Assembly (NCBI GenBank): GCA_009392915.1
Contig: CP045477.1
Coordinates: 704,001 to 768,000 of the forward strand
DNA length: 64,000 bases
Direction of reading: 5' to 3'
DNA from: Candidatus Forterrea multitransposorum CG_2015-17_Forterrea_25_41
GTDB taxonomy: Archaea > Iainarchaeota > Iainarchaeia > Iainarchaeales > CSSED10-239
Shown here: positions 1 through 64,000 of the stretch, piece after piece
Position numbering within the stretch: the stretch's first letter is position 1
Layout: each line of letters starts with the position of its first letter
Program-made: the position numbers and the translations under genes
Notes under the pieces: model-generated
The model's database searches: none
Seen by the model: only the letters and a program-made list of their open reading frames with translations
What the model was told of the DNA's origin: nothing

Positions 1-690
1 ATTTGTCTGTATTGCTTGTTTTGTTTCATCTAAAAGATCAGAAATTAAATCTTCATTTTCAGAAGTTTGTAAAAAAATACTAGATCTTGAAACTTTTTCA
101 AAAAGAATATAATTATTTGTAAGAGAAGTATTAAAATAAACTAAAGACTTCTGAACATCAAGTAAATGACTCATTTCTTTGTTTGTAGGATGTCTTTCTA
201 AAACATCTTCTATTCTTTTTAGTTTTTTATTAATTAATTTTAAAAAATACAAATAGGATTTAGTAGAAGTTAACATTAACCTTAAAGTAAAATAAACTGT
301 ATTAAAAGTATACTTTTTTTCTTTCATTCTTAAGATAGTATTATTATTTTTCTTAAAAGAAATAGTCACAACAATTTCTTTTGTTAAAATAATACCTAAA
401 GGCACAGTATCATATTCTTTATCTGCTCTATAATGAGTTTCTTCTGGTGTTTTAATAATTATAAAAATTAAACCATCATTCTTTAAATCAAATAAAGGAA
501 TTTCTTCTTCATCTGAAAGAGAAAGAATATCTTGTTTTAAATCTTCAAAATCTTTTTTTTTAATTTTTAAAATTTTAGATAATTTTTCAATATCTGCTTC
601 TGTAGGGTTTGATAAATGAATCCAGCTTTCTGATTGTACTTTTTTAAAAGTCTTAAGACCAGTTAGTGTTGGTTTGAAATATTCAATCAT
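1..690 (-). CDS. Partial CDS (N-terminal part, continues past the window start); possible CorA-like Mg2+/Co2+ transporter cytoplasmic domain
   Basis: Reverse-strand ORF with ATG at 688-690, open to position 1. Translation begins MIEYFKPTLTGLKTFKKVQSESWIHLSNPTEADIEKLSKIL...DLLDETKQAIQTN. The W-I-x-L-xxPTeeE...L motif resembles the CorA N-terminal domain. No TM segment has appeared yet. Confidence 0.35.
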   Translation of the reverse strand, partial: MIEYFKPTLTGLKTFKKVQSESWIHLSNPTEADIEKLSKILKIKKKDFEDLKQDILSLSDEEEIPLFDLKNDGLIFIIIKTPEETHYRADKEYDTVPLGIILTKEIVVTISFKKNNNTILRMKEKKYTFNTVYFTLRLMLTSTKSYLYFLKLINKKLKRIEDVLERHPTNKEMSHLLDVQKSLVYFNTSLTNNYILFEKVSRSSIFLQTSENEDLISDLLDETKQAIQTN

Positions 691-783
691 AATTTAATGT
701 CACCCTAATATATAAATAAATAGTATTGTTTCTACTTTAAAAAAATAGTACATCAATTAATTTTTAAATAGCATGTATTTATT

Positions 784-1587
784 CTACTCTAAAAGCCAAG
801 GATCATAGATAAATAATTTTTTATTTTCAAAATCAATAAAAACAGGAAGAGAATGGTTTTCTTTAGAAAAATGAGGATAAATATCTTTTATTAAAGCATT
901 AGAAGATATTTTTAAATCTTTATAAGTATATAAAAATTGATTTACTTTTTTTTCTACTTTATAAAGATTATTTCTAATTTCTTTAATATCTGTATCTTTA
1001 ATTAGTTTTTTTTTAAAAGCAATTTCTACATCCATTAGCTTTTCTTGAAATTCATAAAAAATAAAAGATTTCTTATTTATTTTATCAACATATCCAAAAT
1101 GAGCAGGAATTACATTAAAACCAGCTTTTGAAATAACATCTAAAGCTTTAATTTCTGAAGCTCCATGAAAATTATTAAATAAATCAACAGAATCAGCTGT
1201 ATGTTTTACAAAATATTTAGAAGAAGAGGAACCAGATTTAATTTCAAATAATAAATAATCTTGAGTATGAAAAGAATTAAGAGAAGGTTTTTCTAAACTT
1301 TTTAAAGAAACAATTAATGGTTTATTTGAAATTGATTTTAAAGTAATTGAAGTTTCTTTAACTCTTTTACTATTAAAAGATCTTACTTCTTCAAACATTT
1401 TTAAAAAAGAAGGAATTAATTTAGGAATGATTGCAACTTTTGATTTTGCATGTTTAGAATAAACTAATTCCCTTCTATTCCCAATAACTTGTTTTAAAGG
1501 ATTTTTTTTACCAACAGTATCTTTTAAAGACTTATAAACTTTTGAAGAAAATTTAAATTTATTTTTAATATTAAATAATCTAATCAT
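784..1587 (-). CDS. Hypothetical protein, paralogue of 21770..22567 (unknown family; faint kinase-like signatures)
   Basis: Shares blocks with the 21770..22567 product: ALDVISKAGFNVIPAHFGY / ALDIINQAGFNIIKPHFAY, SFIFYEFQ / SFIFYEYQ, LPVFIDFENKKLFIYDP / LPVFIDFENKKLFLFDP. Confidence 0.5.
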   Translation of the reverse strand: MIRLFNIKNKFKFSSKVYKSLKDTVGKKNPLKQVIGNRRELVYSKHAKSKVAIIPKLIPSFLKMFEEVRSFNSKRVKETSITLKSISNKPLIVSLKSLEKPSLNSFHTQDYLLFEIKSGSSSSKYFVKHTADSVDLFNNFHGASEIKALDVISKAGFNVIPAHFGYVDKINKKSFIFYEFQEKLMDVEIAFKKKLIKDTDIKEIRNNLYKVEKKVNQFLYTYKDLKISSNALIKDIYPHFSKENHSLPVFIDFENKKLFIYDPWLLE

Positions 1588-1610
1588 TTATTTTCTTTTT
1601 TAAATAAATT

Positions 1611-2942
1611 TTAAATAACTTCAATTGAGTCTGCTAAAAACTCAATTTGTGAAGAAAAGCTATTTAATTTAGCTCTACCTGAAAGTTTAATTCTTTTTCC
1701 TAAAAGTTCATTTTCAAGTCTATCAAAGATAGTTAATTTATCTTCATCTGATAATTCTTTTTTTAAATCTTCTTTATTAAGAGAGAATAGTTTTTCAGCT
1801 AAATCAGAAAAGAAAACAACTTTTAAAATACCAGTTCCATCATCAATATCAATAGAACCAAATAAATTTGTATTAACATCAACTACTTTAGAACATTTTT
1901 CACAAATGAAATCTCCATTTATAATTTGTACTTTTTCATTACATTCTTTACATTTAAAATATCTTAAGTTATTTCTATTTATAGAAACAATTAAACCTTC
2001 AAGAGAATAATTTCTTCCATCTTCTAAAGATTCAATTTTTCCTTCTTCTAAAGATTTTGTAAGTGTTAAGATATCTGAAAGAGAAGGTATTTTTTTAGAA
2101 GTTTTTGGATTTTTTAAAACTGTTGAAAACCAATTTAAACTAACTTCAAGATCATAAAGACCTTCTTTAACTCTTAAATCACTTAATTTTACTAAATCTC
2201 CTTTTGAAAGATTTTCTAAAATATAATCTGGCCATGGGTCCCATGCTACAAATCTTAAAGACTTAATACCATCTGATACTTCAAAGTTTAAAACACTTTT
2301 ATCTCTATCGTCTTTTCCTTTAAAAGTATTTTTATTATAGATAGCTGTTATTCTTCCAATAACATCAATTAATTGTTCAGTTGCAGAAATATCTGAAACA
2401 TCAACTAAATTTTCTTCCTTTGGAGGAATTAATGGAAAATCTTTAGGATCTAAAAGTATTGAACCTCCTTGTCTTAGAGAAAGTTCTTTTTTATCATTAT
2501 AAGTTGTAATATATGCATCTTTAATTAAAATTTTTGAATTTTTATCTAAATTAAGAGAACTTATAAACTCTGAATGTTCATTCCAAAGATTTAATTTTAT
2601 TTCTCCAGTATCATCAAAAATAAAAAGAGAAGTTATTTTTCCTTTTGAACCATCTTTTTGAGTATAATATCTTGGAGGAGAAATAAATTTTATTCTTGCA
2701 TAAATAGAAGCTGCATCTTGAATATTATCTAAATCTTTTATTTTAACTATTGCAGAAGTTGATTGTTTAATATCTAAGTTAACACCTAGTTGTTTTGCAA
2801 GCATTATACTTGCACCAACTTCTGATAAAAGACCTTGATATTTAGCTTTTATTTTTTCAAGTTCTTCTAAAAGAAAAGGTTCATCTTTACCTGTTTCTTC
2901 CATTACTCTATTAAATATTTGTTTAGCATCGTTTAATTCCAT
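1611..2942 (-). CDS. Replication protein A-like ssDNA-binding protein (multiple OB folds plus C4 zinc ribbon)
   Basis: 443 aa. Repeated OB-fold-like segments and a CxxC...CxxC motif (CKECNEKVQIINGDFICEKCSKV), typical of archaeal RPA. Confidence 0.55.
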   Translation of the reverse strand: MELNDAKQIFNRVMEETGKDEPFLLEELEKIKAKYQGLLSEVGASIMLAKQLGVNLDIKQSTSAIVKIKDLDNIQDAASIYARIKFISPPRYYTQKDGSKGKITSLFIFDDTGEIKLNLWNEHSEFISSLNLDKNSKILIKDAYITTYNDKKELSLRQGGSILLDPKDFPLIPPKEENLVDVSDISATEQLIDVIGRITAIYNKNTFKGKDDRDKSVLNFEVSDGIKSLRFVAWDPWPDYILENLSKGDLVKLSDLRVKEGLYDLEVSLNWFSTVLKNPKTSKKIPSLSDILTLTKSLEEGKIESLEDGRNYSLEGLIVSINRNNLRYFKCKECNEKVQIINGDFICEKCSKVVDVNTNLFGSIDIDDGTGILKVVFFSDLAEKLFSLNKEDLKKELSDEDKLTIFDRLENELLGKRIKLSGRAKLNSFSSQIEFLADSIEVI

Positions 2943-3032
2943 AAGTAGTTCACAAATATAATTATAGAATGAAAATATTAATAAAGGGTAAGTTTTATTG
3001 TTATGTAGTAATTAAAGAAAAATAGGTTTTAA

Positions 3033-3251
3033 TTAAAAAAACCTATTCTCTTTAGTTGTAATTTCTAAAGATTCTAAAGAAATATTCTCTTGATTATAAG
3101 TAGTTTGAGAATAATTAATATTATCTTTAAAAATATACATGTTTATTTCTTCTTTTTTTTTAAAAGAAAAATCTGTTTGCACAGCTAAAAGTAAAGATGC
3201 AATTATTACTAAAGCTACACCTATTACTAAATGTCTTGTTTTTATTTTCAT
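3033..3251 (-). CDS. Small signal-anchored hypothetical protein
   Basis: 72 aa. N-terminal hydrophobic segment VIGVALVIIASLLLAV. Confidence 0.25.
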   Translation of the reverse strand: MKIKTRHLVIGVALVIIASLLLAVQTDFSFKKKEEINMYIFKDNINYSQTTYNQENISLESLEITTKENRFF

Positions 3252-3408
3252 TTTTAGTCACCTTTTTTTATAATTGTTTGATCGCTCTTAGTTTTATTTT
3301 AGAAAAATAAAAACTAGAAAAAGATTTCTGTTGAAATAAAATGTTAAACAAAATGTTTTTAAAGCAAAGCTTAAAGATAAACATAAAAAAAAGAAAAAAA
3401 TGGTTTAA

Positions 3409-3786
3409 TTAACCATTATAAGGATATTCTTTTTCAGTTTCAATACCGTACTTTTCATCTGAAAAGTCATAATTAGATTCTTCATCAGTATTTTCACTAC
3501 CGTCAGGTTCAATGTATGGATATTCTTTTTCAGTGGTTATACCTTTATCACTAGTAAAAGTATATGGATATTTATCTTCAGTTGTAATACCATGATCCAT
3601 TGTACTTGTAGGACTAACAGCACCTTTATCAACCCAATCTACATCATCTGAAGAAGACATGGTATAAGGATATTCTTTTTCAGTTGTTAAACCTTTATCT
3701 TTTGTAGAACTAAAAGATAAAAGTAAAGCAAAAGCAACAACTATTGCAAAAATTGCAACTAAATATATCTTTTTCATATTTCTCAA
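3409..3786 (-). CDS. Secreted repeat protein with five G-I-T-T-E-K-E-Y-P-Y repeats
   Basis: Signal-peptide-like N-terminus (KKIYLVAIFAIVVAFALLLSFSS), then five copies of a [GL]TTE[KD][EK]YPY motif spaced about 18-25 aa apart. Confidence 0.45.
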   Translation of the reverse strand: MRNMKKIYLVAIFAIVVAFALLLSFSSTKDKGLTTEKEYPYTMSSSDDVDWVDKGAVSPTSTMDHGITTEDKYPYTFTSDKGITTEKEYPYIEPDGSENTDEESNYDFSDEKYGIETEKEYPYNG

Positions 3787-3929
3787 CTCATTTATTATTT
3801 TTTAATATAATAATTATATAAAAGATATATAAATAAATCGGTTAATTAAAAAAAATACATTTTTAAAAGTAACATACATATATATTGTTAAAAATAAACA
3901 TTTTTTAAAAAAAAGGAAAACACTTTATT

Positions 3930-5051
3930 ATGGATATAATAAATAAAAACTTAGAAAGTTATTTTAGTCTTGCAAATCAATTAAAGGAAGCGTTTAATAA
4001 TAAAAAATATGCCTTTATTAAATCAGTTTATATTCATGGTTCTTTTGCAAGAGGAGAAATTACTCCTAAAGAAAGTGATATTAACTTAATGATTTTTACT
4101 AAGAAAAAAGAAATTTTAGAAAAAGAAATTGAAACTATCTATAATATTAAACAAAAAATTGAAAGTAATTATTCAATAAAAATAGAATTTAAAATAAATA
4201 ATATTGAGAAAAATAGTCTTAAAAACATTACAACAGATATGTTCTATCCTTATCTTTATGATTTTATATTAAATAGCTTTTATATCTACGGAGAAAGAAT
4301 AGAAGACAAATTATTAAAAATTTTAAAAAATAAAACCTATTTTGAATTTTCATTTGAAACTACAAGTGTTTTTTCAAAAATAAGAATTGATTTTTTAGAA
4401 AATTATTTTAAAGAAAATAAATATAGAATGTACCATAATCTTTACAAATATTCAAGACTTTTAAAACAATTAAAAGTAAATGAAGAAGATATAGAAAAAT
4501 TAGTTTTAAAAATAACAGATTATAAAAATATAGATAAAGAAGAAATATTAAAATACATACTTAAATTTGAAGAACTTCTTGAAAAAGCAGATCTTAAAGA
4601 AATATATGAAAATAATAAAAAATTAAAATTATTTTTAGGATATGCAAAAGGAAGTTTAATCTATAATACTAAAACTAAAAAACTATTAATCCTTAGAGAA
4701 GATAGAAACATCTGTTCTTTTTGGTCAAAATCAGAAAAACAAGTAAAAAATAAAATTACTTTAAAAGATATCAAAAAAGATATTAAAGATAATTGTGGAA
4801 TTGATAAAATAACAATTGTTAAAAACAAAATAGGGGAATGTCATAATTGGTATGAAAAAGAAGACAATAGCTTTAAGAAAATACACACAGAATACTATTA
4901 TGCAACCACAGATTCTCCTGAAATGCCAATAAAAGATAATTGTTATGCATGGATTAAATTAAATGAAATTCAAAAATATATTTCTTCTCCTTGTCTTGGA
5001 TATATTGCAAAAGCATTCTATGAAGATTATATTAAAAAATTAGAAAAATAA
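3930..5051 (+). CDS. Nucleotidyltransferase-domain protein (pol-beta/MNT-like fold) with unknown C-terminal domain
   Basis: HGSFARGEITPKESDINLMIF matches the G[SG]-x9-13-[DE]h[DE]h minimal nucleotidyltransferase motif. 373 aa. Confidence 0.55.
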   Translation: MDIINKNLESYFSLANQLKEAFNNKKYAFIKSVYIHGSFARGEITPKESDINLMIFTKKKEILEKEIETIYNIKQKIESNYSIKIEFKINNIEKNSLKNITTDMFYPYLYDFILNSFYIYGERIEDKLLKILKNKTYFEFSFETTSVFSKIRIDFLENYFKENKYRMYHNLYKYSRLLKQLKVNEEDIEKLVLKITDYKNIDKEEILKYILKFEELLEKADLKEIYENNKKLKLFLGYAKGSLIYNTKTKKLLILREDRNICSFWSKSEKQVKNKITLKDIKKDIKDNCGIDKITIVKNKIGECHNWYEKEDNSFKKIHTEYYYATTDSPEMPIKDNCYAWIKLNEIQKYISSPCLGYIAKAFYEDYIKKLEK

Positions 5052-5063
5052 AAAATGTACGTA

Positions 5064-5099
5064 AAAATGTAAGAAATCACTAATTTTTCTTACATTTTT
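5064..5099. terminator. Perfect 14-bp inverted repeat between convergent genes (candidate bidirectional terminator)
   Basis: AAAAATGTAAGAAA (5064-5077), an 8-nt loop, then TTTCTTACATTTTT (5086-5099). It lies 13 nt after the stop of the + gene and before the 3' end of the - gene at 5140. Confidence 0.45.
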
Positions 5100-5139
5100 T
5101 AGAAAGAAAACAACCAGTCAAAAATAACAAAAGAGACCA

Positions 5140-5322
5140 TTATTTAGATTTTTTTAAATGAGGAAATTTATCTAAAAATTCTTTTTCAGAATACATTTTT
5201 AATTTGTTTTTTTTAATATCTGAAAGTTCTTTTTTAATTGCTTTTCCAACTTTATATAATTCTTCCTTATCTATAACAAAATTAAAAGAATATTTCTTTT
5301 TTAAAAAACTTTCTTTATTCAT
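5140..5322 (-). CDS. Small lysine-rich hypothetical protein
   Basis: 60-aa ORF only. Confidence 0.2.
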   Translation of the reverse strand: MNKESFLKKKYSFNFVIDKEELYKVGKAIKKELSDIKKNKLKMYSEKEFLDKFPHLKKSK

Positions 5323-5437
5323 AACAATTAACCTCTATTTAAAATATAAAAAATAATAACATTTAAATAAACTATTAACCTACTATAATAATATATTTTA
5401 CACATTATATAAATTTAAAACAAAAACTTGAAAACAT

Positions 5438-7750
5438 ATGAAGATAGGAAACTACACTGTTGGAGACCATGTAGTTACAACTGAAGGTAATAAGAAAAAA
5501 TTAGTTTTTGATTGTAGAAATTGTCCTTATAATACATCAATTGCAGAAGACCCTAGATGTAGGTTTCATGCAATGAAAGTTTTAGAAACTGTTGATGCTG
5601 ATGAAATAATCTTAGCTGAAGTTTATGAAAGAAACTATAATGAAGAACAAACTAAATATTTAAAAGAAATGGTAAACCTACTTTTAGAATTTGAAAATAG
5701 AGCTGTCTGGGTATCACAACATCTTGGAATAAAGGATATTGATTGTGATGAATGTTATCCTGAAAGACATAATAATATTATTAAATTTGCAAGAGAACTT
5801 TTAGCATATGATCCTATAGCCTCATATATTAGTCTTTTAAAAGAAATAGAAAATACAAAAAACAGAGGAAATGAAAGAAAAGGACAACCATGTGAACCAT
5901 GTTTTGTTGCAAATGTTAAACATTTATCAAAATTAAAAGAAATGTTTGAAAAAACAGATTTTATAAGAAAAATAAAACCTTTATTATTAAAAATAAAAGA
6001 TTTATCTGAAGTTACAGACATCTATAGAACAATTTTTGAAGTTGAAATTAAACCTGCATTTATTGGTTCAAAATTAACTTTTAAAGACATGGATACTTTA
6101 GAACTTCTAGATGAATATCAAGTATTAAACACAACAGTTCAAATTTTTAAACATCCAGAAAAAGTTGAAAACATTTATTTAATTAATCCTCCTGAATATA
6201 CCTTATCACCAGATCATTATTTTGTTTTAACTAAAACAAAAGAAACTGTTGCAAACTATAAACCAGGAAAAGTAACTTTAACAACTGGAGAGTCTACAAG
6301 AAAATATTTCCAAAGAATATATCAATCAACAATTATTGATATTGCAAAAAAATATAATATTGAACTTTCACCTGATGATGTTTATTCACTTTCAGAAATT
6401 GTTACAAGATACACTATTGGATATGGGGTTTTAGAATTATTATTATCAGATAAACAAGTTACAGATGTTTATCTAGATTCACCATTAGGTGCAAAACCAA
6501 TATATTTAGTGCATTCAAAATATGGACAATGTCAAACAAATGTACATTATCCAGAAAAAGATGCAGAAAGCTTTGTTGGAAAAATAAGAGCAATGTCTGG
6601 AAGACCATTTGATGATGCACACCCTGTCTTAGACTTTGATATGCCAGACTTAAATACCAGAATTGCAGTTATTGGAAGACCTCTTGCAACAGATGGTATA
6701 GCTTTTGCTTTTAGGTTACATAAAGATACTCCATGGACTTTACCACAACTTATAAATGTTAAATCCTTAAATCCTTTAGCTGCTGGAATGTTAAGTTTCT
6801 TTATTGATAATAACTCAACTCTTTTAGTTGCAGGATCTCGTGGTGCAGGAAAAACTTCACTTATGACAGCTTTAATGCTTGAAATTTTACAAAATGCAAG
6901 AATTATTGTGCAAGAAGACACTTTAGAGCTTCCTATAACTTATATGAAAGATATTGGTTTTAATGCTCAAAGATTAAAAACAAGATCTGCAATTGGAGGA
7001 TCAGGAGATCAATCTAATGCAGAAGTAAAACCTGAAGATGCTTTAAGAACAGCCTTAAGATTAGGTGATTCTGCTTTAATTGTTGGAGAAGTAAGATCAG
7101 TTGAAGCAAAAGTACTGTATGAAGCCATGAGAGTTGGTGCTGCAGGGAACGTTGTTATGGGAACTATTCACGCAGACTCAGCTTATGCTGTATGGGATAG
7201 AGTAGTTAATGATTTAGGAGTGCCTACCACTTCATTTAAAGCAACAGACATTATTGTTGTTGCAAAGCCAATTAGGTTTAAAGGTTCTCTTAAAAGTTAT
7301 AGAAGAGTTGTACAGATAACAGAAGTTAGAAAACATTGGAATGATGATCCTGAAGCTGAAGGTGGAATTTTAAATTTAATGGAATATGATGCTTCTAAAG
7401 ATACTTTAGTTTTAAACGAAGATGCTTTAAAAGATTCTGAAATCTTTTCAAAAATATCTAAACTTACAGGTATGACAATTGAAGAGATTTGGGATAATAT
7501 TACTTTAAGATCAAAAGAAAAGAAATTCCAAGTAGAATTTGCAAATGAAAAAGGAGTAATTGAACTTTTGGAAGCTGAACATACTGTTTTTGTGCATAAT
7601 AAACTACTTATTACAAAAGAAGACTATTTAGAAGAACATGGAAAAACAGATTATGATCAAGTCTTTGAGCTTTGGAAGAAATGGTATATAGAAAAGTTTG
7701 CTCCAAGGATGATGAAGAGAATAATTGAGAATAGAAAAAGTGAAGAATAG
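5438..7750 (+). CDS. GspE/VirB11/FlaI-family secretion ATPase with a Cys-rich N-terminal extension (orphan, no adjacent platform gene)
   Basis: Walker A VAGSRGAGKTSLMTAL and Asp box IIVQEDTLEL. N-terminus has CRNCPYNT...CRFH, CDEC and CEPC clusters. 770 aa. Confidence 0.7.
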   Translation: MKIGNYTVGDHVVTTEGNKKKLVFDCRNCPYNTSIAEDPRCRFHAMKVLETVDADEIILAEVYERNYNEEQTKYLKEMVNLLLEFENRAVWVSQHLGIKDIDCDECYPERHNNIIKFARELLAYDPIASYISLLKEIENTKNRGNERKGQPCEPCFVANVKHLSKLKEMFEKTDFIRKIKPLLLKIKDLSEVTDIYRTIFEVEIKPAFIGSKLTFKDMDTLELLDEYQVLNTTVQIFKHPEKVENIYLINPPEYTLSPDHYFVLTKTKETVANYKPGKVTLTTGESTRKYFQRIYQSTIIDIAKKYNIELSPDDVYSLSEIVTRYTIGYGVLELLLSDKQVTDVYLDSPLGAKPIYLVHSKYGQCQTNVHYPEKDAESFVGKIRAMSGRPFDDAHPVLDFDMPDLNTRIAVIGRPLATDGIAFAFRLHKDTPWTLPQLINVKSLNPLAAGMLSFFIDNNSTLLVAGSRGAGKTSLMTALMLEILQNARIIVQEDTLELPITYMKDIGFNAQRLKTRSAIGGSGDQSNAEVKPEDALRTALRLGDSALIVGEVRSVEAKVLYEAMRVGAAGNVVMGTIHADSAYAVWDRVVNDLGVPTTSFKATDIIVVAKPIRFKGSLKSYRRVVQITEVRKHWNDDPEAEGGILNLMEYDASKDTLVLNEDALKDSEIFSKISKLTGMTIEEIWDNITLRSKEKKFQVEFANEKGVIELLEAEHTVFVHNKLLITKEDYLEEHGKTDYDQVFELWKKWYIEKFAPRMMKRIIENRKSEE

Positions 7751-7770
7751 TTTTTTCCTCTTCACTTTAA

Positions 7771-8091
7771 ATGTTTAAGTTACTTTTTTTAACATCTTTT
7801 AAAAAATATAATACAGACATAAACATATTTAAAATAATTGGAACTAATATATTGATGGTTGAAAGAATATTTAAAAAAATGAAGAGTATGGAAACTAAAT
7901 TTAAAAAAGCAATAGAGCTTCTTGAAAAAACAAATGCTACTTTATCTGAAGGAGCAAAACTTTCAGGGCTTAACTACAGAGATTTTTATGAAAAGGTCAT
8001 AGAAAGTAAGGTATTATCAAAGACAGAGATCAATAAAAGAGAAATAGATGTTAAAGAAATTGATGATGTTTTAAAAAAAATAAAAGTTTAA
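7771..8091 (+). CDS. Small putative HTH DNA-binding protein (Fis/HTH_8-like)
   Basis: KAIELLEKTNATLSEGAKLSGLNYRDFYEKV resembles Fis-type helix-turn-helix. The real start may be the internal ATG at 7879 (MKSMETKF...). Confidence 0.3.
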   Translation: MFKLLFLTSFKKYNTDINIFKIIGTNILMVERIFKKMKSMETKFKKAIELLEKTNATLSEGAKLSGLNYRDFYEKVIESKVLSKTEINKREIDVKEIDDVLKKIKV

Positions 8092-8109
8092 AAAGAAAAA
8101 AATTATTTT

Positions 8110-9456
8110 TTATAAAAAATATCTTGGAACCTCTAACAAACTTAAAAAGATACAAGCAGGAATAACTAACCTATTTTCTACAAAAACATCTCCAGGGGGC
8201 AAAACTGATTTAGATAATATTAAATAGTCTTTAACAAAATTAACATTATTTGGTTTTATTAAAGTATTTCTATATTTTACTTCTACTGCTTTTTTAAAAA
8301 CAATAAAATCAATTTCTTTTTTATCAACATTAAAATAAGATAAATCTAAATTATATAGATTATGTAAATGACTTGCAACAATGTTTTCAACTATAACACC
8401 TAATTTTTGTTCATTAAATAACAATTCTTTACTTTGAGCAAAATAATCTATATTTTTATAAAAATTTGTAATTGCATGTATTATAAAAGGATCTTTTACA
8501 TAAAATTTTTTAAGAATAGAAGATTGATTTTCTTTAACTTCAAAAACAACTAATAGCTCTGACAAAGTATTTAAGTAACTTTTAATAACATCTTGAGAAT
8601 AACCTGTTTTTTGTTGAATTGTAGAATATTTAATTTGGTTTGATAAAGAATCTATTAAAACTCTTAAAATTGCAATAGATTTTTGTTTATCTATTTTTTC
8701 AAATATTTTTTCTACAATATCTTCATAATATTTTTCAGATATATGATTTTTTTCAAAAAAAGAATTTATTGTTTCTGGAAAACCACCAGTTAATAAATAA
8801 TTATAGAAATATTTATTAATTTCTTCAAAATAATTTTCTAATAATTTATATTTCTCATAAATTAAAGTATTATCTTCACTTAGATTTATATGGTTATTTA
8901 ATATTACATCATGTAGTTTTAGGTTTTCTTTTTTTAATATAGTTAAAATATATTGTCTAAAAGTTAATGGGCCCATAATATTTTTTTTTTCAGACCTTCC
9001 AATTAGATATTGCCTACAAGCATCTATTGCTCTTGGATCAGAACCAGTAACAAATACACAAACATCTTTTAATAAATTTAAATCTTTTAAAGATTTTAAA
9101 AATAAACAACCTTCTTTTAAAGACTGAATTTCATCTAATAAAATTATTTTTTTATTATTTATTTTAATATCATGTTCTATAGTTTTTATTAATTCACTAG
9201 ATCTTATATTTAAAAGAGTGTCAAAATTAATGTAAGTAGAAGTATTTGGGTTATCTTGAGCAATTTTTTTTAAAAAAATAGTTTTTCCAACTCTTCTAGG
9301 GCCCTTTATTAAGTATATTTTGTTAGGAGCTATCTCTAATTGCTTTCTTTCGATGGAATATCTATTATTTTTTATTTTGGTAATCTCTAAGTCTTCTTTT
9401 CCTTGCCACCAAGGATTTTGTAAAATTATGTTTTTCCAATCAAGCATATATATCAT
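8110..9456 (-). CDS. Archaeal AAA+ ATPase (COG1373/DUF4143-type)
   Basis: Walker A LIKGPRRVGKTIF and Walker B ILLDEIQ. The domain organisation is typical of the archaeal 'predicted ATPase' family. Confidence 0.65.
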   Translation of the reverse strand: MIYMLDWKNIILQNPWWQGKEDLEITKIKNNRYSIERKQLEIAPNKIYLIKGPRRVGKTIFLKKIAQDNPNTSTYINFDTLLNIRSSELIKTIEHDIKINNKKIILLDEIQSLKEGCLFLKSLKDLNLLKDVCVFVTGSDPRAIDACRQYLIGRSEKKNIMGPLTFRQYILTILKKENLKLHDVILNNHINLSEDNTLIYEKYKLLENYFEEINKYFYNYLLTGGFPETINSFFEKNHISEKYYEDIVEKIFEKIDKQKSIAILRVLIDSLSNQIKYSTIQQKTGYSQDVIKSYLNTLSELLVVFEVKENQSSILKKFYVKDPFIIHAITNFYKNIDYFAQSKELLFNEQKLGVIVENIVASHLHNLYNLDLSYFNVDKKEIDFIVFKKAVEVKYRNTLIKPNNVNFVKDYLILSKSVLPPGDVFVENRLVIPACIFLSLLEVPRYFL

Positions 9457-9590
9457 ATATGCTAACTAGTATATAAACTTTTCTAAAAGTTACAGGGCTA
9501 ACCCTTGAGAAACACCCTTTTCTTACAGGATACACCCATGAGAAAAGCAAAAGTATATATATAAGCAACTTATTAATACTAAATAGTTTC

Positions 9591-9649
9591 TAACCGGCTA
9601 GTCTATTGACCGGTTTATATTGTTAACCGGCTAGTCTATTGACCGGTTT
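9591..9649. repeat. Two direct copies of a 26-bp GC-rich element, each an inverted repeat AACCGG-N12-CCGGTT; candidate operator
   Basis: TAACCGGCTAGTCTATTGACCGGTTT at 9591-9616 and 9624-9649. They sit in a locally GC-rich intergenic patch upstream of the AAA ATPase gene on the minus strand. Confidence 0.5.
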
Positions 9650-9687
9650 TTAAAATAAAACTTAAAATAAAATTATATTTAAATATA

Positions 9688-10197
9688 CTAAACAAACTTA
9701 GAACTTGTTGTTGCTAAAAAAGAACCTAAAAGAGCAGTTATTAATTGTAAAACACCCATGTTAATTAAAAAAACTTTTGGAAAGTTTAAAATAAAAATAA
9801 AAGCTAAAGAAACAATAAATAATAAAGAAAATTTAATTACAGAAGAGATTACTGAAGAAAACCATTTATTATTAATAAATCTTCTATAAGAAACAATAAA
9901 GATTAAGTTTGAAAGCCAAATAAAAGGAAGATAGTATAAAAGAAAAGAAGTATTTGTACTAAAAATAATACCTGCACTTAAAACTCCTAAAGAAGGTAAA
10001 AAAAGTAAAGGTAATAAATATTTAAGTTTAAAATAAAGAGCAGCTCTTATTAAAAAGAAATTAACTAAAGTACCTATAAGCCATTGAGGATGACCTATTA
10101 AAAAAGGAAGAAAAAAAGAAACTATTGAATAGATTGTAAACTCATAAACTTCTAAGTTTATGTATTTATAGTTTTGTTGTTGTTTGTAAAGATTCAT
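9688..10197 (-). CDS. Polytopic membrane protein, hypothetical
   Basis: 169 aa with four to five hydrophobic segments. Confidence 0.4.
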   Translation of the reverse strand: MNLYKQQQNYKYINLEVYEFTIYSIVSFFLPFLIGHPQWLIGTLVNFFLIRAALYFKLKYLLPLLFLPSLGVLSAGIIFSTNTSFLLYYLPFIWLSNLIFIVSYRRFINNKWFSSVISSVIKFSLLFIVSLAFIFILNFPKVFLINMGVLQLITALLGSFLATTSSKFV

Positions 10198-10208
10198 GTT
10201 TATTTCTT

Positions 10209-11144
10209 TTAAAATTTATATTTTTCTCTTAATTTACCTATAAATAATTCAGCAACACTACTATTTACATGATTTTCATTATACCTAGAATTATTAAAAA
10301 AATTCTTATAAAAAGAATTTAATTCACTAGGATCAATTTTAGATAACTCTCTTTTATAGTGGACTCTATAAGATCTAGGATGATTTAATAAGTTTATTAA
10401 AGAATTTACTTTTCTTAAAGTTGTTTTATTTAATTGAGCCCTAACTTTAATTAAACTTCTTTCTCCTCTTTTATTAATATTAGAGATATTTTTAGAATAA
10501 TCAATTTCTTTTAAAGGAGCATTTGGTTTTTGAACAGTTATCATAAAAGATAAAATATCATGAATATTATGTTCTTTTAAATTTGTAAATTTTAAGTTAT
10601 TTATGTAAAGATATCTATTTAAGCTTTCTCTTAAAACATTTGGATCATTAACTTTTAAGTTTTGTTTAAAAGCTTTTATTTCTTGTCTTGTTGGTTCTAA
10701 TTCTAGAAATAAAGAAAAATATTTTTTTTTAATAATTTCGTCTTGTCTTTTTTCTCTATCTATAGCTCTTGTTTTTAAATATTGTTCTTGTTTTTTTTTA
10801 AAATTTTCTAAATCTTGTTTTTTATTAATTTCATGCTTAAAAGAAGCATCTTCTTTTGCATCTTGAAAAGCTTTAAGTAAATTTTTTTTTTCTGAATTTA
10901 ATTTTTCAATAGAAATAGCAATTTTTCTTTTTTCAATAGAGCCATTTGGTTTTAATTTATTTAATTTTTCTAAAGAAGATTCAATTTTATCTAATTTAGA
11001 TTTATAATTAGAGACAACAGCATCTTTTTTTAAATCAGGTCTAGAATTTATTTTAGCTTCTTTTTGTTTAATAGCTTCTTGTCTTGAAGTTACTTTTTTT
11101 CTTAATTGAGAAAAGCTTTTTTTAAATGGATTTTTTATTAACAT
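10209..11144 (-). CDS. Lysine-rich coiled-coil hypothetical protein
   Basis: 311 aa, K/E-rich. No recognisable motif. Confidence 0.35.
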   Translation of the reverse strand: MLIKNPFKKSFSQLRKKVTSRQEAIKQKEAKINSRPDLKKDAVVSNYKSKLDKIESSLEKLNKLKPNGSIEKRKIAISIEKLNSEKKNLLKAFQDAKEDASFKHEINKKQDLENFKKKQEQYLKTRAIDREKRQDEIIKKKYFSLFLELEPTRQEIKAFKQNLKVNDPNVLRESLNRYLYINNLKFTNLKEHNIHDILSFMITVQKPNAPLKEIDYSKNISNINKRGERSLIKVRAQLNKTTLRKVNSLINLLNHPRSYRVHYKRELSKIDPSELNSFYKNFFNNSRYNENHVNSSVAELFIGKLREKYKF

Positions 11145-11346
11145 AAAATATCAAAACTCCTTTTAAATTTATAAAGTGATAATTATAAAGTATATAAAAA
11201 GTATTAAAAAGCTATATTATTTAAAAAAATAATAAAAGATTTAGAAGAAAAAGTAAAAATTAATAAAAACTTAATTTTAAAAAAAATAAAAAGAAAAGAA
11301 AAAAGAAAGAAATAAATTCCTTCCTTTAATCTTTATGTTTTAGAAT

Positions 11347-13860
11347 CTAGTCTAACATTTCGATAGCGTTGATTAATTCTTTTGCAGCGTCAGCTGTGTC
11401 TGCAGCAGAGAATCCAGCAACAACGATGTTACCGTTTTCAACAGAACCAACAACAAATTGACCAGCTTCTGTTAAGAATTCATCAGTAATTCCACTAGCT
11501 AAAGAATTAACTAAGTGTCCACCAACGATTATCTTAGCACCAGCACTTGTCATTGTTTCGTTGTCAAGGTATACAATTCTTTGTGTACTTGCATTCCAGT
11601 TAGCAGGTGTCATAGCTGTCATTTCTTCTCCACCAGTTACTGTTGAAGTGATTAATTTAGCTGAGATCATACCGTCTTCTGTTTCAACAACTGTACCAGG
11701 AGTAGTTAAAACAAGTTCTCCACCGTTAAGTGTAGTTTCTGAAGAAACTCCTCCACCTATGAAGATTTGTCCTTTTAATTGTTTCTCAGGAAGAGTAAAC
11801 ATTGGATACCCGTCTTCTATTGTTGCGTAAGCACCGTATGTTGTATAACCGAAAACTAAATCTGAATCGTTACCTTTATCTGATAAATCAAATGTGTCTG
11901 ACCCATTAGCACCGTATACTTGCTTATAAGTACCTAAAAAGTCATTATCATTTAAGTTAACCATATCTCCTGTGTATGCATCCATATACATTGTAATAGA
12001 ATCTGATCCATTAGTTACAGTTATTGCAGCAATAGATTCAAAATCATCATTTGCATAATTATCTGTAAATGTTGCACTATCTACTCTATCACCAATAAAT
12101 GAAGCATCAGATATAAATCCAGCAGCAGTATTAGTTGAATCTATTCCAGAAACATCCCATGTATAACCTGTGTCTCCAATTCCTAAATCAACTGTTTGAT
12201 TATTTTTCAAACCCATTGCAACTGTTTTAATTGTATTATAAACTGCATCTGCAGAAGCTGTTTTTGCAACACCAGGAGCTACCATCACAGTATACTCTAC
12301 ATCTCTAGCATCGTTGTTATATAAAGGAATTCTTAAATTTGTATATAATCCTGTATTAACATCTTGAACACTACCAGATTTAGAATAATAATCAGGAGTA
12401 GTTGAAACCCATGTTGGAGTTGATCCATCTGCACCAGTTAAATACTTACCATCTGAATCTTCTAATTGAACTGTGAAATTAACATCATTAGCAGCAGCAG
12501 TATAGAACTTGAAATACAATTCTTTACCATCTAATAATAATGAAGTGTATGAATCTCTAGCAGTTGTTGCTTCGTCGTAATCATACATGAAAACTTCGTG
12601 ATCTTTTCTATCAGCATCTGTAAAGTAGATGTAATTATCTTGAGCATAGAATTCTGCTGATTTTTCTTCAGTTAAACCTAAGAAATCAATTGAACCAAAT
12701 CCTAAAGGAAGCTCTACTGAATCTCCAACTCTTAATGAGTCATCATTAGTAAATCTTAATGATGTATCATCTGTAGATAAAGTGATTTTTGTTAAATAAC
12801 CAGAAGCACCAGGTGCTGAAGGAGTAAAATCAACTTTCCATAATTTATCATCTTTATTAGGGAAATCAGTTATTTTTGACCCATTCTTTAACTCTAATTT
12901 TCCTGAAGATCCAGTTATTACTTTAACAGTAGTTGCGTAAACAGTATCAACATCGATATTAGATTCTAAGTAGCTATCAAATATCTTTGTATCACCAGTT
13001 CTGAATACATCAGTTGCAACAACACTACCTGTTGAATCTTTTAAGTTCATTTCAGCTTGGTATCTGTTTGTTGTGTCACCAGTATCTAAAATATTTACAA
13101 CTTCAATTGTGTAATCGTCAGCAGTAAATGATGCACCAGGAGCATATGTTTGAGTAGCTAAGTTTTGAACTAATTTTAATGTTGTACCATCGAATGAATC
13201 AACAGTGTAGTTCTTACCCATTAAATTAAATTTAAGTCTTGGGCTTGCACCAGCATCTGTGTAATCTCCTTTAATACCTTCATCAAAATCAACAGAGTAT
13301 GATATAGCACCTTTGTCGATTGAAGCAACTAAATCTTTGACATCTTTATCTTTATTAAAGTAAACATTTGCTGTTACTGACAACTCATCAGAAATTGTTA
13401 AAGTACTTGCACCAGCGTGATCTGAATCAGCAGATGTATCTGTCTTATATAACATAGAATAATCTGTTTCATCAATTACTTTTGCAGTATTAGTCATATC
13501 ATTTAATGTGTAATTATCTGATAAGTAACCGTCACCTGATATTGTTGATGTACTTGAAGAACCTACTTCGATAGTTACGTCTTGTAAAGAAGCTCCGCCA
13601 ACTGTACCTGTAGTTGTGTATGCTTTCTTTCCGATAGCAGCAGCTATGTTACCAGCCCATACTACATCAACTGGTTGTGCCATAGAACCAACTACAACAC
13701 TAACACTTGGAACACCATTATTATACATTGTATCTTTAGTGATGTTCATAGAAAAGTTATCTGCACCAACGTTAGCAGCAACAACTGATCCAGCTAAAAG
13801 AGCTGAAACACCTAAAGCAGCTACACCAGCAACAACTTTTTTCATGTTTATATTTTTCAT
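11347..13860 (-). CDS. Large secreted Thr/Ser/Gly/Asp-rich surface protein (candidate S-layer or major cell-surface protein)
   Basis: Signal peptide MKNINMKKVVAGVAALGVSALLAGSVVAANVGA. 837 aa. Locally elevated GC and biased codon use (ACT/GGT/GCT) suggest high expression. A 690-bp non-coding leader lies upstream. Confidence 0.4.
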   Translation of the reverse strand: MKNINMKKVVAGVAALGVSALLAGSVVAANVGADNFSMNITKDTMYNNGVPSVSVVVGSMAQPVDVVWAGNIAAAIGKKAYTTTGTVGGASLQDVTIEVGSSSTSTISGDGYLSDNYTLNDMTNTAKVIDETDYSMLYKTDTSADSDHAGASTLTISDELSVTANVYFNKDKDVKDLVASIDKGAISYSVDFDEGIKGDYTDAGASPRLKFNLMGKNYTVDSFDGTTLKLVQNLATQTYAPGASFTADDYTIEVVNILDTGDTTNRYQAEMNLKDSTGSVVATDVFRTGDTKIFDSYLESNIDVDTVYATTVKVITGSSGKLELKNGSKITDFPNKDDKLWKVDFTPSAPGASGYLTKITLSTDDTSLRFTNDDSLRVGDSVELPLGFGSIDFLGLTEEKSAEFYAQDNYIYFTDADRKDHEVFMYDYDEATTARDSYTSLLLDGKELYFKFYTAAANDVNFTVQLEDSDGKYLTGADGSTPTWVSTTPDYYSKSGSVQDVNTGLYTNLRIPLYNNDARDVEYTVMVAPGVAKTASADAVYNTIKTVAMGLKNNQTVDLGIGDTGYTWDVSGIDSTNTAAGFISDASFIGDRVDSATFTDNYANDDFESIAAITVTNGSDSITMYMDAYTGDMVNLNDNDFLGTYKQVYGANGSDTFDLSDKGNDSDLVFGYTTYGAYATIEDGYPMFTLPEKQLKGQIFIGGGVSSETTLNGGELVLTTPGTVVETEDGMISAKLITSTVTGGEEMTAMTPANWNASTQRIVYLDNETMTSAGAKIIVGGHLVNSLASGITDEFLTEAGQFVVGSVENGNIVVAGFSAADTADAAKELINAIEMLD

Positions 13861-14546
13861 TTTTTATTCACCTTTTTATTTGTTTTTTATAAAACAAAGA
13901 TTGAACCTGTATATTAAAATTTTGATTAACAAAAAAACAAAGTTAAAAACAACACAACAGATTCTCTTTACAAAAAACACTTCATCGTAATCTGTAGAAT
14001 ACACTACAGATACTAATGTCCTCTGTAAGATAATTAAAGAGCAGTTTTGTTTAAAAACCTTTCTTTTTCAGAAAGAAAACAATAGGTTTTTAAAGGAATA
14101 ACTTCAGAAATTAACTCTTCATTATAAGCATATAAGAGACTTCTTCTTTCTCTTTACTTATAAGAGATTTATCTCATAAGGTAATTAATTATTTGTTTTA
14201 AAAAAAGAAGGTTTTTACTTATAACTTAAAAGAATAGTTTTCTTTTGTTTTTCCTCAAAAAAAACATTATTTATTCTCTTTAACTATATATAATATATAG
14301 TATATATAATATTAAAAAGATATTGTTTTTAAGAAAAAAAGAGTTTTTTTTAGGTAAAAGAGGAGTTTTAGAGAATACCTATTAGAGGTTTATACTCTTC
14401 TTTATAGGTATTATACCTTCTTTTATAGAGAATAAAGAAAAAATATTATAAGAGAAGAAAGAACTAATTGTTTAAAAGAAGAGTTATAATAAAGAATCTT
14501 TACTTGATAATATATAGAGAGTTTACTCATTTTACTCGTATCCTCT

Positions 14547-14756
14547 TTAAGCAGGAATCTCTATTGAATATAACTTTGCAGGAAATATGTTTTTAATAAC
14601 CTCTTTAACATCTTCATCTTCTAGAAATAAAGAAACTGCTTCTTTAAGATTTTCAAGAGCATTATTTTCATCATCTCCTTGACTAACTACATTTAATTCT
14701 GGACAAAGTGCTACAAATATTTTATCTTCTTTTGTAATTATTGCTGAAAATTTCAT
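14547..14756 (-). CDS. hicB: HicB-like antitoxin (UPF0150/RNase-H-like fold), orphan copy. The start is revised from the track's 14765 to the ATG at 14754-14756.
   Basis: MKFSAIITKEDKIFVALCPELNVVSQGDDENNALENLKEAVSLFLED has the HicB/UPF0150 pattern. The track start at 14765 is GTG and lies inside the conserved RBS block. The ATG sits 7 nt downstream of GGTGA. Confidence 0.55.
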   Translation of the reverse strand: MKFSAIITKEDKIFVALCPELNVVSQGDDENNALENLKEAVSLFLEDEDVKEVIKNIFPAKLYSIEIPA

Positions 14757-14761
14757 AAATA

Positions 14762-14797
14762 TCACCTAATATATTATAGTTATAAACAAAATTTAAA
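14762..14797 (-). promoter_or_regulatory. Promoter/RBS block, copy 1 (36 bp identical to 15495-15530)
   Basis: Minus-strand reading: TTTAAATTTTGTTTATAACTATAATATATTAGGTGA. It has a TATA-like TTTATAA/TATAATATA and a GGTGA Shine-Dalgarno 7-8 nt before the ATG. Confidence 0.5.
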
Positions 14798-15046
14798 GCT
14801 TTTTTTTTAAAGTCTAAGTTAAAAGCTCGTTTTTAAACATTGCGTGTTAAATGAGCAAAACCAAGTTTAAGCTTATGGCAAGGATTTTTCATATTATCAA
14901 ACCATTGCGCGTGAACCGAGAGAAACCGGTTCAACAAAAAGTTTTTATTTATGTCGATTTAAATCGACAAAGAAAAGTATTTTTGACGATTATTTTCGCT
15001 AAAACAACCTAATAGAAAATAACTACTAATATTTTTTTTAGATATA

Positions 15047-15277
15047 TTATACCAATTTTAAAAATTCATCTCTTGTAAGACCTAAATCTTTTTTAATAAT
15101 TTTATTAAGTAAACCTGGTCTTAATTTTTCAGAACCATGATTAGGGATTGTAATTTTATGATTATCTTCTTTGTTTATAAAAGTCATATGACTTCCAGAA
15201 CTATGACTATACTCATAGCCAATTTTTGAAATAATTTCACCTAATTCTTTTCCAGTTATCAAAGGTAGCTCAGACAA
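15047..15277 (-). CDS. hicA: HicA-family mRNA-interferase toxin (YcfA-like)
   Basis: GKELGEIISKIGYEYSHSSGSHMTFINKEDNHKITIPNHGSEKLRPGLLNKIIKKDLGL matches the HicA pattern (GSH..., PxH, K.G.L..IlkqaGl). It is 2 nt downstream of hicB. Confidence 0.7.
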   Translation of the reverse strand: MSELPLITGKELGEIISKIGYEYSHSSGSHMTFINKEDNHKITIPNHGSEKLRPGLLNKIIKKDLGLTRDEFLKLV

Positions 15278-15279
15278 AA

Positions 15280-15486
15280 CTACACCTCTAATTGTTGTAA
15301 GCCTATAAATTTAGAAACAGGAACTTCAATTTTAGTTTCAGAAGTATGACACTTGATAGCTTCTTTTGTTCTTTCTATTAATTCATCCATAGTTTTTGCT
15401 TGAGAATAGCAACCAGGTAATTCTAAGACTTCTGAAATGTACCAACCATCAGAATCTTTTTCAATAATTATATTATATTTATCCAT
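15280..15486 (-). CDS. hicB: HicB antitoxin (UPF0150)
   Basis: MDKYNIIIEKDSDGWYISEVLELPGCYSQAKTMDELIERTKEAIKCH is the canonical HicB N-terminal fold. It lies in an operon with hicA. Confidence 0.7.
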   Translation of the reverse strand: MDKYNIIIEKDSDGWYISEVLELPGCYSQAKTMDELIERTKEAIKCHTSETKIEVPVSKFIGLQQLEV

Positions 15487-15494
15487 ATTATTTT

Positions 15495-15530
15495 CACCTA
15501 ATATATTATAGTTATAAACAAAATTTAAAA
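15495..15530 (-). promoter_or_regulatory. Promoter/RBS block, copy 2 (identical to 14762-14797)
   Basis: TCACCTAATATATTATAGTTATAAACAAAATTTAAA on the plus strand. GGTGA lies 8 nt upstream of the hicB ATG (15484-15486). Confidence 0.5.
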
Positions 15531-15539
15531 CATTCTTTT

Positions 15540-17927
15540 TTAGTAAGGCAAAGCAGCATTGTTATTTGCAAGAAGACATAAACAAACTTTTAAATCTACT
15601 TGAGAAGTAAACTGAGTAACTCCATCGTTTGTAGTTAAAGTTAAAGTTCTTGTAAAACCTGCAGGGAAATTACCTAAATAAGTTAAACTTCTATTTGGTT
15701 CTATTAAAGAAGGTTGTGAAACTTTAAATAATTTAGAAGAAATATTTGTTTTAGGTAAAGGTTTAGTTGTTATTGATAAATTATTACTCTTTACAGAAGT
15801 GTAAGGAGGAGACGCTAAACCTAAGTCATATGGACTTGCAGAAAAATTACAATCGTTTGAAATTATTTGAGAACCATACTTCCAAACACAACTTACATTA
15901 TTATAATTATTATAAACAGCAACAGTAAAATCTAAATCTTCTTTGTAAGGATAACTTCTGTTTTCTTCAGGACTTAAAACTTCATGATAATGTGCTTCTG
16001 GCATTGTAACATTAATTGTTACAATATCTGTGTCTTGTCTTGAAAAATCATCTGTTACTATTAATTTAATTTCATATTCTGAAGTTTCTAAATTTAATTG
16101 ACCAGGAGTTTTATTTAAGTTACATTGGTTTGAAAAATTAGTATAAGAACTATTACCTTGTTTTTTGTGTTGCCATTGACAACTAGAATCGCCAATTTCA
16201 TTTTCTATAGAAGAAGAAAATGAAATAACATCATCAATCTCATAAGAAGAATTGTTTTCTGGAGAAGTGATTTCTGCTTCAAGGTCTAAAGGTTCTGTAA
16301 CTGTTAAATAAACATCAACAGTTGTTCCACTTTCTGATAAACCTTCAAGACGGATACCACTATCAACTAAACCATTGTAGGTTGTTGAAGTGGTGTCTCT
16401 TATTACTTGACAATTTGGATCGATTCTTGAAACATCATCAAATTTACCTTCTACAATTTCTGGGTTACAACCACCAAAATCATCCGGAAGTTCGGTTGTA
16501 TATAGATCACTATGAGTTCTAGAAGGGCTAGTATAAGCATCTAATATATTTTGTTCGAAAATAATACCAGGATGACTTATTGTATCATCATAATAATCAT
16601 CATCTTCATCGTACATGATACTGTTAAAAGCTATATCCCCAGCATAACGATCATCAATATAAGCTTCATCAACATGTAAAACATCTATTCCACCATTTGC
16701 ATTAAAAACTGGTGTAGTTACACCAAATAAATATCTATCTAAAGAAGTATCAGAAATATATCTATTAGTGATTAAAAAATATTCTCGATCACCCATGGTA
16801 TCAGGGTTGTTTAAAAGATAAGCATCATTACTAGTATCATAAGGACCTAAACTATAAATGTCTGCTTGAGAAGCAGAATTTATAACAACAGGATTAAGCC
16901 AGCCAAAAAAGAATTTTGACCAAGAATCAAAATTAACTGGTTTTTTATGATCTTGACCAACATCAATATCAAAAACCATTACAGTGTGACCTCCAAGACC
17001 AGAGCCTAACTGAATACCAGTATAACTAAGTTCATAAAGATCTGGAAGACCTAAAACATGAGCAAACTCATGAACAGCAGAATCAATACTTAATCTACAG
17101 TCTGTTGGATAATTAAAATAATTTATCCAGTTTTGACAAATAGATTGAAGATGACGAGAAGGAACTACAGCAACATTACCATAAAGCATACCTTGTATTT
17201 CTAAAGTTGTTTCTTTATAAATTCTTGCTTGAGAAATAATATTATTACCCATCTCTTGAGCAGGAAGACCAGCATGAACTAAAACAACACCATCAAGTCT
17301 ACCATCACCATCAGAATCATATTGTGTGAAATCAATTGAATTACTTCCAGTTCCAAAAAGATTTAATGTTTCAACAATAAGTTCATGAACATTATTGTTG
17401 TTATAATAATAACTATAATTGTGAGAAACAGTTCTCCAATCATAAACATCATATGAAATATCTAAAGAATCATAAGAATTGTGTTTATAAAATTCACTTA
17501 CACTTATACCTTCACCAGATAAATAATTATTTGAATTATAAACATCATCATAAACTGATGCTGTTAAACCTGCATCAGGAGAAAGATCAGGAAATTTAAC
17601 TAATAAAACAGGAATACTATAATTACCGGTTGTTGGAGAAGTTCCTATTTTATTATCTAAGGTTGTTGTTTCAAAATCTCTTGTAGAAACATTAGAAGAA
17701 TAATTTAAACCTAAACTTGCAGGAGTTTCTCCTGGAGGAAGACAAATACTTCCTGAACAATAACTTGAAAGAATTGGTGGAATTTCAAAGACAGGAGGTT
17801 TAGATTTTGTAATTGGTTTTATAACTGCAATATTTTCTGCACTTGAAGAAGCTTCTTTAGAATAAACTAAAGGAAGAAGTAAAAGTGAGAAAATTATTAT
17901 AACTACTAAAAATATTCTTTTATCCAT
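15540..17927 (-). CDS. Secreted M6 (immune inhibitor A-like) zinc metalloprotease with C-terminal beta-sandwich domains
   Basis: Signal peptide. HEFAHVLGLPDLYE matches the M6 HExxHxxGxxD motif. 795 aa. The C-terminal region is Ig/PKD-like. Confidence 0.55.
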   Translation of the reverse strand: MDKRIFLVVIIIFSLLLLPLVYSKEASSSAENIAVIKPITKSKPPVFEIPPILSSYCSGSICLPPGETPASLGLNYSSNVSTRDFETTTLDNKIGTSPTTGNYSIPVLLVKFPDLSPDAGLTASVYDDVYNSNNYLSGEGISVSEFYKHNSYDSLDISYDVYDWRTVSHNYSYYYNNNNVHELIVETLNLFGTGSNSIDFTQYDSDGDGRLDGVVLVHAGLPAQEMGNNIISQARIYKETTLEIQGMLYGNVAVVPSRHLQSICQNWINYFNYPTDCRLSIDSAVHEFAHVLGLPDLYELSYTGIQLGSGLGGHTVMVFDIDVGQDHKKPVNFDSWSKFFFGWLNPVVINSASQADIYSLGPYDTSNDAYLLNNPDTMGDREYFLITNRYISDTSLDRYLFGVTTPVFNANGGIDVLHVDEAYIDDRYAGDIAFNSIMYDEDDDYYDDTISHPGIIFEQNILDAYTSPSRTHSDLYTTELPDDFGGCNPEIVEGKFDDVSRIDPNCQVIRDTTSTTYNGLVDSGIRLEGLSESGTTVDVYLTVTEPLDLEAEITSPENNSSYEIDDVISFSSSIENEIGDSSCQWQHKKQGNSSYTNFSNQCNLNKTPGQLNLETSEYEIKLIVTDDFSRQDTDIVTINVTMPEAHYHEVLSPEENRSYPYKEDLDFTVAVYNNYNNVSCVWKYGSQIISNDCNFSASPYDLGLASPPYTSVKSNNLSITTKPLPKTNISSKLFKVSQPSLIEPNRSLTYLGNFPAGFTRTLTLTTNDGVTQFTSQVDLKVCLCLLANNNAALPY

Positions 17928-17985
17928 ATATATTTATTGATTTAACTTATATAAAAAGTTAACTTATTAACTTTTTAAAATAACT

Positions 17986-19023
17986 TTAATTTAAACCAAG
18001 AGAAAAACACACTTCTCCATTTGAGTTTGTAACACAAACTGGTTCTAAATCATAGTATTCAGATAAATCTGGATGACTTACATAAAATGTAGCATCTCCT
18101 TCTGAAGAACTATCTGATGCTGAAAATCTATTAAGACAAAGGTTTACAGAACCATTAGAATTTGTTTGTGCACTACAAAGTGCATATTCTGGAGCATCTT
18201 GAACAGGAAGTGTAAACTCTAACATCTTTTCATCAGAATTACCATTTTGATCTATTCCTGTAAAATAAAAATTAAAAACTCCTTCTTGATTACAAGAAAT
18301 ATTACTTGCAAGTTCTTCTTCTGGATTAAGACTTGAGAAAGTATGTATGAATAATCCTTCTGCTGTTGCAGGAACTTGAGTTCCATCGTAACTACATGCA
18401 TTACTTAAAACAATTTCATTAATTGCAGAGTTATATGTTTTTACAACTAAACTAACATCAACTAATTGTTCTTCAGTTGAATTAAAATCTATACTTAAAG
18501 TTGTAGGATAAGGTTGATTTACATTTGCACTTGCTGTTGGATGTGGACTTAAATTTAAAATAAATGTATTAGGAAGAGAATTTCCATATTCACAAGAAGA
18601 ATAATCTATTTCACAAGAAACACAATTATAAACATCATTAATTAAAAAATAACCAAATGGAAGATTATCTATACAACCTTCAGAATCTGGACCTAAAACA
18701 ATAGAACCATTCACCCATTCACATTCCTCGCCAGTATTTAAAACATTATCTCCACAAACACCACCTGGAATTGGGTCAGGATCATCATTACCTACTCCTC
18801 CAGAACCACCAGCATTACCATCCCCACCGCCTACAGAACCTAAGCCATCACCATCTCCTGATGGAATATAGTTAGATAGATCTACTTCTGGTATATCTTG
18901 AGTATTATCTATTTTTTTATTAATGTTAGATAAATAAAATGTTGCAAAAACAACACTACCTAAAACTATAACACCTATAATAATTATTGCTTCTAAAGAA
19001 ACCTGTCCTTTATCTCTAATCAT
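17986..19023 (-). CDS. Class III (prepilin) signal protein with Gly/Asp linker and a Cys-rich extracellular domain
   Basis: MIRDKGQVSLEAIIIIGVIV carries the G|Q-x3-E pilin processing motif. Then GDGDGLGSVGGGDGNAGGSGGVGNDDPDP. More than 20 Cys follow. Confidence 0.5.
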   Translation of the reverse strand: MIRDKGQVSLEAIIIIGVIVLGSVVFATFYLSNINKKIDNTQDIPEVDLSNYIPSGDGDGLGSVGGGDGNAGGSGGVGNDDPDPIPGGVCGDNVLNTGEECEWVNGSIVLGPDSEGCIDNLPFGYFLINDVYNCVSCEIDYSSCEYGNSLPNTFILNLSPHPTASANVNQPYPTTLSIDFNSTEEQLVDVSLVVKTYNSAINEIVLSNACSYDGTQVPATAEGLFIHTFSSLNPEEELASNISCNQEGVFNFYFTGIDQNGNSDEKMLEFTLPVQDAPEYALCSAQTNSNGSVNLCLNRFSASDSSSEGDATFYVSHPDLSEYYDLEPVCVTNSNGEVCFSLGLN

Positions 19024-19228
19024 AACTCTCCCACCAAAATTAATAAAATATATTATTATTAGTTAATGGAAATATTTATAAAACTATTTAGTTTGGAATT
19101 TCACAACATATGATGAATAAATCATATATCTTTATAAACATTTACAACCAATATATACTTTGAAAACATAAAATCGCCTTATACCAACACCTCAACAAAA
19201 TGTTTTTAAAAAAGAGGAGAGAAATACC

Positions 19229-19879
19229 ATGACAAAAAAAGAAAACAATTTAATGTATATTAAAATTCTTTTAGGTGCAATCTTAGCAGTTTTAGTTTTA
19301 TTATTAGTATTGAATCTATCAAACAATAATAAAACAGCAGATGCTTTTTTAAAAGAAACAACAAGTAAAACAGATAACCAAGCAAATCATTTTTTAGGAA
19401 ATGAAGATGCACCTTTAGTAATGTATGAATATTCTTCTTTTACATGTCCTTTTTGTAAAAGATATCAAATAGATGATCAAACTTTTGAAACTATTAAAAA
19501 AGAATATATAGATACAGGAAAAATTAAATATGTTTATCAACACTTTGTAAGAAACGAAATAGATATTAAAGCTGCAAATGCTGCTGAATGTGCAGGAGAA
19601 CAAGATATGTTCTTTGAATATAAAAAGAAACTTTATGAAAATCAAACAGATTTACCAAAAGAAGAATTTTCAAAGTATGCACAAGAACTTGATTTAGATG
19701 TTACAGCTTTTGAAAGTTGTCTTGCAGAAAACAAATATGTAAACAAAATAACACAAGATAAACAAGATGGTGTTAATAAAGGAATTAGTGGAACACCAGG
19801 ATTTATTGTTGGTAACCAAAGAATATCTGGTGCTCAAGACTATCAAGTCTTTAAAGCAGCAATAGATGAACAACTATGA
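19229..19879 (+). CDS. DsbA-like thioredoxin-fold thiol:disulfide oxidoreductase (membrane-anchored)
   Basis: N-terminal TM segment. CPFC active site in YSSFTCPFCKRYQ. Confidence 0.65.
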   Translation: MTKKENNLMYIKILLGAILAVLVLLLVLNLSNNNKTADAFLKETTSKTDNQANHFLGNEDAPLVMYEYSSFTCPFCKRYQIDDQTFETIKKEYIDTGKIKYVYQHFVRNEIDIKAANAAECAGEQDMFFEYKKKLYENQTDLPKEEFSKYAQELDLDVTAFESCLAENKYVNKITQDKQDGVNKGISGTPGFIVGNQRISGAQDYQVFKAAIDEQL

Positions 19880-19987
19880 ATCTAAATTTACATCTATTAA
19901 AAATAATAGATGCTAATAAAACAAAGAAAGATAAATTAATTTTTATTCTTTCTTCTTTTTTTTATTTAACATCAATAATAATAGTAA

Positions 19988-20371
19988 ATAAAGTATACAT
20001 CACTTATAAAAACATTATTTTTATTTGAAAAAACTTTTTTTATAACATTTATTTTTATAAATATAATAATTGCAATTCTATTTGGAATAATTATTAATTT
20101 ACTTAGAAAAAGAATAAAAGATTCAAAAGAGATAAGACAAAAAATAGGTCTTGCACCAGTTGGTGTTTTTTTAGGAATCTTAGGTGGTGCATGTCCAGGA
20201 TGTGTAACTGGCTTATTACCTTTAATACTTAGTTTATTTGGAATAAGTTTTTCATTATTATCATTACCATTTAATGGTTTAGAATTATTATTGCTTTCAA
20301 TAATATTAATGATGGTTTCTATTTATTATTTAACAAAAGAACAAAGAGTTTGTAAAATAAATTATTTATAA
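19988..20371 (+). CDS. Three-TM membrane protein with intramembrane CPGC motif (no in-frame ATG/GTG/TTG start; possibly frameshifted with the 19876..20028 ORF, or a pseudogene)
   Basis: Open frame ...FFITFIFINIIIAILFGIIINLLRKRIKDSKEIRQKIGLAPVGVFLGILGGACPGCVTGLLPLILSLFGISFSLLSLPFNGLELLLLSIILMMVSIYYLTKEQRVCKINYL. It is absent from the ORF track. Confidence 0.35.
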   Translation: MKYTSLIKTLFLFEKTFFITFIFINIIIAILFGIIINLLRKRIKDSKEIRQKIGLAPVGVFLGILGGACPGCVTGLLPLILSLFGISFSLLSLPFNGLELLLLSIILMMVSIYYLTKEQRVCKINYL

Positions 20372-20430
20372 AAAAAATAGAAAAGAAAGATTAAATAATA
20401 TTTAACCTTTTTTATATTAATAGACAAAAA

Positions 20431-21102
20431 TTATTTTAATTTTTTAGATAACATTTCATTTTTCTTCTTTAAATCATAAATCATTCCAGCATAACCATGA
20501 ACCATATCAACAATTGTTTGAAGAGAATTTTGAAGATCAGAAATTCCAACATTTAATTTTTCTGGTTTTATAACATCAATTGCAGTTACACCATAATAAT
20601 AAATTAATCTAAATAAATGAAATAAATCAGCACAAGAAACTTCTGCAGAAATATATGTTGAAAAAAGATCATCATGAACAACTATATCTGCTAAAGTAGA
20701 ATCATACACAAAGTATGCAGAATCTTCTTTAAGAGATTTTAATATTTTTTCCATAGCTTCTCTTAAAACTGTTTTATCATCAGATTTAGATTCTATAATT
20801 ATTGAGACTCTTATTAAATTTTTATCATTTTCAGATAATTCTTTTCTTCTTTCTAAAGTTTTTTTAATTTCATCAGATAAATGATACTTAACAGGGAAAC
20901 CTTCTTTTTTAATTAACTTTAAAGAAAGCATGTTTTTTAAAACAGTTAAAATTTCTTCATAACTTGCATTTGAAAACTCTTTTTTTAAATCATCATCTGT
21001 CTTTGGAGATTTATGAAGAGATTTTGCAATTAAGTCTCTTAAGTTTTTTAAATTATTTTCTTTTTTTATTTCTTGTTCTTTAAAGGATATTTCTTCAGCC
21101 AT
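20431..21102 (-). CDS. Hypothetical protein (possible winged-helix N-terminal region)
   Basis: 223 aa. Weak wHTH-like stretch YEEILTVLKNMLSLKLIKKEGFPVKYHLSD. Confidence 0.3.
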   Translation of the reverse strand: MAEEISFKEQEIKKENNLKNLRDLIAKSLHKSPKTDDDLKKEFSNASYEEILTVLKNMLSLKLIKKEGFPVKYHLSDEIKKTLERRKELSENDKNLIRVSIIIESKSDDKTVLREAMEKILKSLKEDSAYFVYDSTLADIVVHDDLFSTYISAEVSCADLFHLFRLIYYYGVTAIDVIKPEKLNVGISDLQNSLQTIVDMVHGYAGMIYDLKKKNEMLSKKLK

Positions 21103-21473
21103 AATTAATCATTTTTTATAAGTATATATAGAATATAGAATACAAAATACTTAAAAATAGAAGGTAAAAATATATTTTAGGAAAAACAATAAATTTACAC
21201 ACATTATGTATATTAATATTATTGGTGTGTAGACAAAAGTTAAAAGGTTTGCATCTTTTTTAACTAGTATGCTTTAAGCTAGAATTTATATTAAAGTTAA
21301 GGATTGTTTGCTTAGGTAGGTTTTTCTTAATTTTAATCGTTTACACACCATTTTTAATTTAAACTATTTTTTTTTTAAAATTAATAATAATATTTTCATA
21401 AATCTATAAAACAAAAAGTATTTATTTAATAAGAAGTATAAAATATAAATAAACACACAAATAAAGATTATTT

Positions 21474-21764
21474 ATGAATATATTATTTTTAGCAACAGAA
21501 GTTACAAAAGAAAGTACAAAAGTATTAACATTAAATCCAATGTATTTAGTGTATGCAGTCATACTTATTATTTTAACTGTAATATTCATTAAAGTTTTTA
21601 AAAATGTAATTGTAAATAGTATAATTGGTGTTGTTGCTTTATTATTTTTAAATTATGTTTTAAACATTAAACTCCCTTTTCTAATAACTTTAATAATAAC
21701 AGTTATTTTTGGTCCTGCAGGTCTTGGTGTTATGCTTGTTTTAAAATTCTTTGGTGTAGTGTAA
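21474..21764 (+). CDS. Small membrane protein (3 TM)
   Basis: 96 aa, hydrophobic. Confidence 0.35.
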   Translation: MNILFLATEVTKESTKVLTLNPMYLVYAVILIILTVIFIKVFKNVIVNSIIGVVALLFLNYVLNIKLPFLITLIITVIFGPAGLGVMLVLKFFGVV

Positions 21765-21769
21765 GATTT

Positions 21770-22567
21770 ATGAATTCAAGATTTATAAATTTTTTTAAAC
21801 TTAATAAAGAAAAAAAAACTACATTACAACCAAAAATAAACTTTAGTTTAAAAAAAGCAATTAAAGGAAAAAAAGAAAAACTAGAAATTACAACTAAAGA
21901 AAATAAATATAAAAAAATAATGTATACTAAAAAAGCAAAAGACTTAATTAAAAATACACCTGGACTTTTAAGAGAGATTAGAGAATATTTAGAAGGTAAA
22001 AAATATAGGCCTAAAGTATACACTGTGTTTTTAAATAAAGAAAAAGTAAGACTTAGAATAGAAGAAATAAATAGACCTTCAAAAAACAGTATTTTAACAA
22101 ATAATTTTTATAAAATAGAAATTAAAGATGGAAAAGAAATCCATAAATTTTTTGTTAAAAAAAAGAAAATTACAACAAATACTCTTTGCTGCATAGGAAC
22201 TAGAGAAATGCAAGCTTTAGATATTATTAATCAAGCAGGATTTAATATTATTAAACCACATTTTGCATATAAAATAAAAGGAAAAGAAAGTTTTATTTTT
22301 TATGAGTATCAAGATAAAATAATTGATGCTGAAAAAGCTTTTCTTGAAAGAAAAATAAACTCTGAAGATGTTAAACAAATTTCAAGAAAATTAAATAATC
22401 TAGAAACAAGACTTAATGATTTTATAAAAGTAAAATATCCTAATGAAAATTTTAAAATCACAGATATTTCTTCAAGCACACAAAAAGAAAAACATGCTCT
22501 CCCTGTTTTTATTGATTTTGAAAACAAGAAACTATTTTTATTTGATCCAATACTTTCAAAAAATTAA
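21770..22567 (+). CDS. Hypothetical protein, paralogue of 784..1587
   Basis: See 784..1587. It has the conserved C-terminal LPVFIDFENKKLF[IL][YF]DP block. Confidence 0.5.
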   Translation: MNSRFINFFKLNKEKKTTLQPKINFSLKKAIKGKKEKLEITTKENKYKKIMYTKKAKDLIKNTPGLLREIREYLEGKKYRPKVYTVFLNKEKVRLRIEEINRPSKNSILTNNFYKIEIKDGKEIHKFFVKKKKITTNTLCCIGTREMQALDIINQAGFNIIKPHFAYKIKGKESFIFYEYQDKIIDAEKAFLERKINSEDVKQISRKLNNLETRLNDFIKVKYPNENFKITDISSSTQKEKHALPVFIDFENKKLFLFDPILSKN

Positions 22568-22571
22568 AAAA

Positions 22572-22600
22572 AAGTTGATTTCTTTTTAAAAAATCAACTT
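22572..22600. terminator. Perfect 10-bp-stem hairpin AAGTTGATTT-N9-AAATCAACTT between convergent genes
   Basis: It is followed by a T-run on the minus-strand side. The same GTTGATTT...AAATCAAC core also follows the pilin gene at 43881-43909. Confidence 0.5.
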
Positions 22601-22615
22601 AATTTAGTTTACTAC

Positions 22616-23113
22616 TTATTCATTCCAACCAAACTTATAACCTTGTGAAGTTACAATTTGGTTGTTTTTAATAGAATCAATATACAAGTAATATGTATCA
22701 CTACATTTATTATCATATCCTTCTAAAATAACATATCCTCTTACATCTTTATTCATTTTTGGATCAAGATATGCACCAGGAAAACCTACATTATCACTAG
22801 AAGTTACTTTTAATTCCATTAGGTTTGCAGAAGCATCTTTTAAATATACTTTATATCTTTGATCTTCTCCTTTAGGAACCCAATCAAAAGTAAAATATGC
22901 TTTATCACCTGCAACACAATCTTGATATTGCGCATTTACATTTATAATATAAGCAGGAAGAGGAGCATTATTACCTTGAGCAGTAATTTTAATTGCATCT
23001 CCTGTAGTAGTTAATGTAGTGGTTACAATTATTCCTAAGATTAATCCTAAGATTAAACCAAATAAACCATACACCATTATTTGTTTTTTATTTTTCATTT
23101 TTAAAAACCTCAT
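22616..23113 (-). CDS. Pilin-domain paralogue (secreted/anchored), homologous to 43929..44447 and to the N-terminus of 25654..30858
   Basis: C-terminal CSDTYYLYIDSIKNNQIVTSQGYKFGWNE versus CGDSYYLYIKTTKNNQTVTSQGYRFSWVD. The N-terminus is a hydrophobic anchor, not a clean G|Q-x3-E signal. Confidence 0.5.
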   Translation of the reverse strand: MRFLKMKNKKQIMVYGLFGLILGLILGIIVTTTLTTTGDAIKITAQGNNAPLPAYIINVNAQYQDCVAGDKAYFTFDWVPKGEDQRYKVYLKDASANLMELKVTSSDNVGFPGAYLDPKMNKDVRGYVILEGYDNKCSDTYYLYIDSIKNNQIVTSQGYKFGWNE

Positions 23114-23176
23114 TTTAATTTTTATAAATTATAATTAATTAAAGATATTGTTATAGAAAACCTTTATAAAATAAAC

Positions 23177-24337
23177 TTTTAAAAAAAAAGAAAGAAAACA
23201 AAATTGTGTTGCATAACTCTTTTTAAAAGTATTGTCTAACCTATTTTATTACTAGATAAAGGAGGTTAGACAATATGAATATTAAGAACGAAAAGATTAA
23301 TAAAAGGAACTGGTCAAAGATAAATTATGGAAAAACAAGACAAATCTTGTTTTTACTAGATAAAAACATTATTTTTAGTGAAAATGAAAGACTAGTTTCC
23401 CAAAATAAAAACAAACCAGGAAGACAATTTATATATAGTGATAGAATAATAGAACTATTAATTGATCTTAAAAATTATTTTAAATTTGATTATCGTAAAC
23501 TACAGGCATTCTGCCTGTTGTTTAATAATGTTATAAAAATAAAAACACCTGACTTTACAACTATTTGTAGAAGAATGCACAAATTAGAATTATTTCTAAA
23601 AAATATAAAAACAAAAAAAGAACCAACCTTTATAGCTATAGATGGTTCTGGACTTCAAACTACTAATCGAGGAGAATGGCTTAGATTAATACACAAAAAA
23701 GGAAAAATAAACTTAAGAAATGGATTTGTAAAATTAGTGATTGCAACAGATGTTGCATCTGGAGAAATAACTGGAGTGTATATTTCAGATGATTCTGATT
23801 TTGAAAATAAAAGCTTATCAGATTTATTATACCAAACAATAAATAATCAAAACCAAGAAGTCAAAGGACTTCTTGGAGATGGGGCATACGATTCTTATGA
23901 TAACTTTGATATGCTTGATGATATGGGAATAAAACCAATTATCAAAATCAGAAAGAATGCAATTACAACAGAACCTAATGACGATTATTTAAAAAGAAGA
24001 AGAAAACTTGGAAAAAAGAAAAAAATAAAAAGAATTGAAGTTGCAAAAAAGCAACTTAAAAATGTAGATGACTGGAAACAAAAAAATGAGTATAATAAAA
24101 GGTGGGTTGTTGAATACACGTTTAGTGTATTCAAAAGACTATTCGGACATAGTGTGTACTCTAAAAGAAAGAAATATGTCAAAAATGAAGTAATTTCTAA
24201 AGTAAATTTGTATAATAAATTATTAAATATCAATTAAGAAAAAAATAAAATGAATTAAAAAAAGAAATAAGCTAAAAATATTGTGTAAAACACAATATTT
24301 GTGCAACACAATTTTAAAAAAAAAGAAAGAAAACAAA
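23177..24337. mobile_element. IS-type insertion element with inverted termini (~TTGTGTTGCA, about 23204-23214 / 24301-24311), flanked by identical 26-bp direct repeats
   Basis: The direct repeat TTTTAAAAAAAAAGAAAGAAAACAAA lies at 23177-23202 and 24312-24337, immediately outside the inverted ends. Confidence 0.55.
23275..24237 (+). CDS. DDE transposase (IS4/IS5-like)
   Basis: Blocks IAIDGSGL, LLGDGAYDS and VVEYTFSVFKRLFG give the D, D, E/K pattern of IS4/IS5 transposases. The RBS AAAGGAGG is embedded in a 10-bp-stem hairpin TTGTCTAACC(23233-23242)/GGTTAGACAA(23264-23273). Confidence 0.6.
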   Translation: MNIKNEKINKRNWSKINYGKTRQILFLLDKNIIFSENERLVSQNKNKPGRQFIYSDRIIELLIDLKNYFKFDYRKLQAFCLLFNNVIKIKTPDFTTICRRMHKLELFLKNIKTKKEPTFIAIDGSGLQTTNRGEWLRLIHKKGKINLRNGFVKLVIATDVASGEITGVYISDDSDFENKSLSDLLYQTINNQNQEVKGLLGDGAYDSYDNFDMLDDMGIKPIIKIRKNAITTEPNDDYLKRRRKLGKKKKIKRIEVAKKQLKNVDDWKQKNEYNKRWVVEYTFSVFKRLFGHSVYSKRKKYVKNEVISKVNLYNKLLNIN

Positions 24338-24366
24338 TAAAAACATAAACTTCTTAAATATTAAAT

Positions 24367-25641
24367 ATGCAAACATTTAATTGTGATCTTCATTATCACT
24401 CTCCATATGCAGCCGCTTGTTCTAAAAACATAACCATACCTTTACTTGCACAAGAAGCTAGAAAAAAAGGTTTAGATATTTTAACTACAGCAGACATCCT
24501 ACACCCTGTTTGGCTTAATCACGTTAAAGAAAACTTAATTGAAGAAAATGATTGTTTTAGATACAAAGAAATCATTGAAGGAAAAAAAATATATTTTCTC
24601 TTAGGAACAGAAGTTGAAACTGAAGGAAGAGTACATCATCTTCTTTATTTTAAAAATTTTAAACATATTGAAGAATTTAAAAAAGAAATTAAAAACTTTT
24701 GTCAAGATATGTCTGTTTATGGAAGTGGAAGAACAAAACTTAAAACTACTGCAGAAAATTTATTAAACCTCTGTAAAAAACTAGAAATAATTATTGCTCC
24801 TGCACATGTCTTTACCCCTTATTTTGGAATATTTGCACATTTTAATTCTTTAAAAGAGGCGTATGGTAAAAACTGGGAATATGTTAAGTTTATTGAACTT
24901 GGACTTTCAGCAGATACAAAAATTGCAAACACAATTCCAGAACTTAAAAATATTAAATTTTTTTCATTTTCAGATTCTCATTCTCCTTTAAGTTATAGAA
25001 TAGGGAGAGAATATATTTCTCTTGAGATGGAAAGAGCAAACTTTTCTTCTTTTAAAGATCTACTTGAAAATAAAAAAGGAAAATTACTTTATAATGTAGG
25101 ATATAACCCAAGAGAAGGAAAGTATGGTTTAACTGCTTGCTCTAAATGTTATCAACATTATACTTTAAAACAAGCTATTGAAAATAAATGGAAATGTTCT
25201 GTTTGTAAAAAAAGTATTAAAAAAGGAGTTTTAGAAAGAGCAGAAGAAATGGCAGCCTTACAAGGTAACTCTTCTTTAAAACAAATAACAAAAAGACCAG
25301 ATTATAAATATCTAATGCCTTTAGCTCAAGTTATCCAGATTGCAATTAATCAAAAAAATATTAATCATAAAAAAGTTATTGAAATTTATGATAAGTTTAT
25401 TGAAAAGTATACAGAGATTGAAACTATGCAAAGTATTCCTTTTGAAAAACTAAAAGAGATTGATGAAAATATTGCAAAGTACATTATTTCTTTTAGAAAA
25501 GACTTAGTTGTTTTCCATCCTGGCGGTGGAGGAAATTACGGAACTCCATTTATATTTTTCACAAAAGAAGAAAAAGAAAAAAAAGAAAAAGAAATTAATG
25601 AAAATCTTTATCTAAAAGATCTTCAAAAAAAATTATTTTAA
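24367..25641 (+). CDS. PHP-domain phosphoesterase with C-terminal Zn ribbon (COG1379-like)
   Basis: N-terminal CDLHYHSPYAA (PHP HxH motif). C-terminal CSKCYQHY...CSVCKK. Confidence 0.45.
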   Translation: MQTFNCDLHYHSPYAAACSKNITIPLLAQEARKKGLDILTTADILHPVWLNHVKENLIEENDCFRYKEIIEGKKIYFLLGTEVETEGRVHHLLYFKNFKHIEEFKKEIKNFCQDMSVYGSGRTKLKTTAENLLNLCKKLEIIIAPAHVFTPYFGIFAHFNSLKEAYGKNWEYVKFIELGLSADTKIANTIPELKNIKFFSFSDSHSPLSYRIGREYISLEMERANFSSFKDLLENKKGKLLYNVGYNPREGKYGLTACSKCYQHYTLKQAIENKWKCSVCKKSIKKGVLERAEEMAALQGNSSLKQITKRPDYKYLMPLAQVIQIAINQKNINHKKVIEIYDKFIEKYTEIETMQSIPFEKLKEIDENIAKYIISFRKDLVVFHPGGGGNYGTPFIFFTKEEKEKKEKEINENLYLKDLQKKLF

Positions 25642-25653
25642 AAAATACTAATT

Positions 25654-28600
25654 TTAAACAGGGATTTGTACTCTTACAATTACAACTCCAGAACCACCTG
25701 AAAGACCTCTTGTACCACTACCAGAAGCTTTTCCATCCCCACCATTACCAGTATTTGGAGCACCTGCAGAACCACTATTTTCACGAGAATTACCTCCTGC
25801 AGCATAAATTACATTTGATCCAGTTATGTCATTTGAGGTACCAGGTCCTCCTACACCATATCCAGGAGGAGATGCCCAACAACTACCAGAACCTCCAGAA
25901 CCAGTACCACCTCTATTTTGAGGAGGACAAGCATAATTTGTAGAAGATGATCCTCCAGAACCTCCAGATGCTATTGTTCCATTAAAGAAAGAATACCCAC
26001 CTGCAGTTCCTGCTGTATTATAAGATCCACCAGATCCACCAGATCCCACTACAACATCATAAGTGTCAGCAGAACTGGATACAAGTCCATAATATCTATA
26101 TTGGCCGGCATTTCCACCATTACCATTATAACCACCACCACCACCACCACCGCCGACGACTAAGTATTCTAACATATACATTGGGAAGTCTATATTTATA
26201 GTGTAAGTTCCAGTACCACTTCTAAATTTATGAACACGGTATGCATAACCTCCTGAAATTCCCTCGGTTACTGTTGCTGTACCTGTGTGAGTAGTAATTA
26301 TTTTTCTAACCTTTAAAGTGTAGGTTGCAGAGGTTGCACCTTGTGTAACATTAACAGTAATTGTTTTTAAATTACCATCAGAAATGCTTATAGGGCTTGA
26401 TGCTGATCCAGATGAAACAGTTGAACCATTTACAGTTATTGTTCCAGTACCAGTAGGAGTTACAGTAATACTGTTAGTTGTACTAATTAAATAAAAAATA
26501 TCATTATAATTATATGTATTTGAATTAAAAGCAAATCCAGAAGGATTATTACTTAATTCTAAATTTGAAAGACCAGCAGGAATTGTTACGTTTATACTGC
26601 TTTGACTTCCCCAACAACCGTTTGTAGATCTTGCTCTAAAATAATAGGTGCCATTAGAATTTACTGTTTGAGGAGTGCCTCCTAAAGAGGTACTAGTACC
26701 CATTGATGTAGTTCCTTGGAAATATATAGTTCCACCTGAACCACCAGTTGCAGAAATGGTTGCAAACCCAGGACCACTATTTTGAAGAGATATACTTACA
26801 CTTCCTGGTTGAGAAAGTATAGTTGCAGTAACTGGAACTCTTGTTGTTAAATTACAAGTTCCGCCTGTCACTCCTACATAATAAGTTGTTGTCCAATTTA
26901 GAAGTGGAGTTGTAAAACTATTTCCTGTTGCAATTGGAGAACCACCAGTTGATGAAGTATACCATTCAATAGTTCCGCTTGTTGTAGTTGCACCTAAAGT
27001 TACAGAACCATTACCACATCTTTCTCCAGGAGTAACATTTACTGTTGGTGGAGATGCAATAGTCACTGTTTTTGAAACACAACTTGTTGTATTACAAGTA
27101 CCTGAAAGTCTTGCATAATAAGTTGTAGTTGAGGTTGGACTTACAGTTAAACTTGAAGAAGATCCTAATGAAATTGCAGTCCCACAAGTTCCAGCATACC
27201 ATTGATATGTAGCACCAGTTCCAACAGTTCCACCTATTGCAGTTAAAGTAGTTGGAGATCCAGAACATACACTTGTATTTCCAGTAATTGAGGTTGGAGC
27301 AACTGAAGGTGTATTAAATGAAACAGTTGCACTTCCTTGAGTACCCCAAGTACCAGAAGTAGATCTTGCTCTAAAATAATAAGTTCCAGGACTTGAAACA
27401 ACTTCTGATGTTGAAGCATTCATTGTACTGGTACCATTAGAAGTTGTGCCTTGATAATAAATTGTTCCATTAGCACCACCAGTTGCAGTTAAAGTTGCAT
27501 TAGCATTACAAGTTGCCCCACCACCTAAAACAGTTACTGGATCAGGAGTTATATCTACATTATAATAACCTTGAACTAAATCACTTGAAGTCCATCCTGT
27601 TTTATAAGCAATTGCTTTTAATGGAGTTGGAGAGTTAATTAAAACACTTTCTCCATGATTAATAACATTTACTCCACCTTGAACAGGTGTAGAGTTGTCT
27701 AAAGTATAACTGATTTGTGCTCCAGGCACAGAAGTAATAACTACATTTTGTGCAGTTGAATAAGTTCCAGGTAAAGGACTAAAGGTTGGTGAATTTAGTT
27801 TAAAAGTATAATCTGCTTGAGAAACAGAACTTTCAAGATAACCAGACTTGTAAACTATTGCTTTTAAAGTTTGATTTCTGGTTACAGGGATTGAAGTTCC
27901 GAGATATTGAGTTGAACTTGATGTTGGAGTATCACCATTGGTTGTGTAATAAATACTATAAGGAAGAGGAGTTGTAGTTGATAGATCTACAAAAATATTA
28001 TTATTGTATGTTCCTGAAGGACTTGAGAAAGTAGCAGGATTTGCAATTAATTGAACAGTGAAAGTTTGTGTGGCAACAGGACTGGTTGAATAACCAAAAG
28101 CATAACAAACTGCTTTTAAAGTTGTAGTGGATGTAAAATTAATTGGAGAAGAATAAACTGTTCCATCATCTCTTGTTGGATCAGTTCCATCAGTTGTATA
28201 TCTTATGGTGCTTGAAGGTGTGGAACAACTTAAAGTAACATTAACACTATTTGTGTGGGTTCCACCGTTTGGTGAAAAGGTAGGAGTTGCAGCAGGAGCA
28301 TTTATAGTGTAAACACCAGTTGAAACATCACTTGAAGTCCAACCTGTTTTGTAAGTGATTGCACGTAAAGTAGAGGTTGAAGTGATTGGAACAGTTGACT
28401 CTCCACTATTGATTTGTGTACCAGTTGTCTGTGTTGGAGTTGCTCCATTTATAGTGTATCTGATTTGGGCACCAGCAACAGAAGTTATTGCTACAGATTG
28501 AGAATCTGAATATGCACCAGGAGAAGGACTAAAGGTTGGTGCATTTAATTTGAAGACATAATCTGCTTGAGTGACAGAACTTGCAAGATAACCAGGCTTA

Positions 28601-30858
28601 TAAACAATTGCTTTTAAAGTTTGATTTCTGGTTACAGGGATTGAAGTTCCGAGATATTGAGTTGAACTTGAAGTTGGAGTATCTCCATTTGTTGTATAAT
28701 AAATACTATAAGGAAGAGGAGTTGTGGTTGATAGGTCGACAAAAATATTATTATTGTATGTTCCTGAAGGACTTGAGAAAGTAGCAGGACTTGCAATTAA
28801 TTGAACAGTGAAAGTTTGTGTAGCAACAGGACTGGTTGAATAACCAGAAGCATAACAAACTGCTTTTAAAGTTGTAGTGGATGTAAAATTAATTGGAGAA
28901 GAATAAACTGTTCCATCCTCTCTTGTTGGATCAGTTCCATCAGTTGTATATCTTATGGTGCTTGAAGGGGTTGTACAACTTAAAGTTACATTAACACTAT
29001 TTGTAAAAGTACCACCGTTTGGACTAAAGGCAGGAGTTGCAGCAGGAGCATTAATAGTATAAACACCAGTTGAAACATCACTTGAAGTCCAACCTGTTTT
29101 GTAAGTGATTGCACGTAAAGTAGAGGTTGAAGTGATTGGAACAGTTGACTCTCCACTATTGATTTGTGTACCAGTTGTCTGTGTTGGAGTTGCTCCATTT
29201 ATAGTGTATCTGATTTGGGCACCAGCAACAGAAGTTATTGCTACAGATTGAGAATCTGAATATGCACCAGGAGAAGGACTAAAGGTTGGTGCATTTAATT
29301 TGAAGACATAATCTGCTTGAGTGACAGAACTTGCAAGATAACCAGGCTTATAAACAATTGCTTTTAAAGTTTGATTTCTGGTTACAGGGATTGAAGTTCC
29401 GAGATATTGAGTTGAACTTGAAGTTGGAGTATCTCCATTTGTTGTATAATAAATACTATAAGGAAGAGGAGTTGTAGTTGATAAATCAACAAAAATATTA
29501 TTATTATAAGTTCCTGAAGGAAGAGAAAAGATTGCAATATTAGCAGGAAGAGTAACATTATAATCTGCTTGAGATATTGGACCGGTATTTGAACCTACAG
29601 CTGCCATTGCCTTAATAGTTACAGGAGATGATATGTTAATTGGACTTGAATAAACTGGACTTAAAAGAGTAGGATCAAAACCACTTGTGGTATAATGAAT
29701 AGTTGCACCAGGATTTGAATTACTTAAAGTAATATTTTGTATTGTAGAATAATCTCCTGCAGGAGGATTAAAAATAATAGGATCTAAAGGTACAAAGAAA
29801 CTATAAGTAAAAGTTGAAACTGAACTATCATTATAATTTTCTCTACAAGCAATTGCTTTTATGGTAGAGTCTGCAGAAACATTTATTGGAGAAGTATATT
29901 CTGAAAAGCTACCTGAACAATCAGGAATAGAAGAATCTAAAGTATAATAAATAGTTGAAGAAGAGGTTGCACTTGAAAGAACAACATTAATTGGATCTTC
30001 TAAATTTATAGAACTATCAGGAGTTGCAGTTACTGAAGATACAGTATCATAAGAAACTGTGTAAGTTCCAGAAGCAATTCCAGATTTAACACTGTTATAT
30101 TCAGAATATGCCATAATAGTTGTTCCAGGACTAATTGAAATAGGAAGCCCTAAAGTATAAGGTATACCGCTAGTATAAGGATCACTACCATCTATTGTAT
30201 AATAAACAGAAAAACTTGGATCAGATACATCTAAAGTTATAGTTGATGGAAAAGAAAAATAATTATAAGAACCAGGAACAGGATTAAATAATGGTCTTGA
30301 AATCACTGTTGTTTTAGGACCACTATCAGACCAATTAAAAGAATATCTAGAAGATTTTTTGGATTGATTATTTTTTGAAACTTCTATAGATAAATAATAA
30401 GAATCTCCACAAGAACCATTACCTAAATCAATATCTGAAACAATTAAATTATTTGTAATAATTGGATTTAAGTTATCTTCGGGAATAATATTCCCATCTA
30501 AAATAACAGTGTAATCTCCCTCATTTAAAACATCATTATCTTTATTTTCAATAATTAATTTATAAGTACCCTCTCTCGATAAAGGTTTCCAAGAAAAAGA
30601 TAAAAGCCCAATTTTTCTTAAAGTTCCACCTACATCAATAGTTTCACAATCTAAATAATTAGCTTTAACAGAAGTTATTGTTGGAGGTAAAGGACCATCA
30701 GTTGAAGAAGAAACATCATCAACTTGTTCTGATGCTGAATCTCTTGATTGACCACCTAGAGAAACTAAAATAGTTACAATAATTACAGCAACTAATACAC
30801 CACCACCAATCAATATTAAAGTTTCTAAATTACCTTGACCTTTTTTTGATGGTAGCAT
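25654..30858 (-). CDS. Giant (1734 aa) pilin-signal adhesin-like protein: class III signal plus pilin domain, chitobiase-C-type repeats (tandemly duplicated), Ig-like repeats and a Gly-rich C-terminus
   Basis: N-terminus MLPSKKGQGNLETLILIGGGVLVAVII...GGQSRDSA...CGDSYYLSIEVSKNNQ is homologous to the 43929 pilin. Repeats carry IRYTTDGTDPT motifs. Ig-like repeats carry C..G..TLTA.GG...YQWY...TYYAR..G.C. The tail has GGGGGGGG and further Gly-rich segments. Confidence 0.6.
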   Translation of the reverse strand: MLPSKKGQGNLETLILIGGGVLVAVIIVTILVSLGGQSRDSASEQVDDVSSSTDGPLPPTITSVKANYLDCETIDVGGTLRKIGLLSFSWKPLSREGTYKLIIENKDNDVLNEGDYTVILDGNIIPEDNLNPIITNNLIVSDIDLGNGSCGDSYYLSIEVSKNNQSKKSSRYSFNWSDSGPKTTVISRPLFNPVPGSYNYFSFPSTITLDVSDPSFSVYYTIDGSDPYTSGIPYTLGLPISISPGTTIMAYSEYNSVKSGIASGTYTVSYDTVSSVTATPDSSINLEDPINVVLSSATSSSTIYYTLDSSIPDCSGSFSEYTSPINVSADSTIKAIACRENYNDSSVSTFTYSFFVPLDPIIFNPPAGDYSTIQNITLSNSNPGATIHYTTSGFDPTLLSPVYSSPINISSPVTIKAMAAVGSNTGPISQADYNVTLPANIAIFSLPSGTYNNNIFVDLSTTTPLPYSIYYTTNGDTPTSSSTQYLGTSIPVTRNQTLKAIVYKPGYLASSVTQADYVFKLNAPTFSPSPGAYSDSQSVAITSVAGAQIRYTINGATPTQTTGTQINSGESTVPITSTSTLRAITYKTGWTSSDVSTGVYTINAPAATPAFSPNGGTFTNSVNVTLSCTTPSSTIRYTTDGTDPTREDGTVYSSPINFTSTTTLKAVCYASGYSTSPVATQTFTVQLIASPATFSSPSGTYNNNIFVDLSTTTPLPYSIYYTTNGDTPTSSSTQYLGTSIPVTRNQTLKAIVYKPGYLASSVTQADYVFKLNAPTFSPSPGAYSDSQSVAITSVAGAQIRYTINGATPTQTTGTQINSGESTVPITSTSTLRAITYKTGWTSSDVSTGVYTINAPAATPTFSPNGGTHTNSVNVTLSCSTPSSTIRYTTDGTDPTRDDGTVYSSPINFTSTTTLKAVCYAFGYSTSPVATQTFTVQLIANPATFSSPSGTYNNNIFVDLSTTTPLPYSIYYTTNGDTPTSSSTQYLGTSIPVTRNQTLKAIVYKSGYLESSVSQADYTFKLNSPTFSPLPGTYSTAQNVVITSVPGAQISYTLDNSTPVQGGVNVINHGESVLINSPTPLKAIAYKTGWTSSDLVQGYYNVDITPDPVTVLGGGATCNANATLTATGGANGTIYYQGTTSNGTSTMNASTSEVVSSPGTYYFRARSTSGTWGTQGSATVSFNTPSVAPTSITGNTSVCSGSPTTLTAIGGTVGTGATYQWYAGTCGTAISLGSSSSLTVSPTSTTTYYARLSGTCNTTSCVSKTVTIASPPTVNVTPGERCGNGSVTLGATTTSGTIEWYTSSTGGSPIATGNSFTTPLLNWTTTYYVGVTGGTCNLTTRVPVTATILSQPGSVSISLQNSGPGFATISATGGSGGTIYFQGTTSMGTSTSLGGTPQTVNSNGTYYFRARSTNGCWGSQSSINVTIPAGLSNLELSNNPSGFAFNSNTYNYNDIFYLISTTNSITVTPTGTGTITVNGSTVSSGSASSPISISDGNLKTITVNVTQGATSATYTLKVRKIITTHTGTATVTEGISGGYAYRVHKFRSGTGTYTINIDFPMYMLEYLVVGGGGGGGGYNGNGGNAGQYRYYGLVSSSADTYDVVVGSGGSGGSYNTAGTAGGYSFFNGTIASGGSGGSSSTNYACPPQNRGGTGSGGSGSCWASPPGYGVGGPGTSNDITGSNVIYAAGGNSRENSGSAGAPNTGNGGDGKASGSGTRGLSGGSGVVIVRVQIPV
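27571..29820 (-). repeat. Tandem 750-bp (250-aa) in-frame coding repeats, about 2.3 units near-identical at the DNA level, inside the giant adhesin gene
   Basis: tgaaacatcacttgaagtccaacctgtttt recurs at 28321 and 29071. Hundreds of bp are identical between 27790-28560, 28321-29070 and 29071-29530. Confidence 0.7.
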
Positions 30859-30891
30859 AATTAATTCCTATTTAAATTTAAAAAAAATCAT

Positions 30892-31563
30892 TTAATTAAT
30901 ATAAATAAAAAATGATTTAAATCCCTCTTGTTGTAAAAACAATTCTCCTGAACATTTATCATATGAAAGCATTAAATTTTTCATAAAGTCAAGTGAACTA
31001 TTTAAAAATTCAGGATTAGACGCATCTAAATTACAAGAACCTTCTTTAGAAATTAAATGTTTTGAAGACTCATTTAAACCAACTTCCATTTCTGCAATAC
31101 CTTCTTCAGTATAACCATCATCTAGATACATTTGTTTTTGAGCATCTAAAAAAGATGTATTATGATCTAAAAGTTTTAAAGAAACTATACATTCATTAGA
31201 TTCATTAAGTCCTTCAATAGAATATTCTACAGAATAATTATATCTACTACCTGCTGAAGGATAGTCAATAGATTCAGTTGAAGAGAAAACTACATTTTCT
31301 TGACAAGTTGAAAAATTATTTGAAAAACAAGCAAAGTCTTCACAATATGTGTTAGGATCAACTACTTCTTCTGGAACATGAGGTTGATTTTCATCTCCCG
31401 CACCACCATTAGGATTTATTGTATCTATATCATCTGGTAAATTTTCAAAAGAAGAATCGTCAATAACATCTTCTTGTGGAGAACTTACAAGAACAAAAGC
31501 AACTGCAGCTGCTAAAACTAGTAAAACTAATAAAATTATTATAATTGGTCTCAAAAATATCAC
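30892..31563 (-). CDS. Signal-anchored Cys-containing acidic secreted protein, hypothetical
   Basis: N-terminus IIIILLVLLVLAAAVAFVLV. 223 aa. Immediately upstream of the giant adhesin on the same strand. Confidence 0.35.
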   Translation of the reverse strand: MIFLRPIIIILLVLLVLAAAVAFVLVSSPQEDVIDDSSFENLPDDIDTINPNGGAGDENQPHVPEEVVDPNTYCEDFACFSNNFSTCQENVVFSSTESIDYPSAGSRYNYSVEYSIEGLNESNECIVSLKLLDHNTSFLDAQKQMYLDDGYTEEGIAEMEVGLNESSKHLISKEGSCNLDASNPEFLNSSLDFMKNLMLSYDKCSGELFLQQEGFKSFFIYIN

Positions 31564-31686
31564 CTTTATTTTTTTCTAATTTATTAAATAAATATATTTA
31601 TCTATATATATGTAGATAGTATTATAAATACTTTTCTTTTTATTTAAAAACCTTTAAAAATTAATTATTTTATTTAAAAAAACACA

Positions 31687-33069
31687 TCAACCTATTAAAA
31701 CAATTACAGGTTTTAAAGTTAAAACTTTTTTTACCATTTTTGAATCAACCATAGATTTTACAACTTCATTTGAAGATTTATAAGCAGAAGGTTGTTCTTC
31801 TCTTGCTAAATTTTCAGAAACATTTTCTAAAATAACATTGTTTTTTTCCATAAATAATTTTAAATCTTTAAAAGAAATTTTTTCTTTAGCTTCTTTTCTT
31901 GAAAGACTTCTTCCAGAACCATGAGCTACAGAACAAAAAGTATTTTTCACACCCTTATCTGGAATTAATAAATAAGTATCATCAAGCATAGAACCTGGCA
32001 AAATAATTGGAGAACCTGTTTTTTTAAAAGGACTTTTTGAAGATAAGTCTTCAGGTAAAAAAACTCTAGTTGAACCTTTCCTTGTAACTAAATACTCTTT
32101 ATCATTATGTTTTTCTAAACTTGCAAGATTATGTGAAAGATCATACAAAAGATCAAATTTTATTTTTTTATTAAAAAAATTATTAAACTTTAAATTTACA
32201 AAATAAGTTAAAACAGCACGATTTACAAAAGCAAAATTTGCAGCTGCAAGCATTGCTTTATAATAGGAAGATCCTTCTTTTGAATCTAGAGTTGCATGAG
32301 ATAAAGGATTTTTAAATTTAAATTTTTTAAAATAATCAGATGCTATTTGATGTCCAAGACCTCTAGAACCAGAATGAATCATAATTACAAGTTGACCTTT
32401 CTTTAGACTAAATTGTTCACCTATAATTTTATTAAAAACTTTATCTACAACTAAAATATCAATAAAATGATTTCCTTGACCTAAAGTGCCTAATTGAGAT
32501 TTACCTCTTTTAAGAGCATCTTTAGAAATAAAAGAAGGGCTTGCATCTTTAAAAAAACCATTATTATAAATATAATTAAGATCTTTTTTTAAACAATATT
32601 TCTTGGACACAGCCCAATTAATACCTTCAGTTAATATTTGTTTATAATCTTTTTCAGTTATTTTCAAACCATTATTTGAAAGGCCTAATGGTAATTTCTT
32701 TAAAGAAGAGGCTAAATCTTTTAATTGTTCTTTAGTAAAATCTTTTAAAAAAAGATTTGTTTTTACAACTCTTATTCCACAATTAATATCATAACCAACA
32801 GCTTCAGAACTAATAATTGCATTTTCTTTTAAAGAAGCAAAAACAGTTCCTATAGGGACACCAAAACCTGGATGGATATCTGGCATAGCTAAGATAGGAG
32901 AAGATACTTGTGAAATATTAGATATTGAAAATAATTGCTCAAAAGCATCTTTAGATATTTTTTTAAATAAAACTTTATTTATAGGTATTTTTATTTCTTT
33001 ATTATTCTTTGTAGTTATAAAAAAACCTTTTTTAAAAATAAAAGAAGAATGCATAATAAATATATGCAT
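31687..33069 (-). CDS. rtcB: RtcB RNA-splicing ligase
   Basis: MPDIHPGFGVPIGTVFAS, GNHFIDILVV, HSGSRGLGHQ and SVAHGSGR motifs. Confidence 0.85.
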   Translation of the reverse strand: MHIFIMHSSFIFKKGFFITTKNNKEIKIPINKVLFKKISKDAFEQLFSISNISQVSSPILAMPDIHPGFGVPIGTVFASLKENAIISSEAVGYDINCGIRVVKTNLFLKDFTKEQLKDLASSLKKLPLGLSNNGLKITEKDYKQILTEGINWAVSKKYCLKKDLNYIYNNGFFKDASPSFISKDALKRGKSQLGTLGQGNHFIDILVVDKVFNKIIGEQFSLKKGQLVIMIHSGSRGLGHQIASDYFKKFKFKNPLSHATLDSKEGSSYYKAMLAAANFAFVNRAVLTYFVNLKFNNFFNKKIKFDLLYDLSHNLASLEKHNDKEYLVTRKGSTRVFLPEDLSSKSPFKKTGSPIILPGSMLDDTYLLIPDKGVKNTFCSVAHGSGRSLSRKEAKEKISFKDLKLFMEKNNVILENVSENLAREEQPSAYKSSNEVVKSMVDSKMVKKVLTLKPVIVLIG

Positions 33070-33086
33070 AATATAATTTATATAAC

Positions 33087-34109
33087 TTAACTTTTTATGT
33101 TTTTTAAAAGATTAGAAATTGATTTATAAGTAAAAATATTAAAAATTACTTTTGCAAAATAATCAGAAACATCAACTTGTTTAAACCAAGGAGTGTTTTC
33201 TAAAAATTCTTGTGTATGATAAACAGCATTTGTTGCAATCAAATATTCTAAAATTCCATCCTTATATAGAGAATCAAATCTTTCCTTTGAAGGAGGATTT
33301 AAAAAAGGAAGTGAACATGCAAAATAAATTTTATTTGCACCTTTTTCTTTCAATAACTTTGCAGCATTAAATAAAGTTCCACCAGTATCTATCATATCAT
33401 CAACTAAAAGAACATCTTTATTTTTAACATCTCCAATAACATACATTTTGTCAATAGCATCTATTTTTTTATAGTTTCTTTCTTTATAGATTGAAACTAA
33501 GTTAATCTTTAGTTCAGAAGCATAATTTTCTGCTCTCTTAAGTCCACCAATATCTGGTGAGGATACTACTAAATTTTCTAGAGGTAAATTTTGTTTAACA
33601 TATTTATTTAAATCTCTAAAACCTTTTAAATTTTCAAAAACAGTTTTATTAAAAAAACCTGCAATTGCAAGATTATGAATATCTAAAGTAATAACTGTAT
33701 TAACTCCAAGCATTTCAAGTTCTTGAGCAAACATTCTTGCAGTAATACCTTCTCTAGAGAAATGTTTATCTTGTCTTGCAAAAGGGAAAGTTGGTAGAAT
33801 TACTGTAATTTTAAAAGCATCAGAAATTCTTGCAGAATTAATTAATGTTTTAAGTGCTAAAACATTATCGCTTACAGAATAACCATTAGATTTATTTGAA
33901 ACATCTTGAACAATAAAAACATGAGAACCTCTTATTGATTCTAATATATTTGATTTAATTTCTGTATTTCTAAACTGCACTTCATCTGTTTTTGTCAAAG
34001 AGATTTCAGAATAATTTGCATCTTTTAAAAAACGATTTAAATGAGGAAGTATTTTTTCTGCAAAATAAAATCCATTTTTACAAGCCATTAAACATATTTT
34101 AGAAACCAT
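33087..34109 (-). CDS. prs: Ribose-phosphate pyrophosphokinase
   Basis: PRPP-binding signature VLLVDDMIDTGGTL. Length 340 aa. Confidence 0.8.
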   Translation of the reverse strand: MVSKICLMACKNGFYFAEKILPHLNRFLKDANYSEISLTKTDEVQFRNTEIKSNILESIRGSHVFIVQDVSNKSNGYSVSDNVLALKTLINSARISDAFKITVILPTFPFARQDKHFSREGITARMFAQELEMLGVNTVITLDIHNLAIAGFFNKTVFENLKGFRDLNKYVKQNLPLENLVVSSPDIGGLKRAENYASELKINLVSIYKERNYKKIDAIDKMYVIGDVKNKDVLLVDDMIDTGGTLFNAAKLLKEKGANKIYFACSLPFLNPPSKERFDSLYKDGILEYLIATNAVYHTQEFLENTPWFKQVDVSDYFAKVIFNIFTYKSISNLLKNIKS

Positions 34110-34171
34110 AAATAATCATTTTTTATAGAATATATAAAACTTGAATCAAAAAACATATAAAGTGATTCTAA

Positions 34172-35311
34172 CTAATATTCTATAAAATCAGAATTTTTCT
34201 TTTCAATTTCTTTTTTAATAGCTTCTTTTTCAAGAGAATTAATCTCTTTTAATTTCTTTTTTAAAGAAGAATCTAACTTTTGAGGTACAAAAGCATGAAC
34301 TTTTACATATAAATCTCCAGAAGATGAACCTCTATTAAAAATAGAAGCTCCACTTCCTTTAATCTTAAAAGTTGTATTATCTTCTGTTCCTGAAGGAATT
34401 TTAAGTTTAATCTTATCTTTAAATTTATTAATTTTAATAGTTGTTCCTAAAACTAAATCTGAAAAAGTAACTGGAATTTCACAATAAATATCAGAACCTT
34501 TCCTCTTAAAGAAAGAATGTGATTTAACAGATATATTTAAGAAAAGATCTCCTTTTACTCCTTGATGATTATGTCCTTGACCTCTTAATTTCATTACATC
34601 GCCTGTATTTATTCCAGAAGGAATTTCAACAGTCAGTGTTTTTTTATCTCTTATATATCCTTTTCCAGAACATTTAGAACAAGGATCTTTTATAATATAA
34701 CCTTCCCCTTTACAATTAGAACAAACATTTTCAACAGAAAACATTCCAAAAGGAGTTCTTTTTGTAGTAACTGTTCTTCCTCTACCATTACAGGTAGGGC
34801 ACACATCTTTTTGCATACTTTTAGAACCAGTTCCTGCACAAAAATTACATTCTTCATCTTTATAAAATTCAATTTTTTCTTTTCCACCTAAAATTGCCTT
34901 TTCAAAATCAATTTCAAGATTATAAACTAGATTTAAACTTTCTTGACGATGAGATCTACCACCTCTTCTTTGAGAAAATTGAGAAAAGAAACCTCCGTCA
35001 TCATCATCCATAAAAGAACTAAAAATATCTGAAAAATCAAAACCTGAAAAACCAGAAAATCCTTGTCCAGCATTTCCAGCATACCCTTTTGAAAATGCAT
35101 CATGACCATAAGAATCATATTGTTTTCTTTTATCAGTATCAGATAAAACAGAATAAGCATTACTAATCTCCTTAAACTTTTCTGGGTCAGCAGAAGCGCC
35201 TGCAAGATCAGGGTGATGTTTTTTTGCAAGTGTTTTATATGCTTTTTTTATTTCTTCTAAAGAAGCATCTTTTGAAACCCCTAAAATTGAATAGTAATCT
35301 TTATCTGACAT
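34172..35311 (-). CDS. dnaJ: Chaperone DnaJ
   Basis: J domain [31 protein letters not shown]. Four CxxCxGxG zinc repeats. Confidence 0.9.
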
Positions 35312-35360
35312 AATATATCACAATTAGTTTTTTAAAATTAAAAAAAAAGAAAAGAAATAA

Positions 35361-37238
<1,878 letters not shown>

Positions 37239-37826
37239 TTATTCCTCCGTAAATTGACCAATTATTACTTTTCCTGGTTTTATTAATTTTTCTTTAAAAG
37301 TATATCCGTTTTCTAAAACTTCAATTACTTTATTATTTTTATTTTTATCATTAACTTTTAAAGTTTGAATACATTCTGATAAATTATAATCAAAATCTTT
37401 TCCTTGCAAATCTATTTTTTTAATATTTAATCTAGATAAGATATTATCAAAATTATTGTTTAGTTCTTCCAAGTTTTTTTTTGAAGATTCATTTTGTTCA
37501 TGAGATATCGCTTTTTGTAAAGTTTCTTTAAAAGATAAAAATTCTAAAATTATTTTTGAATTTTCTTGAAAAGAAATATTTTCTTGTTCTCTGATAATTC
37601 TTTTTTTATAGTTTGAAAAATCTGCAACAGATAATTTAAGTTGATTTTCTAGATAGTTAATTCTTTCTTGACAATCATCTTTATCTTCAGATAAATCTTT
37701 ATCTGTCTCTTGAGAAGTTTCTAAATTATCATTAGTAAATTCTTCTTTATCTTCAGTTGAAACTGAATTAAAAGAATCATTGTCAAAATTCTCTGTGTTG
37801 TCATCGTTCATAAAAATATCCTCCAA
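37239..37826 (-). CDS. grpE: GrpE nucleotide exchange factor
   Basis: Position immediately upstream of dnaK, 195 aa, acidic N-terminus, GrpE-like C-terminus. Confidence 0.7.
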   Translation of the reverse strand: MEDIFMNDDNTENFDNDSFNSVSTEDKEEFTNDNLETSQETDKDLSEDKDDCQERINYLENQLKLSVADFSNYKKRIIREQENISFQENSKIILEFLSFKETLQKAISHEQNESSKKNLEELNNNFDNILSRLNIKKIDLQGKDFDYNLSECIQTLKVNDKNKNNKVIEVLENGYTFKEKLIKPGKVIIGQFTEE

Positions 37827-37905
37827 ATATTTAAAAAAATCACATAGGAAAAGTAGTTATAATTTATTAAATAACATATGTCACGAAATCTTTAAATTTT
37901 TTGTG

Positions 37906-38304
37906 TCACAAGTTTTTTAAAAGTTTGCTTTTTTCTCTTAAAATCACCTTAATTTCTATATTTTCTCCTTTAGAATTGTAAGCTTTAAAAGAAAATAAAT
38001 CATAAGGATGATATACAATAATATTTATATCTTTTGATTGAAAGAAAGAAAGATCTGCTCTAGAAGGATATCCGTTTCCTGATGGGTGTGAATGAACAGA
38101 ACCATTTATTGACATAGAAAGAGGTACAAAATCAAGTCTAATTACTGCAGAATTTTCATTACTATATGTTTGGGGTATAATATATATATCTTCAATAATA
38201 TTATTTTTTGTATAAAGCATTCCAGAAAATTCTCTTGGATAAAAAGATTTTGAAAATTCCATTATACTTTCAAGGACATCTTTATAAATATACCATTCTA
38301 CCAT
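37906..38304 (-). CDS. JAB/MPN (JAMM) metalloprotease-domain protein
   Basis: JAMM motif HSHPSGNGYPSRAD, with upstream E in FYPREF. Confidence 0.7.
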   Translation of the reverse strand: MVEWYIYKDVLESIMEFSKSFYPREFSGMLYTKNNIIEDIYIIPQTYSNENSAVIRLDFVPLSMSINGSVHSHPSGNGYPSRADLSFFQSKDINIIVYHPYDLFSFKAYNSKGENIEIKVILREKSKLLKNL

Positions 38305-38356
38305 ATTATATATATAGACCTAAATGTATATAACTATAATTAAAAGATAGAAAAAT

Positions 38357-39103
38357 ATGAAAAGAAAAATATTAATTACTGGTGGTTCTAGCGGGATTGG
38401 TAAAGAATATGCATATCAATTTGCTAAATTAAAAAAAGATTTAATCTTAGTTGCAAGAAACGAAATTGAACTTAAAAAAATTAAAAAAGATTTAGAGAAT
38501 AAATATAAAATTAAATGTGAATATTTAATATTTGATCTTTCAAAGTTAGATAAAATAAATCAACTTTGCAAGATTATTGAAAAAGAAAATATTGAAATAT
38601 TAATTAATAATGCAGGTTTTGGAAACAGAATTCCTTTTTCAAAAACAAATTATTCTATTACACAAAACATGATTAATGTTCATATCACTGCAACAACATT
38701 ACTTACAAGAGCTGTTTTAGATCAAATGATAAAAAGAAACTCAGGAAAAATTATAAATGTAGCATCTCTTGCAGGATATTTGTTTACTTCTAAAAGTAAC
38801 ATCATATACAATTCAACTAAAAGATACATAATACATTTTTCCAAAAACTTACAAGATGAAATTAAAAAACAAAACAAAAATATTAAAATTCAAGCACTTT
38901 GTCCTGGGTTTACAAAAACTAATTTTGATAAACATGCAATCTTTAAAACAATGCTTCCAAGATTACCTTCTTTTATGTACATGGAAGCAAAAGACGTGGT
39001 TTTAAAATCTATAAAAACATTAGAGAATAGAAGAGTAGTATATATTCCTAGTTTTAAAAATAAAATATTATATTTTTTATTAAGACTTAATTTTTATAGA
39101 TAA
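38357..39103 (+). CDS. Short-chain dehydrogenase/reductase (SDR)
   Basis: TGGSSGIGKEYA, NNAG and YNSTK (YxxxK). Confidence 0.8.
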   Translation: MKRKILITGGSSGIGKEYAYQFAKLKKDLILVARNEIELKKIKKDLENKYKIKCEYLIFDLSKLDKINQLCKIIEKENIEILINNAGFGNRIPFSKTNYSITQNMINVHITATTLLTRAVLDQMIKRNSGKIINVASLAGYLFTSKSNIIYNSTKRYIIHFSKNLQDEIKKQNKNIKIQALCPGFTKTNFDKHAIFKTMLPRLPSFMYMEAKDVVLKSIKTLENRRVVYIPSFKNKILYFLLRLNFYR

Positions 39104-40281
39104 AACAAGAGAGTTGGGAGCATTATATATCCCATTAAATACACTCTTGATTTATTAAAAACTAAAGGCACAAAACCTATTAAAAAACTTAAAAAGAAAA
39201 CTATAAGAGTCTTAAAGTCAGATAAAAAAATTATAAAAATAAAACTAATTATTAAAACAATAATATTTAATTTATTTAAATTTTTTGAATTAAAAAATAA
39301 AATAATATCTTTAACTATTGACAAAAGAATAAAAATAGTTAAACTAACTGTTAAAAGAATTGCAGAAATAAACAAAACTAAATCTGATTTTAAAAGAACT
39401 AATTTTTCAGAAAGTAAAATTGCAAAATAACCAAGTCTTGGTTTATTAAAAAACATTGCAAGAAAATAAGAAAAAATTAAAGCACTAATTGAAATACTTG
39501 AAAAAATAATTAAATAATTATAAGTAGATATTTTTTCTTTAAATCTGGAAAAAATTACAGCACCTAGAGAAGATGAAAAAGAAGGCACAAGTATTACAAA
39601 TAAAGATGCTAAAGAACCAAAAAAAGAATAAAAATAAGAATTTTCTAAAGAAGGCAAGAAAGAATGATTTGTTTTTTGATAAATATTATTGTGTTTTTTT
39701 TCAAAAATAGATTTTAAAAGTAAAGGAAACGTGAAAAGACCCATTACACAAATAAATAATGGTTCTTTTACAAAATAATTATATTTTAAAGTAAATAAAC
39801 CTAAAAGACCAGATGAAAAGATAATAAAAAAAATTATTAATTTATCTTTAATTGATTTATAGGAAAAAATAAAACTTATTATTGTAAAAATTATTGCAAA
39901 AGAAATTAAAAAATTAAAACCAATAAAAAAAGTAAATAATAAAAACAATAAAGGTAAAAGTAAAATAGAAAATAAACTACCAAAAAAAGAACCTATAAAA
40001 CAAAGAAAAATACCATCGTATGCTTGTTGTTTTAAAAATAACCTATGAAGAGGAAATAAAGACATTATGTTTTCTGTGTTTGGAACAGAAAAGAATGTTT
40101 GAGGAATATAATTTGTAATTAATTGAGATATTGAAAGAGATAAAAAGAAAAATAAATAATTTGGAAAAATTAAAAAAATACTAAAAGAAATAAAAAGATA
40201 AGAAACAAAATTAATATGTAAAGAAGGAATTAAACCTAAAAGAACACCAGTTAAAACCCCTAATATAACCTCTATAATCAT
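39094..40281 (-). CDS. Polytopic membrane protein (about 10 TM), last gene of the pilus-locus strand block
   Basis: 395 aa, very hydrophobic. N-terminus GVLTGVLLGLIPSLHIN weakly resembles TctA/DUF112. Confidence 0.3.
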   Translation of the reverse strand: MIIEVILGVLTGVLLGLIPSLHINFVSYLFISFSIFLIFPNYLFFFLSLSISQLITNYIPQTFFSVPNTENIMSLFPLHRLFLKQQAYDGIFLCFIGSFFGSLFSILLLPLLFLLFTFFIGFNFLISFAIIFTIISFIFSYKSIKDKLIIFFIIFSSGLLGLFTLKYNYFVKEPLFICVMGLFTFPLLLKSIFEKKHNNIYQKTNHSFLPSLENSYFYSFFGSLASLFVILVPSFSSSLGAVIFSRFKEKISTYNYLIIFSSISISALIFSYFLAMFFNKPRLGYFAILLSEKLVLLKSDLVLFISAILLTVSLTIFILLSIVKDIILFFNSKNLNKLNIIVLIISFIFIIFLSDFKTLIVFFLSFLIGFVPLVFNKSRVYLMGYIMLPTLLFYL

Positions 40282-40647
40282 TTAATCCTCAAATTTATAT
40301 AATATTATTTCTGGTTTGTTTTGATAAAGTGTATATTTACCAGTTATTTTTATTTCTTTTTTAAAAGAAAATGCATTTTGTAGTAAATCAACATTAGTTT
40401 TTGATGGATTAAAATAAACCACATCTATGCATGAAGAAAGATTACATATTTTAAAAAACAAATTATTGTTTTCAAGAGAAAAATCTTTTAAATTTCCTGA
40501 AACTAACACTACTTGTTCCAAAAGAGAAGAATCTGGTGATAAGAGGTCTAAAATAGGTGCTTTAAAAAAAAGAGTGCAAAAAAGAAAAATTAAAAGTGAG
40601 ATTATAATTGTTAAAATTAAAAATAAATTTAATTTTTTTTCATCCAT
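40282..40647 (-). CDS. N-terminally anchored hypothetical protein in the pilus locus
   Basis: 121 aa. One TM segment, then a soluble domain. Start/stop abut the neighbouring genes. Confidence 0.35.
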   Translation of the reverse strand: MDEKKLNLFLILTIIISLLIFLFCTLFFKAPILDLLSPDSSLLEQVVLVSGNLKDFSLENNNLFFKICNLSSCIDVVYFNPSKTNVDLLQNAFSFKKEIKITGKYTLYQNKPEIILYKFED

Positions 40648-40651
40648 ACTT

Positions 40652-41143
40652 TTATTTAATAATTTTTTTTATTTTTACAGGTTTTTTATTTACAAAAAAT
40701 TTAGATAATTCAATTAAAATTACAGTGCCTTCTTTTAAAGGTTTTGAATATTTTAAAGAAAATTCTTTATTTAAATTAAAGAAAGGATCTTTAATTTTAA
40801 AATAAACTTCTTTAGAAGTGCTTTTTGTAACAACTCCATAAGTTATGTTAAATAATACTTTAAATAAATATAAATAAAGTACAACAAGACACATAAAGAC
40901 TAATAAAAAATAAATATGTGTGATATATTGAGAAATAATAAACATCCCTAAAATAGATGTAAACCCAATACCTACATAATTATATTTTGCTTTAATTAAC
41001 TTATAATTACCAATTTCTTTAATGTAGAATAAAAAAGTTAAAAGCATTAATAGTATTTTTAAAAATAAATTACCAGGAACAATTAAATTCACAATAATTG
41101 AAAATAAAAAAATAATCTCTAAATAAATAATATGCTTATCCAT
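40652..41143 (-). CDS. Membrane protein (4 TM plus soluble C-terminus) in the pilus locus
   Basis: 163 aa. Confidence 0.35.
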   Translation of the reverse strand: MDKHIIYLEIIFLFSIIVNLIVPGNLFLKILLMLLTFLFYIKEIGNYKLIKAKYNYVGIGFTSILGMFIISQYITHIYFLLVFMCLVVLYLYLFKVLFNITYGVVTKSTSKEVYFKIKDPFFNLNKEFSLKYSKPLKEGTVILIELSKFFVNKKPVKIKKIIK

Positions 41144-41159
41144 AATTTAATTTCACCTA

Positions 41160-41522
41160 TTAAATACATTCTAAACTAATACTAATATTATCAAACTTTG
41201 TTCTATCTAACAAACCATTAGTTAGTGTTGTGTAATTATAATCATCAGGAACTATTGGACAATTAGTTTCAAGTCCTTTATTTAAATAAACAATCATATC
41301 TAAGTTATCATTATCAAATACATAATTAATAGTGTTAATTGAATAAGAATGATTATATCCAGCGATATATTTTAATGTTAAATTTTTTGTTTTATGCATA
41401 GCAATATTAATATCAAAAGTTGATGTTAAAGTTGCAACTACAGTTATAGCTATAACCATTACAATTAAAAGAATAATTAAAAACTCTAAACTAGTTTGAG
41501 CTTTTTTATCTTGAAGCAACAT
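41160..41522 (-). CDS. Minor pilin (class III signal)
   Basis: MLLQDKKAQTSLEFLIILLIVMVIAI: A|QTSLEF. Confidence 0.55.
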   Translation of the reverse strand: MLLQDKKAQTSLEFLIILLIVMVIAITVVATLTSTFDINIAMHKTKNLTLKYIAGYNHSYSINTINYVFDNDNLDMIVYLNKGLETNCPIVPDDYNYTTLTNGLLDRTKFDNISISLECI

Positions 41523-41982
41523 CTATATCTCCAGCAATAGTTTTTTCAACAACTAAATAATTATTAAACCCTGGTCCAACTTCATCACAAGTAAAATCTA
41601 CATCTCCAATAGATACTAATTTTTCAAAAGTACAGATGTTTGTAGTAGAATCACATGCAGAGATATTAGGTTTAGGATTTTGAGAAGAAATTGATATTTG
41701 GTATTCAATAATGTTTGTTGCAGAATCACAGTTTATAATTTTTGCATTATCAGGAAGATAAAAATAAACTAATCTTTTACCATATCCAGGAGAACTTGCA
41801 AAAGATGCTAAATCATCTCCAAGTTTATCAATAGATTGTTTTGTTTGAGTAATATTATAAATATCACCTACAATATTTTCTGAAAAAACAATATTTGGAT
41901 ATATGATTGCTTGAAAAAATAATAATAAAATAGATATTAAAATAATGTATTCAATTGCAATTTGTCCTTTTATATTTTTCAT
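41506..41982 (-). CDS. Minor pilin (class III signal)
   Basis: MKNIKGQIAIEYIILISILLLFF: G|QIAIEY. Confidence 0.55.
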   Translation of the reverse strand: MKNIKGQIAIEYIILISILLLFFQAIIYPNIVFSENIVGDIYNITQTKQSIDKLGDDLASFASSPGYGKRLVYFYLPDNAKIINCDSATNIIEYQISISSQNPKPNISACDSTTNICTFEKLVSIGDVDFTCDEVGPGFNNYLVVEKTIAGDIDVASR

Positions 41983-42013
41983 TTAAAATTCCTTCCTTTT
42001 ATATTATTTAAGC

Positions 42014-43135
42014 TTAAAAAATAAACCAAATAAAATCTCCAAAAATATTTAATAAAATATACGCTATTAACACAGAAGGGGTAAATGGAATTGTTTTTTT
42101 TAAAACTATCTCCTTCTCTAAATTATGTTTATATGAACTCTTTAAAAAGGTTATGTCTTCAGGTAAAAGACCCCCTATTTTCCTAGAATCTATGATTAGT
42201 TTATTTGATTTTTGTTTAGAGGTATATTCTTTTAAATAATCAATAAAGGATATTTTTTTTTCAATAACTTTTTTATTTGATAAATAATAATTATTTAAAA
42301 CAACATCTCCTTCTTTTAAATCATTTATTTTTTTACTAAAAGTTAATATCTTTGAAGAAATTATTTTATAAAAAGTTATACTTAAGAAAATAATAATAAT
42401 AGTTATAGTAATTATTAATAAATCATAGAAAACAAATATTCTTTTTGAATAAAACAAAGAATATCCAATTAATAATAAATAAAGCCCTAAAACTAAATAA
42501 TTATAGTGAAGAATATTTTGTTTTTCAATTTTTCTAAAAAACAAGATAAACATTATAGATAATAAAAAATAAATTAAAAAAGGGATATACATTTCAAAAA
42601 TATTAAAAAAAGAAGAAATTAAGAAAAGTATTAAAATAGAACTTACTAAAGAAAATAATGTGTTTTTTGTTTTTAATAAATTTATAAGTATTCTATAGTG
42701 TCTTTTAAATATAAATAAATAAATAGAACTAATTAAGAGAATAGGTGCTGTAGAAAGAATAGCAGTTAGTATTAAAGTCAAAGAAAATACAGGGATTGTT
42801 ATTATTTTAAAAGAAAATAAAAAGCCTAAAAAATTAATATTAAAAGGATTTAAGAAAGAAATTGCAGAAAACAACTTTAAATCACCACCTGCAAAGAAAC
42901 CAAACTCCCAAAGAACATACCCTACAATAAAGGTTATACCAAAAGATAAAAAAGCATTAAGAAGAATAGATATTTTTGAGAAATAAATTGTTTCTATTAT
43001 TTTAAAAATAACTCCAATAATTAATAAATATAATACTAAAAAATTTGGAACAATTCTTTTTTTAATATCATAATAACTTGCAAATAATAAAAATATCAAA
43101 GTTATTGAAAATGCAAAAAAAGGAAAGTTAAACAT
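42014..43135 (-). CDS. Prepilin peptidase (A24 family, PibD/FlaK/TadV-like) with an about 130-aa C-terminal extension
   Basis: Asp23 in SYYDIKKRIVPN. Second Asp in FFAGGDLKLF (GxGD-type). Multi-TM. 373 aa versus the typical ~250. Confidence 0.6.
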   Translation of the reverse strand: MFNFPFFAFSITLIFLLFASYYDIKKRIVPNFLVLYLLIIGVIFKIIETIYFSKISILLNAFLSFGITFIVGYVLWEFGFFAGGDLKLFSAISFLNPFNINFLGFLFSFKIITIPVFSLTLILTAILSTAPILLISSIYLFIFKRHYRILINLLKTKNTLFSLVSSILILFLISSFFNIFEMYIPFLIYFLLSIMFILFFRKIEKQNILHYNYLVLGLYLLLIGYSLFYSKRIFVFYDLLIITITIIIIFLSITFYKIISSKILTFSKKINDLKEGDVVLNNYYLSNKKVIEKKISFIDYLKEYTSKQKSNKLIIDSRKIGGLLPEDITFLKSSYKHNLEKEIVLKKTIPFTPSVLIAYILLNIFGDFIWFIF

Positions 43136-43160
43136 ACATTATTTTCTCAACAAAAATTAT

Positions 43161-43349
43161 TTATAAAGAAGCTAAAATATTATCTCTATAAGTTAATATT
43201 TTAGATTTTGCAACAGTTATAAAACTATTTAAATTTAATATAACAATACCTGTTGTAATTACTAAAATCATACCAAAAACAATCATGATTAGATATTCAA
43301 TAGAGACTTGACCTCTTTGGTCATTTAAAAGTAAATTTAATCTATTCAT
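43161..43349 (-). CDS. Flp-size pilin (62 aa)
   Basis: NDQRGQVSIEYLIMIVFGMILVI: G|QVSIEY. Confidence 0.55.
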   Translation of the reverse strand: MNRLNLLLNDQRGQVSIEYLIMIVFGMILVITTGIVILNLNSFITVAKSKILTYRDNILASL

Positions 43350-43372
43350 AATATATAATCACTAAATCTTAA

Positions 43373-43840
43373 TTACCTTGCAACACATGAAGATGCAGGA
43401 GTTGATGGTCTTGAATGAACATTATTTTTAACAGTTATAACTGATACTTCATACTCTGTTCCAACTGAATCTACAGATAAATCACTTGCAGGAACCTGTA
43501 AAATACTAGTGCCTTCTTGAACATATAACACATCTGTTCCTGATGGATAAGGATCATTATTATCTATTTTTATTCTATAACCTGTATTTGGAGCTGAAGA
43601 TACTAAATTAATAGTTACATTTCCACTTGCAACACAATCAACACTTGTAACAATTGGTGGAACTAAAGTATTATCTAAAATAGTTGTAATAGCTTCATCT
43701 TGCTGCAAAGCAGCTTCTCTATTAGAAGCATTCATATTAGTTATTAAAATAATCACAGAAATTGCAATAATTATAGTAGCACCAATCAAAAGCAAATATT
43801 CCATTGCTCCTTGTCCTTTTTGTTTTTTTAAAAATGTCAT
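43373..43840 (-). CDS. Pilin with C-terminal beta domain
   Basis: KKQKGQGAMEYLLLIGATIIIAI: G|QGAMEY. Confidence 0.6.
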   Translation of the reverse strand: MTFLKKQKGQGAMEYLLLIGATIIIAISVIILITNMNASNREAALQQDEAITTILDNTLVPPIVTSVDCVASGNVTINLVSSAPNTGYRIKIDNNDPYPSGTDVLYVQEGTSILQVPASDLSVDSVGTEYEVSVITVKNNVHSRPSTPASSCVAR

Positions 43841-43880
43841 AAATTACCATCTTTCTTTTAAAAATAAAAAAATAAAATAA

Positions 43881-43909
43881 AGTTGATTTTTTTTAAAAAA
43901 AAAAATCAA
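43881..43909. terminator. Hairpin GTTGAT8-A11TCAAC between the first long pilin gene and the downstream pilins (candidate attenuator/terminator)
   Basis: GTTGATTTTTTTT...AAAAAAAATCAAC lies 20 nt after the stop of 43929..44447. It shares the GTTGATTT/AAATCAAC core with 22572-22600. Confidence 0.5.
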
Positions 43910-43928
43910 CCTATTTTTAATTAACTAC

Positions 43929-44447
43929 TTAATCAACCCAACTAAATCTATAACCTTGAGATGTTACTGTTTGGTTATTCTTTGTTGTTTTAATATATAA
44001 GTAGTAAGAGTCACCACATTTGTTACCACTATTTAAAGTTAAATCCACATTTAAACCGTTAACTTCATTTGGATTTAAATCTGTTTCATCAATTGTCTCT
44101 AAACCAGAATTATCTGTTAATGAATCTATTGTTAATTCATTATTACTTGAATCCATGATATATAACTCGTGACTTCCACCTTCACCTAATGGTCTCCAAG
44201 AGAAATTTAAGTCAGCAGTTAATGCAGTTGAATCACATGCATCATATGCAGCAACAACTTGTACAATTTGTGATGGTTGAGGAACGTCTGTTGCTTGATT
44301 TGCTTTTTCAGCTTGAGCAGCAGCAGAGTCTCTTGATTGTCCACCCATACCTACAAGTAATGCAATAACAATAACAGCAATTAATACTGCACCACCAATT
44401 AAAAGAAGATACTCAAGAGCACCTTGTCCTTTAAATTTTTTATTCAT
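43929..44447 (-). CDS. Pilin (172 aa) with conserved C-terminal CGDSYYLYI..KNNQ..SQGY.F.W domain
   Basis: MNKKFKGQGALEYLLLIGGAVLIAVIVIALLV: G|QGALEY. Confidence 0.65.
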   Translation of the reverse strand: MNKKFKGQGALEYLLLIGGAVLIAVIVIALLVGMGGQSRDSAAAQAEKANQATDVPQPSQIVQVVAAYDACDSTALTADLNFSWRPLGEGGSHELYIMDSSNNELTIDSLTDNSGLETIDETDLNPNEVNGLNVDLTLNSGNKCGDSYYLYIKTTKNNQTVTSQGYRFSWVD

Positions 44448-44579
44448 TTTTAAACACCTTTTTTATATTTTTTAAACATCACACATAAAGTGTATAACTA
44501 ATAACTTGTACTAGTTAAATTAATTAAAATATTACATACAATATATTTATATATGTTTCTTTTCAATATTTCAAACCAA

Positions 44580-44753
44580 TTAACTATTATTAACTATTGA
44601 TTGATAGTCAGTTGCAGTCTTAACATTCTTTGCAGAAGTTTGTTTTACAAAAATTCCAACAGTTAATGCAACTAATATAACAACTCCAGTAATAATTATA
44701 AACTCTAAAGAAACCTGTCCTTTATTATCTTTTATTAATCTTCTTAATTTCAT
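44580..44753 (-). CDS. Short Flp-type pilin, 57 aa (not in ORF track; candidate major pilin)
   Basis: Reverse-strand ORF: ATG at 44751-44753, stop at 44580-44582. MKLRRLIKDNKGQVSLEFIIITGVVILVALTVGIFVKQTSAKNVKTATDYQSIVNNS. G|QVSLEF motif. Confidence 0.55.
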   Translation of the reverse strand: MKLRRLIKDNKGQVSLEFIIITGVVILVALTVGIFVKQTSAKNVKTATDYQSIVNNS

Positions 44754-44755
44754 AT

Positions 44756-45652
44756 CTAAACCATTCCTGAAAGCATTAAATTAAGTATTACTTGAGAAAT
44801 AAAATATACTATATATCCAATAGTAATTAATACAGGGAAAAATAAAACTACAAAGCTTAAATCTCCTTCTCTCATAACACTTATCATTGATGCAGCAGCA
44901 AATATTTCAATAACAATATAAATATCTAAAAGTAAAAAGATTGTTTTTTGAGCATCTAAAGAAACTTGTAAAGCCTCTGCTGCTGCAATTCCTGAATTTA
45001 CAGCTATATCTGTTAAAAAACCAGTAATTACTCTTGTCATTCCAAAAATAAATGGAGCCACAATTGCAGAAGCAGCAACAATAAAAATTGTTTGAAGCAT
45101 TGTTTTTGTTTGTCTTTCCTTTTTAACCCTGAACAATTGTTTAGTGTCATTTGCAATTTCTTCTAAAACATCAGCTAATTGTGCACCTGTTCTTAAAGAT
45201 TCTTGAATTAAAGTAATAGTTCTTCTTACAATTTTAGATTCAATTCTTAAAGCTAAATAACTTAAAGCAACATACATTGAATCTCCCATTTCAAGTCTTC
45301 TAATAGCTTCATTAATTTCAAAAGAAAGGGGTCCGAAATCAGCAGTGGATACTTCTCTTAAAGCAAAATCAAATGAAGAACCAGCCTTCATTGTGTCTGC
45401 AATTAACTTTAAAGAATCTGGCCAATATCTTTCAATTTCTCTTATTTTTTTAAAATAAAGATACATTGGAAGACCTAAACCTAAAACTAAAGCATTTACA
45501 AATAATAAAAGTCCGATCTTTATATCTAAGAAATAACCGATTATCCCTAAGAATATACTTGCAAAAAATATTAAAACAATCCATATTTTTGCAGGAATCT
45601 TTATTTTTAAAGCATATAAAAATACTTGATATCTGTCTAATCCTTTACTCAA
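44756..45652 (-). CDS. TadC/FlaJ-like platform protein (single T2SS-F domain)
   Basis: About 6 TM with a cytoplasmic helical domain. It pairs with 45659..46804. Confidence 0.55.
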   Translation of the reverse strand: MSKGLDRYQVFLYALKIKIPAKIWIVLIFFASIFLGIIGYFLDIKIGLLLFVNALVLGLGLPMYLYFKKIREIERYWPDSLKLIADTMKAGSSFDFALREVSTADFGPLSFEINEAIRRLEMGDSMYVALSYLALRIESKIVRRTITLIQESLRTGAQLADVLEEIANDTKQLFRVKKERQTKTMLQTIFIVAASAIVAPFIFGMTRVITGFLTDIAVNSGIAAAEALQVSLDAQKTIFLLLDIYIVIEIFAAASMISVMREGDLSFVVLFFPVLITIGYIVYFISQVILNLMLSGMV

Positions 45653-45658
45653 ATTAAA

Positions 45659-46804
45659 TCACATTTTTGGTTCAATCATTTTAATATAATATACTAAAAA
45701 GATGAATATTATTGGTAGTGCTACTGCAAAAATTAAAGTTAATGTTGTTGGTGTCATAACTCCTGGTAAAAACAAAGATCCATCTTGTCCTAGAGGAGCA
45801 TTTGCAATTGCACCTAAAATTGCAGCAAATACAGGCATAACAATAGCCATGAAAATAAAAATAATTCCAAAGAAATTCATTTTTTCTCCGAATGTTTTAG
45901 TAGATTCTAAAAGATCAAAAGATACTGTGTCTGCAACACTATTAATTGTGCTTGCCAAATTACCACCTGTATTTAATGTTCTAACAATGTGGAAAAGTGC
46001 AATGTTATAATTTTTAGATTGACTTCTTAATGCAGAATGTCTTAAAGCTGTTTTTGTATCAGTACCATTTTCAATTTCTAAGATGGTTCTATTCATTTCT
46101 TCTGATAATACACCATAATCATTTGCAGCAACAGATTGTAATACTTTATAAAGACCAATACCTGCTTGAAGTTCTGTTGCAATATGTCTTAAAGCAAATG
46201 GAAGTTCAATATCAATATAGACTCCTCTGGATTTTGCTTTTTGCATTGGAATAACATATGAAAGAATAAAAACAAATACTAAAAATAAAATTGGCCAAAT
46301 AAAAAGGATACTAACTGTCCATAAAGGCATAGTTGCAACAAAAATAATTAATAATAAAAAAGATAAAAAACTTGCAATCAATAAAGAAAATATAGTTGAA
46401 AGAACTAAATGTTGTACTAATGTTCTTTTATAGTTTGCAGAGGTTAAATAATAAGATATTTTTTTACCTAAAGAATTCTTTAAAATATATAAAACCACAG
46501 AATCAACTAATTTTTTAAAAGGTTTATAATATTTAGCAGCACTTTTTTCAAGAGTACCTTCTGTATTTGCAGCTAATTTATTTTCAGCATCAACATCAAA
46601 CTGAGAAAGTCTACCTTGAGAAATTACTTCTCTTAGTTCTTTTAAATGACCTTCAGATAAAGATTCAGATGTAATATTTTTGTCCTTTTCTTTCATTTTT
46701 TTAACAATATTTTGAACAGCATCTAAATCTACATCTAAGTCGTCTTTCTTGGATTTATTTTTTTCTAAATCACTTTTTAAAAGTTCTAATTTTTTTGAAT
46801 CCAT
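45659..46804 (-). CDS. TadB/FlaJ-like platform protein (single T2SS-F domain)
   Basis: ELPFALRHIATELQAGIGLYKVLQSVAANDYGVLSEEMNRTILEIENGTDTKTAL is T2SS-F-like. Confidence 0.6.
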   Translation of the reverse strand: MDSKKLELLKSDLEKNKSKKDDLDVDLDAVQNIVKKMKEKDKNITSESLSEGHLKELREVISQGRLSQFDVDAENKLAANTEGTLEKSAAKYYKPFKKLVDSVVLYILKNSLGKKISYYLTSANYKRTLVQHLVLSTIFSLLIASFLSFLLLIIFVATMPLWTVSILFIWPILFLVFVFILSYVIPMQKAKSRGVYIDIELPFALRHIATELQAGIGLYKVLQSVAANDYGVLSEEMNRTILEIENGTDTKTALRHSALRSQSKNYNIALFHIVRTLNTGGNLASTINSVADTVSFDLLESTKTFGEKMNFFGIIFIFMAIVMPVFAAILGAIANAPLGQDGSLFLPGVMTPTTLTLIFAVALPIIFIFLVYYIKMIEPKM

Positions 46805-46840
46805 TAAAATCTTTTTTTTAATTTATTTTAAATATATATA

Positions 46841-48856
46841 CTATCTTTTTAGTATATATTCTTTTTGGACTTCATGTGCAACATCATTAATAGCCCTAAT
46901 TTTCTTAGAACGTAAATCTTCAAGGATTTTTGCTCTATCACTAATTTTATTTAAAATATCTTGATCATTTAAGTTTGTGTATGTTTTAATTAAATCAAAG
47001 TAAAGAATAGGTTCTTTAGTTCTTTCAAGAGAATCTGTTTCAGGATTCCAAACAAAGACCATATTTATCTTTGGATCTCCATCTAACACACCCATAATCT
47101 CTGCAATTGCAGTAATTCTTCTAACTTGTCCTTTTGAAGTTCTTAATCTTTTTTGAATAATTATAAAATCAATTCCTGCAAGCATTAATGGAGGAACATC
47201 CATTGGTGGTGAAGTTAATCTTACAATTGTTTCTTTTGCAGAATTTGCGTGCACTGTACCCATACAACCATCGTGACCAGTGTTCATGGCAGTGAAAAGA
47301 GTAGTTGCTTCTTTGTGTCTAATTTCACCTACAACTATTCTATCAGGTCTCATTCTTAAAGTGTTTTTAGTTAAGATTTCTAAACTTAATTCACCTTTTC
47401 CTTCTAGGCCTGGTGGTTTTCCTTCAAATCTAATTACATGCTTTATAGGAAGTCTTAATTCCGCAGTGTCTTCAATTGTTAATATTCTGTCTGCTTCTGG
47501 AATAAAGTTTGCAAGAACATTTAATGTAGTTGTTTTTCCAGAACCAGTACCACCTGAAATTAAAATATTTGCAGGTTTTGCACCAAATCCTTCAACAACA
47601 CACCACAAAAATGCAGCTACTTCTAAATTAAGTGTTTTAAAGTTTATTAAATCAACTATAGTGTAAGGATCATCTCTGAACTTTCTAATAGTAACTGTAG
47701 AACCATCAATTGATGCTGGAGGCACAGTAGCATTTACACGAGAACCATCTGGAAGTCTTGCATCTAAAAGAGGATTTGAAATATCTACACTTCTTCCTAA
47801 AGATCTTGCAATTTTATCAATAATATCATTAATTCCATCATCTGAAAAGAAAATAATATTTGTTGTCATCATTCCATAATCTACATGGTAAACATATACT
47901 GGTTTTTTAGGACCAACAATCATAATTTCTTCTAATTTGTCATCTTCAAGTAATGGTTCAATCACACCATAACCAGTCATTTCTTTAACAACTGCATCTG
48001 CATAAAAAGGATAAAGATGTTTTGGGATATTTATTTCTTGTGCAGTTTCTAAAATATCAATTACTTTTTGATAATATATGTTTTTTCTTTGAAGAGGATC
48101 TCTTATTTTATAAGGATCAGAAGCAACAAGTCTTGTGGTTGCTTCTTTTAAAGTATTAATTATAATTTTTTGACTAGGATTTGGTTTTGGAACAGGAACA
48201 GAATAGTGTAATATAGATTGAGTGTCAAGTCTATAAATTTTAACTTCACCATATTTTGTAACTAATGTAGCCCCATCAATTTTTTCTTCTTGTTTTTCAA
48301 AAGCAGAATCTCCTTTTGTTTCAGAAAGTTCTGAAGATTTTATTTCTGAATTAGTATTAAGTGCTTTTAATTTTGAAAGGGCATCAAGTTTATTTTGTTT
48401 TTGTGTATCTGTATCAAAAACAGAATCTTTATCATCTTCAATTAATTTTTTTTCTTTTTCAGATAAATCACCAATATCTAATGTTTTTGATTTTTCTTGA
48501 GAGTCTTGTTTTTCAGCATTTTTTGCTTTTAATCTTTCAAATAAAGAATCTTGTGATTCTGTTGAATTTACTTTTTCTTGTTTTTTAGAAGAATCAAATT
48601 CAGATAAATCCATTATTTTTTTGTTTTGTGTAAAAGAAGATGGCTCTTGTGATTTATTGTGAGAATCAACATCAACAGATTTTTTTTCAAAAAAGTTATC
48701 TTGCTTTAAAGTTTCTTTTTTAGAATCTAGAGAAATTTCTTCTTTCTTTTCAGGTGCATTTTCAGCAGCTTTTCTAGCTTCTTCTTTTTGTTTATCTTTT
48801 TCTAAACTATATTTTCCAACTAAATCATCAATATATGAGGGCATAAAATTATTCAC
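46841..48856 (-). CDS. Pilus assembly ATPase (FlaI/TadA/GspE family) with a disordered K/E/S-rich N-terminal region of about 230 aa
   Basis: ILISGGTGSGKTTTLNVLANFI (Walker A), ILTIEDTAELRL (Asp box) and a His box region. Confidence 0.8.
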   Translation of the reverse strand: MNNFMPSYIDDLVGKYSLEKDKQKEEARKAAENAPEKKEEISLDSKKETLKQDNFFEKKSVDVDSHNKSQEPSSFTQNKKIMDLSEFDSSKKQEKVNSTESQDSLFERLKAKNAEKQDSQEKSKTLDIGDLSEKEKKLIEDDKDSVFDTDTQKQNKLDALSKLKALNTNSEIKSSELSETKGDSAFEKQEEKIDGATLVTKYGEVKIYRLDTQSILHYSVPVPKPNPSQKIIINTLKEATTRLVASDPYKIRDPLQRKNIYYQKVIDILETAQEINIPKHLYPFYADAVVKEMTGYGVIEPLLEDDKLEEIMIVGPKKPVYVYHVDYGMMTTNIIFFSDDGINDIIDKIARSLGRSVDISNPLLDARLPDGSRVNATVPPASIDGSTVTIRKFRDDPYTIVDLINFKTLNLEVAAFLWCVVEGFGAKPANILISGGTGSGKTTTLNVLANFIPEADRILTIEDTAELRLPIKHVIRFEGKPPGLEGKGELSLEILTKNTLRMRPDRIVVGEIRHKEATTLFTAMNTGHDGCMGTVHANSAKETIVRLTSPPMDVPPLMLAGIDFIIIQKRLRTSKGQVRRITAIAEIMGVLDGDPKINMVFVWNPETDSLERTKEPILYFDLIKTYTNLNDQDILNKISDRAKILEDLRSKKIRAINDVAHEVQKEYILKR

Positions 48857-49838
48857 CTTGTTTATTTGAGTTTATTAAAATAATTTGTGCAAGTAAAGCT
48901 TCAAGCTGTATTCTATCATTTGCACCTTCAACTAATCTAAAATTAATTTCTGCTATACGATCAATAATTTTTACTTTTAAATTAATTGTAATTTTATCTT
49001 CAGGATAGACTATAAATTTTTTATAAATTTGATTAATTACATCTTCTCCACTTAGACCTTGCTCAAAAAGAAGTTTTTCCATAAAACCTCTTGCTTTTAA
49101 AAAATCCCCTTCAAGACAAGCATCAATCATATGAAAAATGTCTTGTGGTTGAGCAGAATTTGAAACTTCATAAATTATTTCTTTTGTAATTTTATCCCCA
49201 ATAGATGAAGCTGCTTGAAGATAGTTAATTGCAGTTCTCATATCTCCTTCACAAACATCATAAATTGCATCTAATGCATCTTGATCATAAGAAACATTTT
49301 CTTTTGTAAGAATCATTGTTAAATATTTAATAATATCTTCTTTTAAGATTGGTTTAAATTTATAAAGAGAACATCTACTTTGTATTGGTGTTATTAATTT
49401 TGAAGAATAATTTGCATTAAGAATAAACCTTACAGTACCAGTATATTTTTCCATAGTTCTTCTTAAAGCTTGTTGAGCATCAACTGTTAAGGCATCTGCT
49501 TCATCTAAGAATATTATTTTAAAGTCTGCACCTAAAGGTATTGTTCTTGAAAAATCTTTTATAGCTCCTCTAACAACACCAATACCTCTTTCATCAGAAG
49601 CATTAAGTTCTAAAAAATCTTGTGAGAAAGTATTTTGAAAAAGTTCTTTTGCAAGAGCTACTGCTGAACAAGTTTTTCCAACACCTGGAGGTCCTGCAAA
49701 TAAAAGATTAGGCATACTTCTTTTTTCTACATATTTTTTTAATCTAGGGACTACATGTGTCTGACCAACCATTTGATCTAAAGTCTTTGGTCTATATTTT
49801 TCTGTCCATGGAAAAGAAGCATCTGTTTTTAATGTCAA
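48849..49838 (-). CDS. rfcS: Replication factor C small subunit
   Basis: LLFAGPPGVGKTCSAVALAKE, IIFLDEADALT and SRC motif (IQSRCSLY). Confidence 0.85.
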   Translation of the reverse strand: MTLKTDASFPWTEKYRPKTLDQMVGQTHVVPRLKKYVEKRSMPNLLFAGPPGVGKTCSAVALAKELFQNTFSQDFLELNASDERGIGVVRGAIKDFSRTIPLGADFKIIFLDEADALTVDAQQALRRTMEKYTGTVRFILNANYSSKLITPIQSRCSLYKFKPILKEDIIKYLTMILTKENVSYDQDALDAIYDVCEGDMRTAINYLQAASSIGDKITKEIIYEVSNSAQPQDIFHMIDACLEGDFLKARGFMEKLLFEQGLSGEDVINQIYKKFIVYPEDKITINLKVKIIDRIAEINFRLVEGANDRIQLEALLAQIILINSNKQGE

Positions 49839-49925
49839 AATTAATCACTCTATTTTATATTTTTATAATTAATATAGTAATACAATATATTTATAATACT
49901 TTTTAAAAAAACAACTTAATTTAAA

Positions 49926-50927
49926 TTATAAAAATAAATTTTTAAAAATATCATAAAAATAAGCTTCAAAAAAAGAACCTGTGAGTGCAAAAAATATTGC
50001 AAAACCTAAAAGAACAATTGAATATTTTAAAATTAAAAAAAATCTATCAGTATCCTTAAAATCAGTTTTTATTGAAATAGCTAAAATTATTCCTGCAATC
50101 GTACTAAAAAAATAACCAATTGCTTCTAAGAATATATGTGGTATAGCACTCCAAAATACAGCTAAAAAAACTACTGAAAAAGAAACATTATAAACTAAAC
50201 TGTACAAAGACATATATTGTGTAAAAATAACACCCCAAAGAATAGCATTCCAAACAACAATTAAAATACCTGCTGAGGGAAATATTAAAGCAAATAAAAA
50301 ACAAACAAATATTACTGATAAATTATTTACAAAAATATCTTTAAAAATAATTAATTTATCTTGATTTTCAAAGCCAATATCTTTTGAAGGAACTAAATTA
50401 TTATCCCAACCAATAGTTGAAAAAGCATTGCTTGATACTTCAAAAGGAGCAATTAAAATAAATAACATAACAGTTAAAAAAACACCTAAGAAAAAAATTA
50501 AAAAAAGATCAACTAAATCTTTATTTTCATCATATAATTGATTAAATCTTAAAAAATTAGTTTTTTTAGGAACAGACATTTCAACCATACTAATTCCTTT
50601 ATGCTCAATTTTTTTAGATCTTCCAAACAATAATTGACTATATTTTGATTGTTTATAAATTTGTGGCATTAAAAACAAAGTTGTTAAAATTATTGTAAAT
50701 AAACCTATATTTTCAGGAAAAATCAAAATAGATAATAAAAGAGAAAAAAGAACTCCAAAAGCTGCTAAGAAAAAATATTTTAAGTTTTTTAATAAAGTTT
50801 GTTTATTATCTTTAAAATAATTAATTATAGAAAACTTTTTTTTAGATACTGGTATGGCTGCTTTTTTTTTAATAGATTTAGTATTAATAAAACTAATTGT
50901 TGTTAAATCTGATTTTTTATCAGCCAT
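49926..50927 (-). CDS. Polytopic membrane protein, hypothetical
   Basis: 333 aa, 7-8 TM. Confidence 0.35.
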   Translation of the reverse strand: MADKKSDLTTISFINTKSIKKKAAIPVSKKKFSIINYFKDNKQTLLKNLKYFFLAAFGVLFSLLLSILIFPENIGLFTIILTTLFLMPQIYKQSKYSQLLFGRSKKIEHKGISMVEMSVPKKTNFLRFNQLYDENKDLVDLFLIFFLGVFLTVMLFILIAPFEVSSNAFSTIGWDNNLVPSKDIGFENQDKLIIFKDIFVNNLSVIFVCFLFALIFPSAGILIVVWNAILWGVIFTQYMSLYSLVYNVSFSVVFLAVFWSAIPHIFLEAIGYFFSTIAGIILAISIKTDFKDTDRFFLILKYSIVLLGFAIFFALTGSFFEAYFYDIFKNLFL

Positions 50928-51049
50928 AGAAATATAATCTATAAAAAAATATATAAACTAAGTGTTTTTTTAAATAAGAAAGATATTTATAGTTTTTAGT
51001 CTATAATTATTTAATATTTATTAAAAGAATTAATATAAAGAGAAAAATT

Positions 51050-51451
51050 ATGAAAAAAATAAATTATAATATGCTTATATGGTTTATAATTACTCTTGTA
51101 GTTAGTTATTTACTTGTATATCTTATAACACCAGGAGATTTTTTCAAATCACCAATGTATATGCTACTTCCTATTGTTGGTTTCTTTGGAATGTATTATT
51201 TTTCAGAATATGTTTTAAAATATATGGCTTTAAAGAACAAATATCATTTGTTAATTATGTTTGTAGTTGTAGGAATAGTTAGTTATTTTCTAGCAATCTT
51301 CTTTTTCTATTGGAATATCATAAACTTAAATAATCTTCCAATGAAAGAATTATTCAAATTTTTGTTTAATAATTATGATTTATTTTTTAAATCTGCATTT
51401 TTAGAGTTTATTATTTCAGGAGCAATAGGAATTATTGCTTCTAAAAAATAA
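51050..51451 (+). CDS. Membrane protein, hypothetical
   Basis: 133 aa, 4 TM. Confidence 0.3.
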   Translation: MKKINYNMLIWFIITLVVSYLLVYLITPGDFFKSPMYMLLPIVGFFGMYYFSEYVLKYMALKNKYHLLIMFVVVGIVSYFLAIFFFYWNIINLNNLPMKELFKFLFNNYDLFFKSAFLEFIISGAIGIIASKK

Positions 51452-51471
51452 ATTAAGGTAAAAGATTTAAA

Positions 51472-52701
51472 ATGTCAAAACTATTTGTAAAAACATATGG
51501 CTGTACACTTAATAAAAAAGATACAGAAAATGTTGTAAAAGAACATAATTTTACAGAAGAATTTTCTGAAATAAAAAAAGCAGACTATATATTTATTAAT
51601 ACTTGTGGTGTTAAAGAACAAACACAAACAAAAATATTGAACTTTTTAAAAAAATTAAACGAAAATAAAATACCACAAGAAAAAATAATTATTTTTGGAT
51701 GTTTAGTGAATATTGATAAAGAAGCGTTAGTAAGTGAAATGCCAAATGCAAAATACTTTAAAGTTTCAGAAAAAGAAAAAATAGAAAGTATAATCAATAA
51801 TATTGAAAATAATAAATCATCAAATAAGAAAAACACACAAACTATTATTCTATCAAACGGATGTTTAGGAAATTGTTATTATTGTGCAGTTAAGTTTGCT
51901 AGAGGAAAACTTGAAAGTAAACCTATTGAAAAAATAATAAAAGAAATAGAATATTCTGTTAATGAAGAAAAATCTAAAGAAATATTATTAACATCACAAG
52001 ATAATGGATGTTATGGTTTTGATATTAATGAAAACTTAAATACTCTTTTAAAAAAAATAATTGAAATAAAAGGAGATTTTAAAATAAGAATTGGAATGGC
52101 AAATCCACAACACTTAAAAATAATTATTAATGAATTAATTGAAATTTATAAAAATGAAAAAATATATAAATTTCTACACATTCCAATTCAATCAGGAAGT
52201 AACAAAATTTTAAAAGAAATGAATAGATATTATACAATTGAAGATGTTTATGATATTATTGAGAAATTTAAAAAAGAAATTCCTGACATTTCAATAGGCA
52301 CAGATATTATTGTAGGATACCCTACAGAAACTGAAAATGATTTTCAAGAAACTATAGATTTTATTAAAAAAATAAAACCAAATTTTATTAATCTTTCAAG
52401 ATTTGGAATGAGAAAAAATATTGAAGCTAAAAAATATAAAGATTTAATTTCTAGAACTAAAAAAGAAAGATCTAGAAAAGTCACTAAAATATTTGAAGAT
52501 TATTTATTAGATAAAAATAAAGAAGAAATTGGTAAAGAAAAAGAAATAATAATCACAGAAATTGGAAAAAATAATAAATATATAGGTAAAACAAATAATT
52601 ATTTATCAGTTGTAATTGATGAAAATGTAAAAATTGGTCAAAAAGTTAAAGTTAAAATTATTGATGCTGATAAATATAATTTAAAAGGCACTATTTTATA
52701 A
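51472..52701 (+). CDS. Radical-SAM methylthiotransferase (MiaB/e-MtaB/CDKAL1-like)
   Basis: MTTase N-terminus VKTYGCTLNKKD. Radical-SAM CLGNCYYCAV. C-terminal TRAM-like domain. Confidence 0.75.
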   Translation: MSKLFVKTYGCTLNKKDTENVVKEHNFTEEFSEIKKADYIFINTCGVKEQTQTKILNFLKKLNENKIPQEKIIIFGCLVNIDKEALVSEMPNAKYFKVSEKEKIESIINNIENNKSSNKKNTQTIILSNGCLGNCYYCAVKFARGKLESKPIEKIIKEIEYSVNEEKSKEILLTSQDNGCYGFDINENLNTLLKKIIEIKGDFKIRIGMANPQHLKIIINELIEIYKNEKIYKFLHIPIQSGSNKILKEMNRYYTIEDVYDIIEKFKKEIPDISIGTDIIVGYPTETENDFQETIDFIKKIKPNFINLSRFGMRKNIEAKKYKDLISRTKKERSRKVTKIFEDYLLDKNKEEIGKEKEIIITEIGKNNKYIGKTNNYLSVVIDENVKIGQKVKVKIIDADKYNLKGTIL

Positions 52702-52792
52702 TCCAAAATAAAACACAACATAAGATTAGGTTTTTAAAGTAATTGTTACTAATTATATAATATATCTTATTTAATTTAAAAGTGTATGATTT

Positions 52793-53512
52793 ATGGATTT
52801 TGTATTAAGTTTTAAAAAATATGTAGAAAACTACAAACTAGCTTTTTCTTACAGTATATTATTTATCTTTCTTTTATTTGTTATTGATCCTTTAATAAGT
52901 ATTTTTGGAGGAACCTTAAATATATCTTATAATATTGTAAATAATACTTTGCAAGGAACTATTATTCTTTTATTTACAACTTTTATATTATTTTTTATTT
53001 ATTCATTAATACAAACTGTTTTAATATATAAAATTGGAAAAGATTATAATTTTTCTGCAACTGTGCCTTTTAATAAAATTAAAAATTCTTTTTATAAATT
53101 ATTAAAATTTAATTTTTCAACATTTTTATTATTATTTTTAATATCATCTATATTTTATGATTTAGGTATATTAAATAATTTCATTGTACAATTTATTTTA
53201 TTAGTTATAACAGTAGGTATTTGGTTTGTTCCACAAATCATGATTCTTGAAAACGAACAAATACCAAAATCAATTCTTTTAAGTATTAAATATTTCCAAA
53301 GAAATTGGTTCCACTTTATAACTTTATTTATTAGTTCTTTTATATTAATTATAATCACAAGCATAATAGATGTTTTAATAAAAGGTTCTGCAGGAATTAT
53401 TATATCTACTGGTTTTTTAGTGATTTTTGTAATTCCATTTATTGAAATTTTAAAAACAGAGATATATCTTAATAAATATAACTTATTAAAACCTAGACAT
53501 CAATTAAAATGA
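52793..53512 (+). CDS. Membrane protein, hypothetical
   Basis: 239 aa, 6 TM. Confidence 0.3.
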   Translation: MDFVLSFKKYVENYKLAFSYSILFIFLLFVIDPLISIFGGTLNISYNIVNNTLQGTIILLFTTFILFFIYSLIQTVLIYKIGKDYNFSATVPFNKIKNSFYKLLKFNFSTFLLLFLISSIFYDLGILNNFIVQFILLVITVGIWFVPQIMILENEQIPKSILLSIKYFQRNWFHFITLFISSFILIIITSIIDVLIKGSAGIIISTGFLVIFVIPFIEILKTEIYLNKYNLLKPRHQLK

Positions 53513-53536
53513 ATACTTAAAAGAGGTTGAAGTAAA

Positions 53537-54007
53537 ATGCAAATTATTGATAAAATTGACAAACACATTATTGAAAAATTAATAAATGATGGAAGAATTT
53601 CATTTGCAAATATTGCAAAAGACATTAATTTAACAGATGTTGCAATTAAAAAAAGACTTGAAAGACTTAAGCAAAGAGGAATTATAAAAAATATATTTGC
53701 AGAAATTGATTATAATATTATAGGTTATAATGAAATCATTGAACTTTTAATTTGTTTAGATCCTTCTAAAAAAAACGAAATTATTAAAAAATTAAAAGAA
53801 AATGAAGATATATTAAATATAAGTGAAGTTACAGGAGAATATAACTTAATTTGTAAAATAATTGCACAAGATAAACCTGATCTTAAAATAGTTTTAGATA
53901 ATATTTATTCTGTTGATGGAATAATTAAAGTAAATGTTTTTACTATTTTAAAAGAACATAAAAACAGTAAAAGCCTACCAAGTAAAATATTACAAACAAC
54001 TTTCTAA
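53537..54007 (+). CDS. Lrp/AsnC-family transcriptional regulator
   Basis: N-terminal HTH IIEKLINDGRISFANIAKDINLTDVAIKKRLERL, then a RAM domain. Confidence 0.75.
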   Translation: MQIIDKIDKHIIEKLINDGRISFANIAKDINLTDVAIKKRLERLKQRGIIKNIFAEIDYNIIGYNEIIELLICLDPSKKNEIIKKLKENEDILNISEVTGEYNLICKIIAQDKPDLKIVLDNIYSVDGIIKVNVFTILKEHKNSKSLPSKILQTTF

Positions 54008-54022
54008 AAGAGCTGTTAATTA

Positions 54023-56143
54023 ATGAAACTGATTATTTCTGAAAAAGCAATTGCAGGAAAAAAAATTGCATCAATTCTTTCTAAAAATAAATTCACAACT
54101 GTTAAAGATAAAGGGATAGATACTTTTTCTTTTAAAAAAGACGGTGAAGATTATTTACTAATACCTTTAAGAGGACATATTAATACTGTAGATTTTGAAA
54201 ACCCTGAAGGTTATTGGAGTATTTTTAATTTAGATCTTTTAGCTGATAAAAAATTTATTTATAAAGAAGTTGAGAAAAGAATCATTTCACTTTTAAAAGA
54301 AAAAAGAAAAGATTTAAATGAAATAATTATTGCAACTGATGCTGATAGAGAAGGAGAGGCTATTGGCCTTGAAGCATATGAATATGTGAAAGTTAAAAAT
54401 GCAACTGCAACATTAAAAAGAGCATACTTTAGTGCTTTAATTGAAAAAGAAGTAAGTACTGCTTTTAAAGAACTTAGAGAACTTGATTTTAATTATGCTT
54501 ATTCTGTTTTTACAAGACAAGAAATTGATCTTTTATGGGGTGCTATATTAACTAGATATTTATCAGTTATTTCAAACAGAAAAGGAAAGTTATTCTTATC
54601 AGCTGGTAGAGTACAAACACCTTTATTAAATTTAATTGTAGAAAAAGAACTTGAAAGAGATAAGTTTGTTGAAGAAAAATATAGAGTAATTAGAATTTTA
54701 TTTGAAAAAGATAAAATTAAGTTTGAAGGAACTCATAAACTTAACAAAATGTTTGATATTGATAAAGCAGATTTAATATATGAAAAAATAAAAGATGCTA
54801 AAGATGGAACTGTTATATCTGTTTCAAAAAGTGAAAAAACACTTAAAAAACCAACTCCTTTTAACACAACTAATTTTTTAAGAAGTGCAAGTTCCTTAGG
54901 TATTGGAACAACAACTGCGATGAATACTGCAGAAAGTTTATATCAAAAAGGAATAATCAGTTATCCTAGAACAGATAACACAGTGTATCCTTCAAGTCTA
55001 GATTTTAAAGGAATTTTAGAAAAATTAAGTGGGCTTAAAGAATATGAAAAAGATGCTAAAGAAATTTTAAAAAAACCTATAAAGCCATCTAGAGGAAATA
55101 AAGAAACAACTGATCATCCTCCTATTTACCCTGTTGATATTGCAGTTGATTTAGCAGGAACTGAAAAAAGGATTTATGACCTTGTAGTTAGAAGATTTCT
55201 TGCAACTCTTTCAACTGATGCAAAAACAGAAAATTTATCTGTTTTAATTGATGTCTTAAAAGAACCTTTTGTTGTAAATGGCCAAAGAATAATTGATCCT
55301 GGTTGGAAAAAAATATATATATTTTCTAAACTAAATGAAGTTATTTTACCATTTTTAGAAAAAGGAAATGTTGTAAATATCAAAGATAAATTTTTAGATA
55401 AAAAAGTAACTACACCACCTCCTAGATATACTGAAGGTGGACTTATTAAATTAATGGAAGATCAAAATTTAGGTACAAAATCTACAAGACCTGCAATTAT
55501 TCAAAAATTAAAAGATAGAGGGTATATTAAACCTGAAAAACAAATTGAACCAACTCCGATTGCAATATCTGTTTGTAGTGTTTTAAATAAACATTCAGAT
55601 GCAATAACACAACCTAAACTAACAGCTGATATTGAAAATGAAATGGAAAAAGTAGCTTCTGGTAAAAAAACTAAAGAAGATGTTGTAGATGAATCTAGAA
55701 AAATACTTCATGAAATAATAAAAATACTTTTAAAAGAAAAAGATGCAATTGCAAAAGAACTCAGAGGAGGAATAGCTGAACAAAATTATATTGGTAAATG
55801 TAATAAATGCGGAAAAAATTTAATTATAAGACATGGAAAAACAGGTAAACAATTTGTTGCATGTTCGGGGTATCCTGCTTGTAAAAATACATTTCCACTA
55901 CCTCAAAACAAAATTGTAACCCCTATTGAAGATGCATATTGTGAAGTATGTAAATTTCCAATGATAAAAGTTTCTTCTAAGAGAGGTAAAACATATGAAA
56001 TGTGTTTAAACCATAAATGTCCTACAAAAGAAGAATTTTTGAAAAAAATGAAAGAAGAAGAATCTTTAGAACCAACAACTGAAGATGTTAAAAAAGAAGA
56101 AACTATAGTTAAAAAAAGAACTTATAAAAAGAAAAAAGTATGA
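54023..56143 (+). CDS. topA: DNA topoisomerase I (type IA) with C-terminal zinc ribbons
   Basis: TOPRIM (LIISEKAIAGKKIA...ATDADREGE). Active-site Tyr in GIISYPRTDN. C-terminal CNKCGK...CSGYPAC and CEVC...C. Confidence 0.85.
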   Translation: MKLIISEKAIAGKKIASILSKNKFTTVKDKGIDTFSFKKDGEDYLLIPLRGHINTVDFENPEGYWSIFNLDLLADKKFIYKEVEKRIISLLKEKRKDLNEIIIATDADREGEAIGLEAYEYVKVKNATATLKRAYFSALIEKEVSTAFKELRELDFNYAYSVFTRQEIDLLWGAILTRYLSVISNRKGKLFLSAGRVQTPLLNLIVEKELERDKFVEEKYRVIRILFEKDKIKFEGTHKLNKMFDIDKADLIYEKIKDAKDGTVISVSKSEKTLKKPTPFNTTNFLRSASSLGIGTTTAMNTAESLYQKGIISYPRTDNTVYPSSLDFKGILEKLSGLKEYEKDAKEILKKPIKPSRGNKETTDHPPIYPVDIAVDLAGTEKRIYDLVVRRFLATLSTDAKTENLSVLIDVLKEPFVVNGQRIIDPGWKKIYIFSKLNEVILPFLEKGNVVNIKDKFLDKKVTTPPPRYTEGGLIKLMEDQNLGTKSTRPAIIQKLKDRGYIKPEKQIEPTPIAISVCSVLNKHSDAITQPKLTADIENEMEKVASGKKTKEDVVDESRKILHEIIKILLKEKDAIAKELRGGIAEQNYIGKCNKCGKNLIIRHGKTGKQFVACSGYPACKNTFPLPQNKIVTPIEDAYCEVCKFPMIKVSSKRGKTYEMCLNHKCPTKEEFLKKMKEEESLEPTTEDVKKEETIVKKRTYKKKKV

Positions 56144-57159
56144 GCCTTACAAACAAAGAGGACACCATCTATAAGAAAATAAAGGTTGCATCAGAAAATA
56201 ATCCAGAAAAACCTGAGTTTCCATCTGATGACCCTAAATTTCCTGCAACCCCTACTTATAAAATAAAGATACCTGGTTATAATAATGTTTATTTAAAAGA
56301 CGAAAGCTATAACCCTACTGGCACACACAAAGATAGAATGGCTTGGGAAATAATTGTTACTTACAAAAGTTTTTTAAAATCTAAGAAAGATGGGCTTATT
56401 GAAAAATTACCTGTTATGTCCATTATATCTTCTGGATCAGCTGCTTACGCCATACAATCACAACTTAGAAAATATGGTTTGCCTAACTTAAAGGTGATTG
56501 TTGATGAAAAAATATCTCCTGAAATAATTACAAGCCTTGAAAAAATGGGTTGTACGATATACAAAAAAAATTTATCATTAAAAAAATTGTCAGGAGAAGA
56601 CATTCTTAAGATTACTGATAATCAAGAGGGTTTTGACATCACTTCAAATGAGGCTCTTGACCCAACAAGTAGATTTTATGATTGGTTAAGTTATGAGATA
56701 ATCAATAATTCTCCAGACTATTGTTTTATTCCTTTTGGAACAGGTAATTTATTTGAAAATATTTTAAACATCACAAAAAAAGAAGTATCTACAAAAAATC
56801 ACGATCCTAGATTTAAAGGAAATGTTAAAATTTTAAAAAGGTGTGATTTTTTTGGAGCCACAACAAATAATAAAACAACTAAAGCAGATAAACTTTATTC
56901 ACCACATCTTCCTTTTGTGCATTATAGTGAACAGTGGTTGAAAACATATAAGTTTTCTGGATTTGTTGGACATTATTCTGACGTACTTATTTTTAAAGAA
57001 AGATACTTAAAAGAAGCATGCGAGATTTTAGAATCTCAAGGGGTTTCTTTTGAACCTTCTGCAGCTGCTGGTCTTGCATTATTTTTAGAAATAAAAAATA
57101 AAATACCTAAAACAAAAAAAATACTTATTGTTAGTACTGGAAAAAGTAAATATCTTTAA
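56140..57159 (+). CDS. PLP-dependent fold-type II enzyme (threonine synthase/Trp-synthase-beta-like)
   Basis: LKDESYNPTGTHKDRMAW has the PLP lysine motif, compare NPTGSFKDR. C-terminal EPSAAAGLA. Confidence 0.5.
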   Translation: MSLTNKEDTIYKKIKVASENNPEKPEFPSDDPKFPATPTYKIKIPGYNNVYLKDESYNPTGTHKDRMAWEIIVTYKSFLKSKKDGLIEKLPVMSIISSGSAAYAIQSQLRKYGLPNLKVIVDEKISPEIITSLEKMGCTIYKKNLSLKKLSGEDILKITDNQEGFDITSNEALDPTSRFYDWLSYEIINNSPDYCFIPFGTGNLFENILNITKKEVSTKNHDPRFKGNVKILKRCDFFGATTNNKTTKADKLYSPHLPFVHYSEQWLKTYKFSGFVGHYSDVLIFKERYLKEACEILESQGVSFEPSAAAGLALFLEIKNKIPKTKKILIVSTGKSKYL

Positions 57160-57171
57160 ACTAAGAAAAAT

Positions 57172-57537
57172 ATGAAAATAACTTCTGAGATTTGGAGCAA
57201 TTTATTTTTTTTAATACCTTTACTTTTAAGTGCACAATATAAAATGTATGTGTACACAGGGCTTACGCTTGTGCTTTTTATTTTCTCTACATTTTACCAC
57301 CTCTCAAATAAAAATAAATTTAAGCTATTGGACAAAATATTTGCTTACTTTATAATTGCTTATAATGTATATTTGTTTTACTTAGCTAACTTCAAGATAA
57401 TTTATTTTGGAACTGCTTTTTTATTTGTTTTAATAGGAGTTTACTTTTTGTATATTAAAAAGAACGATGATTGGCAATGGCATTTATCATCCTCAATTGT
57501 AAGCGTACTTTCTATTCTAGCTTACTCTTCAATTTAG
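57172..57537 (+). CDS. Small membrane protein
   Basis: 121 aa, 4 TM. Confidence 0.3.
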   Translation: MKITSEIWSNLFFLIPLLLSAQYKMYVYTGLTLVLFIFSTFYHLSNKNKFKLLDKIFAYFIIAYNVYLFYLANFKIIYFGTAFLFVLIGVYFLYIKKNDDWQWHLSSSIVSVLSILAYSSI

Positions 57538-57607
57538 AAAAAACAAAAATCTTTTTAAGCCCTTTCTATCATATATATAAATATATTAATTCTATAAGGA
57601 AAAAATT

Positions 57608-59791
57608 ATGGTTGAAAAAATAATTTTAACTGTTAAAGAAACAGATATTAAAGATGCTTTGAAAGGTATTGCAAAAATAGATCCTCTTGTTTTTGATAAA
57701 ATGAAATTAACTATTGGAGATGTAATATTAATTGAAGGATCTAAAAGAGCATTAGCTTATGCAACTAGAGGTACAGAGCTAGATGCTGGTTTAAATCAAA
57801 TTAAAATAGATGGTATTGTAAGACATAACTCTGGTGCATCAATAGATGATTCTGTTTTTATTGAAAAAGCAAATGTATTACCTTGTGAAACAATTAACCT
57901 TGCACCTATTATTGAAAAAAATAAAAAAATAAATTTAAATAAAGATGTTGAAAGTTTAATTAAAGAAAAATTATTAAATATTAATATTGTTGAAAAAAAC
58001 ATAGTTAAGATTCCAGGACTTCCTATTCTAACAGAAGATGGTTATAGAGACTTACAATTAATTGTAAATAAAACAATTCCTAAAAATGCTGTAAGGATTA
58101 CTGAAAATACAAAAGTAATTATTTCAGAAAAAGCAGAAGATTCAAAGACTCCTTCTATGACATATGATGATATAGGGGGTCTTAAAAAAGAAATTGAAGC
58201 TATTAGAGAAATGGTTGAACTTCCTATAAAAAGACCAGAGATTTTTAAAAAGCTAGGTATTTCTCCACCTAAAGGAGTTTTACTTTATGGACCTCCAGGA
58301 ACTGGAAAAACTTTACTTGCAAAAGCAGTAGCATCTGAAACTGATGCAAAATTTATAACTATTAACGGTCCAGAAATAATTACTGCTCAAGTTGGAAAAT
58401 CAGAAGAAAATTTAAGAGATATCTTTAAAGATGCAGAAGAGAATGCACCTGCAATTATTTTTATTGATGAAATTGATGCTATTGCTCCTAAAAGAGATAA
58501 AGCACATACATCTGATTTTAATAAATCATTATTAGCACAACTTTTAACATTAATGGATGGGCTTACAGCAAGAGGACAAGTTGTTGTTATTGCTGCAACA
58601 AATATGCCAGATTCAATTGATGTGGCTTTAAGAAGACCAGGAAGATTTGATAGAGAACTTGAAATTAATGTTCCTGATAAAGACGCAAGAAAAGAAATAT
58701 TACAAGTTCATATTAGAGGAATGCCTATTAAAGATCTTAACATAGATGAAATTATAGAAATTACAAATGGATTTTCTGGAGCTGATATTTCTGCACTCTG
58801 TAAAGAAGCTGCATTAAAAGCAATTAAAAGATTAATGCCTTTAATAAATAAAGAAAATGGAAAACACTTATCAAGAGAGATATTAGATAAATTAATTATA
58901 ACTCATCAAGATTTCTTGGACGCATTAAATGTTGTAGAACCTTCTGCATTAAGAGAAGTTCAAGTTCAAATACCAACAACCACTTGGAATGATATTGGTG
59001 GTCTTGATGAGCAAAAACAAAAATTAAAAGAAATGATTGAATGGCCTTTAAAATATCCTGATAAATTTAAAGAATTAAAATTAACACCTCCTGCAGGTGT
59101 TTTACTTTTTGGACCACCTGGTACTGGAAAAACATTAATTGCAAAAGCAATAGCAAATGAAAGCTCTGCAAATTTTATATCTTTAAAAACATCTGAAATA
59201 AAACAAAGTCTTCAAGGTGAATCTGAAAAGAAAATTAGAGATGTTTTTAAAAAAGCAAGACAACTTGCACCTGCAATTATTTTCTTTGATGAAATTGATG
59301 CAATTACAAGTATTAGAACAAATAATACTGCAAATTCTGATTATAATAATAGTATAATTTCACAATTATTAACAGAAATGGATGGTGTTTCAAAATTAAA
59401 AGATATTGTTATTATAGGTGCAACTAACAGGATAGATATTGTAGATACGGCATTTTTAAGACCAGGAAGATTTGATTTAAAATTAGAAATTCCAAATCCA
59501 GATTTAAAATCAAGAGAAAAAATATTTGAAGTTTATTTAAATAAAATGAATACTGATAAAAATATAAATATTAAAGAAATTGCAAAAACAACTGATGCTC
59601 TTTCAGGTGCTGAAATAGAATCTATTGTTAGAGAAGCTGGTATGGATGTTTTAAGAGAAAACATATCAGGTAATGAACAAAGTCTTTTAATAACTGAAAA
59701 ACATATTAAAAAAGCAATTAAAGAAATAAAAAATATAGAAAAAGAAAAAGGGAAAAATAAAAAAAATAATTTAGAAAAAGGTGTTATATAA
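57608..59791 (+). CDS. cdc48: Cdc48/VCP-like double-AAA ATPase
   Basis: Two Walker A sites ([36 protein letters not shown]). An N-domain precedes D1. Confidence 0.9.
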
Positions 59792-59793
59792 TT

Positions 59794-60000
59794 CTATTTT
59801 TTAGATTTTTTATTTTTTTTTGAAAAGAAAAGTAAATAAACTATTGGTAAAATTCCTGCTGTATTAATTATAAAAATACAAACAAACCATGCAAGTTCTT
59901 TTCTTGTACCTGCTTTCCATAAAGCAATACCCTTCCAAACCATTTCCCAAATTGCAATACCTATTATTAAAGGTAAAATCCAAGATATATTTTCAATCAT
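59794..60000 (-). CDS. Small 2-TM membrane protein
   Basis: 68 aa. Confidence 0.25.
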   Translation of the reverse strand: MIENISWILPLIIGIAIWEMVWKGIALWKAGTRKELAWFVCIFIINTAGILPIVYLLFFSKKNKKSKK

Positions 60001-60071
60001 TTTTCATATCACTTTTTTATTTTTTTTTAAAATAAATATAATTAAACTAATAAAATTTAAAAGATATTTAT

Positions 60072-60509
60072 TTAATTTCCAGAAGAACCAAAACCTTTTT
60101 CTCCTCTAGAAGTATCTTCAAGAGAATTTACTTCTTGTATTTTTGTTTTTAAAATTAATGTAGGTATCATTTGAGCAATTTTATCTCCTTTTTTAATTTC
60201 AAAATCTTCTTTTGAAGAATTAAATAAACAAATCATAATTTCTCCTCTATAACCTAAATCAACAACACCTGCAAAAACATCAATTCCTTTTTTAACAGAA
60301 AGTCCTGATCTTGGAGCAATTCTTAAATAACAACTATAATTATCAGATTCAATATTATTTATTGAAACAGAAATTCCTGTTTTTATAACTTTTCTTTCCA
60401 TTGCAGGAATAACAACATCCTCATCAGAAAACAAATCAAAACCAGCATCATCATCATGTGCTCTTTCTGGTAATTTTGCAGTTTCAGTTAATCTTTTTAC
60501 ATTAATCAT
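60072..60509 (-). CDS. dut: dUTP diphosphatase
   Basis: AGFDL, RSGL and GVVDLGYRGE dUTPase motifs. 145 aa. Confidence 0.8.
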   Translation of the reverse strand: MINVKRLTETAKLPERAHDDDAGFDLFSDEDVVIPAMERKVIKTGISVSINNIESDNYSCYLRIAPRSGLSVKKGIDVFAGVVDLGYRGEIMICLFNSSKEDFEIKKGDKIAQMIPTLILKTKIQEVNSLEDTSRGEKGFGSSGN

Positions 60510-60527
60510 TTTAAAAAAACCTCTTTT

Positions 60528-63128
60528 TTAATTTTTCATATCACAAGAACCTTTAAATCCACAACCTGCAGAACACTCAGTACAACCACCAAGTTTAATC
60601 ATAGTTCCTTTTTTACAAGAAGGACAAGTTTCTCCAGCTTCAGAACCATAAACTACATCTTCTTTTTCTTCTTCAACAACAGGTTCTTGAACTTTTACTT
60701 TTTTAGTTTTTTCATCAAGTTGCTTTTTAATAGAATCTGCATTTTTTTGTTCTAAATTTTTGTCAGTTGATAAAGCTTGTTCATCTCTAGATGAATCTCT
60801 ATAAATTGTAACACCCTTACATCCAAGTTCATAAGCTTTAATATAAAGTTCTTCAGTTTGCTCAACTGTAAAATTAGCAGGAACATTAGCAGTCTTACTT
60901 ATAGAAGAATCAGTCCATTTTTGTATTGCTGCTTGAACAGTAATGTGATTATCAGGAGATAATTCCATTGCTGAAACAAAGAACTCAGGAAGTTTACCAT
61001 CTTTAATATAATCTTGTGCTAAAAGAACATTTACTTCGTGGAAACCAAGTCTTGATTGTCTATAAAACTTAAAAGCAAAATAAGGTTCTATTCCTGTAGA
61101 AGTTCCAATCATTGTTCCAGTAGAACCTGTTGGTGCTTGGGTTATTAAAGTTACATTTCTAATTCCTTTTTCTTTTATTTTTTCTTGAATTTCTAAAGGA
61201 AGTTCTTTAATAAAATTACTATTTAAGTATTTTTCTTTATCAAACTTTGGAAAAAATCCTTTTTCTTCAGCTAAAAGAGCAGAAGTAGAATACATTTCAC
61301 AAGTTATTGTTTTGTATAATTTATCAATAAAGTTTATACTTTCTTTAGAACCATATTTAATTCTTAATCTAATTAATAATTCTGCAAGACCTAAAGTTCC
61401 ACCACCAATTCTTCTTTCTGATTTTTGTACTTTTTCGTTTTCTGAAAAGAAATATGGTGTTAAATCAATTATATTATCTAAAAATCTAGTTAATACTCTT
61501 GCAGATTTTTTTAATTTATCCCAATTAAATTCATAAAGAGGACCAGTTTGGTCTTCTCCAACTTTTTCAGCAAAGGAAGCTAAATAAAGATGTCCAAGAT
61601 TACAAACACCCCATGGAGGAAGACCTTGTTCACCACATGGGTTTGTTGCAACTATTTTATTAAAATAATAACTGTTACTTAATTTATTATATCTTTCCAT
61701 GAAAACAACACCAGGTTCTGCTGATTTCCATGCAGATTTAATTATTTTTTTCCAAAGTTCTCTAGCTTTTACTTTTTCATAAATTTTTGTAGGATATCCT
61801 TTTTCTTTCCAACCTTTTAAATCTCCATCCCATTCTTGATCATAAACTTCAGAATAAGTTGCATTTTCATAATCAGGAAATTCTAAATACCAGTCATCAT
61901 CATTTTTTACAGCTTCCATTAATGAATCTGAAACTTTTACAGAAATGTTTGCATGTTCTAAAACACCAGATTTTGTTTTTGAATCAATAAAAGAATAAAT
62001 GTCAGGATGCCAATCATCAAGCATAAGCATTAGAGCTCCTCTTCTTGATCCACCTTGTTCAATTAAACCAGTTATAAAAGAAAATAAACCACCCCAAGAA
62101 ACAGCTCCTGAAGATCTACCATGTACACCTCTTACATATGCATAAGCTGGTCTTAAACTTGAAAGTGAAGTTCCAACTCCACCTCCTCTTGAAAAAATTT
62201 CAGTCATTTGATGAGCTGCATCTTTTATAATTGAACTTCTAGAATCTTTAGCAGAAGGTATAACATAACAATTATATAATGTTAAATTTGAAGTATAACC
62301 TAAATCATCAACTGATGCACCAGAAAGAATTCTTCCTCCTGGAGAAATATGATTATTTTTTAATTGTTCATAAAATTCTTCAAACCATTTATTTTTAAGA
62401 TATTCATCTTTTTCAACTCTTGCAACTGCTTTTGAAACTCTTTTATATGTATCAAAAACAGATTCTGATGGTTTTTCTGATTTGCTTTGATCTTGAATAA
62501 ATTCATAATTATAATATTGGTCTGCATAAACTCCAGTAATCATATGTAGATGTAATTTATTATTAACAATATCTTTTACAATACCAATATCTTTTTTAGG
62601 ATATTTAGGATCTTCTTTTGTAATTGTAATTACAAGATCACCTACTTCTATTTGATCTCTTTTAGATTTTAAAGAATACCTATCTAAAAAAATAATTAAA
62701 CCTAAATCTTTAAAAGCATCTGAATTATTTAAAACATTTATTGCTTGTTTTGAAAGAGAAACTTTAGCTTCTTTTAATTTTTTAACAATTTCTTTATCTT
62801 CAATTATTTCTTTATTTTCTCTTAATTTTCTTTTTTCTTCTCTATAAAGAATAAATGATTTAGCAGCTTCAGTTTGTTCAGTTGCAATTAAAACATACTC
62901 TATAGTATCTGAAACATCTTCAACAGAAGGAACTTTATTTACAAATTTTGATTCTAAAACTAAAATTACTTTTTCAACTAATGTCTCTAATAGAGATTCA
63001 TTTACTTGATCAACAGATTTCATTGCTTTTAAAATAGCTGATTTAATTTTTAGTTTATTAAAATCTACAACTTCACCTGTTCTTTTTTTAATTTGTGTAA
63101 TTTTTTTAATTTTTAAAACCATGTTCAT
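60528..63128 (-). CDS. nrdJ: Ribonucleotide reductase, class II (adenosylcobalamin-dependent), with N-terminal ATP cone and C-terminal Zn finger
   Basis: N-terminal ATP-cone-like KRTGEVVDFNKLKI. Catalytic core NPCGEQGLPPWGVCNLG. C-terminal CPSCKK...CTECSAGCG. Confidence 0.85.
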   Translation of the reverse strand: MNMVLKIKKITQIKKRTGEVVDFNKLKIKSAILKAMKSVDQVNESLLETLVEKVILVLESKFVNKVPSVEDVSDTIEYVLIATEQTEAAKSFILYREEKRKLRENKEIIEDKEIVKKLKEAKVSLSKQAINVLNNSDAFKDLGLIIFLDRYSLKSKRDQIEVGDLVITITKEDPKYPKKDIGIVKDIVNNKLHLHMITGVYADQYYNYEFIQDQSKSEKPSESVFDTYKRVSKAVARVEKDEYLKNKWFEEFYEQLKNNHISPGGRILSGASVDDLGYTSNLTLYNCYVIPSAKDSRSSIIKDAAHQMTEIFSRGGGVGTSLSSLRPAYAYVRGVHGRSSGAVSWGGLFSFITGLIEQGGSRRGALMLMLDDWHPDIYSFIDSKTKSGVLEHANISVKVSDSLMEAVKNDDDWYLEFPDYENATYSEVYDQEWDGDLKGWKEKGYPTKIYEKVKARELWKKIIKSAWKSAEPGVVFMERYNKLSNSYYFNKIVATNPCGEQGLPPWGVCNLGHLYLASFAEKVGEDQTGPLYEFNWDKLKKSARVLTRFLDNIIDLTPYFFSENEKVQKSERRIGGGTLGLAELLIRLRIKYGSKESINFIDKLYKTITCEMYSTSALLAEEKGFFPKFDKEKYLNSNFIKELPLEIQEKIKEKGIRNVTLITQAPTGSTGTMIGTSTGIEPYFAFKFYRQSRLGFHEVNVLLAQDYIKDGKLPEFFVSAMELSPDNHITVQAAIQKWTDSSISKTANVPANFTVEQTEELYIKAYELGCKGVTIYRDSSRDEQALSTDKNLEQKNADSIKKQLDEKTKKVKVQEPVVEEEKEDVVYGSEAGETCPSCKKGTMIKLGGCTECSAGCGFKGSCDMKN

Positions 63129-63151
63129 AAAAAATCCCTCTTTTGCTTTTT

Positions 63152-63670
63152 TTAAAATTCAATTCCTTTTCTTGCATAAGTTGTTTTAAAATAATGTTTA
63201 ATTTCTTTCATTTCAGTTACAAGATCTGCAATTTTAATTAATTCTTTGTTTGGTTTTCTTCCAGTTATTATAAGTTCAATATTTTTTTGTTTACAAATAT
63301 TAATTATTTCTTTAACTTTTTCTATTGTTATTAAATTATAATAAAGAATAATATTAAGTTCATCTAAAATTAAAATATCAATTTTTTCTTTATTTAAAAT
63401 TTTATCAACATATAATATTGCTTTTTTTGTTGTTTCTATATGTTCTTTTAATATTTTATTATTTATTATAAATTCCTTAAATCCAAATCTTTTGAAAGTA
63501 ATGTTCTTTATTAAAGGTAAAGTGTTTTGTTCACCAGTTTTTTGATTTTTTAAAAACTGAACAAAGTATACTTTAGCACCTCTTCCTGCAGCCCTAATAG
63601 ATAATCCTATTGCCGCAGTGGTTTTTCCTTTACCATTACCTGTATAAATTTGAAATTTACCATAACTCAT
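63152..63670 (-). CDS. cobA: Cob(I)alamin adenosyltransferase (CobA/CobO/BtuR family)
   Basis: P-loop YTGNGKGKTTAAIGLSIRAAGRG. Length 172 aa. Confidence 0.8.
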   Translation of the reverse strand: MSYGKFQIYTGNGKGKTTAAIGLSIRAAGRGAKVYFVQFLKNQKTGEQNTLPLIKNITFKRFGFKEFIINNKILKEHIETTKKAILYVDKILNKEKIDILILDELNIILYYNLITIEKVKEIINICKQKNIELIITGRKPNKELIKIADLVTEMKEIKHYFKTTYARKGIEF

Positions 63671-63911
63671 TTTTATAAACCCCTTATTTTTTTATAAAAA
63701 TGTTTTGTGTTTGAAATATAATAGTGTATTTTGTTTTTATAGTGTTTGGTTAAAATTACAAAATATATGAAAGGTTTTTTTTAGATAAAACAAGTTTATG
63801 TTTAATTAAGTTAATTATTATGTAGTCTATATTAAAAACATATAAATATTATTCTGTATAATAATATAAAATATAGTGTTATATAGAAAAATAAAAAAAA
63901 TGATTATTAAA

Positions 63912-64000
63912 TGGATATTTTAGAAAATAATCTTAAATTAATTAATAAATTTAAAAATGAATTAAGTATTGAAGGATATAGTGATAAAACAATTGATATG
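63912..64000 (+). CDS. Partial CDS (N-terminus only): possible Xer-like tyrosine recombinase SAM-like domain
   Basis: MDILENNLKLINKFKNELSIEGYSDKTIDM... resembles the core-binding N-terminus of integrases (L..eglS..Ti..Y). Truncated by the window end. Confidence 0.25.

Follow-up and report, generated by a model that had tools for sequence, protein, structure and literature searches.

Helix F is the last element common to all protein-kinase-like (PKL) structures, in which it stabilises the catalytic loop (Scheeff and Bourne, PMC1261164). Several described kinases come close to the two proteins examined here, termed A and B, and to their relatives. The WaaP chain 6dfl (241 residues) runs well past the Asp of the DFG motif, whereas the kinase core of this family is ~190 residues long and stops 5–31 residues after that Asp; the conserved N-terminal extension is unique to the family, which is archaeal, and matches to the WaaP/Kdo kinase model (PF06293) all fell far below its gathering score. 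HopBF1 is a secreted bacterial effector of 176 residues, by its length without a comparable N-terminal extension, whereas a secretion context is missing here; its model (NF035942) matched one of 44 family members (E = 0.0015), and neither A nor B. Bud32 possesses post-DFG helices and a C-terminal tail, whereas this family lacks both, is multi-copy and evolves fast, and the archaeal Bud32 model (TIGR03724, arch_bud32) had no match at E ≤ 1 among the 44 members. Compared with CK2α′, GCN2 and PknB-type kinases, the family lacks GxGxxG, the His-Arg before the catalytic Asp, the APE/activation segment and helices F–I; the Pkinase model (PF00069) gave no match at E ≤ 10 for A or B, and none among the 44 members. 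Neither the RIO kinase model (PF01163) nor the APH model (PF01636) matched, the RIO-specific N-terminal helix and STGKEA-type loop are lacking, and the choline/aminoglycoside kinase motifs (HxDxxxxN, and IDxE/IDW at DFG) were not found. None of the PKL families can be singled out as the parent.

Both copies lie in the window, i.e., the whole 64-kb stretch of DNA analysed here (G+C 25.9%), which encodes archaeal RPA, RFC, Cdc48, RtcB, an S-layer protein, an archaeal prepilin peptidase and Endonuclease Q. Both open reading frames are present:

784..1587, minus strand: copy A, a minimal protein-kinase-like protein of 267 aa, comprising a basic disordered tail (residues 1–22), a conserved N-terminal extension (~30–77), the N-lobe (78–179), αD/αE (187–219), a catalytic loop with insertion (235–248), β7/β8, D262-P263 and the end of the chain.
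21770..22567, plus strand: copy B, a paralogue of the same architecture as A, 265 aa.

BLASTP aligned A and B over 230 aa with 35% identity and 57% positives (E = 2e-41), a similarity far beyond chance that identifies the two as paralogues and bears out the common blocks claimed by the first-pass annotation. Its description of a two-member family is true for the 64 kb, in which a family HMM run over all six-frame ORFs matched A and B only. An exhaustive profile search of 1.84 billion representatives revealed 63 family clusters at E ≤ 1e-3 and 29 at E ≤ 1e-10. These ~63 clusters (at 50% identity) belong nearly all to DPANN archaea, are all single-domain and at most ~310 aa long, are named "hypothetical" wherever they are named, and are mostly known from one to a few metagenomic contigs; their loci have archaeal contexts, with S8e, L10/L12, MCM, TFIIB, XPF and Cgi121 among the neighbours. 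A further homology search seeded with the alignment made few additions, and divergence within the 44-sequence alignment precluded its use for scanning loci, such that genome and metagenome scans reached close relatives only.

No Pfam or NCBIfam model reached its threshold for A, B or the 44 relatives, so the placement in a characterised family that would have counted against the first-pass annotation did not occur. Placement in a curated family was rejected, as scans of A, B and 35–44 members against Pfam, NCBIfam, PADLOC and PHROGs yielded scattered sub-threshold matches only. Our literature search for a kinase lacking helix F, or for a DPANN kinase family, likewise found nothing pertinent. 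The family is a previously undescribed one of stand-alone minimal PKL proteins of DPANN archaea; its fold is already known, and what is new is the lack of any annotation together with a distinctive shortening of the universal core.

We then modelled both proteins with AlphaFold2. The model of A (9 sequences) reached a pLDDT of 78 and a pTM of 0.77, and that of B (46 sequences) a pLDDT of 89.4 and a pTM of 0.86. Compared with known structures, the B model scored 9.1 against WaaP, 8.3 against PknB, 7.8 against RIO1, 7.6 against APH, and 7.2 against both Bud32 and HopBF1, and Foldseek agreed with these PKL matches. Single-sequence PDB searches with A and B returned noise. Independently of the models, a profile of 44 members matched CK2α′ at E = 0.0075, with the αC Glu, the HRD-Asp..Asn and the DWG-Asp in exact register with the family; the family consensus ikDinaenvFiDlktkklYlfDp is the segment aligned to the catalytic loop–DWG region. 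When the A/B clade was left out of the profile, GCN2, PK-1, CK2, a PknB-type kinase, NEK1 and MELK were among the top matches.

The modelled fold has the bilobal PKL organisation, with a five-stranded N-lobe sheet, helix C, a hinge, helix E, a catalytic loop and a β7/β8 hairpin. On the strength of the structure matches and the independent profile alignment, a kinase N-lobe with a residual C-lobe (αD, αE, catalytic loop, β7/β8 and DFG-type Asp) is well supported, and we are highly confident that A and B have a kinase-like fold. Chance resemblance of an unrelated α/β fold, which the first-pass annotation had kept as an option, is extremely unlikely: the individual kinase links at the sequence level are each borderline (E ~0.01–0.05) and TM-scores to full kinases are only ~0.36, but the latter are low because half of the C-lobe is missing and an N-terminal region is added, and two models built from different alignments retrieved PKL structures only while the profile brought four catalytic residues into register. 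The structure prediction proposed earlier as a check therefore gave kinase-like models, not a confident non-kinase fold. The suggested resemblance to atypical protein kinases holds for the PKL fold seen in models and profiles, and stops short of any match to a RIO, Bud32 or PF01636 model.

Residue conservation was scored over 61 members, and invariance was judged in the 44-sequence alignment; residues of B were located in an alignment with B as the first sequence. The core residues are:

1204..1206, minus strand: A Lys128, the β3 (VAIK-type) Lys, the sole invariant column of the 44-sequence alignment (60/61 members).
1153..1155, minus strand: A Glu145, the αC Glu (Glu in 51/61 and Gln in 6/61), aligned with the CK2 αC Glu.
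883..885, minus strand: A Asp235, the catalytic-loop (HRD-type) Asp (55/61), aligned with the Asp of CK2 HRDVKPHN.
802..804, minus strand: A Asp262, the DFG-equivalent Asp of [FY]DP (54/61), aligned with the Asp of CK2 DWG.
22157..22159, plus strand: B Lys130, the β3 Lys.
22205–22207, plus strand: B Glu146.
22463–22465, plus strand: B Asp232, the catalytic Asp.
22544–22546, plus strand: B Asp259, the DFG-type Asp.

These four residues, namely the β3 Lys, the αC Glu, the catalytic Asp and the metal-binding Asp, are conserved in the alignments across a very fast-evolving family. The β3 Lys and the conserved Glu picked out earlier are confirmed as K128 and E145, the residues of the Lys–Glu ion pair of PKL proteins, and the alignment check for conserved Lys and Asp returned the Lys in 60/61, the catalytic Asp in 55/61 and the DFG Asp in 54/61 members. 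In A, SFIFYE (174–179) is strand β5 running into the hinge and VFID (248–251) is strand β7. The first-pass annotation had placed IDFE at a DFG-like position; this assignment is wrong, as the residue map puts the DFG-type Asp, which follows β8, at D262 of [FY]DP (D259 in B), downstream of IDFE on β7. The analogy drawn with the IDFE of choline kinases falls as well, since the motif on β7 is replaced by IDPK in A orthologues. As for the catalytic loop, reported as showing no HxD, there is indeed no His before the Asp, but the catalytic Asp itself is present in both copies (D235 and D232); it had been missed because of the absent His and an insertion in the loop. The Gly-rich loop is absent, and in its place is a longer β1–β2 loop of the form xNSxxT with a conserved Thr (T108).

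The truncation is a property of the whole family. The tail after the DFG Asp spans 5–31 residues, with a median of 11 (59/59 members scored), A having 5 and B having 6; the family therefore has no activation segment and no helices F–I, and the helix F of the PKL universal core is not found in it. At the other end, every member has ~100 residues before β1, a region that holds a conserved β-hairpin and two helices, with Tyr43 in 52/61 and Lys/Arg48 in 56/61 members. The conserved N-terminal extension of ~50 residues (Tyr43, Lys/Arg48, ENPGL) is modelled within the domain, at a pLDDT of 94–96 in the B model. We propose that this N-terminal module may complete the truncated C-lobe, and it would structurally replace the missing helix F.

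The catalytic loop sets A, B and their orthologues apart. In most members the loop is canonical (D-[ILV]-x-x-x-N), and the Asn at D+5 is present in at least 90% of members outside the crown (A/B) clade; A, B and their orthologues (P0002–11) have an 8-residue insertion after the catalytic Asp and a Pro or His in place of this metal-binding Asn, such that of the D-x-x-x-x-N motif the Asp remains (D235 in A, D232 in B) and the Asn is lost. The segment is located as follows:

841..879, minus strand: crown-clade catalytic-loop segment of A (residues ~237–249, from the motif table) with the 8-residue insertion, Lys242 at 862–864.

K242 is invariant in the crown clade and confined to the insertion-bearing members. 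P0012 and P0013 have an insertion and keep the Asn, and in P0004, an A-clade orthologue, the catalytic Asp is an Asn as well. In a neighbour-joining tree the A clade and the B clade are sisters, which places the duplication at the base of the crown clade.

Catalysis may be reduced or altered in A and B, given the missing Asn and Gly-rich loop and the loss of the catalytic Asp in P0004. One could go further and regard the A/B clade as pseudokinases or scaffolds, in which the fold is kept as a nucleotide-binding or purely structural partner-binding module without phosphoryl transfer. The absent Gly-rich loop, helix F and activation segment, the loop insertion with its lost Asn, the Asp235→Asn change in P0004 and a hypervariable C-lobe of A (ω ~0.65) all favour this reading, which we nevertheless judge somewhat unlikely: the β3 Lys, catalytic Asp and DFG Asp are kept in A, in B and in 11–12 of 12 crown members despite 35% identity, a new invariant Lys has appeared in the insertion, and purifying selection on the N-lobe core is strong. 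Judged by the usual K/D/D criterion, A and B would both fall outside the pseudokinases.

We judge A and B to be most likely active or ATP-binding minimal phosphotransferases. The full reading that we prefer, with moderate confidence, is that the proteins bind ATP and probably act as catalysts, either minimal phosphotransferases or ATPases, with variable surfaces that recognise a protein partner, plausibly in replication and repair. ATP would bind between the lobes, held by the K128–E145 pair; D262 would bind Mg2+, and D235 would act in phosphoryl transfer or ATP hydrolysis. In the A/B clade, the insertion with the invariant K242 may make up for the missing metal-binding Asn. The surfaces that vary (N-terminal extension, αD/αE and loop insertion) would recognise the protein partner or substrate while the N-lobe core stays constant. 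Against this reading stand the borderline sequence links to kinases and the absence of helix F, which has been described as belonging to the PKL universal core.

We investigated the gene context of both copies, for which the relevant features of the window are:

1..690, minus strand: CorA Mg2+ transporter (5′ part), downstream of A (Pfam; synteny).
1611..2942, minus strand: RPA-like ssDNA-binding protein on the strand of A, which follows after 23 nt (Pfam Rep_fac-A_C / OB).
21474..21764, plus strand: 96-aa membrane protein (TM96), 5 nt upstream of B, a pairing kept across the B clade.
22616..24237, no strand assigned: inserted material between B and Endonuclease Q, absent in L006.
22616–23113, minus strand: 165-aa ORF, inserted.
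23275–24237, plus strand: insertion sequence (IS) with a DDE transposase, inserted.
24367..25641, plus strand: Endonuclease Q (EndoQ), 424 aa, the ancestral immediate downstream neighbour of B (PfuEndoQ, E = 4.6e-80).

The order RPA, A, CorA is kept in orthologues at 75% and 48% identity, and the pairing of RPA with a family member is kept in relatives L001, L003 and L018, with spacings of 11–25 nt (crown A clade and L018). In the distant L018 a family member follows RPA after a 13-nt gap; identity is 58% between the RPAs and only ~26% between the kinase-like proteins. Recurrence of the RPA-linked pairing at this distance indicates that A holds the older position, and B would be the copy gained by duplication at the base of that clade, A keeping the RPA-linked place. 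B has a conserved setting of its own, in which the small membrane protein is followed by B and then by Endonuclease Q: in L006, a PHP-domain gene with 75% identity to window 24367–25641 (EndoQ) begins before the B orthologue has ended, its start overlapping the stop of the latter. B had been assigned to an accessory patch; it does adjoin the IS and the 165-aa ORF, but these were inserted into the conserved block between B and EndoQ, and B is therefore core, not accessory.

The conserved tight linkage suggests that the partners are in DNA replication and repair, with A tied to RPA, and B to the membrane protein and EndoQ. Adjacency to RPA or EndoQ may instead reflect small DPANN genomes rich in information-processing genes rather than any coupling. 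Elsewhere, members sit after Cgi121 facing XPF/Hef, after dUTPase or GNAT, or near ScpA. Other DPANN lineages carry two to four divergent paralogues in tandem, arranged head to tail (L012:5866-8277, L015:846-3731, L030:3-1207). At L021:4454-5729 and L020:4381-5765, the gene for the KEOPS subunit Cgi121 has a family member directly 3′, with convergent XPF and Hef-type helicase genes downstream; Cgi121 and the adjoining kinase-like gene diverge fast and to a similar degree (37% and 31%, vs 61% for XPF).

Because of the Cgi121 adjacency, we considered whether the proteins are divergent Bud32-type KEOPS ATPases, or Cgi121-binding Bud32 paralogues, with a role in t6A or in KEOPS DNA repair. In KEOPS structures, the post-DFG region of Bud32 provides the surface that contacts Kae1 as well as the C-terminal tail required for t6A, and this family is without everything after DFG. 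Bud32 was not the best structural match and its NCBIfam model had no match at E ≤ 1. Tandem arrays of two to four copies and a hypervariable A are unlike an essential single-copy KEOPS subunit. Cgi121 adjacency was restricted to P0037 and P0074, Kae1 was absent from all locus gene lists and from the 30 scanned ORFs of the window, and the neighbours in the window lineage are RPA and EndoQ, not Cgi121 or Kae1. Our search of the KEOPS literature found nothing relevant on DPANN Bud32. A Bud32 identity is thus unsupported by NCBIfam, architecture and copy number, and we consider this reading very unlikely.

Strain variation was compared using three near-identical relatives (L009, L023 and L001). 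At the protein level A was 75–80% identical in these strains, whereas its flanking genes were 98–100% identical; nucleotide identity was 0.67–0.87 strictly inside the A ORF and 0.95–1.00 at its borders. The variable parts of A are:

784..1080, minus strand: hypervariable 3′ third of A (αD/αE, catalytic loop, C-terminus), nucleotide identity 0.67–0.87 vs flanks 0.95–1.00.
1321..1587, minus strand: variable 5′ part of A (basic tail and N-terminal extension), mosaic between alleles.

The 3′ third showed 61% amino acid identity, with dN of 0.27, dS of 0.41 and ω of ~0.65. Over codons 1–60, the window allele is close to L009 and 63% identical to L001, whereas over codons 61–100 L009 equals L001 (100%) and the window allele is 72% identical to them; taking codons 61–100 and 196–end together, L009 and L001 are 96–100% identical to each other and 61–72% identical to the window. 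Such mosaic alleles imply intragenic recombination. The N-lobe core (codons 101–195) is 94–96% identical with ω of 0.08–0.10, a level indicating strong purifying selection, vs ω of 0.6–1.4 in the variable segments, a range that does not clearly exceed 1. Similarly scored, B was 98–100% identical in the three relatives with ω of 0.15–0.22 (0.15–0.35 overall); in L006, B is 56% identical vs 74–80% for MJ0538, TM96 and EndoQ, and thus evolves faster than most neighbours. The pattern in A suggests that a nucleotide-binding core is conserved while the surfaces facing a partner diversify and recombine.

Two candidate causes of the variability were rejected. A scan of the window for the template repeat of a diversity-generating retroelement found no copy, the sole matches being paralogue B (69% identical) and AT-rich noise. 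Gene conversion from B to A as a global cause was not enriched, with 34/90 A-specific nucleotide changes matching B vs 4/11 in the control. Only one tract of ~36 nt (IDFENKKLF) of A looks B-like. At window 800–840 (minus strand; A codons ~257–269), it carries the B-clade signature F-E-N...F where all other A-clade genes have P-K-[ST]...Y; over 36 nt, 32 positions agree with B and 25 with the A orthologue of L009. Micro gene conversion from B may have occurred at this tract, the gene-wide test not being significant. Such an event would explain the 13-mer LPVFIDFENKKLF at the C-terminus, previously called invariant: it is identical in A and B but variable among their orthologues, with IDPK[ST]KKLY in those of A and INFE in some of those of B. 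CorA, downstream of A, shows dS of 0.16–0.18 relative to L009 and L023, at 98–99% protein identity, vs 0.04–0.05 for RPA upstream; the recombination tract centred on A may extend into CorA.

The hypervariability of A in a neighbourhood that is 98–100% identical makes it a candidate conflict or specificity determinant. The proteins could accordingly be pictured as conflict-driven sensor or effector kinases, either antiviral or, in an episymbiont, manipulating the host cell (cf. HopBF1), which is compatible with the preferred reading of an ATP-binding minimal phosphotransferase. The break in identity exactly at the ORF boundaries of A, its mosaic alleles with elevated ω outside the N-lobe, lineage-specific tandem expansions, one apparent cross-domain member in a code-25 bacterium, and weak matches of one member to the HopBF1 model and of another to the kinase defence protein PD-T4-6 all fit such a role. 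We consider it quite unlikely, however: neither a signal peptide or secretion signal nor a defence-island setting was found, the adjoining genes are of the housekeeping kind, PADLOC and PHROG matches were not consistent, a crown-clade query found no family member in IMG/VR, B lacks the strain-level variability, and ω is not clearly above 1. A viral origin was rejected on the same IMG/VR result. More broadly, the family could represent a new architectural class of the kinase superfamily, in which the domain is completed by an N-terminal module in place of helix F and the post-DFG half of the C-lobe, deployed in DPANN archaea as diversifying, recombining sensor/effector kinases that target or guard RPA and EndoQ against viruses or the host; we regard this combination as speculative and unlikely.

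If the preferred phosphotransferase reading holds and the proteins are catalytically active, the family would redefine the minimal PKL enzyme as a core of ~190 residues without activation segment or helix F. DPANN genomes are thought to hold very little regulatory capacity, and the family adds a lineage-specific, multi-copy signalling or regulatory protein to these archaea. We know of no established kinase regulation of archaeal RPA or Endonuclease Q, to both of which a family protein is physically linked here by gene adjacency.

A distant family member (P0046) was observed at L017:5859-6644, on a Logan contig (SRR28423913) with G+C of 37.6% in which TGA is a sense codon. P0046 contains 11 in-frame TGAs, and the populated TGA columns are Gly-dominant (27/43, 20/43 and 39/43) and never Trp, which implies genetic code 25 and a CPR bacterium of the Gracilibacteria/Absconditabacteria type. 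Its neighbours are bacterial-type (RF-1 domain, RlmN-like and RlmL-like). These results suggest that the gene was transferred across domains, between DPANN archaea and CPR bacteria, and that P0046 as deposited was mistranslated with Trp.

Several observations concern the surrounding region. A 373-aa Pol-β-type nucleotidyltransferase is encoded near A (window 3930–5051, plus strand), and a ~30%-identical paralogue of it (Polbeta and NUDIX) lies a few kb from B in close relatives (L007:1561-2700). Upstream of DsbA, the window carries an M6 peptidase and pilin-like ORFs, and L007 carries inositol-1-phosphate synthase and a PfkB-like gene; this difference in content indicates rearrangement. On a 368-kb contig of a relative, a giant repeat-rich surface-type ORF of 1734 aa (window 25654–30858, minus strand) is ~79% identical with ω of ~0.46, most of its neighbours are 95–100% identical, and the 165-aa ORF is 89–93% identical; the 1734-aa and 165-aa ORFs are further strain-variable genes of the region.

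Follow-up and report, generated by a model that had tools for sequence, protein, structure and literature searches.

What does a secretion ATPase drive when no other part of a secretion machine is encoded beside it? The question is raised by a gene for a 770-residue ATPase in the window, the whole 64-kb stretch of DNA analysed here. The original prediction described it as a second secretion-superfamily ATPase, distinct from that of a pilus locus in the same window, with no platform, pilin or peptidase gene adjoining it. Both statements hold: the two ATPases share 31% identity, and the ORF list and Pfam matches of the window show no such neighbour. The motifs AGSRGAGKTSL and QEDTLEL, noticed earlier, lie at residues 465–475 and within residues 489–498. 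The gene and its parts are as follows.

5438..7750, plus strand: 770-residue secretion-superfamily (FlaI/GspE/CpaF-like) ATPase, from the ORF, Pfam, PDB and homologues
5438..6316, plus strand: family-specific N-terminal region, residues 1 to approx. 293, from sequence comparison and a structure model
5510..5569, plus strand: site 1, putative zinc knuckle/zinc-ribbon-like, C26-x2-C29-x11-C41-x2-H44, from conservation and weak profile matches
5741..5902, plus strand: site 2, Cys tetrad C103-x2-C106 (CDEC) ... C152-x2-C155 (CEPC), specific to the window's clade
6830..7183, plus strand: catalytic core, from motif positions, its core residues invariant or near-invariant in the family
6830–6862, plus strand: Walker A, AGSRGAGKTSL, residues 465–475, sequence motif
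6902–6931, plus strand: Asp box, IIVQEDTLEL, residues 489–498, sequence motif
7073–7108, plus strand: Walker B, ALIVGEVRSVEA, residues 546–557, sequence motif
7157–7183, plus strand: His box, MGTIHADSA, residues 574–582, sequence motif

The ORF (5438..7750) is intact, and its four catalytic motifs are all present and largely invariant in an alignment of 20 sequences. The gene is real and under strong purifying selection, with dN/dS values of 0.05–0.16 in the N-terminal domain and core alike (four comparisons within the window's clade, dS 0.6–1.0). Residues approx. 295–710 form a secretion ATPase portion of the FlaI/afGspE/CpaF type; Pfam T2SSE (PF00437) matches residues 414–610 (62.7 bits against a cutoff of 24.9), and the best PDB matches are Archaeoglobus fulgidus GspE (afGspE; 2oap, E 2e-30), CpaF (2e-25) and FlaI (4e-23). 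The gene is ordinary in kind.

Assignments to the archaellum, VirB11, GspE and TadA families were rejected because each score falls far below the curated cutoff. The FlaI/ArlI equivalog model, although the top NCBIfam match, gave 157.4 bits against a cutoff of 550 (NF058587); VirB11/TrbB models gave 67 against 250 (TIGR02788) and 71 against 305 (TIGR02782), GspE/PilB models 23.4 against 630 (TIGR02533) and 23.0 against 676 (TIGR02538), and the TadA/CpaF model 126 against 373 (TIGR03819). The ATPase has the superfamily membership and two-domain core of FlaI/ArlI (PDB 4ii7), but no archaellum genes (ArlJ, ArlF/G, ArlH, archaellins/arlB) were found near it in the window or in the operons of its relatives. 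With bacterial TadA/CpaF (PDB 8rkd, 9e24) it shares similarity over residues 299–630, and these are likewise pilus assembly ATPases with a TadB/C-type platform, but the context here is archaeal and the N- and C-terminal domains differ. The closest solved relative, afGspE, aligns from residue 298 to 707 with chain residues 101–483, a span that takes in the region beyond the ATPase core on its C-terminal side; unlike afGspE, our protein carries approx. 200 extra N-terminal residues, with no similarity before residue approx. 295. We know of no defined function for afGspE itself. The earlier suggestions of a role in DNA uptake, in an archaellum or as a regulatory ATPase gain no support.

The N-terminal extension was put at approx. 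160 residues in the original prediction but spans approx. 290, since the PDB and NCBIfam matches begin at residue approx. 295; this family-specific domain has no relative in Pfam or the PDB. The structure model contains, in order, a β-hairpin with a Cys/His module, an α/β unit, a helical bundle and a β region; judged by pLDDT, residues 10–200 are predicted with confidence and the following β region with less. In site 1 the second ligand pair is C41-x2-H44, not C-x-H as first read, and the CxxC ... CxxH ligand spacing is found. In the model the CxxC follows the hairpin at residues 11–25, and C41 and H44 lie at the start of the helix at residues 39–49. The proposal of a Cys-rich, zinc-binding N-terminal module is plausible. 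Of 88 family members, 76 have the full CCCH set; the other 12 lack one to four ligands, most of them three or four at once, and still keep the operon described below. Site 1 is dispensable in these members. Residues 9–46 weakly resemble the Rpb9 zinc ribbon (Pfam E 0.0016; PDB 5x4z_I, E 0.075), but the score with the family model Zn_ribbon_RPB9 stays below significance (18.7 bits, cutoff 25.2). The CDEC and CEPC clusters are real, at 103/106 and 152/155, but only site 1 is family-wide: all four cysteines of site 2 occur in 17 of 17 sequences of the window's clade and in none of the 71 others, among which C103 and C155 covary, both being present in 33. The Cys-rich N-terminal region is conserved and is probably a zinc-binding domain common to the whole family. 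Bacterial GspE/PilB ATPases have a Cys4 metal site of structural role in the C-terminal CM motif of the ATPase domain. The likeness to this tetracysteine is that of a secretion ATPase with a Cys-based, here putative, metal site; both sites of the 770-residue protein lie in the N-terminal extension and the GspE models score only 23–24 bits, and the two arrangements are convergent rather than homologous.

Relatives of the ATPase occur in 230 species-level genomes, nearly all of them Iainarchaeota. Full-length homologues are 56–60% identical (approx. 57% across the phylum), the family is approx. 750–770 residues long, and some homologues contain inteins. The ATPase is the first gene of a nine-gene operon in most of these genomes and in all sampled outgroups, followed by a T2SSF-type platform protein of approx. 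780 residues and seven small proteins, five of which carry class III (pilin) signal peptides. Of the first 85 loci fetched, 53 have the platform gene directly downstream of the ATPase, as do the outgroup lineages L086 and L088–L091. Fourteen of 17 members of the platform family match Pfam T2SSF (best E 2.7e-6); the platform profile found no match in the PDB, and no invariant platform motif is long enough to serve as a DNA pattern. The pilin-like proteins carry conserved class III motifs (KGQAFSVFKLLIA, KGQE.APFELL, AQSEWNS.YMLI and GQAAITDALYFL), and the cognate genes of the relatives conserve [KR][GA]Q followed by a hydrophobic helix. A metagenome scan with one pilin motif (p181b) gave 73 matches, all 73 of them genuine operon fragments and none on a contig of the window's clade. 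The ATPase family has a well-defined partner set of its own, a T2SSF-type platform and seven pilin-like proteins, and the term 'orphan' fits the position of the gene in the window but not the family, whose partners are adjacent in those 53 loci and in all outgroups. We found no description in the literature of the N-terminal domain, the platform family or the seven pilin-like proteins.

By gene layout the system resembles System 2 of the type IV filaments (TFF), Makarova clade 2, which includes PilB3/PilC3 and PilB4 of Haloferax volcanii (PMC4858521; bioRxiv 10.64898/2026.04.22.720090). The relatives show the same extended ATPase N-terminus, a single platform directly downstream, multiple SPIII-type pilin-like genes and small membrane proteins, with parts possibly in trans. 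It differs in that the N-domain with its Cys3His module matches nothing in Pfam or the PDB, in that the Iainarchaeota platform is unusually long (approx. 780 residues) and matches T2SSF weakly, and in that here the ATPase itself, not just the pilins, has parted from the platform. ATPase and TadC genes are normally adjacent, which makes such a separation unusual.

A neighbour-joining (NJ) tree places the solitary ATPases in two monophyletic clades, and the ATPase has been separated from the operon twice, independently. In the second of these clades the platform P0434 and seven small genes lie at 85–107 kb on a 985 290-bp contig that also holds the ATPase, P0071, at approx. 224 kb. Since the module is on the same contig, approx. 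125 kb away, these genes were split rather than lost. It is probable that the window's ATPase powers a system encoded elsewhere. The trans arrangement in the second clade goes most of the way towards what the original prediction named as evidence against it, a characterised clade with a known partner set encoded elsewhere, although this clade is without experimental characterisation.

In the window's own clade the ATPase always stands alone between RPA and an S-layer gene. In the NJ tree the basal ATPase branch of this clade is long, and the gene has been retained in 17 of 17 sequences through deep diversification. Searches for cognate platform or pilin-like genes found none within ±10 kb in the 13 loci of this clade with enough flanking sequence, and none in the 64-kb window or in approx. 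20 loci of the clade (tblastn and profile HMMs). [quoted passage not shown] In the metagenome scan the p181b motif had no match on a 687 569-bp contig of the clade or on contigs that match in length the 660–840-kb contigs of this species, and none of these lengths occurs among the listed platform matches that were checked. The platform profile gave 920 matches among 1.8 billion representatives, and none of those listed (the best 120–150 per search) was tied to a genome of the window's clade. Amino-acid composition cannot discriminate between candidate platforms, since the membrane proteins of the window itself already span 0.34 to 0.50 FYMINK. Rfam and tRNA scans of the window gave no matches.

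The window does contain a complete pilus locus approx. 39 kb from the ATPase, as had been noted.

40282..48856, minus strand: separate complete type IV pilus locus, System-1-like, from Pfam and NCBIfam
46841..48856: pilus-locus ATPase, from Pfam and NCBIfam
42014..43135: Peptidase_A24 with Arc_PepC, from Pfam, a class III signal peptidase

Besides the ATPase and the A24 peptidase, this locus holds two T2SSF platform genes, pilins with class III signals and further small ORFs. Its ATPase is closer to FlaI (284 bits with the NCBIfam model, against 157 for the 770-residue protein), and the platform profile of the 770-residue family did not match its T2SSF proteins (hhalign probabilities 3% and 20%). 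The pilins of the window belong to this System-1-like locus, and no pilin-like gene with a class III signal assignable to the 770-residue ATPase was found in the 64 kb. The locus is not the cognate partner set of that ATPase.

We consider it reasonably probable that the ATPase is the motor of an Iainarchaeota type IV filament system, with its partners in the window's clade most likely encoded in trans. The protein would be the hexameric assembly ATPase of a distinct TFF system characteristic of the phylum, its ancestral state that of co-transcription with the approx. 780-residue T2SSF/TadC-type platform and the seven small proteins. The class III signal peptides on five of these lead us to expect cleavage by a prepilin peptidase and polymerization into a pilus-like filament or a pseudopilus. 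Powered by ATP hydrolysis in the C-terminal domain of the motor, the platform would pull pilin-like subunits from the membrane. These steps follow established knowledge of the type IV pilus and archaellum machines. The conserved N-terminal region of approx. 290 residues would be an adaptor particular to this system, by which the motor docks to its cognate platform or accessory proteins, in agreement with the subsystem-specific N-domains described for archaeal filament ATPases (bioRxiv 10.64898/2026.04.22.720090). Within it the Cys3His site would stabilize a small zinc-knuckle-like element, to which the second, Cys4 site of the window's clade probably adds stability. In that clade the ATPase, though uncoupled, most likely still serves a partner module in trans, which may be strongly diverged, given the long ATPase branch.

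A specific version of the trans-partner explanation identifies the diverged partner as the stand-alone platform family P0276/P0390 (L166/L168), which has 25.9% GC and no adjacent ATPase. The GC content is identical to that of the window, the stand-alone position is as expected of a trans partner, the proteins score 403 bits against the platform profile, and their deep isolated branch (at most 34% identity to other platform lineages) parallels the long ATPase branch. However, the tetranucleotide correlation with the window is 0.56–0.58, against 0.89–0.91 for true close relatives, the metagenome-assembled genome CAZNYH01 (GCA_964577235.1), which carries P0276, is not one of the genomes in which an ATPase of the window's clade was demonstrated, accession and NCBI locus-tag prefixes gave no link to the window, and no recognizable pilin-like genes adjoin the platforms; we regard this pairing as unlikely.

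About as doubtful is the proposal that the partner module has been lost from the window's clade and the ATPase re-wired to another membrane partner, for which the two-gene System-1 platform at 44.7–46.8 kb is one candidate, the 770-residue protein being its alternative or second motor. It would account for the lack of partner genes wherever the clade was searched, and the clade-specific Cys4 site and long basal branch would reflect adaptation. Selection on the ATPase is still strong, and archaeal ATPase/TadC modules are known to exchange pilin sets (Makarova 2016, PMC4858521). A selected ATPase would then work with a foreign platform or none, the Cys4 site would signal the switch of partner, and a secretion-superfamily motor would have escaped from its own machine. 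Yet the only solitary clade in which this could be tested retains the partners in trans, the N-domain, through which docking presumably occurs, is under the same constraint as in relatives with the operon, nothing connects the protein with the System-1 locus, where a separate ATPase is encoded, and the partner searches are incomplete, covering the best 120–150 platform matches.

Still less probable is a platform-independent role, in which the ATPase is a soluble hexamer with a regulatory or nucleic-acid- or protein-handling function and the zinc module binds DNA, RNA or protein. Its solitary position next to the replication gene RPA, the weak Rpb9 similarity of residues 9–46 and the inteins of some homologues, a feature often seen in information-processing proteins, are consistent with this. 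But in most lineages the same protein, N-domain included, is encoded in an operon with platform and pilin-like genes, the RPA neighbourhood is particular to one clade, the matches to zinc ribbons fall short of the threshold, and the zinc site has gone from 12 of 88 members that retain the operon. That the gene is a decaying remnant, a pseudogene-in-waiting left solitary and partnerless by loss of its system, is scarcely credible and was rejected because dN/dS is 0.05–0.16, with a 770-codon ORF intact, all catalytic motifs present and the gene kept in all 17 sequences of the clade.

For attachment to the host in DPANN archaea, type IV filaments are the leading candidates. The present analysis delineates a second TFF system whose conservation in Iainarchaeota is unusually high; a separate platform family belongs to it, together with seven conserved pilin-like proteins and a motor whose N-terminal domain is unique. 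The ATPase gene is separable from the platform gene, and co-localization-based tools would therefore miss or misclassify such systems; locus models of the MacSyFinder type would label a separated motor an 'orphan'. For the window the remaining issue is a narrow one, namely where, or whether, its clade encodes the partners of the ATPase.

The small ORF downstream of the ATPase, described earlier as 106 residues with a Fis-like HTH, does not belong to the system.

7879..8091, plus strand: remnant of approx. 70 residues, RHH and UPF0175-like (antitoxin-type), outside the system, from conservation and weak profile matches

As annotated from 7771 the ORF is over-called: only residues approx. 37–106 are conserved, and in L006, whose ATPase is 100% identical, a stop falls within the first 36 codons. 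The HTH is weakly supported (Foldseek best E 0.66, top matches HTH domains), and a Pfam search with the 106-residue sequence found nothing even at E ≤ 10. Longer homologues in L007 and L008 give weak matches to RHH_1 (E 0.0036) and UPF0175 (E 0.0035), the latter, in L007, below the cutoff. Its only recurrences are in the three closest genomes, +110, +738 and +1857 nt away from the ATPase, and for this lack of conservation it was rejected as a partner. It is a truncated, RHH/UPF0175-like remnant of antitoxin type in a variable island.

The secretion-superfamily ATPase lies in a window of about 26% GC, from a very AT-rich archaeon, where archaeal genes for replication and the cell surface are also present (RPA, RFC, CDC48, an S-layer protein and class III signal peptides). 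The features concerned are:

5438..7750, plus strand: secretion-superfamily ATPase, 770 aa (ORF call)
3930..5322 and 8110..9456: variable island, the gaps between the RPA gene, the ATPase gene and the S-layer gene

Similarity to the superfamily spans residues approximately 295−710, with a Pfam T2SSE match of 62.7 bits and PDB matches to afGspE (2oap, E 2e-30), CpaF (2e-25) and FlaI (4e-23). All four catalytic motifs (Walker A, Asp box, Walker B and His box) were found, and their core residues are conserved throughout the family alignment. The original prediction of a VirB11/GspE-family ATPase holds for the T2SSE superfamily, but not for either named family: the protein scored 67 bits for VirB11 and 23 bits for GspE, against NCBIfam equivalog cutoffs of 250 and 630. 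Assignments to FlaI (157 bits, cutoff 550) and TadA (126 bits, cutoff 373) were also rejected. Two family members from outside the window, P0119 and P0120, carry LAGLIDADG inteins (approx. 500−560 aa) inside Walker B, between SALIV and GEVRS (window residue 549/550, about nt 7084), which suggests that the ATPase matters enough for an intein to persist in it.

Full-length homologues of approximately 750−770 aa, with 56−60% identity, are abundant. Scanning one genome per GTDB species gave 230 genomes with a relative, and nearly all of them bear the label Iainarchaeota or Diapherotrites. The family alignment has a mean column identity of 68%, an unusually high value for surface machinery in DPANN archaea. 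The relatives' ATPase gene heads a same-strand operon, followed by genes for a polytopic membrane protein of approximately 780 aa and seven small proteins (145, 181, 62, 181, 220, 192 and 265 aa in locus L004). This membrane protein is the platform: 14 of 17 members of its family match Pfam T2SSF (best E 2.7e-6), and the annotation of several reads T2SS F family; profile comparison revealed only a remote relationship to the platform proteins of the window's own pilus locus. In five of the seven small proteins the N-terminus is conserved, with [KR]-[GA]-Q and a hydrophobic helix as is usual in class III (pilin) signal peptides, while the other two have conserved hydrophobic motifs there. The platform gene lies directly 3′ of the ATPase gene in 53 of the first 85 loci fetched and in all of the more distant lineages that were sampled (L086, L088, L089, L090 and L091), and all 73 metagenome matches to one pilin motif were fragments of the ATPase-platform-pilin operon. 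From this context we conclude that it is a genuine type IV filament subsystem not described before. Compared by layout alone, it is closest to ‘System 2’/Makarova clade 2 (extended N-terminal ATPase, single platform gene, multiple pilins). The literature searched, including general censuses of archaeal TFF systems (PMC4858521, PMC6393860, bioRxiv 10.64898/2026.04.22.720090), holds no description of the family, its N-domain or the split arrangement described below; we regard the subsystem as a modestly novel variant built around a kind of gene already known.

Giant surface proteins (roughly 2300−3000 aa), with hints of CarboxypepD_reg, SpaA or bMG3 domains, are encoded just upstream of some relatives' ATPase or operon (L003 1..7010, L004 1..7831, L090 1..2427). 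In L004, the same region holds an EpsH exosortase/archaeosortase-like gene and one for a 336-aa membrane protein. These genes hint at a larger cell-surface neighbourhood in the relatives.

A neighbour-joining tree of 88 family ATPases contained two monophyletic clades whose members are solitary, with no platform gene adjoining. The window's clade (at least 73% identity) sits on a long basal branch, and its ATPase gene stands alone between RPA upstream and the S-layer gene downstream, both on the minus strand, in all 13 loci with sufficient flank, the gaps holding variable cargo. The second clade (L003, L052, L067, L057, L033, L039 and L069) is nested among operon-linked relatives. Its partners were sought with a profile built from the sister group's platforms: on the 985 290 bp contig Ga0376277_0000017, platform P0434 and seven pilin-like genes lie at 85−107 kb and the solitary ATPase P0071 at about 224 kb. 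The operon of this clade is therefore split, not lost.

The earlier description of an orphan lacking platform and pilin partners fits the window, where no partner module was found next to the ATPase gene or within the 64 kb, but not most relatives, whose ATPases head a platform-pilin operon. A second set of platform genes, for which it proposed a genome-wide search, was found in trans in the second solitary clade but not in the window's: no window-clade platform was present among those platform matches listed that could be checked, and the pilin motif had no match on a 687 569 bp window-clade contig or on contigs sized as this species' 660−840 kb ones. Exact copies of window proteins were seen on some 40 public contigs of up to 839 632 bp, many of 660−692 kb, from several MAGs (locus tags GW835, GW840, GW796, GW776, GW820, GW806 and PHX47), so the genome of this species is essentially closed in public data.

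On balance, we favour the 770-aa protein as the assembly motor in a type IV filament system specific to Iainarchaeota, with its partners encoded in trans in the window's clade. It would drive filament assembly, the partner genes may be strongly diverged, and the N-domain could be a docking module that is specific to this system and stabilised by zinc. The main rival, that the partners were lost in this clade and the motor re-wired, would suit the null searches and has the split second clade as its counter-example; we think it rather doubtful. A platform-independent role would suit the solitary gene but not the platform adjacency of its relatives, and is unlikely. Decay of the gene is scarcely credible, as dN/dS against four window-clade members is 0.05−0.16 for N-domain and core alike (dS 0.6−1.0); the gene is clearly functional.

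Stand-alone platform homologues (650 and 607 aa) were also seen on AT-rich contigs of 25.9% and 34% GC (L166 8001..9953 and L168 7741..9693, both at 25.9% GC; L167 8001..9824). No ATPase lies within 8 kb of them, and none of their neighbours is recognisably pilin-like. They add to the examples of split systems; no tie between their lineage and the window was found.

The N-domain is confidently modelled over residues 10−200 (pLDDT 77−96) as a β-hairpin (11−25), a helix (39−49), two strands (56−67) and a helical bundle ending near residue 200, followed by a lower-confidence β region (204−250). Within the protein, conservation is lowest over residues 101−200. The Cys clusters of the N-domain had been proposed as zinc-binding modules. 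Of 88 members, 76 have CCCH at site 1 (C26, C29, C41, H44), a putative metal site. In the model the CxxC follows the hairpin with C41/H44 at a helix start, suggesting a knuckle followed by a helix, as is usual at zinc-knuckle or treble-clef sites. The 12 exceptions (L086, 3860..6118; L044, L051, L065, L071, L075, L080, L082−L084, L090 and L114) include Ca. Iainarchaeum andersonii. In most of them three or four ligands are missing at once, as would be expected for one metal site dispensable as a unit, and all 12 keep the N-domain and an adjoining platform, so the putative site is not essential for the system. The CDEC/CEPC tetrad, site 2 (C103, C106, C152, C155), is by contrast complete only in the window's clade (17 of 17 sequences, none elsewhere among the 88). 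C103 and C155 covary outside that clade (33 sequences have both), implying that they are close in space; C106 and C152 are window-clade additions turning a Cys pair into a putative Cys4 site.

The 106-aa ORF downstream had been described as having a Fis-like HTH. A single-sequence model has four helices, and the best Foldseek matches are indeed HTH domains, headed by the (Fis-type) DNA-binding domain of a sigma-54 activator, but no match reaches significance and there is none in Pfam. Only residues approximately 37−106 are conserved; L006, whose ATPase is 100% identical, has a stop within the first 36 codons, and longer versions in L007 and L008 weakly match RHH_1 and UPF0175. We read the ORF as a probable truncated antitoxin-type gene within the variable island. 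It was rejected as an ATPase partner because homologues occur in the three closest genomes only, at variable distances (+110, +738 and +1857 nt). Other island cargo comprises a 373-aa MntA-like nucleotidyltransferase (Polbeta/NTP_transf_2), a minus-strand 60-aa ORF common to the window, L006, L007 and L009, and an AAA_14/DUF4143 ATPase, patchy among relatives; the island may be a cargo region of toxin-antitoxin or defence genes.

The complete pilus locus 39 kb away encodes the more canonical of the window's two ATPases (FlaI model 284 bits), only 31% identical to the 770-aa protein. Its two platform genes, pilins and own A24 peptidase fit the ‘System 1’ (Epd-like) layout reported for methanogens and DPANN (bioRxiv 10.64898/2026.04.22.720090). 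Past the peptidase it continues with four more small ORFs of 158, 120, 163 and 121 aa (40282..43840). The 120-aa ORF (41160..41522) is UPF0333 family by JGI name; the 163-aa ORF marginally matches the HMM of p62, a small pilin-like protein of the relatives' operon (E 0.016), probably through the common signal-peptide region. The compositionally most unusual stretch of the window surrounds a minus-strand 1734-aa ORF (25654..30858), in a region of 35−36% GC against approximately 26% for the window, with GC skew up to +0.26.

Follow-up and report, generated by a model that had tools for sequence, protein, structure and literature searches.

The question raised by this locus is why two hicB genes that encode dissimilar proteins should be preceded by the same short piece of DNA. 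In the stretch of 64,000 nt that was analysed (hereafter, the window), the 36-mer TTTAAATTTTGTTTATAACTATAATATATTAGGTGA is present in two exact copies on the minus strand, at 15494-15529 (copy 1) and 14762-14797 (copy 2), as the first-pass annotation had stated. Copy 1, which contains TTTAAAT and GGTGA, is flanked on its 5' side by the stop codon region of an upstream M6-peptidase-like gene. The GGTGA motifs lie 7 nt (hicB-1) and 5 nt (hicB-2) before the respective ATGs. Chance would not be expected to produce such a repeat (0 matches in 100 shuffles), and the ungapped similarity around the two copies reaches 54 nt at 89%. Within the 64-kb window, neither a third copy nor either half of the block elsewhere was detected at ≤3 mismatches, and no further block of this kind was found upstream of 53 ORFs.

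The gene pair behind copy 1 is an intact cassette. hicB-1 (15280-15486, minus strand) encodes a HicB antitoxin of 68 aa that has no DNA-binding domain and matches PF15919 (HicB_lk_antitox) with 35.9 bits (cutoff 27); its family profile matches TTHA1756 (2yzt, E=2.7e-12) and the HicB of B. pseudomallei (6g1c/6g1n, E=3e-6). It is followed after 2 nt by hicA-1 (15047-15277, minus strand), whose 76-aa product matches PF07927 (HicA_toxin) with 49.2 bits (cutoff 27) over positions 1-55 of the 58 in the profile. With both ORFs above the Pfam cutoff and so closely linked, the hicB-hicA pair that had been proposed from the letters alone is confirmed. hicA-1 starts with TTG, preceded by GAGGTG, and this start codon is kept, together with the N-terminus MS(E/D)LPL, in the related loci L029 and L040. 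By inspection, HicA-1 has a G-S-H motif, SGSHMTF, at residues 27-33; the catalytic histidine of HicA is His23/24 in E. coli and S. meliloti (PMC11594946). No PDB homologue of HicA-1 was found by phmmer, and NCBIfam gave no family for HicB-1, HicA-1 or HicB-2. HicB-1 would neutralise the HicA-1 RNase by direct binding.

The second gene, hicB-2 (14547-14756, minus strand), is more divergent. Its 69-aa product stays below the Pfam thresholds (HicB_lk_antitox, 13.9 bits, E=0.063; DUF7387, 19 bits, E=0.0018, cutoff 27.9), so that Pfam supports the HicB and HicA assignments of the intact pair but not, by itself, that of HicB-2. BLASTP finds no similarity between HicB-2 and HicB-1, which agrees with the earlier statement that the two are not closely similar; they are related at the level of family profiles (hhalign 96.6%, E=6.4e-10) and, by this measure, are distant homologues. 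In the PDB, the HicB-2 profile matches TTHA1756 (2yzt, E=1.5e-6) and the HicB antitoxin 9svk (E=0.0037). Its AF2 model (pLDDT 88.9) consists of only three strands and two helices, and the top Foldseek matches, 2yzt, 3k6q and the HicB N-domain 6g1c_B (TMq 0.69), come with probabilities of 0.99-1.0 and weak E-values (0.03-0.3). Profile-profile, PDB profile and model comparisons thus agree on the HicB fold that had been suggested for this ORF. The proposed shift of its start from an upstream GTG to the ATG at 14756-14754 also stands, as MK(F/L)SAIITKE opens all 69-aa HicB-2 relatives, an in-frame TGA follows the GTG in L007 and the GTG is missing in one strain allele (allele C, see below). Public gene callers mostly choose the ATG. 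As for its name, NCBI and JGI annotate HicB-2 as a HicB family antitoxin.

The first-pass annotation had regarded hicB-2 as an orphan, and here it has to be revised. Downstream of the gene, at ~14497-14530 (minus strand), lies ATGAGTAAACTCTCTATATATTATCAAGTAAAGA, which comprises ~11 codons of a HicA N-terminus with a 2-nt insertion in the window strain; in other strains this N-terminus reads MSKLPILSGKD. The stub, in which only the first ~33 nt of the gene remain, aligns to the 5' ends of intact hicA genes in L007, L011 and L014, after which the homology ends, and tblastn found no second hicA in the 64-kb window. Orthologues of hicB-2 with 75-81% amino acid identity occur in three other genomes in unrelated genomic contexts, and each of them is followed, 12 nt downstream, by an intact 73-aa HicA_toxin gene. 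Because the orthologues keep hicA and a stub of it persists in the window, hicB-2 can be read as the remnant of a full hicBA and, judged by these comparisons, is the antitoxin of a second, degenerate module.

By their sequences, the hicBA modules of this locus fall within Class 2 of Gerdes, in which hicB precedes hicA, HicB has 60-90 aa and no DNA-binding domain, and the genes are closely linked. These compact modules and their unexplained regulation have been described by Gerdes (2024, mBio; PMC10865869), who places most HicA loci of archaea in Class 1 or 2. The likeness extends to gene order, to the size of HicB (68-69 aa), its partial RNase-H-like fold, the size of HicA (73-76 aa) and the distance between the genes (2-12 nt). 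Unlike Class 2 as described in that paper, which reports no shared leaders, the cassettes here are in tandem, have one common leader and are polymorphic between strains. The modules also resemble the canonical HicAB/HicBA systems of E. coli, Y. pestis (HicAB3), B. pseudomallei and S. pneumoniae (PMC11594946) in the RNase fold family of HicA and in the N-terminal neutralising domain of HicB, with PDB profile matches to 6g1c and 6g1n. By contrast, the C-terminal HTH or RHH domain with which canonical HicBs bind palindromic operators in their own promoter (PMC11594946) is absent from both HicBs here. Pfam finds no DNA-binding domain (HTH, RHH or Phd-type) in either HicB, and the AF2 model of HicB-2 has none. 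Neither protein, then, has the domain with which it could autoregulate in the canonical way, and this mechanism cannot be assumed. The best sequence and fold match to both HicBs is TTHA1756 of T. thermophilus (2yzt, a small HicB-like/UPF0150 protein of 67 aa, thus of the same size, and the top Foldseek match of HicB-2), but this is a stand-alone structural-genomics protein that says nothing on promoter sharing.

Comparison with related loci shows that the block forms the 3'-terminal part of a leader of 80-100 nt found upstream of hicB genes, which comprises a tRNA-3'-like remnant, GAGCTTTTAAC, an A-rich tract, the TATA-like TTTAAAT and the GGTGA SD. In archaeal promoters, an A-rich BRE immediately precedes the TATA box, and a T(A/G) initiator follows it at a distance of ~25 nt (PMC7289017). 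By inspection, the block can be fitted to this scheme as AAAAAAAAAGC|TTTAAATT…T30A31, in an order that would comprise an A-rich BRE-like tract, TTTAAAT(T), ~22 nt, a T/A initiator-like step and the GGTGA SD 5-7 nt before the ATG. This fit is plausible, as is the recognition of a TATA-like element and an SD in the block, although TATA-like strings are common at ~25% GC. TBP/TFB-dependent transcription would start near block position 31 in both copies and, as a result, hicB-2 would be expressed in parallel with hicBA-1. A scan of the window with a sigma-70 promoter/terminator model showed no enrichment, but this model is not applicable to an archaeon. The first-pass annotation was to be considered refuted if the block belonged to a larger repeat unrelated to promoters. 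The block does belong to a larger repeat, the leader, so that this condition applies in part; the repeat always ends just before a hicB start codon, however, and is still compatible with a promoter/RBS role.

The account of the two copies that was originally given is that the block and not the gene was duplicated: a promoter/RBS unit would have been copied locally, or recruited onto an unrelated solitary hicB, making hicB-2 a true orphan co-regulated with hicBA. The shortness of the repeat in the window (36-54 nt), its end at the SD and the lack of BLASTP similarity between the two HicBs agree with this account. Nevertheless, hicB-2 belongs to a decayed hicBA, and the leader precedes at least three HicB subfamilies in related Iainarchaeota, at other loci and in other genomes. 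The block, GGTGA and the upstream flank (…GAGCTTTTAAC…TTTAAAAAACAAAGC) are found before hicB-1', a relative of hicB-1, in L029/L035/L026 and in L034/L032; the same block and flank precede a third HicB type in L030 (PF15919, 48 bits); and the hicB-2 orthologue in L007/L036 already has most of the block and flank. In addition, the extent of the repeat varies by lineage, reaching 78 nt with coding DNA in L040. These orthologue contexts largely refute a local duplication or recruitment of the block, which we regard as highly improbable. The setting of these loci is archaeal, with S_layer_C, the taxon labels 'archaeon', 'Candidatus ainarchaeum' and 'Iainarchaeum' and a GC content of 21-36%.

Some care is needed in weighing these matches. 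A scan of the genome contigs for the leader with the N4 positions of the pattern fixed gave 0 matches. The pattern that yielded L029, L030 and L034 forces 24 of 31 block positions and does not require the upstream flank; in these three, therefore, independent evidence comes only from the flank, from the SD and from the hicB gene downstream. Three further hits of the metagenome scan (L023, L028 and L033) were discarded as chance matches with no SD and no hicB, and a scan of viral contigs for the leader gave 0 matches. Most of the block is missing at the hicB-2 orthologues of L011 and L014 and at the hicB-1 relatives of L017, L020 and L041, so that the block is lineage-specific and neither HicB family depends on it.

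In this lineage the cassette content of the locus is variable. Near-identical strains (flanks 94-99.7% identical) carry three alleles at one chromosomal site with the same flanking genes, an islet between the M6-peptidase-like gene and an S-layer gene. Writing P for a leader copy, allele A reads P-hicBA1-spacer-P-hicB2. Allele B opens with a decayed P and 18 nt of hicB-1, continues with an unrelated filler of 153 nt (for which blastn-short found no homologue in the fetched loci) and closes with P-hicB2. Allele C reads P'-67-aa ORF-spacer-P-hicBA1'-tRNA-like remnant-P''-hicB2; a reading of its 67-aa ORF as an RHH antitoxin is unsupported, as Pfam finds no family. In all three alleles the first P is followed by AAATAATATG, and the coding sequence diverges from codon 2 on. 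In L040, hicBA-1 lies between the two copies of a direct repeat of 78 nt (4 mismatches), which takes in ~48 nt from the 3' end of the upstream gene as well as the leader.

These observations lead us to consider it likely that the locus is a small, strain-variable TA islet of a DPANN archaeon of the Iainarchaeota type, in which two Class 2 hicBA cassettes with a common leader have been added and lost by recombination at leader copies, and that the block was not recruited to an unrelated gene. Gain and loss of cassettes in this way is the most likely origin of the arrangement: the two block copies would be the direct repeats remaining after one leader-bearing cassette joined another, which would also be why they are identical, and the mechanism would probably be recombination within the leader, of Campbell type or by unequal crossover. 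The claim that the block alone was duplicated thus gives way, since the second hicB is a decayed hicBA, the leader precedes several hicB types and the repeats bracket a cassette that varies between strains. A single P directly before hicB-2, the product expected from recombination between the repeats, was not seen among the alleles, and neither was a circular intermediate.

The perfect identity of the copies could have another cause. The leader copies within an allele differ at 5/36 positions in allele B and at ~7/36 in allele C, and 36/36 identity is found in allele A only; moreover, the SNPs that separate A from B are concentrated at the end of the upstream gene, within its final 20 nt, which suggests the end of a recombination tract. 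The identity in allele A may therefore reflect a recent gene conversion between older, diverged leaders, with no bearing on function or on the arrival of cassettes. However, the allele B copy fronts a deleted gene, so that its divergence can equally be decay, and conversion leaves the sharing of the leader with other loci and genomes unexplained. We give it a minor but real chance.

The conservation of the leader has also to be set against that of the genes behind it. Between hicBA-1 and hicBA-1', the two genes have 74% and 71% nucleotide identity (65% and 51% at third codon positions), whereas their blocks match at 34/36 positions. The block might accordingly be an operator held identical by selection for a trans-acting regulator, a role that HicB or HicBA could serve through an unrecognised DNA- or RNA-binding surface; this would place all cassettes of the genome whose HicB is without a DNA-binding domain under joint control, as a hicBA regulon, and would be compatible with cassette turnover. 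For instance, where hicBA-1 is deleted (allele B), the upstream copy has 5 changes, including the loss of GGTGA, and the block contains a perfect palindrome, TAATATATTA, that overlaps the predicted start site; additionally, the regulation of Class 2 hicBA is an acknowledged open question (PMC10865869). Yet a 10-nt palindrome made only of A and T is weak at 25% GC and is broken in L007 (TAATACATTA), close hicB relatives function without the block, part of the conservation is ascertainment by the search pattern, and no candidate regulator was identified. Selection as an operator is thus rather unlikely.

Cassette turnover could also depend on a dedicated recombination site, and the 249-nt spacer between the cassettes (14798-15046, minus strand) is of interest here. 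It holds a hairpin (TGTCGATTTAAATCGACA), a conserved, GC-richer stretch (GAACCGG...CGGTTCACGCGCAATGG), a tRNA-acceptor-like remnant (CCTTGCCATAAGC, at ~14871-14883) and the leader flank (GAGCTTTTAACTTAGACTTTAAAAAAAAAGC), and spacers homologous to it are found in front of other hicB genes in L029/L035 and L030. There is no support for a structured RNA in the spacer, since its folding gives z=-1.7 on one strand and -2.1 on the other and the GAACCG/CGGTTC hairpin lacks compensatory changes in L029. A 53-aa plus-strand ORF within it (14851-15012) was rejected as a gene, as in L029 its start is lost and a stop is gained. In L036/L007, the 3' portion of a tRNA can be recognised by eye directly upstream of the leader, with an anticodon arm bearing GGT, a T arm (GCGAG-TTCGACT-CTCGC) and the acceptor strand CAGAAGC; decayed versions occur in L029, L034, L030 and the window. 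This reading was made by inspection and the fragments are best called tRNA-like, as ARAGORN found no tRNA in the window, L001, L002, L007, L029, L030, L034 or L036, and Rfam gave no match at gathering threshold over the whole window and nothing credible at E≤10 over 13800-15700 (best rli22, 22 bits, E=1).

TA cassettes in chromosomal integrons form arrays with repeated junctions, and some integrative elements target tRNA genes. The islet resembles such systems in its small cargo between repeated junctions, in presence/absence variation and in the tRNA-3'-like remnants at the junctions. The leader could be supposed to serve in site-specific recombination, either as an att-like site that stems from the 3' end of a tRNA or as a counterpart of the attC of integrons; a recombinase encoded elsewhere would then insert and excise the hicBA cassettes, and the repeats would be attL/attR-type scars. 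Besides the remnants, this would fit L011, where hicBA-2 starts 45 nt past an intact tRNA-Met, and L036, where leader-like copies flank hicBA-2 on both sides. On the other hand, no integrase lies beside the islet, whose neighbours are the peptidase, the S-layer gene, a thioredoxin and unknowns, with a DDE transposase 8 kb away. No recombinase was seen among these neighbours and no att or attC core at the junctions, whose extents vary by lineage. Unlike those arrays, each junction here bears the putative promoter and SD of the gene that follows. In L040 the repeat takes in 48 nt of ordinary coding DNA, which is easier to reconcile with homologous recombination or duplication than with a fixed att core. 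The tRNA-like fragments are unrecognised by ARAGORN and Rfam, and the viral contigs gave 0 matches. Site-specific recombination at the leader is consequently very unlikely. A combined proposal, that the ~100-nt leader is a DPANN-specific cassette junction that drives Class 2 hicBA and also serves as a recombination and/or operator site for exchange and joint control, is speculative and carries a small chance; if true, it would mean an integron-like TA cassette array in archaea and a concrete answer on Class 2 hicBA regulation.

Under the reading that we prefer, gain and loss of leader-bearing cassettes, HicB-2 without its toxin would be a decaying remnant, or else a retained spare or anti-addiction antitoxin. 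Orphan antitoxins may be left behind when toxins decay, and anti-addiction has been put forward as a role for chromosomal antitoxins. The locus resembles the former case in having an intact antitoxin beside a degraded toxin gene, and toxin loss recurs in relatives, with stop codons in the hicA of L020 and L034/L032. What sets it apart is that cross-neutralisation or protection by HicB-2 is hypothetical and that HicA-1 shares only 32% identity with the HicA-2 type that was lost. Surveys on the subject are PMC7192599, PMC10790755 and PMC7354431. Between alleles, hicB-2 has 2 differences in 210 nt versus 20 in 686 for neighbouring non-coding DNA, too few for its conservation to be clearly above that of the latter; purifying selection on hicB-2 is thus unproven.

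Overall, the locus is a tidy and mostly ordinary case of toxin-antitoxin turnover. Compact hicBA modules and antitoxins that lack a toxin are both common, and public pipelines already name both HicBs. What is new is a non-coding leader, better conserved than its genes. In several genomes of Iainarchaeota it precedes hicB genes of at least three subfamilies, and its copies are the repeats on either side of a cassette present or absent between near-identical strains. It offers a handle on the control of HicB antitoxins without a DNA-binding domain, flagged as open by Gerdes (2024), and on how reduced DPANN genomes (~0.7-0.8 Mb) exchange small defence/addiction cassettes. For annotation, the fixes are the ATG start of hicB-2, the unannotated hicA pseudogene stub and the change from an orphan to a degenerate second module. 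HicB-1 is encoded in exactly this form on 23 contigs, and HicB-2 likewise on 41.

The identical 36-bp block that the first-pass annotation had placed before two hicB genes is confirmed, and the interpretation given to it is supported in part. The genes add new members to known families, and the novelty, which is modest, lies in a shared, repeat-forming leader within a strain-variable tandem array. The interest would be greater if this leader were a regulatory or recombination site specific to hicBA cassettes with no DNA-binding domain.

The islet lies between a gene for a secreted M6-peptidase-like protein of 795 aa (15540-17927; Peptidase_M6) and an S-layer gene (11347-13860; S_layer_C), and its genes, block copies and spacer, like these two neighbors, are on the minus strand. 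Block copy 1 (15494-15529) sits in the 53-nt intergenic region after the peptidase gene and is followed by hicB-1 (15280-15486; Pfam HicB_lk_antitox, 35.9 bits) and hicA-1 (15047-15277; Pfam HicA_toxin, 49.2 bits). Both scores exceed the cutoff of 27, so that the pair proposed at first pass stands. The start codon of hicA-1 is TTG, preceded by GAGGTG and 2 nt past the hicB-1 stop. A 249-nt spacer (14798-15046), block copy 2 (14762-14797) and a 69-aa ORF, hicB-2 (14547-14756), come next, and an unusually long stretch of about 690 nt without a credible ORF (13861-14546) leads to the S-layer gene. This last stretch is 97-98.5% conserved between strain alleles and, beyond the hicA remnant described below, may hold the S-layer promoter, its 5′ UTR or more gene remnants. 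About 65 nt past the hicA-1 stop, a near-perfect palindrome, TGTCGATTTAAATCGACA, within a 24-nt inverted repeat (14937-14984, minus strand) flanked by T-runs, may be a transcript end signal; it has one change in locus L029 and is otherwise kept. Additionally, a DDE_Tnp_1 transposase gene (79.5 bits; 23275-24237, plus strand) is found about 8 kb from the islet.

The 36-mer is exact at both sites, and the ungapped similarity of the two copies extends to 54 nt at 89%. No third copy was found in the 64 kb with up to 3 mismatches (shuffles gave 0), neither half of the block was found elsewhere, and nothing similar was found upstream of 53 ORFs of the window. The host belongs to the DPANN archaea (Nanobdellati, Iainarchaeota-type): the labels “archaeon”, “Candidatus ainarchaeum sp.” and “Candidatus Iainarchaeum archaeon” are attached to identical or nearly identical proteins and to matching contigs, the S-layer gene is archaeal, GC content is 19-36% (mostly about 25%), and the locus is present on contigs as large as 0.66-0.84 Mb.

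The third ORF is a HicB, as the first-pass annotation had proposed. As a single sequence, it falls below the Pfam threshold (HicB_lk, E=0.063), matches no NCBIfam family and has no BLASTP similarity to HicB-1. When family profiles built from 39 relatives of HicB-2 (A4) and 34 relatives of HicB-1 (A5) are compared, they match with 96.6% probability (E=6.4e-10), and in the PDB the HicB-2 profile finds TTHA1756 with E=1.5e-6 and, at E=0.0037, a HicB antitoxin. The AF2 model (pLDDT 88.9), with three strands and two helices, one long and one short, is nearest to 2yzt, 3k6q and the B. pseudomallei HicB N-domain (TMq 0.69), with Foldseek E-values that are weak because the domain is small. A protein identical to HicB-2 has already been named HicB family antitoxin by NCBI and JGI. 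The proposed ATG start (14756-14754) is also upheld as the conserved one, in place of the GTG inside GGTGA, since all 69-aa relatives begin with MK(F/L)SAIITKE, the GTG is followed by an in-frame TGA in L007 and it is missing from one of the strain arrangements (allele C, see below).

This gene is, however, not an orphan but half of a second hicBA module. Relatives with 75-81% identity (P0017, P0011 and P0013) occur in three unrelated neighborhoods, and 12 nt past each of them begins an intact HicA_toxin gene encoding 73 aa (69.5 bits). In the window, the sequence 13 nt past the hicB-2 stop, ATGAGTAAACTCTCTATATATTATCAAGTAAAGA, aligns to the first ~33 nt of these hicA genes, after which homology ends; in other strains the stub reads MSKLPILSGKD with a stop soon after, and the window strain has an additional 2-nt insertion. 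No further hicA was found in the window by tblastn. Toxin loss sparing HicB appears to be recurrent and independent in these archaea. HicB-2, whose exact sequence is found on 41 contigs (23 for HicB-1), may be a remnant in decay, may serve HicA-1 as a spare antitoxin or may be an anti-addiction factor; HicA-1 and the lost HicA-2 type are 32% identical, and the differences between alleles are too few to show selection on hicB-2.

The block is part of a longer leader common to different hicBA cassettes. The hicB-2 orthologue of L007 and L036, which was found by protein similarity and thus independently of the block pattern, is preceded by …GGAGCTTTTACCCTTTATCTTAAAAAACAAAGC TTTAAATTTTGTTTcttTCTATAATAcATTAtaGGTGA. 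A pattern scan fixing 24 of 31 positions yielded 11 metagenome loci and 3 genome loci; three metagenome matches, with neither SD nor hicB, are due to chance, and all the others directly precede a hicB start and share GGTGA and the upstream flank GAGCTTTTAAC…TTTAAAAAACAAAGC, neither of which the pattern demanded. The leader is observed before HicB-1-type genes in L029, L035 and L026 (64% aa identity to HicB-1) and also in L034 and L032 (a Ca. Iainarchaeum MAG, different locus); before a third HicB type in L030 (PF15919, 48 bits); and before hicB-2 in L031 and L036. In L034 and L032, the hicA beside the intact hicB has two stops and a frameshift. The block itself is lineage-specific: hicB-2 orthologues of L011 and L014 retain only TTTTTAAA and TAGGTGA, and HicB-1 relatives in L017, L020 and L041 have a different leader. 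In L020 (~2745-2975), the hicA beside an intact hicB (83% identical to HicB-1) carries an internal stop.

Among strains with 94-99.7% identity in the flanks, three arrangements occupy the same site between the peptidase gene and the S-layer gene. In allele A (the window, L001, L004 and L027), the leader, hicB-1, hicA-1 and the spacer are followed by a second, identical leader block (36/36), hicB-2 and the hicA stub. In allele B (L002, L003, L005, L006, L024 and L025), a first block with five changes, including GGTGA to GGCCA, precedes the first 18 nt of hicB-1, a 153-nt filler with no detectable homologue and an intact block with hicB-2. In allele C (L029, L035, L037 and L039), a diverged block, a 67-aa ORF and a stub are followed by a spacer homologous to 14798-15020 of the window, a block (34/36) with hicB1′ and hicA1′ (64% and 69% aa, 74% and 71% nt identity to allele A), a tRNA-like remnant, and a block without SD before hicB-2 (99%) and the hicA stub. 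The 67-aa ORF (MQIEIIKETDLKLK…; L029 3971-4174, minus strand; same in L035, L037 and L039) and its 9-codon stub (MFNPGEVYY*, ~3940-3970, minus strand), which looks like the beginning of a gene cut short, may represent a third two-gene module that is degenerate and unrecognised, as Pfam finds no family for the ORF. The same AAATAATATG follows the first block in all three alleles, with coding sequences that differ from codon 2 on, and the spacer follows the cassette in allele A and precedes it in allele C. Serial insertion of units made of leader, cargo and flank at a resident leader would yield these arrangements. The proposal that the regulatory block, and not the gene, was duplicated or recruited locally onto an unrelated solitary gene is contradicted by the second hicBA remnant, the leader common to other cassettes and the polymorphism of the site. 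Recent gene conversion may account for allele A being the only one with a 36/36 match, but would leave the wider sharing unexplained.

A shared operator of a hicBA regulon is compatible with a leader whose conservation exceeds that of its cargo (34/36, compared with third-position identities of 51-65%) and with the decay of the copy before the deleted gene in allele B, although there is no candidate regulator, the conservation is partly ascertainment and relatives manage without the block. The tRNA-like remnants near the leader suggest a site-specific role of the att or attC type, but no integrase was found among the islet neighbors and there is no fixed junction. In L040 (HicB-1 91% identical), a 78-nt direct repeat with 4 mismatches lies on both sides of hicBA-1, and it combines the final ~48 nt of the peptidase gene with AAAAACAAAGC and the beginning of the block. 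As the repeat extent is lineage-dependent and may include ordinary coding DNA, homologous or duplicative recombination is favored over a fixed att core.

Regarding these remnants, L036 has, upstream of the leader flank, CAACC-TTGGTAA-GGTTG AGGTC GCGAG-TTCGACT-CTCGC CAGAAGC, which by eye corresponds to tRNA positions ~27-72. This 46-nt stretch, CAACCTTGGTAAGGTTGAGGTCGCGAGTTCGACTCTCGCCAGAAGC (L036 ~930-975; same in L007 ~3880-3925), resembles the 3′ two-thirds of a tRNA, with an anticodon arm with GGT, variable loop, T arm and acceptor strand, and has no 5′ half upstream; progressively decayed versions occupy the same position in L029, L034, L030 and the window (…CCTTGCCATAAGC…). ARAGORN and Rfam did not call these stretches, so the tRNA reading comes from inspection only, and the 46-nt sequence could be what remains of an att site, or else belong to a tRNA gene that is split or unusual. 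In L011 (Ca. Iainarchaeum MAG, GCA_003559395.1), the hicBA-2 orthologue (4001-4443) begins 45 nt past an intact tRNA-Met(CAT) (3880-3955), and 2.4 kb upstream there is an archaeal SRP RNA.

Many large contigs stop at the locus, as expected for a strain-variable, repeat-bearing site; several very large ones from independent assemblies (L001-L006, 232-664 kb) do so within 0.1-2 kb of it, which fits breaks in assembly due to variation between strains. In L029, the C-terminal part of the 793-aa M6-peptidase-like protein is repeated in an adjacent 154-aa ORF (6626-7090, minus strand); the DNA upstream of the islet is thus prone to tandem duplication as well. For the S-layer gene, a quick alignment gives ~74% identity over the first 1000 nt (12861-13860) between the window and allele C strains (97% for the adjacent non-coding DNA), which may reflect real surface-protein hypervariability or a mis-trimmed alignment.

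As the host is archaeal, bacterial promoter logic is inapplicable and a sigma-70 scan is uninformative. Archaeal promoters have an A-rich BRE, directly followed by a TATA box of 7-8 bp, and a T(A/G) initiator (PMC7289017). In the leader, the TATA box would be TTTAAATT (block positions 1-8), after AAAAAAAAAGC or AAAAACAAAGC, with a predicted start near T30/A31. The distance from TATA box to start is usually about 26 nt, and the predicted start would give short leaders of 11 and 13 nt whose opening AGGUGA complements the archaeal 16S 3′ end. Another TATA-like string, TTTATAAC (positions 12-19), is less likely to be the TATA box because it lies within the sole variable part of the block (ATAA, ATTT, AATT or CTTT). 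By analogy with solved HicAB complexes, where neutralisation is by direct binding, HicB-1 presumably neutralises the HicA-1 RNase in this way (PMC10865869). Neither HicB has the C-terminal HTH or RHH domain used for canonical operator binding, and both modules belong to Class 2 in Gerdes’ scheme, described as experimentally unexamined and of unknown regulation (PMC10865869). Given two identical block copies, transcription of hicB-2 should resemble that of hicBA-1.

Follow-up and report, generated by a model that had tools for sequence, protein, structure and literature searches.

Do two adjacent genes for exported proteins in a DPANN archaeon form one cell-surface system, or do they only lie side by side? 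DPANN archaea are believed to lead a life attached to host cells, and to our knowledge few of the molecules that mediate this contact have been identified. The question was raised by a 64,000-nucleotide stretch of Candidatus Forterrea multitransposorum (contig CP045477.1, positions 704,001 to 768,000; hereafter the window), for which a first-pass annotation, made from the sequence alone, had described two large minus-strand genes, one for an InhA-like protease and one for a Cys-rich protein with a class III signal, as a possible extracellular toolkit dependent on oxidative folding by a neighboring DsbA-like protein. Both ORFs are present as described (Table 1) and, being long in a sequence of 25% GC and having homologues, they are not chance reading frames; a tRNA search of the window was negative. 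Our preferred reading, to which we assign a probability of about 0.55, is that the region is a conserved two-gene cell-surface module, in which a pilin-like stalked adhesin or anchor would work together with a Sec-secreted M6 protease, while the DsbA-like protein would serve generally. A literature search on class III signals, metalloproteases, archaeal immune inhibitor A, DsbA and Cys-rich pilins in DPANN, Diapherotrites or Iainarchaeum returned nothing describing this gene pair.

Table 1. Features of the window discussed in the text, with the evidence for each.
Feature	Position	Strand	Basis
795-aa M6 (InhA-like) zinc metalloprotease, Sec-type signal	15540..17927	(-)	HMM families, AF2 fold, homologues
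Two predicted C-terminal Ig-like beta-sandwich domains, residues 550-641 and 647-782 (disordered insert 708-755)	15582..16280	(-)	AF2 secondary structure, pLDDT; FnIII/Ig fold matches
Zinc-binding motif HEFAHVLGLPD, residues 286-296	17040..17072	(-)	HExxHxxGxxD pattern
58-bp spacer between the two genes; T-run/hairpin, then AGTTAACTTTTTA[T/A]ATAAG element	17928..17985	(-)	Conserved in relatives
345-aa class III-signal, disulfide-rich (predicted) surface protein	17986..19023	(-)	ORF; member of a small unannotated Iainarchaeota family
Conserved C-terminal region, two Cys pairs (C283/C296, C330/C339)	17989..18207	(-)	Alignment A2, all four Cys invariant
Predicted Ig-like beta-sandwich domain, residues 154-272, C210/C244	18208..18564	(-)	
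Cys-rich knot, residues 89-147, 6 Cys, DUF4215/myxo_disulf_rpt-like	18583..18759	(-)	CGDNVLNTGEECE motif; AF2 pLDDT 60-82
Low-complexity Gly/Asp/Pro linker, residues 38-88	18760..18912	(-)	AF2 pLDDT <50 at residues 30-88
Hydrophobic pilin-like alpha-1 helix, residues 7-37	18913..19005	(-)	Hydropathy; AF2 helix 10-37
Predicted class III leader MIRDKG, cut expected at G6/Q7	19006..19023	(-)	[KR][GA]/QxSxE motif in sequence
Membrane-anchored DsbA-like thiol:disulfide oxidoreductase	19229..19879	(+)	PF13462 119.9 bits; PF01323 49.8 bits
Archaeal A24 prepilin (class III signal) peptidase	42014..43135	(-)	PF01478 50.3 bits; PF06819 (Arc_PepC) 26.7 bits
57-aa Flp/Epd-like short pilin, N-terminus KGQVSLEFIIITGVVIL	44580..44753	(-)	Near-match to N-terminus of the 345-aa protein
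Type IV pilus assembly core: two T2SSF platform proteins and T2SSE ATPase	44756..48856	(-)	Pfam; archaeal 'system 1'/Epd-like layout

By its family matches and modeled fold, the 795-aa protein is an M6 (InhA-like) zinc metalloprotease, for which zinc-dependent endopeptidase activity and activation of a zymogen by loss of its propeptide are predictions. PF05547 and TIGR03296 both scored above their cut-offs (44.5 vs. 22 and 115.6 vs. 110.8 bits, respectively), the motif region aligned with M6, and H286, E287, H290, G293, D296, and M317 were invariant among 29 homologues. By sequence, the PDB yielded no more than a marginal InhA match (E 0.07), and it was the fold search that was decisive, as the best Foldseek match to the AF2 model (pLDDT 81) was Bacillus anthracis InhA2 (4yu5/4yu6, E 7.7e-13, 729–738 columns); the InhA-like assignment of the first-pass annotation thus held. 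The protein shares with InhA1 and InhA2 of Bacillus, PrtV of Vibrio and MEROPS M6 in general the HExxHxxGxxD site, the invariant downstream Met, family scores above cut-off, a Sec signal and accessory beta-sandwich domains, its closest fold being that of the InhA2 zymogen. Structural alignment with InhA2 shows about 12% identity. In contrast to InhA2, the protein comes from an archaeon (DPANN), carries 12 conserved Cys arranged as six near-neighbor pairs, is encoded behind a class III-signal gene in every case, and ends in Ig-like domains arranged otherwise than in InhA2. Of the tails first described as Ig/PKD-like, the Ig-like part was borne out by AF2 and Foldseek, while the PKD model PF22352 (K319L-like) stayed below threshold (17 bits vs. 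a cut-off of 27). No C-terminal hydrophobic anchor was found in the sequence of the protease, and the window showed neither another copy of an M6 gene nor the remnant of one.

The 345-aa protein begins with MIRDKGQVSLEA and has the hallmarks of a class III signal, which are a short, basic leader with G/A as its last residue, then Q(+1), S(+3), and E(+5), and ~20 hydrophobic aa downstream of the cleavage position (hydropathy >1.6 for windows starting at residues 5–16), so that leader and mature start would read MIRDKG/QVSLEA, or MIRDKG/QVSLEAIIIIGVIVLGSVVFATFYL. HMM scans returned no Pfam or NCBIfam family above cut-off for this protein; PF04021 was the top match, in register and below the gathering score (15.4–18.3 vs. 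23.7 bits), and the pilins of the window's own pilus locus fell on both sides of the same cut-off (22.6 and 19.7 bits below, 29.3 and 24.6 bits above). Across the family, PF04021 and TIGR04205 were the in-register top matches, weakly matching 10 and 11 of the 16 members, respectively, and Q7, S9, E11, G17, G22, and Y30 were invariant in the 16-member alignment (A2). A Sec signal or plain transmembrane anchor was rejected because the G/QxSxE motif, which also matches the pilins of the window, lies ahead of the hydrophobic segment and not behind it, and the class III signal (KGQVSLEA) reported at first was retained. The suggestion that the protein is displayed on a pilus or processed by a peptidase was strengthened by three features encoded in the same window: an A24 peptidase, expected to be the processing enzyme, a complete Epd-like type IV pilus locus, whose organization fits the 'system 1' layout described in bioRxiv 10.64898/2026.04.22.720090, and a short pilin that is identical to the 345-aa protein at 18 of 48 positions, concentrated in KGQVSLE-IIIxGV. 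Cleavage of the leader and incorporation into a filament are both predicted from these sequence features.

In archaea, functional surface proteins other than pilins are well known to carry class III signals, e.g., those of the bindosome. As in GlcS and AraS of the Sulfolobales bindosome and the DUF361/QxSxE substrates of EppA in Methanococcus, the 345-aa protein combines a short basic leader, G/A(-1), Q(+1), E(+5) and a hydrophobic helix with what appears to be a functional extracellular domain, its gene lies apart from the pilus machinery, and an A24 peptidase is encoded in the genome. It differs from bindosome proteins in its cargo, a Cys knot and an Ig-like head rather than a substrate-binding protein, and in its partner, a protease gene in place of an ABC transporter; its PF04021 score below the gathering level and its processing, which is predicted only, further set it apart from both groups.

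Behind the helix, a linker whose Gly/Asp part spans residues ~55–88, correctly recognized at the outset and variable in length and sequence within the family, leads to a Cys-rich head. The protein has exactly 12 Cys (3.5%, the highest density in the window) and not the more than 20 originally counted; all 12 are invariant in close homologues (alignment A1) and 10 of the 12 across the 16-member alignment, with C90 nearly so, and they are likely paired in disulfides. The knot module differs in number and kind between family members (two copies in P0096, P0097, and P0101) and resembles DUF4215 and the TIGR02232 'Myxococcus cysteine-rich repeat' in its CG(D/N)G...E.CD-type Cys spacing. The HMM matches to these repeats were weak and below trusted levels (PF13948 in one member, E 2.4e-4; TIGR02232 in two, best E 8.2e-4), and the window protein, unlike these members, gave none. 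The C-terminal region carries the family motif FYV(N/S)(Q/H)PD...C.TN.NG..C.S.G. AF2 modeled the knot at pLDDT 60–82 and the C-terminal third at low confidence. A sequence profile of the 345-aa family had no match in the PDB, and fold searches with the model returned generic Ig-like matches only; as these matches are generic, 'adhesin' is a class-level guess.

The relatives of the 345-aa protein, all from Iainarchaeota/Diapherotrites MAGs and forming a small unannotated family, were collected by exhaustive phmmer (word-indexed searches with the single protein or the family profile gave merely 4–6 matches), and the related loci (numbered with L) were retrieved with a 7-member alignment of the family. 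Wherever the DNA downstream of a family member could be read (10 of 10 cases), the gene that follows it encodes an M6 protease, each case being one protein cluster (window, L001-4, L005/6/15, L007/14, L008/16, L009, L010, L013, L030, and L031). The linkage holds at identities down to 27–30% for the Cys-rich protein and 36% for the protease, and is kept even where the wider context differs (e.g., L007 and L010). Since the pair stays together across such divergence, the two proteins most likely act together. Because the related sequences all belong to a single DPANN lineage, the synteny could in part have been inherited and not selected for, against which the rearranged contexts of L007 and L010 argue. 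In L011, L017, L018, and L020, additional M6 paralogues adjoin Cys-rich class III proteins of large size, with the gene order reversed.

The same comparison bears on an alternative in which the two surface genes just happen to lie together. The 345-aa protein would then be a minor pilin or stalked adhesin that acts on its own, and the M6 enzyme a freely released nutritional or defensive exoprotease, with shared regulation or neighborhood at most and no physical coupling. This alternative draws on the spacer, in which T-runs are followed, ~25 nt before the M6 ATG, by an element that recurs in the spacers of L001, L004, L005, and L007 (and in diverged form in L008), persists despite 30–60% protein divergence, and may be the protease gene's own BRE/TATA promoter. 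A separate TATA and SD precede the 345-aa gene, and the T-runs together with the conserved TATA-like element imply that the two genes may be separate transcripts rather than an operon. The stoichiometry is also not fixed, as L001 has three tandem M6 copies for one 345-aa gene, and some M6 paralogues lack a neighbor of the 345-aa family (e.g., in L011, with a methyltransferase upstream). We nevertheless regard independent action as somewhat unlikely, given the adjacency in 10 of 10 informative cases at identities down to ~30% and in rearranged contexts, the repeated association of M6 paralogues with other class III Cys-rich proteins, and the fact that such linkage is unusual among functionally unrelated genes.

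A partnership of another kind, in which the 345-aa protein would regulate the protease as a membrane-tethered inhibitor, chaperone or latency factor, or would act as a preferred substrate or decoy shielding the producer's surface from M6, seems improbable to us. The strict one-to-one gene neighborhood recalls protease-inhibitor pairs and InhA2 is made as a zymogen (title of 4yu5/4yu6), but the MG domains among the top fold matches, which could have pointed to a macroglobulin-like inhibitor, were not accepted as such, being generic Ig-like sandwiches with scores similar to those of pilus chaperones, p53, and S-layer domains. Moreover, neither a bait region nor a thioester motif was seen in the 345-aa sequence, the class III signal and long stalk suit display better than inhibition, and three protease copies share one partner in L001.

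Under the preferred reading of a two-gene surface module, the components described above (the identified proteins, the 345-aa family, its gene linkage, and the processing and assembly machinery present) could operate as follows. The A24 peptidase would remove the MIRDKG leader, and the alpha-1 helix would hold the 345-aa protein in the membrane or admit it to an Epd-like filament built by the locus at 44.7–48.9 kb. The flexible Gly/Asp stalk would extend a disulfide-stabilized head (DUF4215-like Cys knot, Ig-like sandwich, and C-terminal Cys hairpins) that may serve as an adhesin or docking module. The protease, predicted to be Sec-exported, to carry two Ig-like domains and to lack its own membrane anchor, would be positioned or retained by the pilin-like protein at the cell or pilus surface, where it might degrade host or environmental surface proteins and scavenge peptides; both the physical docking and the biological target are what we infer. 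In a more specific and rather unlikely form of this scheme, the 345-aa family would consist of minor pilins or tip adaptors dedicated to loading the protease onto the Epd-like filament. Such a 'proteolytic pilus' would allow an episymbiotic DPANN archaeon to carry its zinc protease to the S-layer of the host and to breach or remodel that layer while attaching, with the tandem M6 amplification (L001) and the variable Cys knots tuning the host range.

Type IVb minor pilins are known to be paired with secreted effectors, as in CofB-CofJ of ETEC and TcpB-TcpF of Vibrio cholerae. By analogy alone, the two archaeal genes would likewise combine a pilin-type protein, its head large and unlike that of a pilin, with a neighboring soluble protein that is Sec-exported and has a flexible N-terminal segment; the bacterial systems differ in having an outer membrane, and the putative archaeal effector is a protease. 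A strictly conserved pair consisting of a pilin-signal, disulfide-stabilized stalked protein and a secreted InhA-like protease is a directly testable candidate for an attachment or attack module and, if true, would extend the idea of functionalized type IV filaments past sugar-binding bindosomes. If the two proteins were only neighbors, this would be an ordinary secreted-protein gene set, the value of which is limited to the annotation of a new small protein family.

The first-pass annotation had further tied the DsbA-like gene functionally to both Cys-rich proteins as a dedicated oxidative-folding module, and had referred to disulfide-forming genes in the plural. Only one such gene was found, located as reported on the opposite strand beside the pair, divergent to the 345-aa gene and separated from it by 205 bp. 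It encodes the features expected of DsbA-family oxidoreductases (PF13462/PF01323), with a clear Pfam match, CPFC at residues 73–76, a GTP cis-Pro loop (GTPGF) and an N-terminal hydrophobic segment as membrane anchor; the nearest NCBIfam model, the Rcas_1661 family, scored below its cut-off (142.8 vs. 190). No VKOR or DsbB reoxidant had a Pfam match among the window ORFs scanned, and one may lie elsewhere in the genome. The divergent layout around a common intergenic region, the 12 Cys of each protein conserved in near-neighbor pairs, and the adjacency of DsbA kept in L001-L006 and L015 speak for a dedicated function, which we consider quite unlikely. These loci are the window's close relatives, while DsbA lies 6.3 kb from the pair in L013, despite its 84% identical 345-aa homologue, and is missing from the surroundings of the pair in L007/L014 and L010. 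Where it does adjoin the pair, the whole neighborhood is syntenic (MJ0538-like, 96-aa, and 424-aa genes), so that the adjacency reflects shared ancestry. What has been conserved in evolution is the class III protein with its M6 gene (10 of 10 family members), and a toolkit centered on the adjacent DsbA is weakly supported. The extracytoplasmic Cys count was even in 11 of the 11 exported Cys-containing proteins of the window, which supports extracytoplasmic disulfides and points to many oxidase clients; for this reason the DsbA-like protein is probably a general oxidase of the whole exported proteome, which would oxidize the pair along with all other exported Cys proteins.

The two minus-strand ORFs reported by the first-pass annotation were recovered exactly as claimed (see table), and they belong to a gene pair that recurs in related loci from other genome records (L numbers). 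In every member of the 345-aa protein family with downstream DNA available, the next same-strand gene encoded an M6 protease (window, L001-L004, L005/L006/L015, L007/L014, L008/L016, L009, L010, L013, L030 and L031, i.e., ten distinct protein clusters; L012 and L029 were left out, as their contigs end before the next gene). The arrangement was kept at identities down to 27-30% for the Cys-rich protein and 36% for the protease, and also amid other neighbours, namely MCM, a signal-peptide peptidase and a translation factor in L007/L014, and giant surface proteins in L010. Beside this retention, the view that the two are independent genes, merely co-located, each possibly with its own promoter, appears rather unlikely. 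The spacer measured 54-80 bp in most loci and carried the element AGTTAACTTTTTA[T/A]ATAAG about 25 nt 5' of the M6 ATG, preceded by T-runs, in the window, L001, L004, L005 and L007 (diverged in L008), with an ATATATG-like sequence at the M6 start codon in all compared loci, and upstream of the 345-aa gene lay an TTTATAAAT element of its own and a Shine-Dalgarno of GGTG type. The spacer element resembles a BRE/TATA promoter from which a leaderless M6 mRNA would be transcribed, and the elements before the two genes are possibly separate promoters; we therefore use the term conserved gene pair and not proven operon. In L007, a run of N at about 7760-7860, flanked by a duplicated spacer copy, inflates the gene gap to an apparent 321 bp and probably arose from assembly or masking.

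Features of the window, of related loci and of the AF2 model of the 345-aa protein (nucleotide positions unless marked as residues)
Feature	Position	Strand	Extracytoplasmic Cys	Remarks
Nucleotidyltransferase	3930-5051			neighbour of 770-aa ATPase
Second T2SSE-like ATPase, 770 aa	5438-7750	+		apart from pilus locus
AAA_14/DUF4143 ATPase	8110-9456			neighbour of 770-aa ATPase
Methanococcus-type S-layer protein	11347-13860		0 (no Cys)	archaeal marker
DUF7387-like ORF, 72 aa	14547-14765			beyond HicA/HicB-like pair
HicA toxin	15047-15277	-		pairs with HicB-like antitoxin
HicB-like antitoxin	15280-15486	-		immediately downstream of M6 gene
M6 protease, 795 aa	15540-17927	-	12	
Spacer of gene pair	17928-17985			
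345-aa protein	17986-19023	-	12	
DsbA-like protein	19229-19879	+	4	
Hydrophobic ORF, 50 aa	19876-20028	+		
165-aa protein (p165)	22616-23113	-	2	membrane-anchored
IS-type DDE transposase (DDE_Tnp_1)	23275-24237	+		between 165-aa gene and 424-aa MJ0043_C-like gene
Giant surface protein, 1734 aa	25654-30858	-	18	class III N-terminus
223-aa gene (p223)	30892-31563		6	upstream of giant protein; signal anchor, no family match
p121			2 (+ 1 within membrane)	
Complete Epd-like pilus locus	41160-48856	-		
Class III pilins, six	41160-41522, 41506-41982, 43161-43349, 43373-43840, 43929-44447, 44580-44753	-	2-4	last is 57 aa, Flp-like
A24 prepilin peptidase	42014-43135	-		archaeal C-terminal domain Arc_PepC
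T2SSF platform proteins, two genes	44756-46804	-		
T2SSE ATPase	46841-48856	-		
Reversed pairs (M6 paralogue + class III protein)	L011 5001-12029; L017 2-3746; L018 4966-7156; L020 41-3314			
Helix	residues 10-37			345-aa model
Disordered segment	residues 38-88			345-aa model
Small Cys-rich domain	residues 89-147			345-aa model, pLDDT 60-82
Beta-sandwich, confident	residues 154-272			345-aa model, pLDDT 81-95
C-terminal region				345-aa model, poorly modelled

The assignment of the 795-aa protein to the InhA-like M6 proteases was borne out, and membership is accepted because motif, HMM and fold all agree: the zinc motif HEFAHVLGLPD occupies residues 286-296, the scores were 44.5 bits for PF05547 (cut-off 22) and 115.6 bits for TIGR03296 (cut-off 110.8), and the top PDB fold matches of the AF2 model (mean pLDDT 81, pTM 0.70) were the B. 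anthracis InhA2 zymogen 4yu5/4yu6 (E ~8e-13, ~730 columns). H286, E287, H290, G293, D296 and M317 were invariant among 29 aligned M6 homologues. In the model, a signal helix at the N-terminus and a segment of low confidence (22-51) are followed by the catalytic domain, which extends to about residue 520, and by beta-sandwich domains at 550-641 and 647-782, the latter with a disordered insert (708-755). The tails had been described as Ig/PKD-like; the first half of this holds, as these domains matched FnIII/Ig modules in the fold search, while a PKD HMM gave only a sub-threshold match. The N-terminus (MDKRIFLVVIIIFSLLLLPLVYS/KE) is Sec-like, no C-terminal hydrophobic anchor was found in the sequence, and the 12 cysteines form six near-neighbour pairs. 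In the related strain L001, a single class III gene is followed by three tandem M6 genes (6031-13222), 91-96% identical to one another and about 93% to the window copy, and their substitutions cluster in two stretches, residues 241-320 and 441-520, which lie inside the catalytic-site region and slightly past it. Set beside these three copies for one partner, a role of the 345-aa protein as its regulator, inhibitor or decoy is improbable. In L011, L017, L018 and L020 the order of the pair is reversed, with a shorter M6 paralogue directly upstream of a Cys-rich class III protein. Where complete, these paralogues have about 700-730 aa and their partners are large (983-1578 aa); some of the partners carry CHB_HEX_C_1 repeats and CGNG..EECD modules.

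The pilin-type signal of the 345-aa protein stands on sequence grounds, with predicted cleavage: MIRDKG/QVSLEAIIIIGVIVLGSVVFATFYL combines a short basic leader ending in G (-1) with Q, S and E at positions +1, +3 and +5, after which comes a hydrophobic helix; this layout is of the archaeal class III type, unlike that of a Sec signal or simple TM anchor. PF04021 was its top match, in register and under the gathering score (15.4-18.3 vs 23.7 bits), a score that is likewise missed by two pilins of the window's pilus locus and reached by two others. Class III-type N-termini occur in seven other window ORFs, including the six pilins at 41.1-44.8 kb and the 1734-aa repeat protein, and KGQVSLE-IIIxGV is common to the 345-aa protein and the Flp-like pilin. 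More than 20 cysteines had been reported; the count is 12, and at 3.5% (average 0.9%) no other protein of the window is as dense in Cys. A word-indexed homology search returned four close relatives only, in which 12/12 cysteines were invariant, and phmmer, run exhaustively against 1.84 billion representatives, gave 37 matches: about a dozen full-length relatives (300-411 aa), proteins with just the N-terminal helix in common, and repeat adhesins weakly similar to the central domain. Across a 16-member family alignment, Q7, S9, E11, G17, G22, Y30 and ten cysteines were invariant; members differed in their linker and in which Cys-rich modules they carry and how many. The AF2 model (mean pLDDT 64) shows five regions.

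The type IV pilus locus of the window is complete and of the archaeal Epd-like kind, with the gene layout described for the archaeal TFF 'system 1' of methanogens and DPANN (bioRxiv 10.64898/2026.04.22.720090). In the best-supported reading, with a probability of roughly 55%, a processed, retained and stalked 345-aa protein works with the M6 protease (we infer the processing, disulfide pairing, docking and target). The A24 peptidase would process the 345-aa protein, the alpha-1 helix would keep it in either the membrane or the Epd-like filament, its flexible stalk would present a head presumably stabilised by disulfides, and the anchorless, Sec-exported protease would act with it, most simply through surface positioning or retention. 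All parts are of known kinds (M6 peptidase, class III-signal surface protein, DsbA-like oxidase); the Sulfolobales bindosome offers known examples of functional non-pilin proteins with class III signals, and according to a 2026 preprint such proteins are widespread. Our literature searches found no account of the 345-aa family or of obligate M6 pairing in DPANN. The giant surface protein has an N-terminus almost identical to that of the pilin at 43929-44447, and carries 11 CHB_HEX_C_1/Fn3_assoc repeats, Ig_7 and a C-terminal Gly_rich_2 domain. This pilin ends ...CGDSYYLYIKTTKNNQTVTSQGYRFSWVD, closely like the C-terminus of the 165-aa protein (...CSDTYYLYIDSIKNNQIVTSQGYKFGWNE); by their sequences, the two have a globular domain in common, and their N-termini differ.

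The DsbA-like ORF, divergent from the 345-aa gene across a 205-bp spacer, clearly encodes a thioredoxin-fold protein (PF13462 119.9 bits, CPFC motif, GTP loop, N-terminal anchor). Its position beside the pair was confirmed for the window and its close clade (L001-L006, L015), where the entire neighbourhood is syntenic, and does not extend further: DsbA lies 6.3 kb from the pair in L013 and is absent near it in L007/L014 and L010. All 11 exported Cys-containing proteins of the window have even extracytoplasmic Cys counts (chance ~2^-11). By a criterion attributed to Dutton and colleagues in 2008, even parity is a hallmark of disulfide formation as a general process outside the cytoplasm, and here it is a proteome-level signature of such bonding in this DPANN archaeon. 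Because the adjacency is clade-limited and parity is even throughout the exported proteins, the DsbA-like protein most likely serves the entire exported proteome; a dedicated module centred on DsbA and including the pair, as its adjacency in the close clade might suggest, is hardly probable. Neither VKOR nor DsbB was found among the scanned ORFs of the window. The 50-aa hydrophobic ORF, which overlaps the DsbA stop codon (ATGA), is far too small for either; small genes (73 aa) adjoin DsbA in L002/L003 too.

The window (GC ~25%) has archaeal gene content, with RFC, the archaeal A24 peptidase and RtcB, and it is closest to 'Candidatus ainarchaeum sp. STF1_257', 'Candidatus Iainarchaeum archaeon' MAGs and one 'Diapherotrites archaeon' MAG among genome records, which places it in the Iainarchaeota within DPANN. 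The HicA/HicB-like pair downstream of M6 is also kept in L005/L006. The 770-aa T2SSE-like ATPase has a weak N-terminal Zn-ribbon match, under the cut-off. At the site of DDE_Tnp_1, L002 has a 299-aa gene and L003 is empty, and the insertion is therefore strain-variable.
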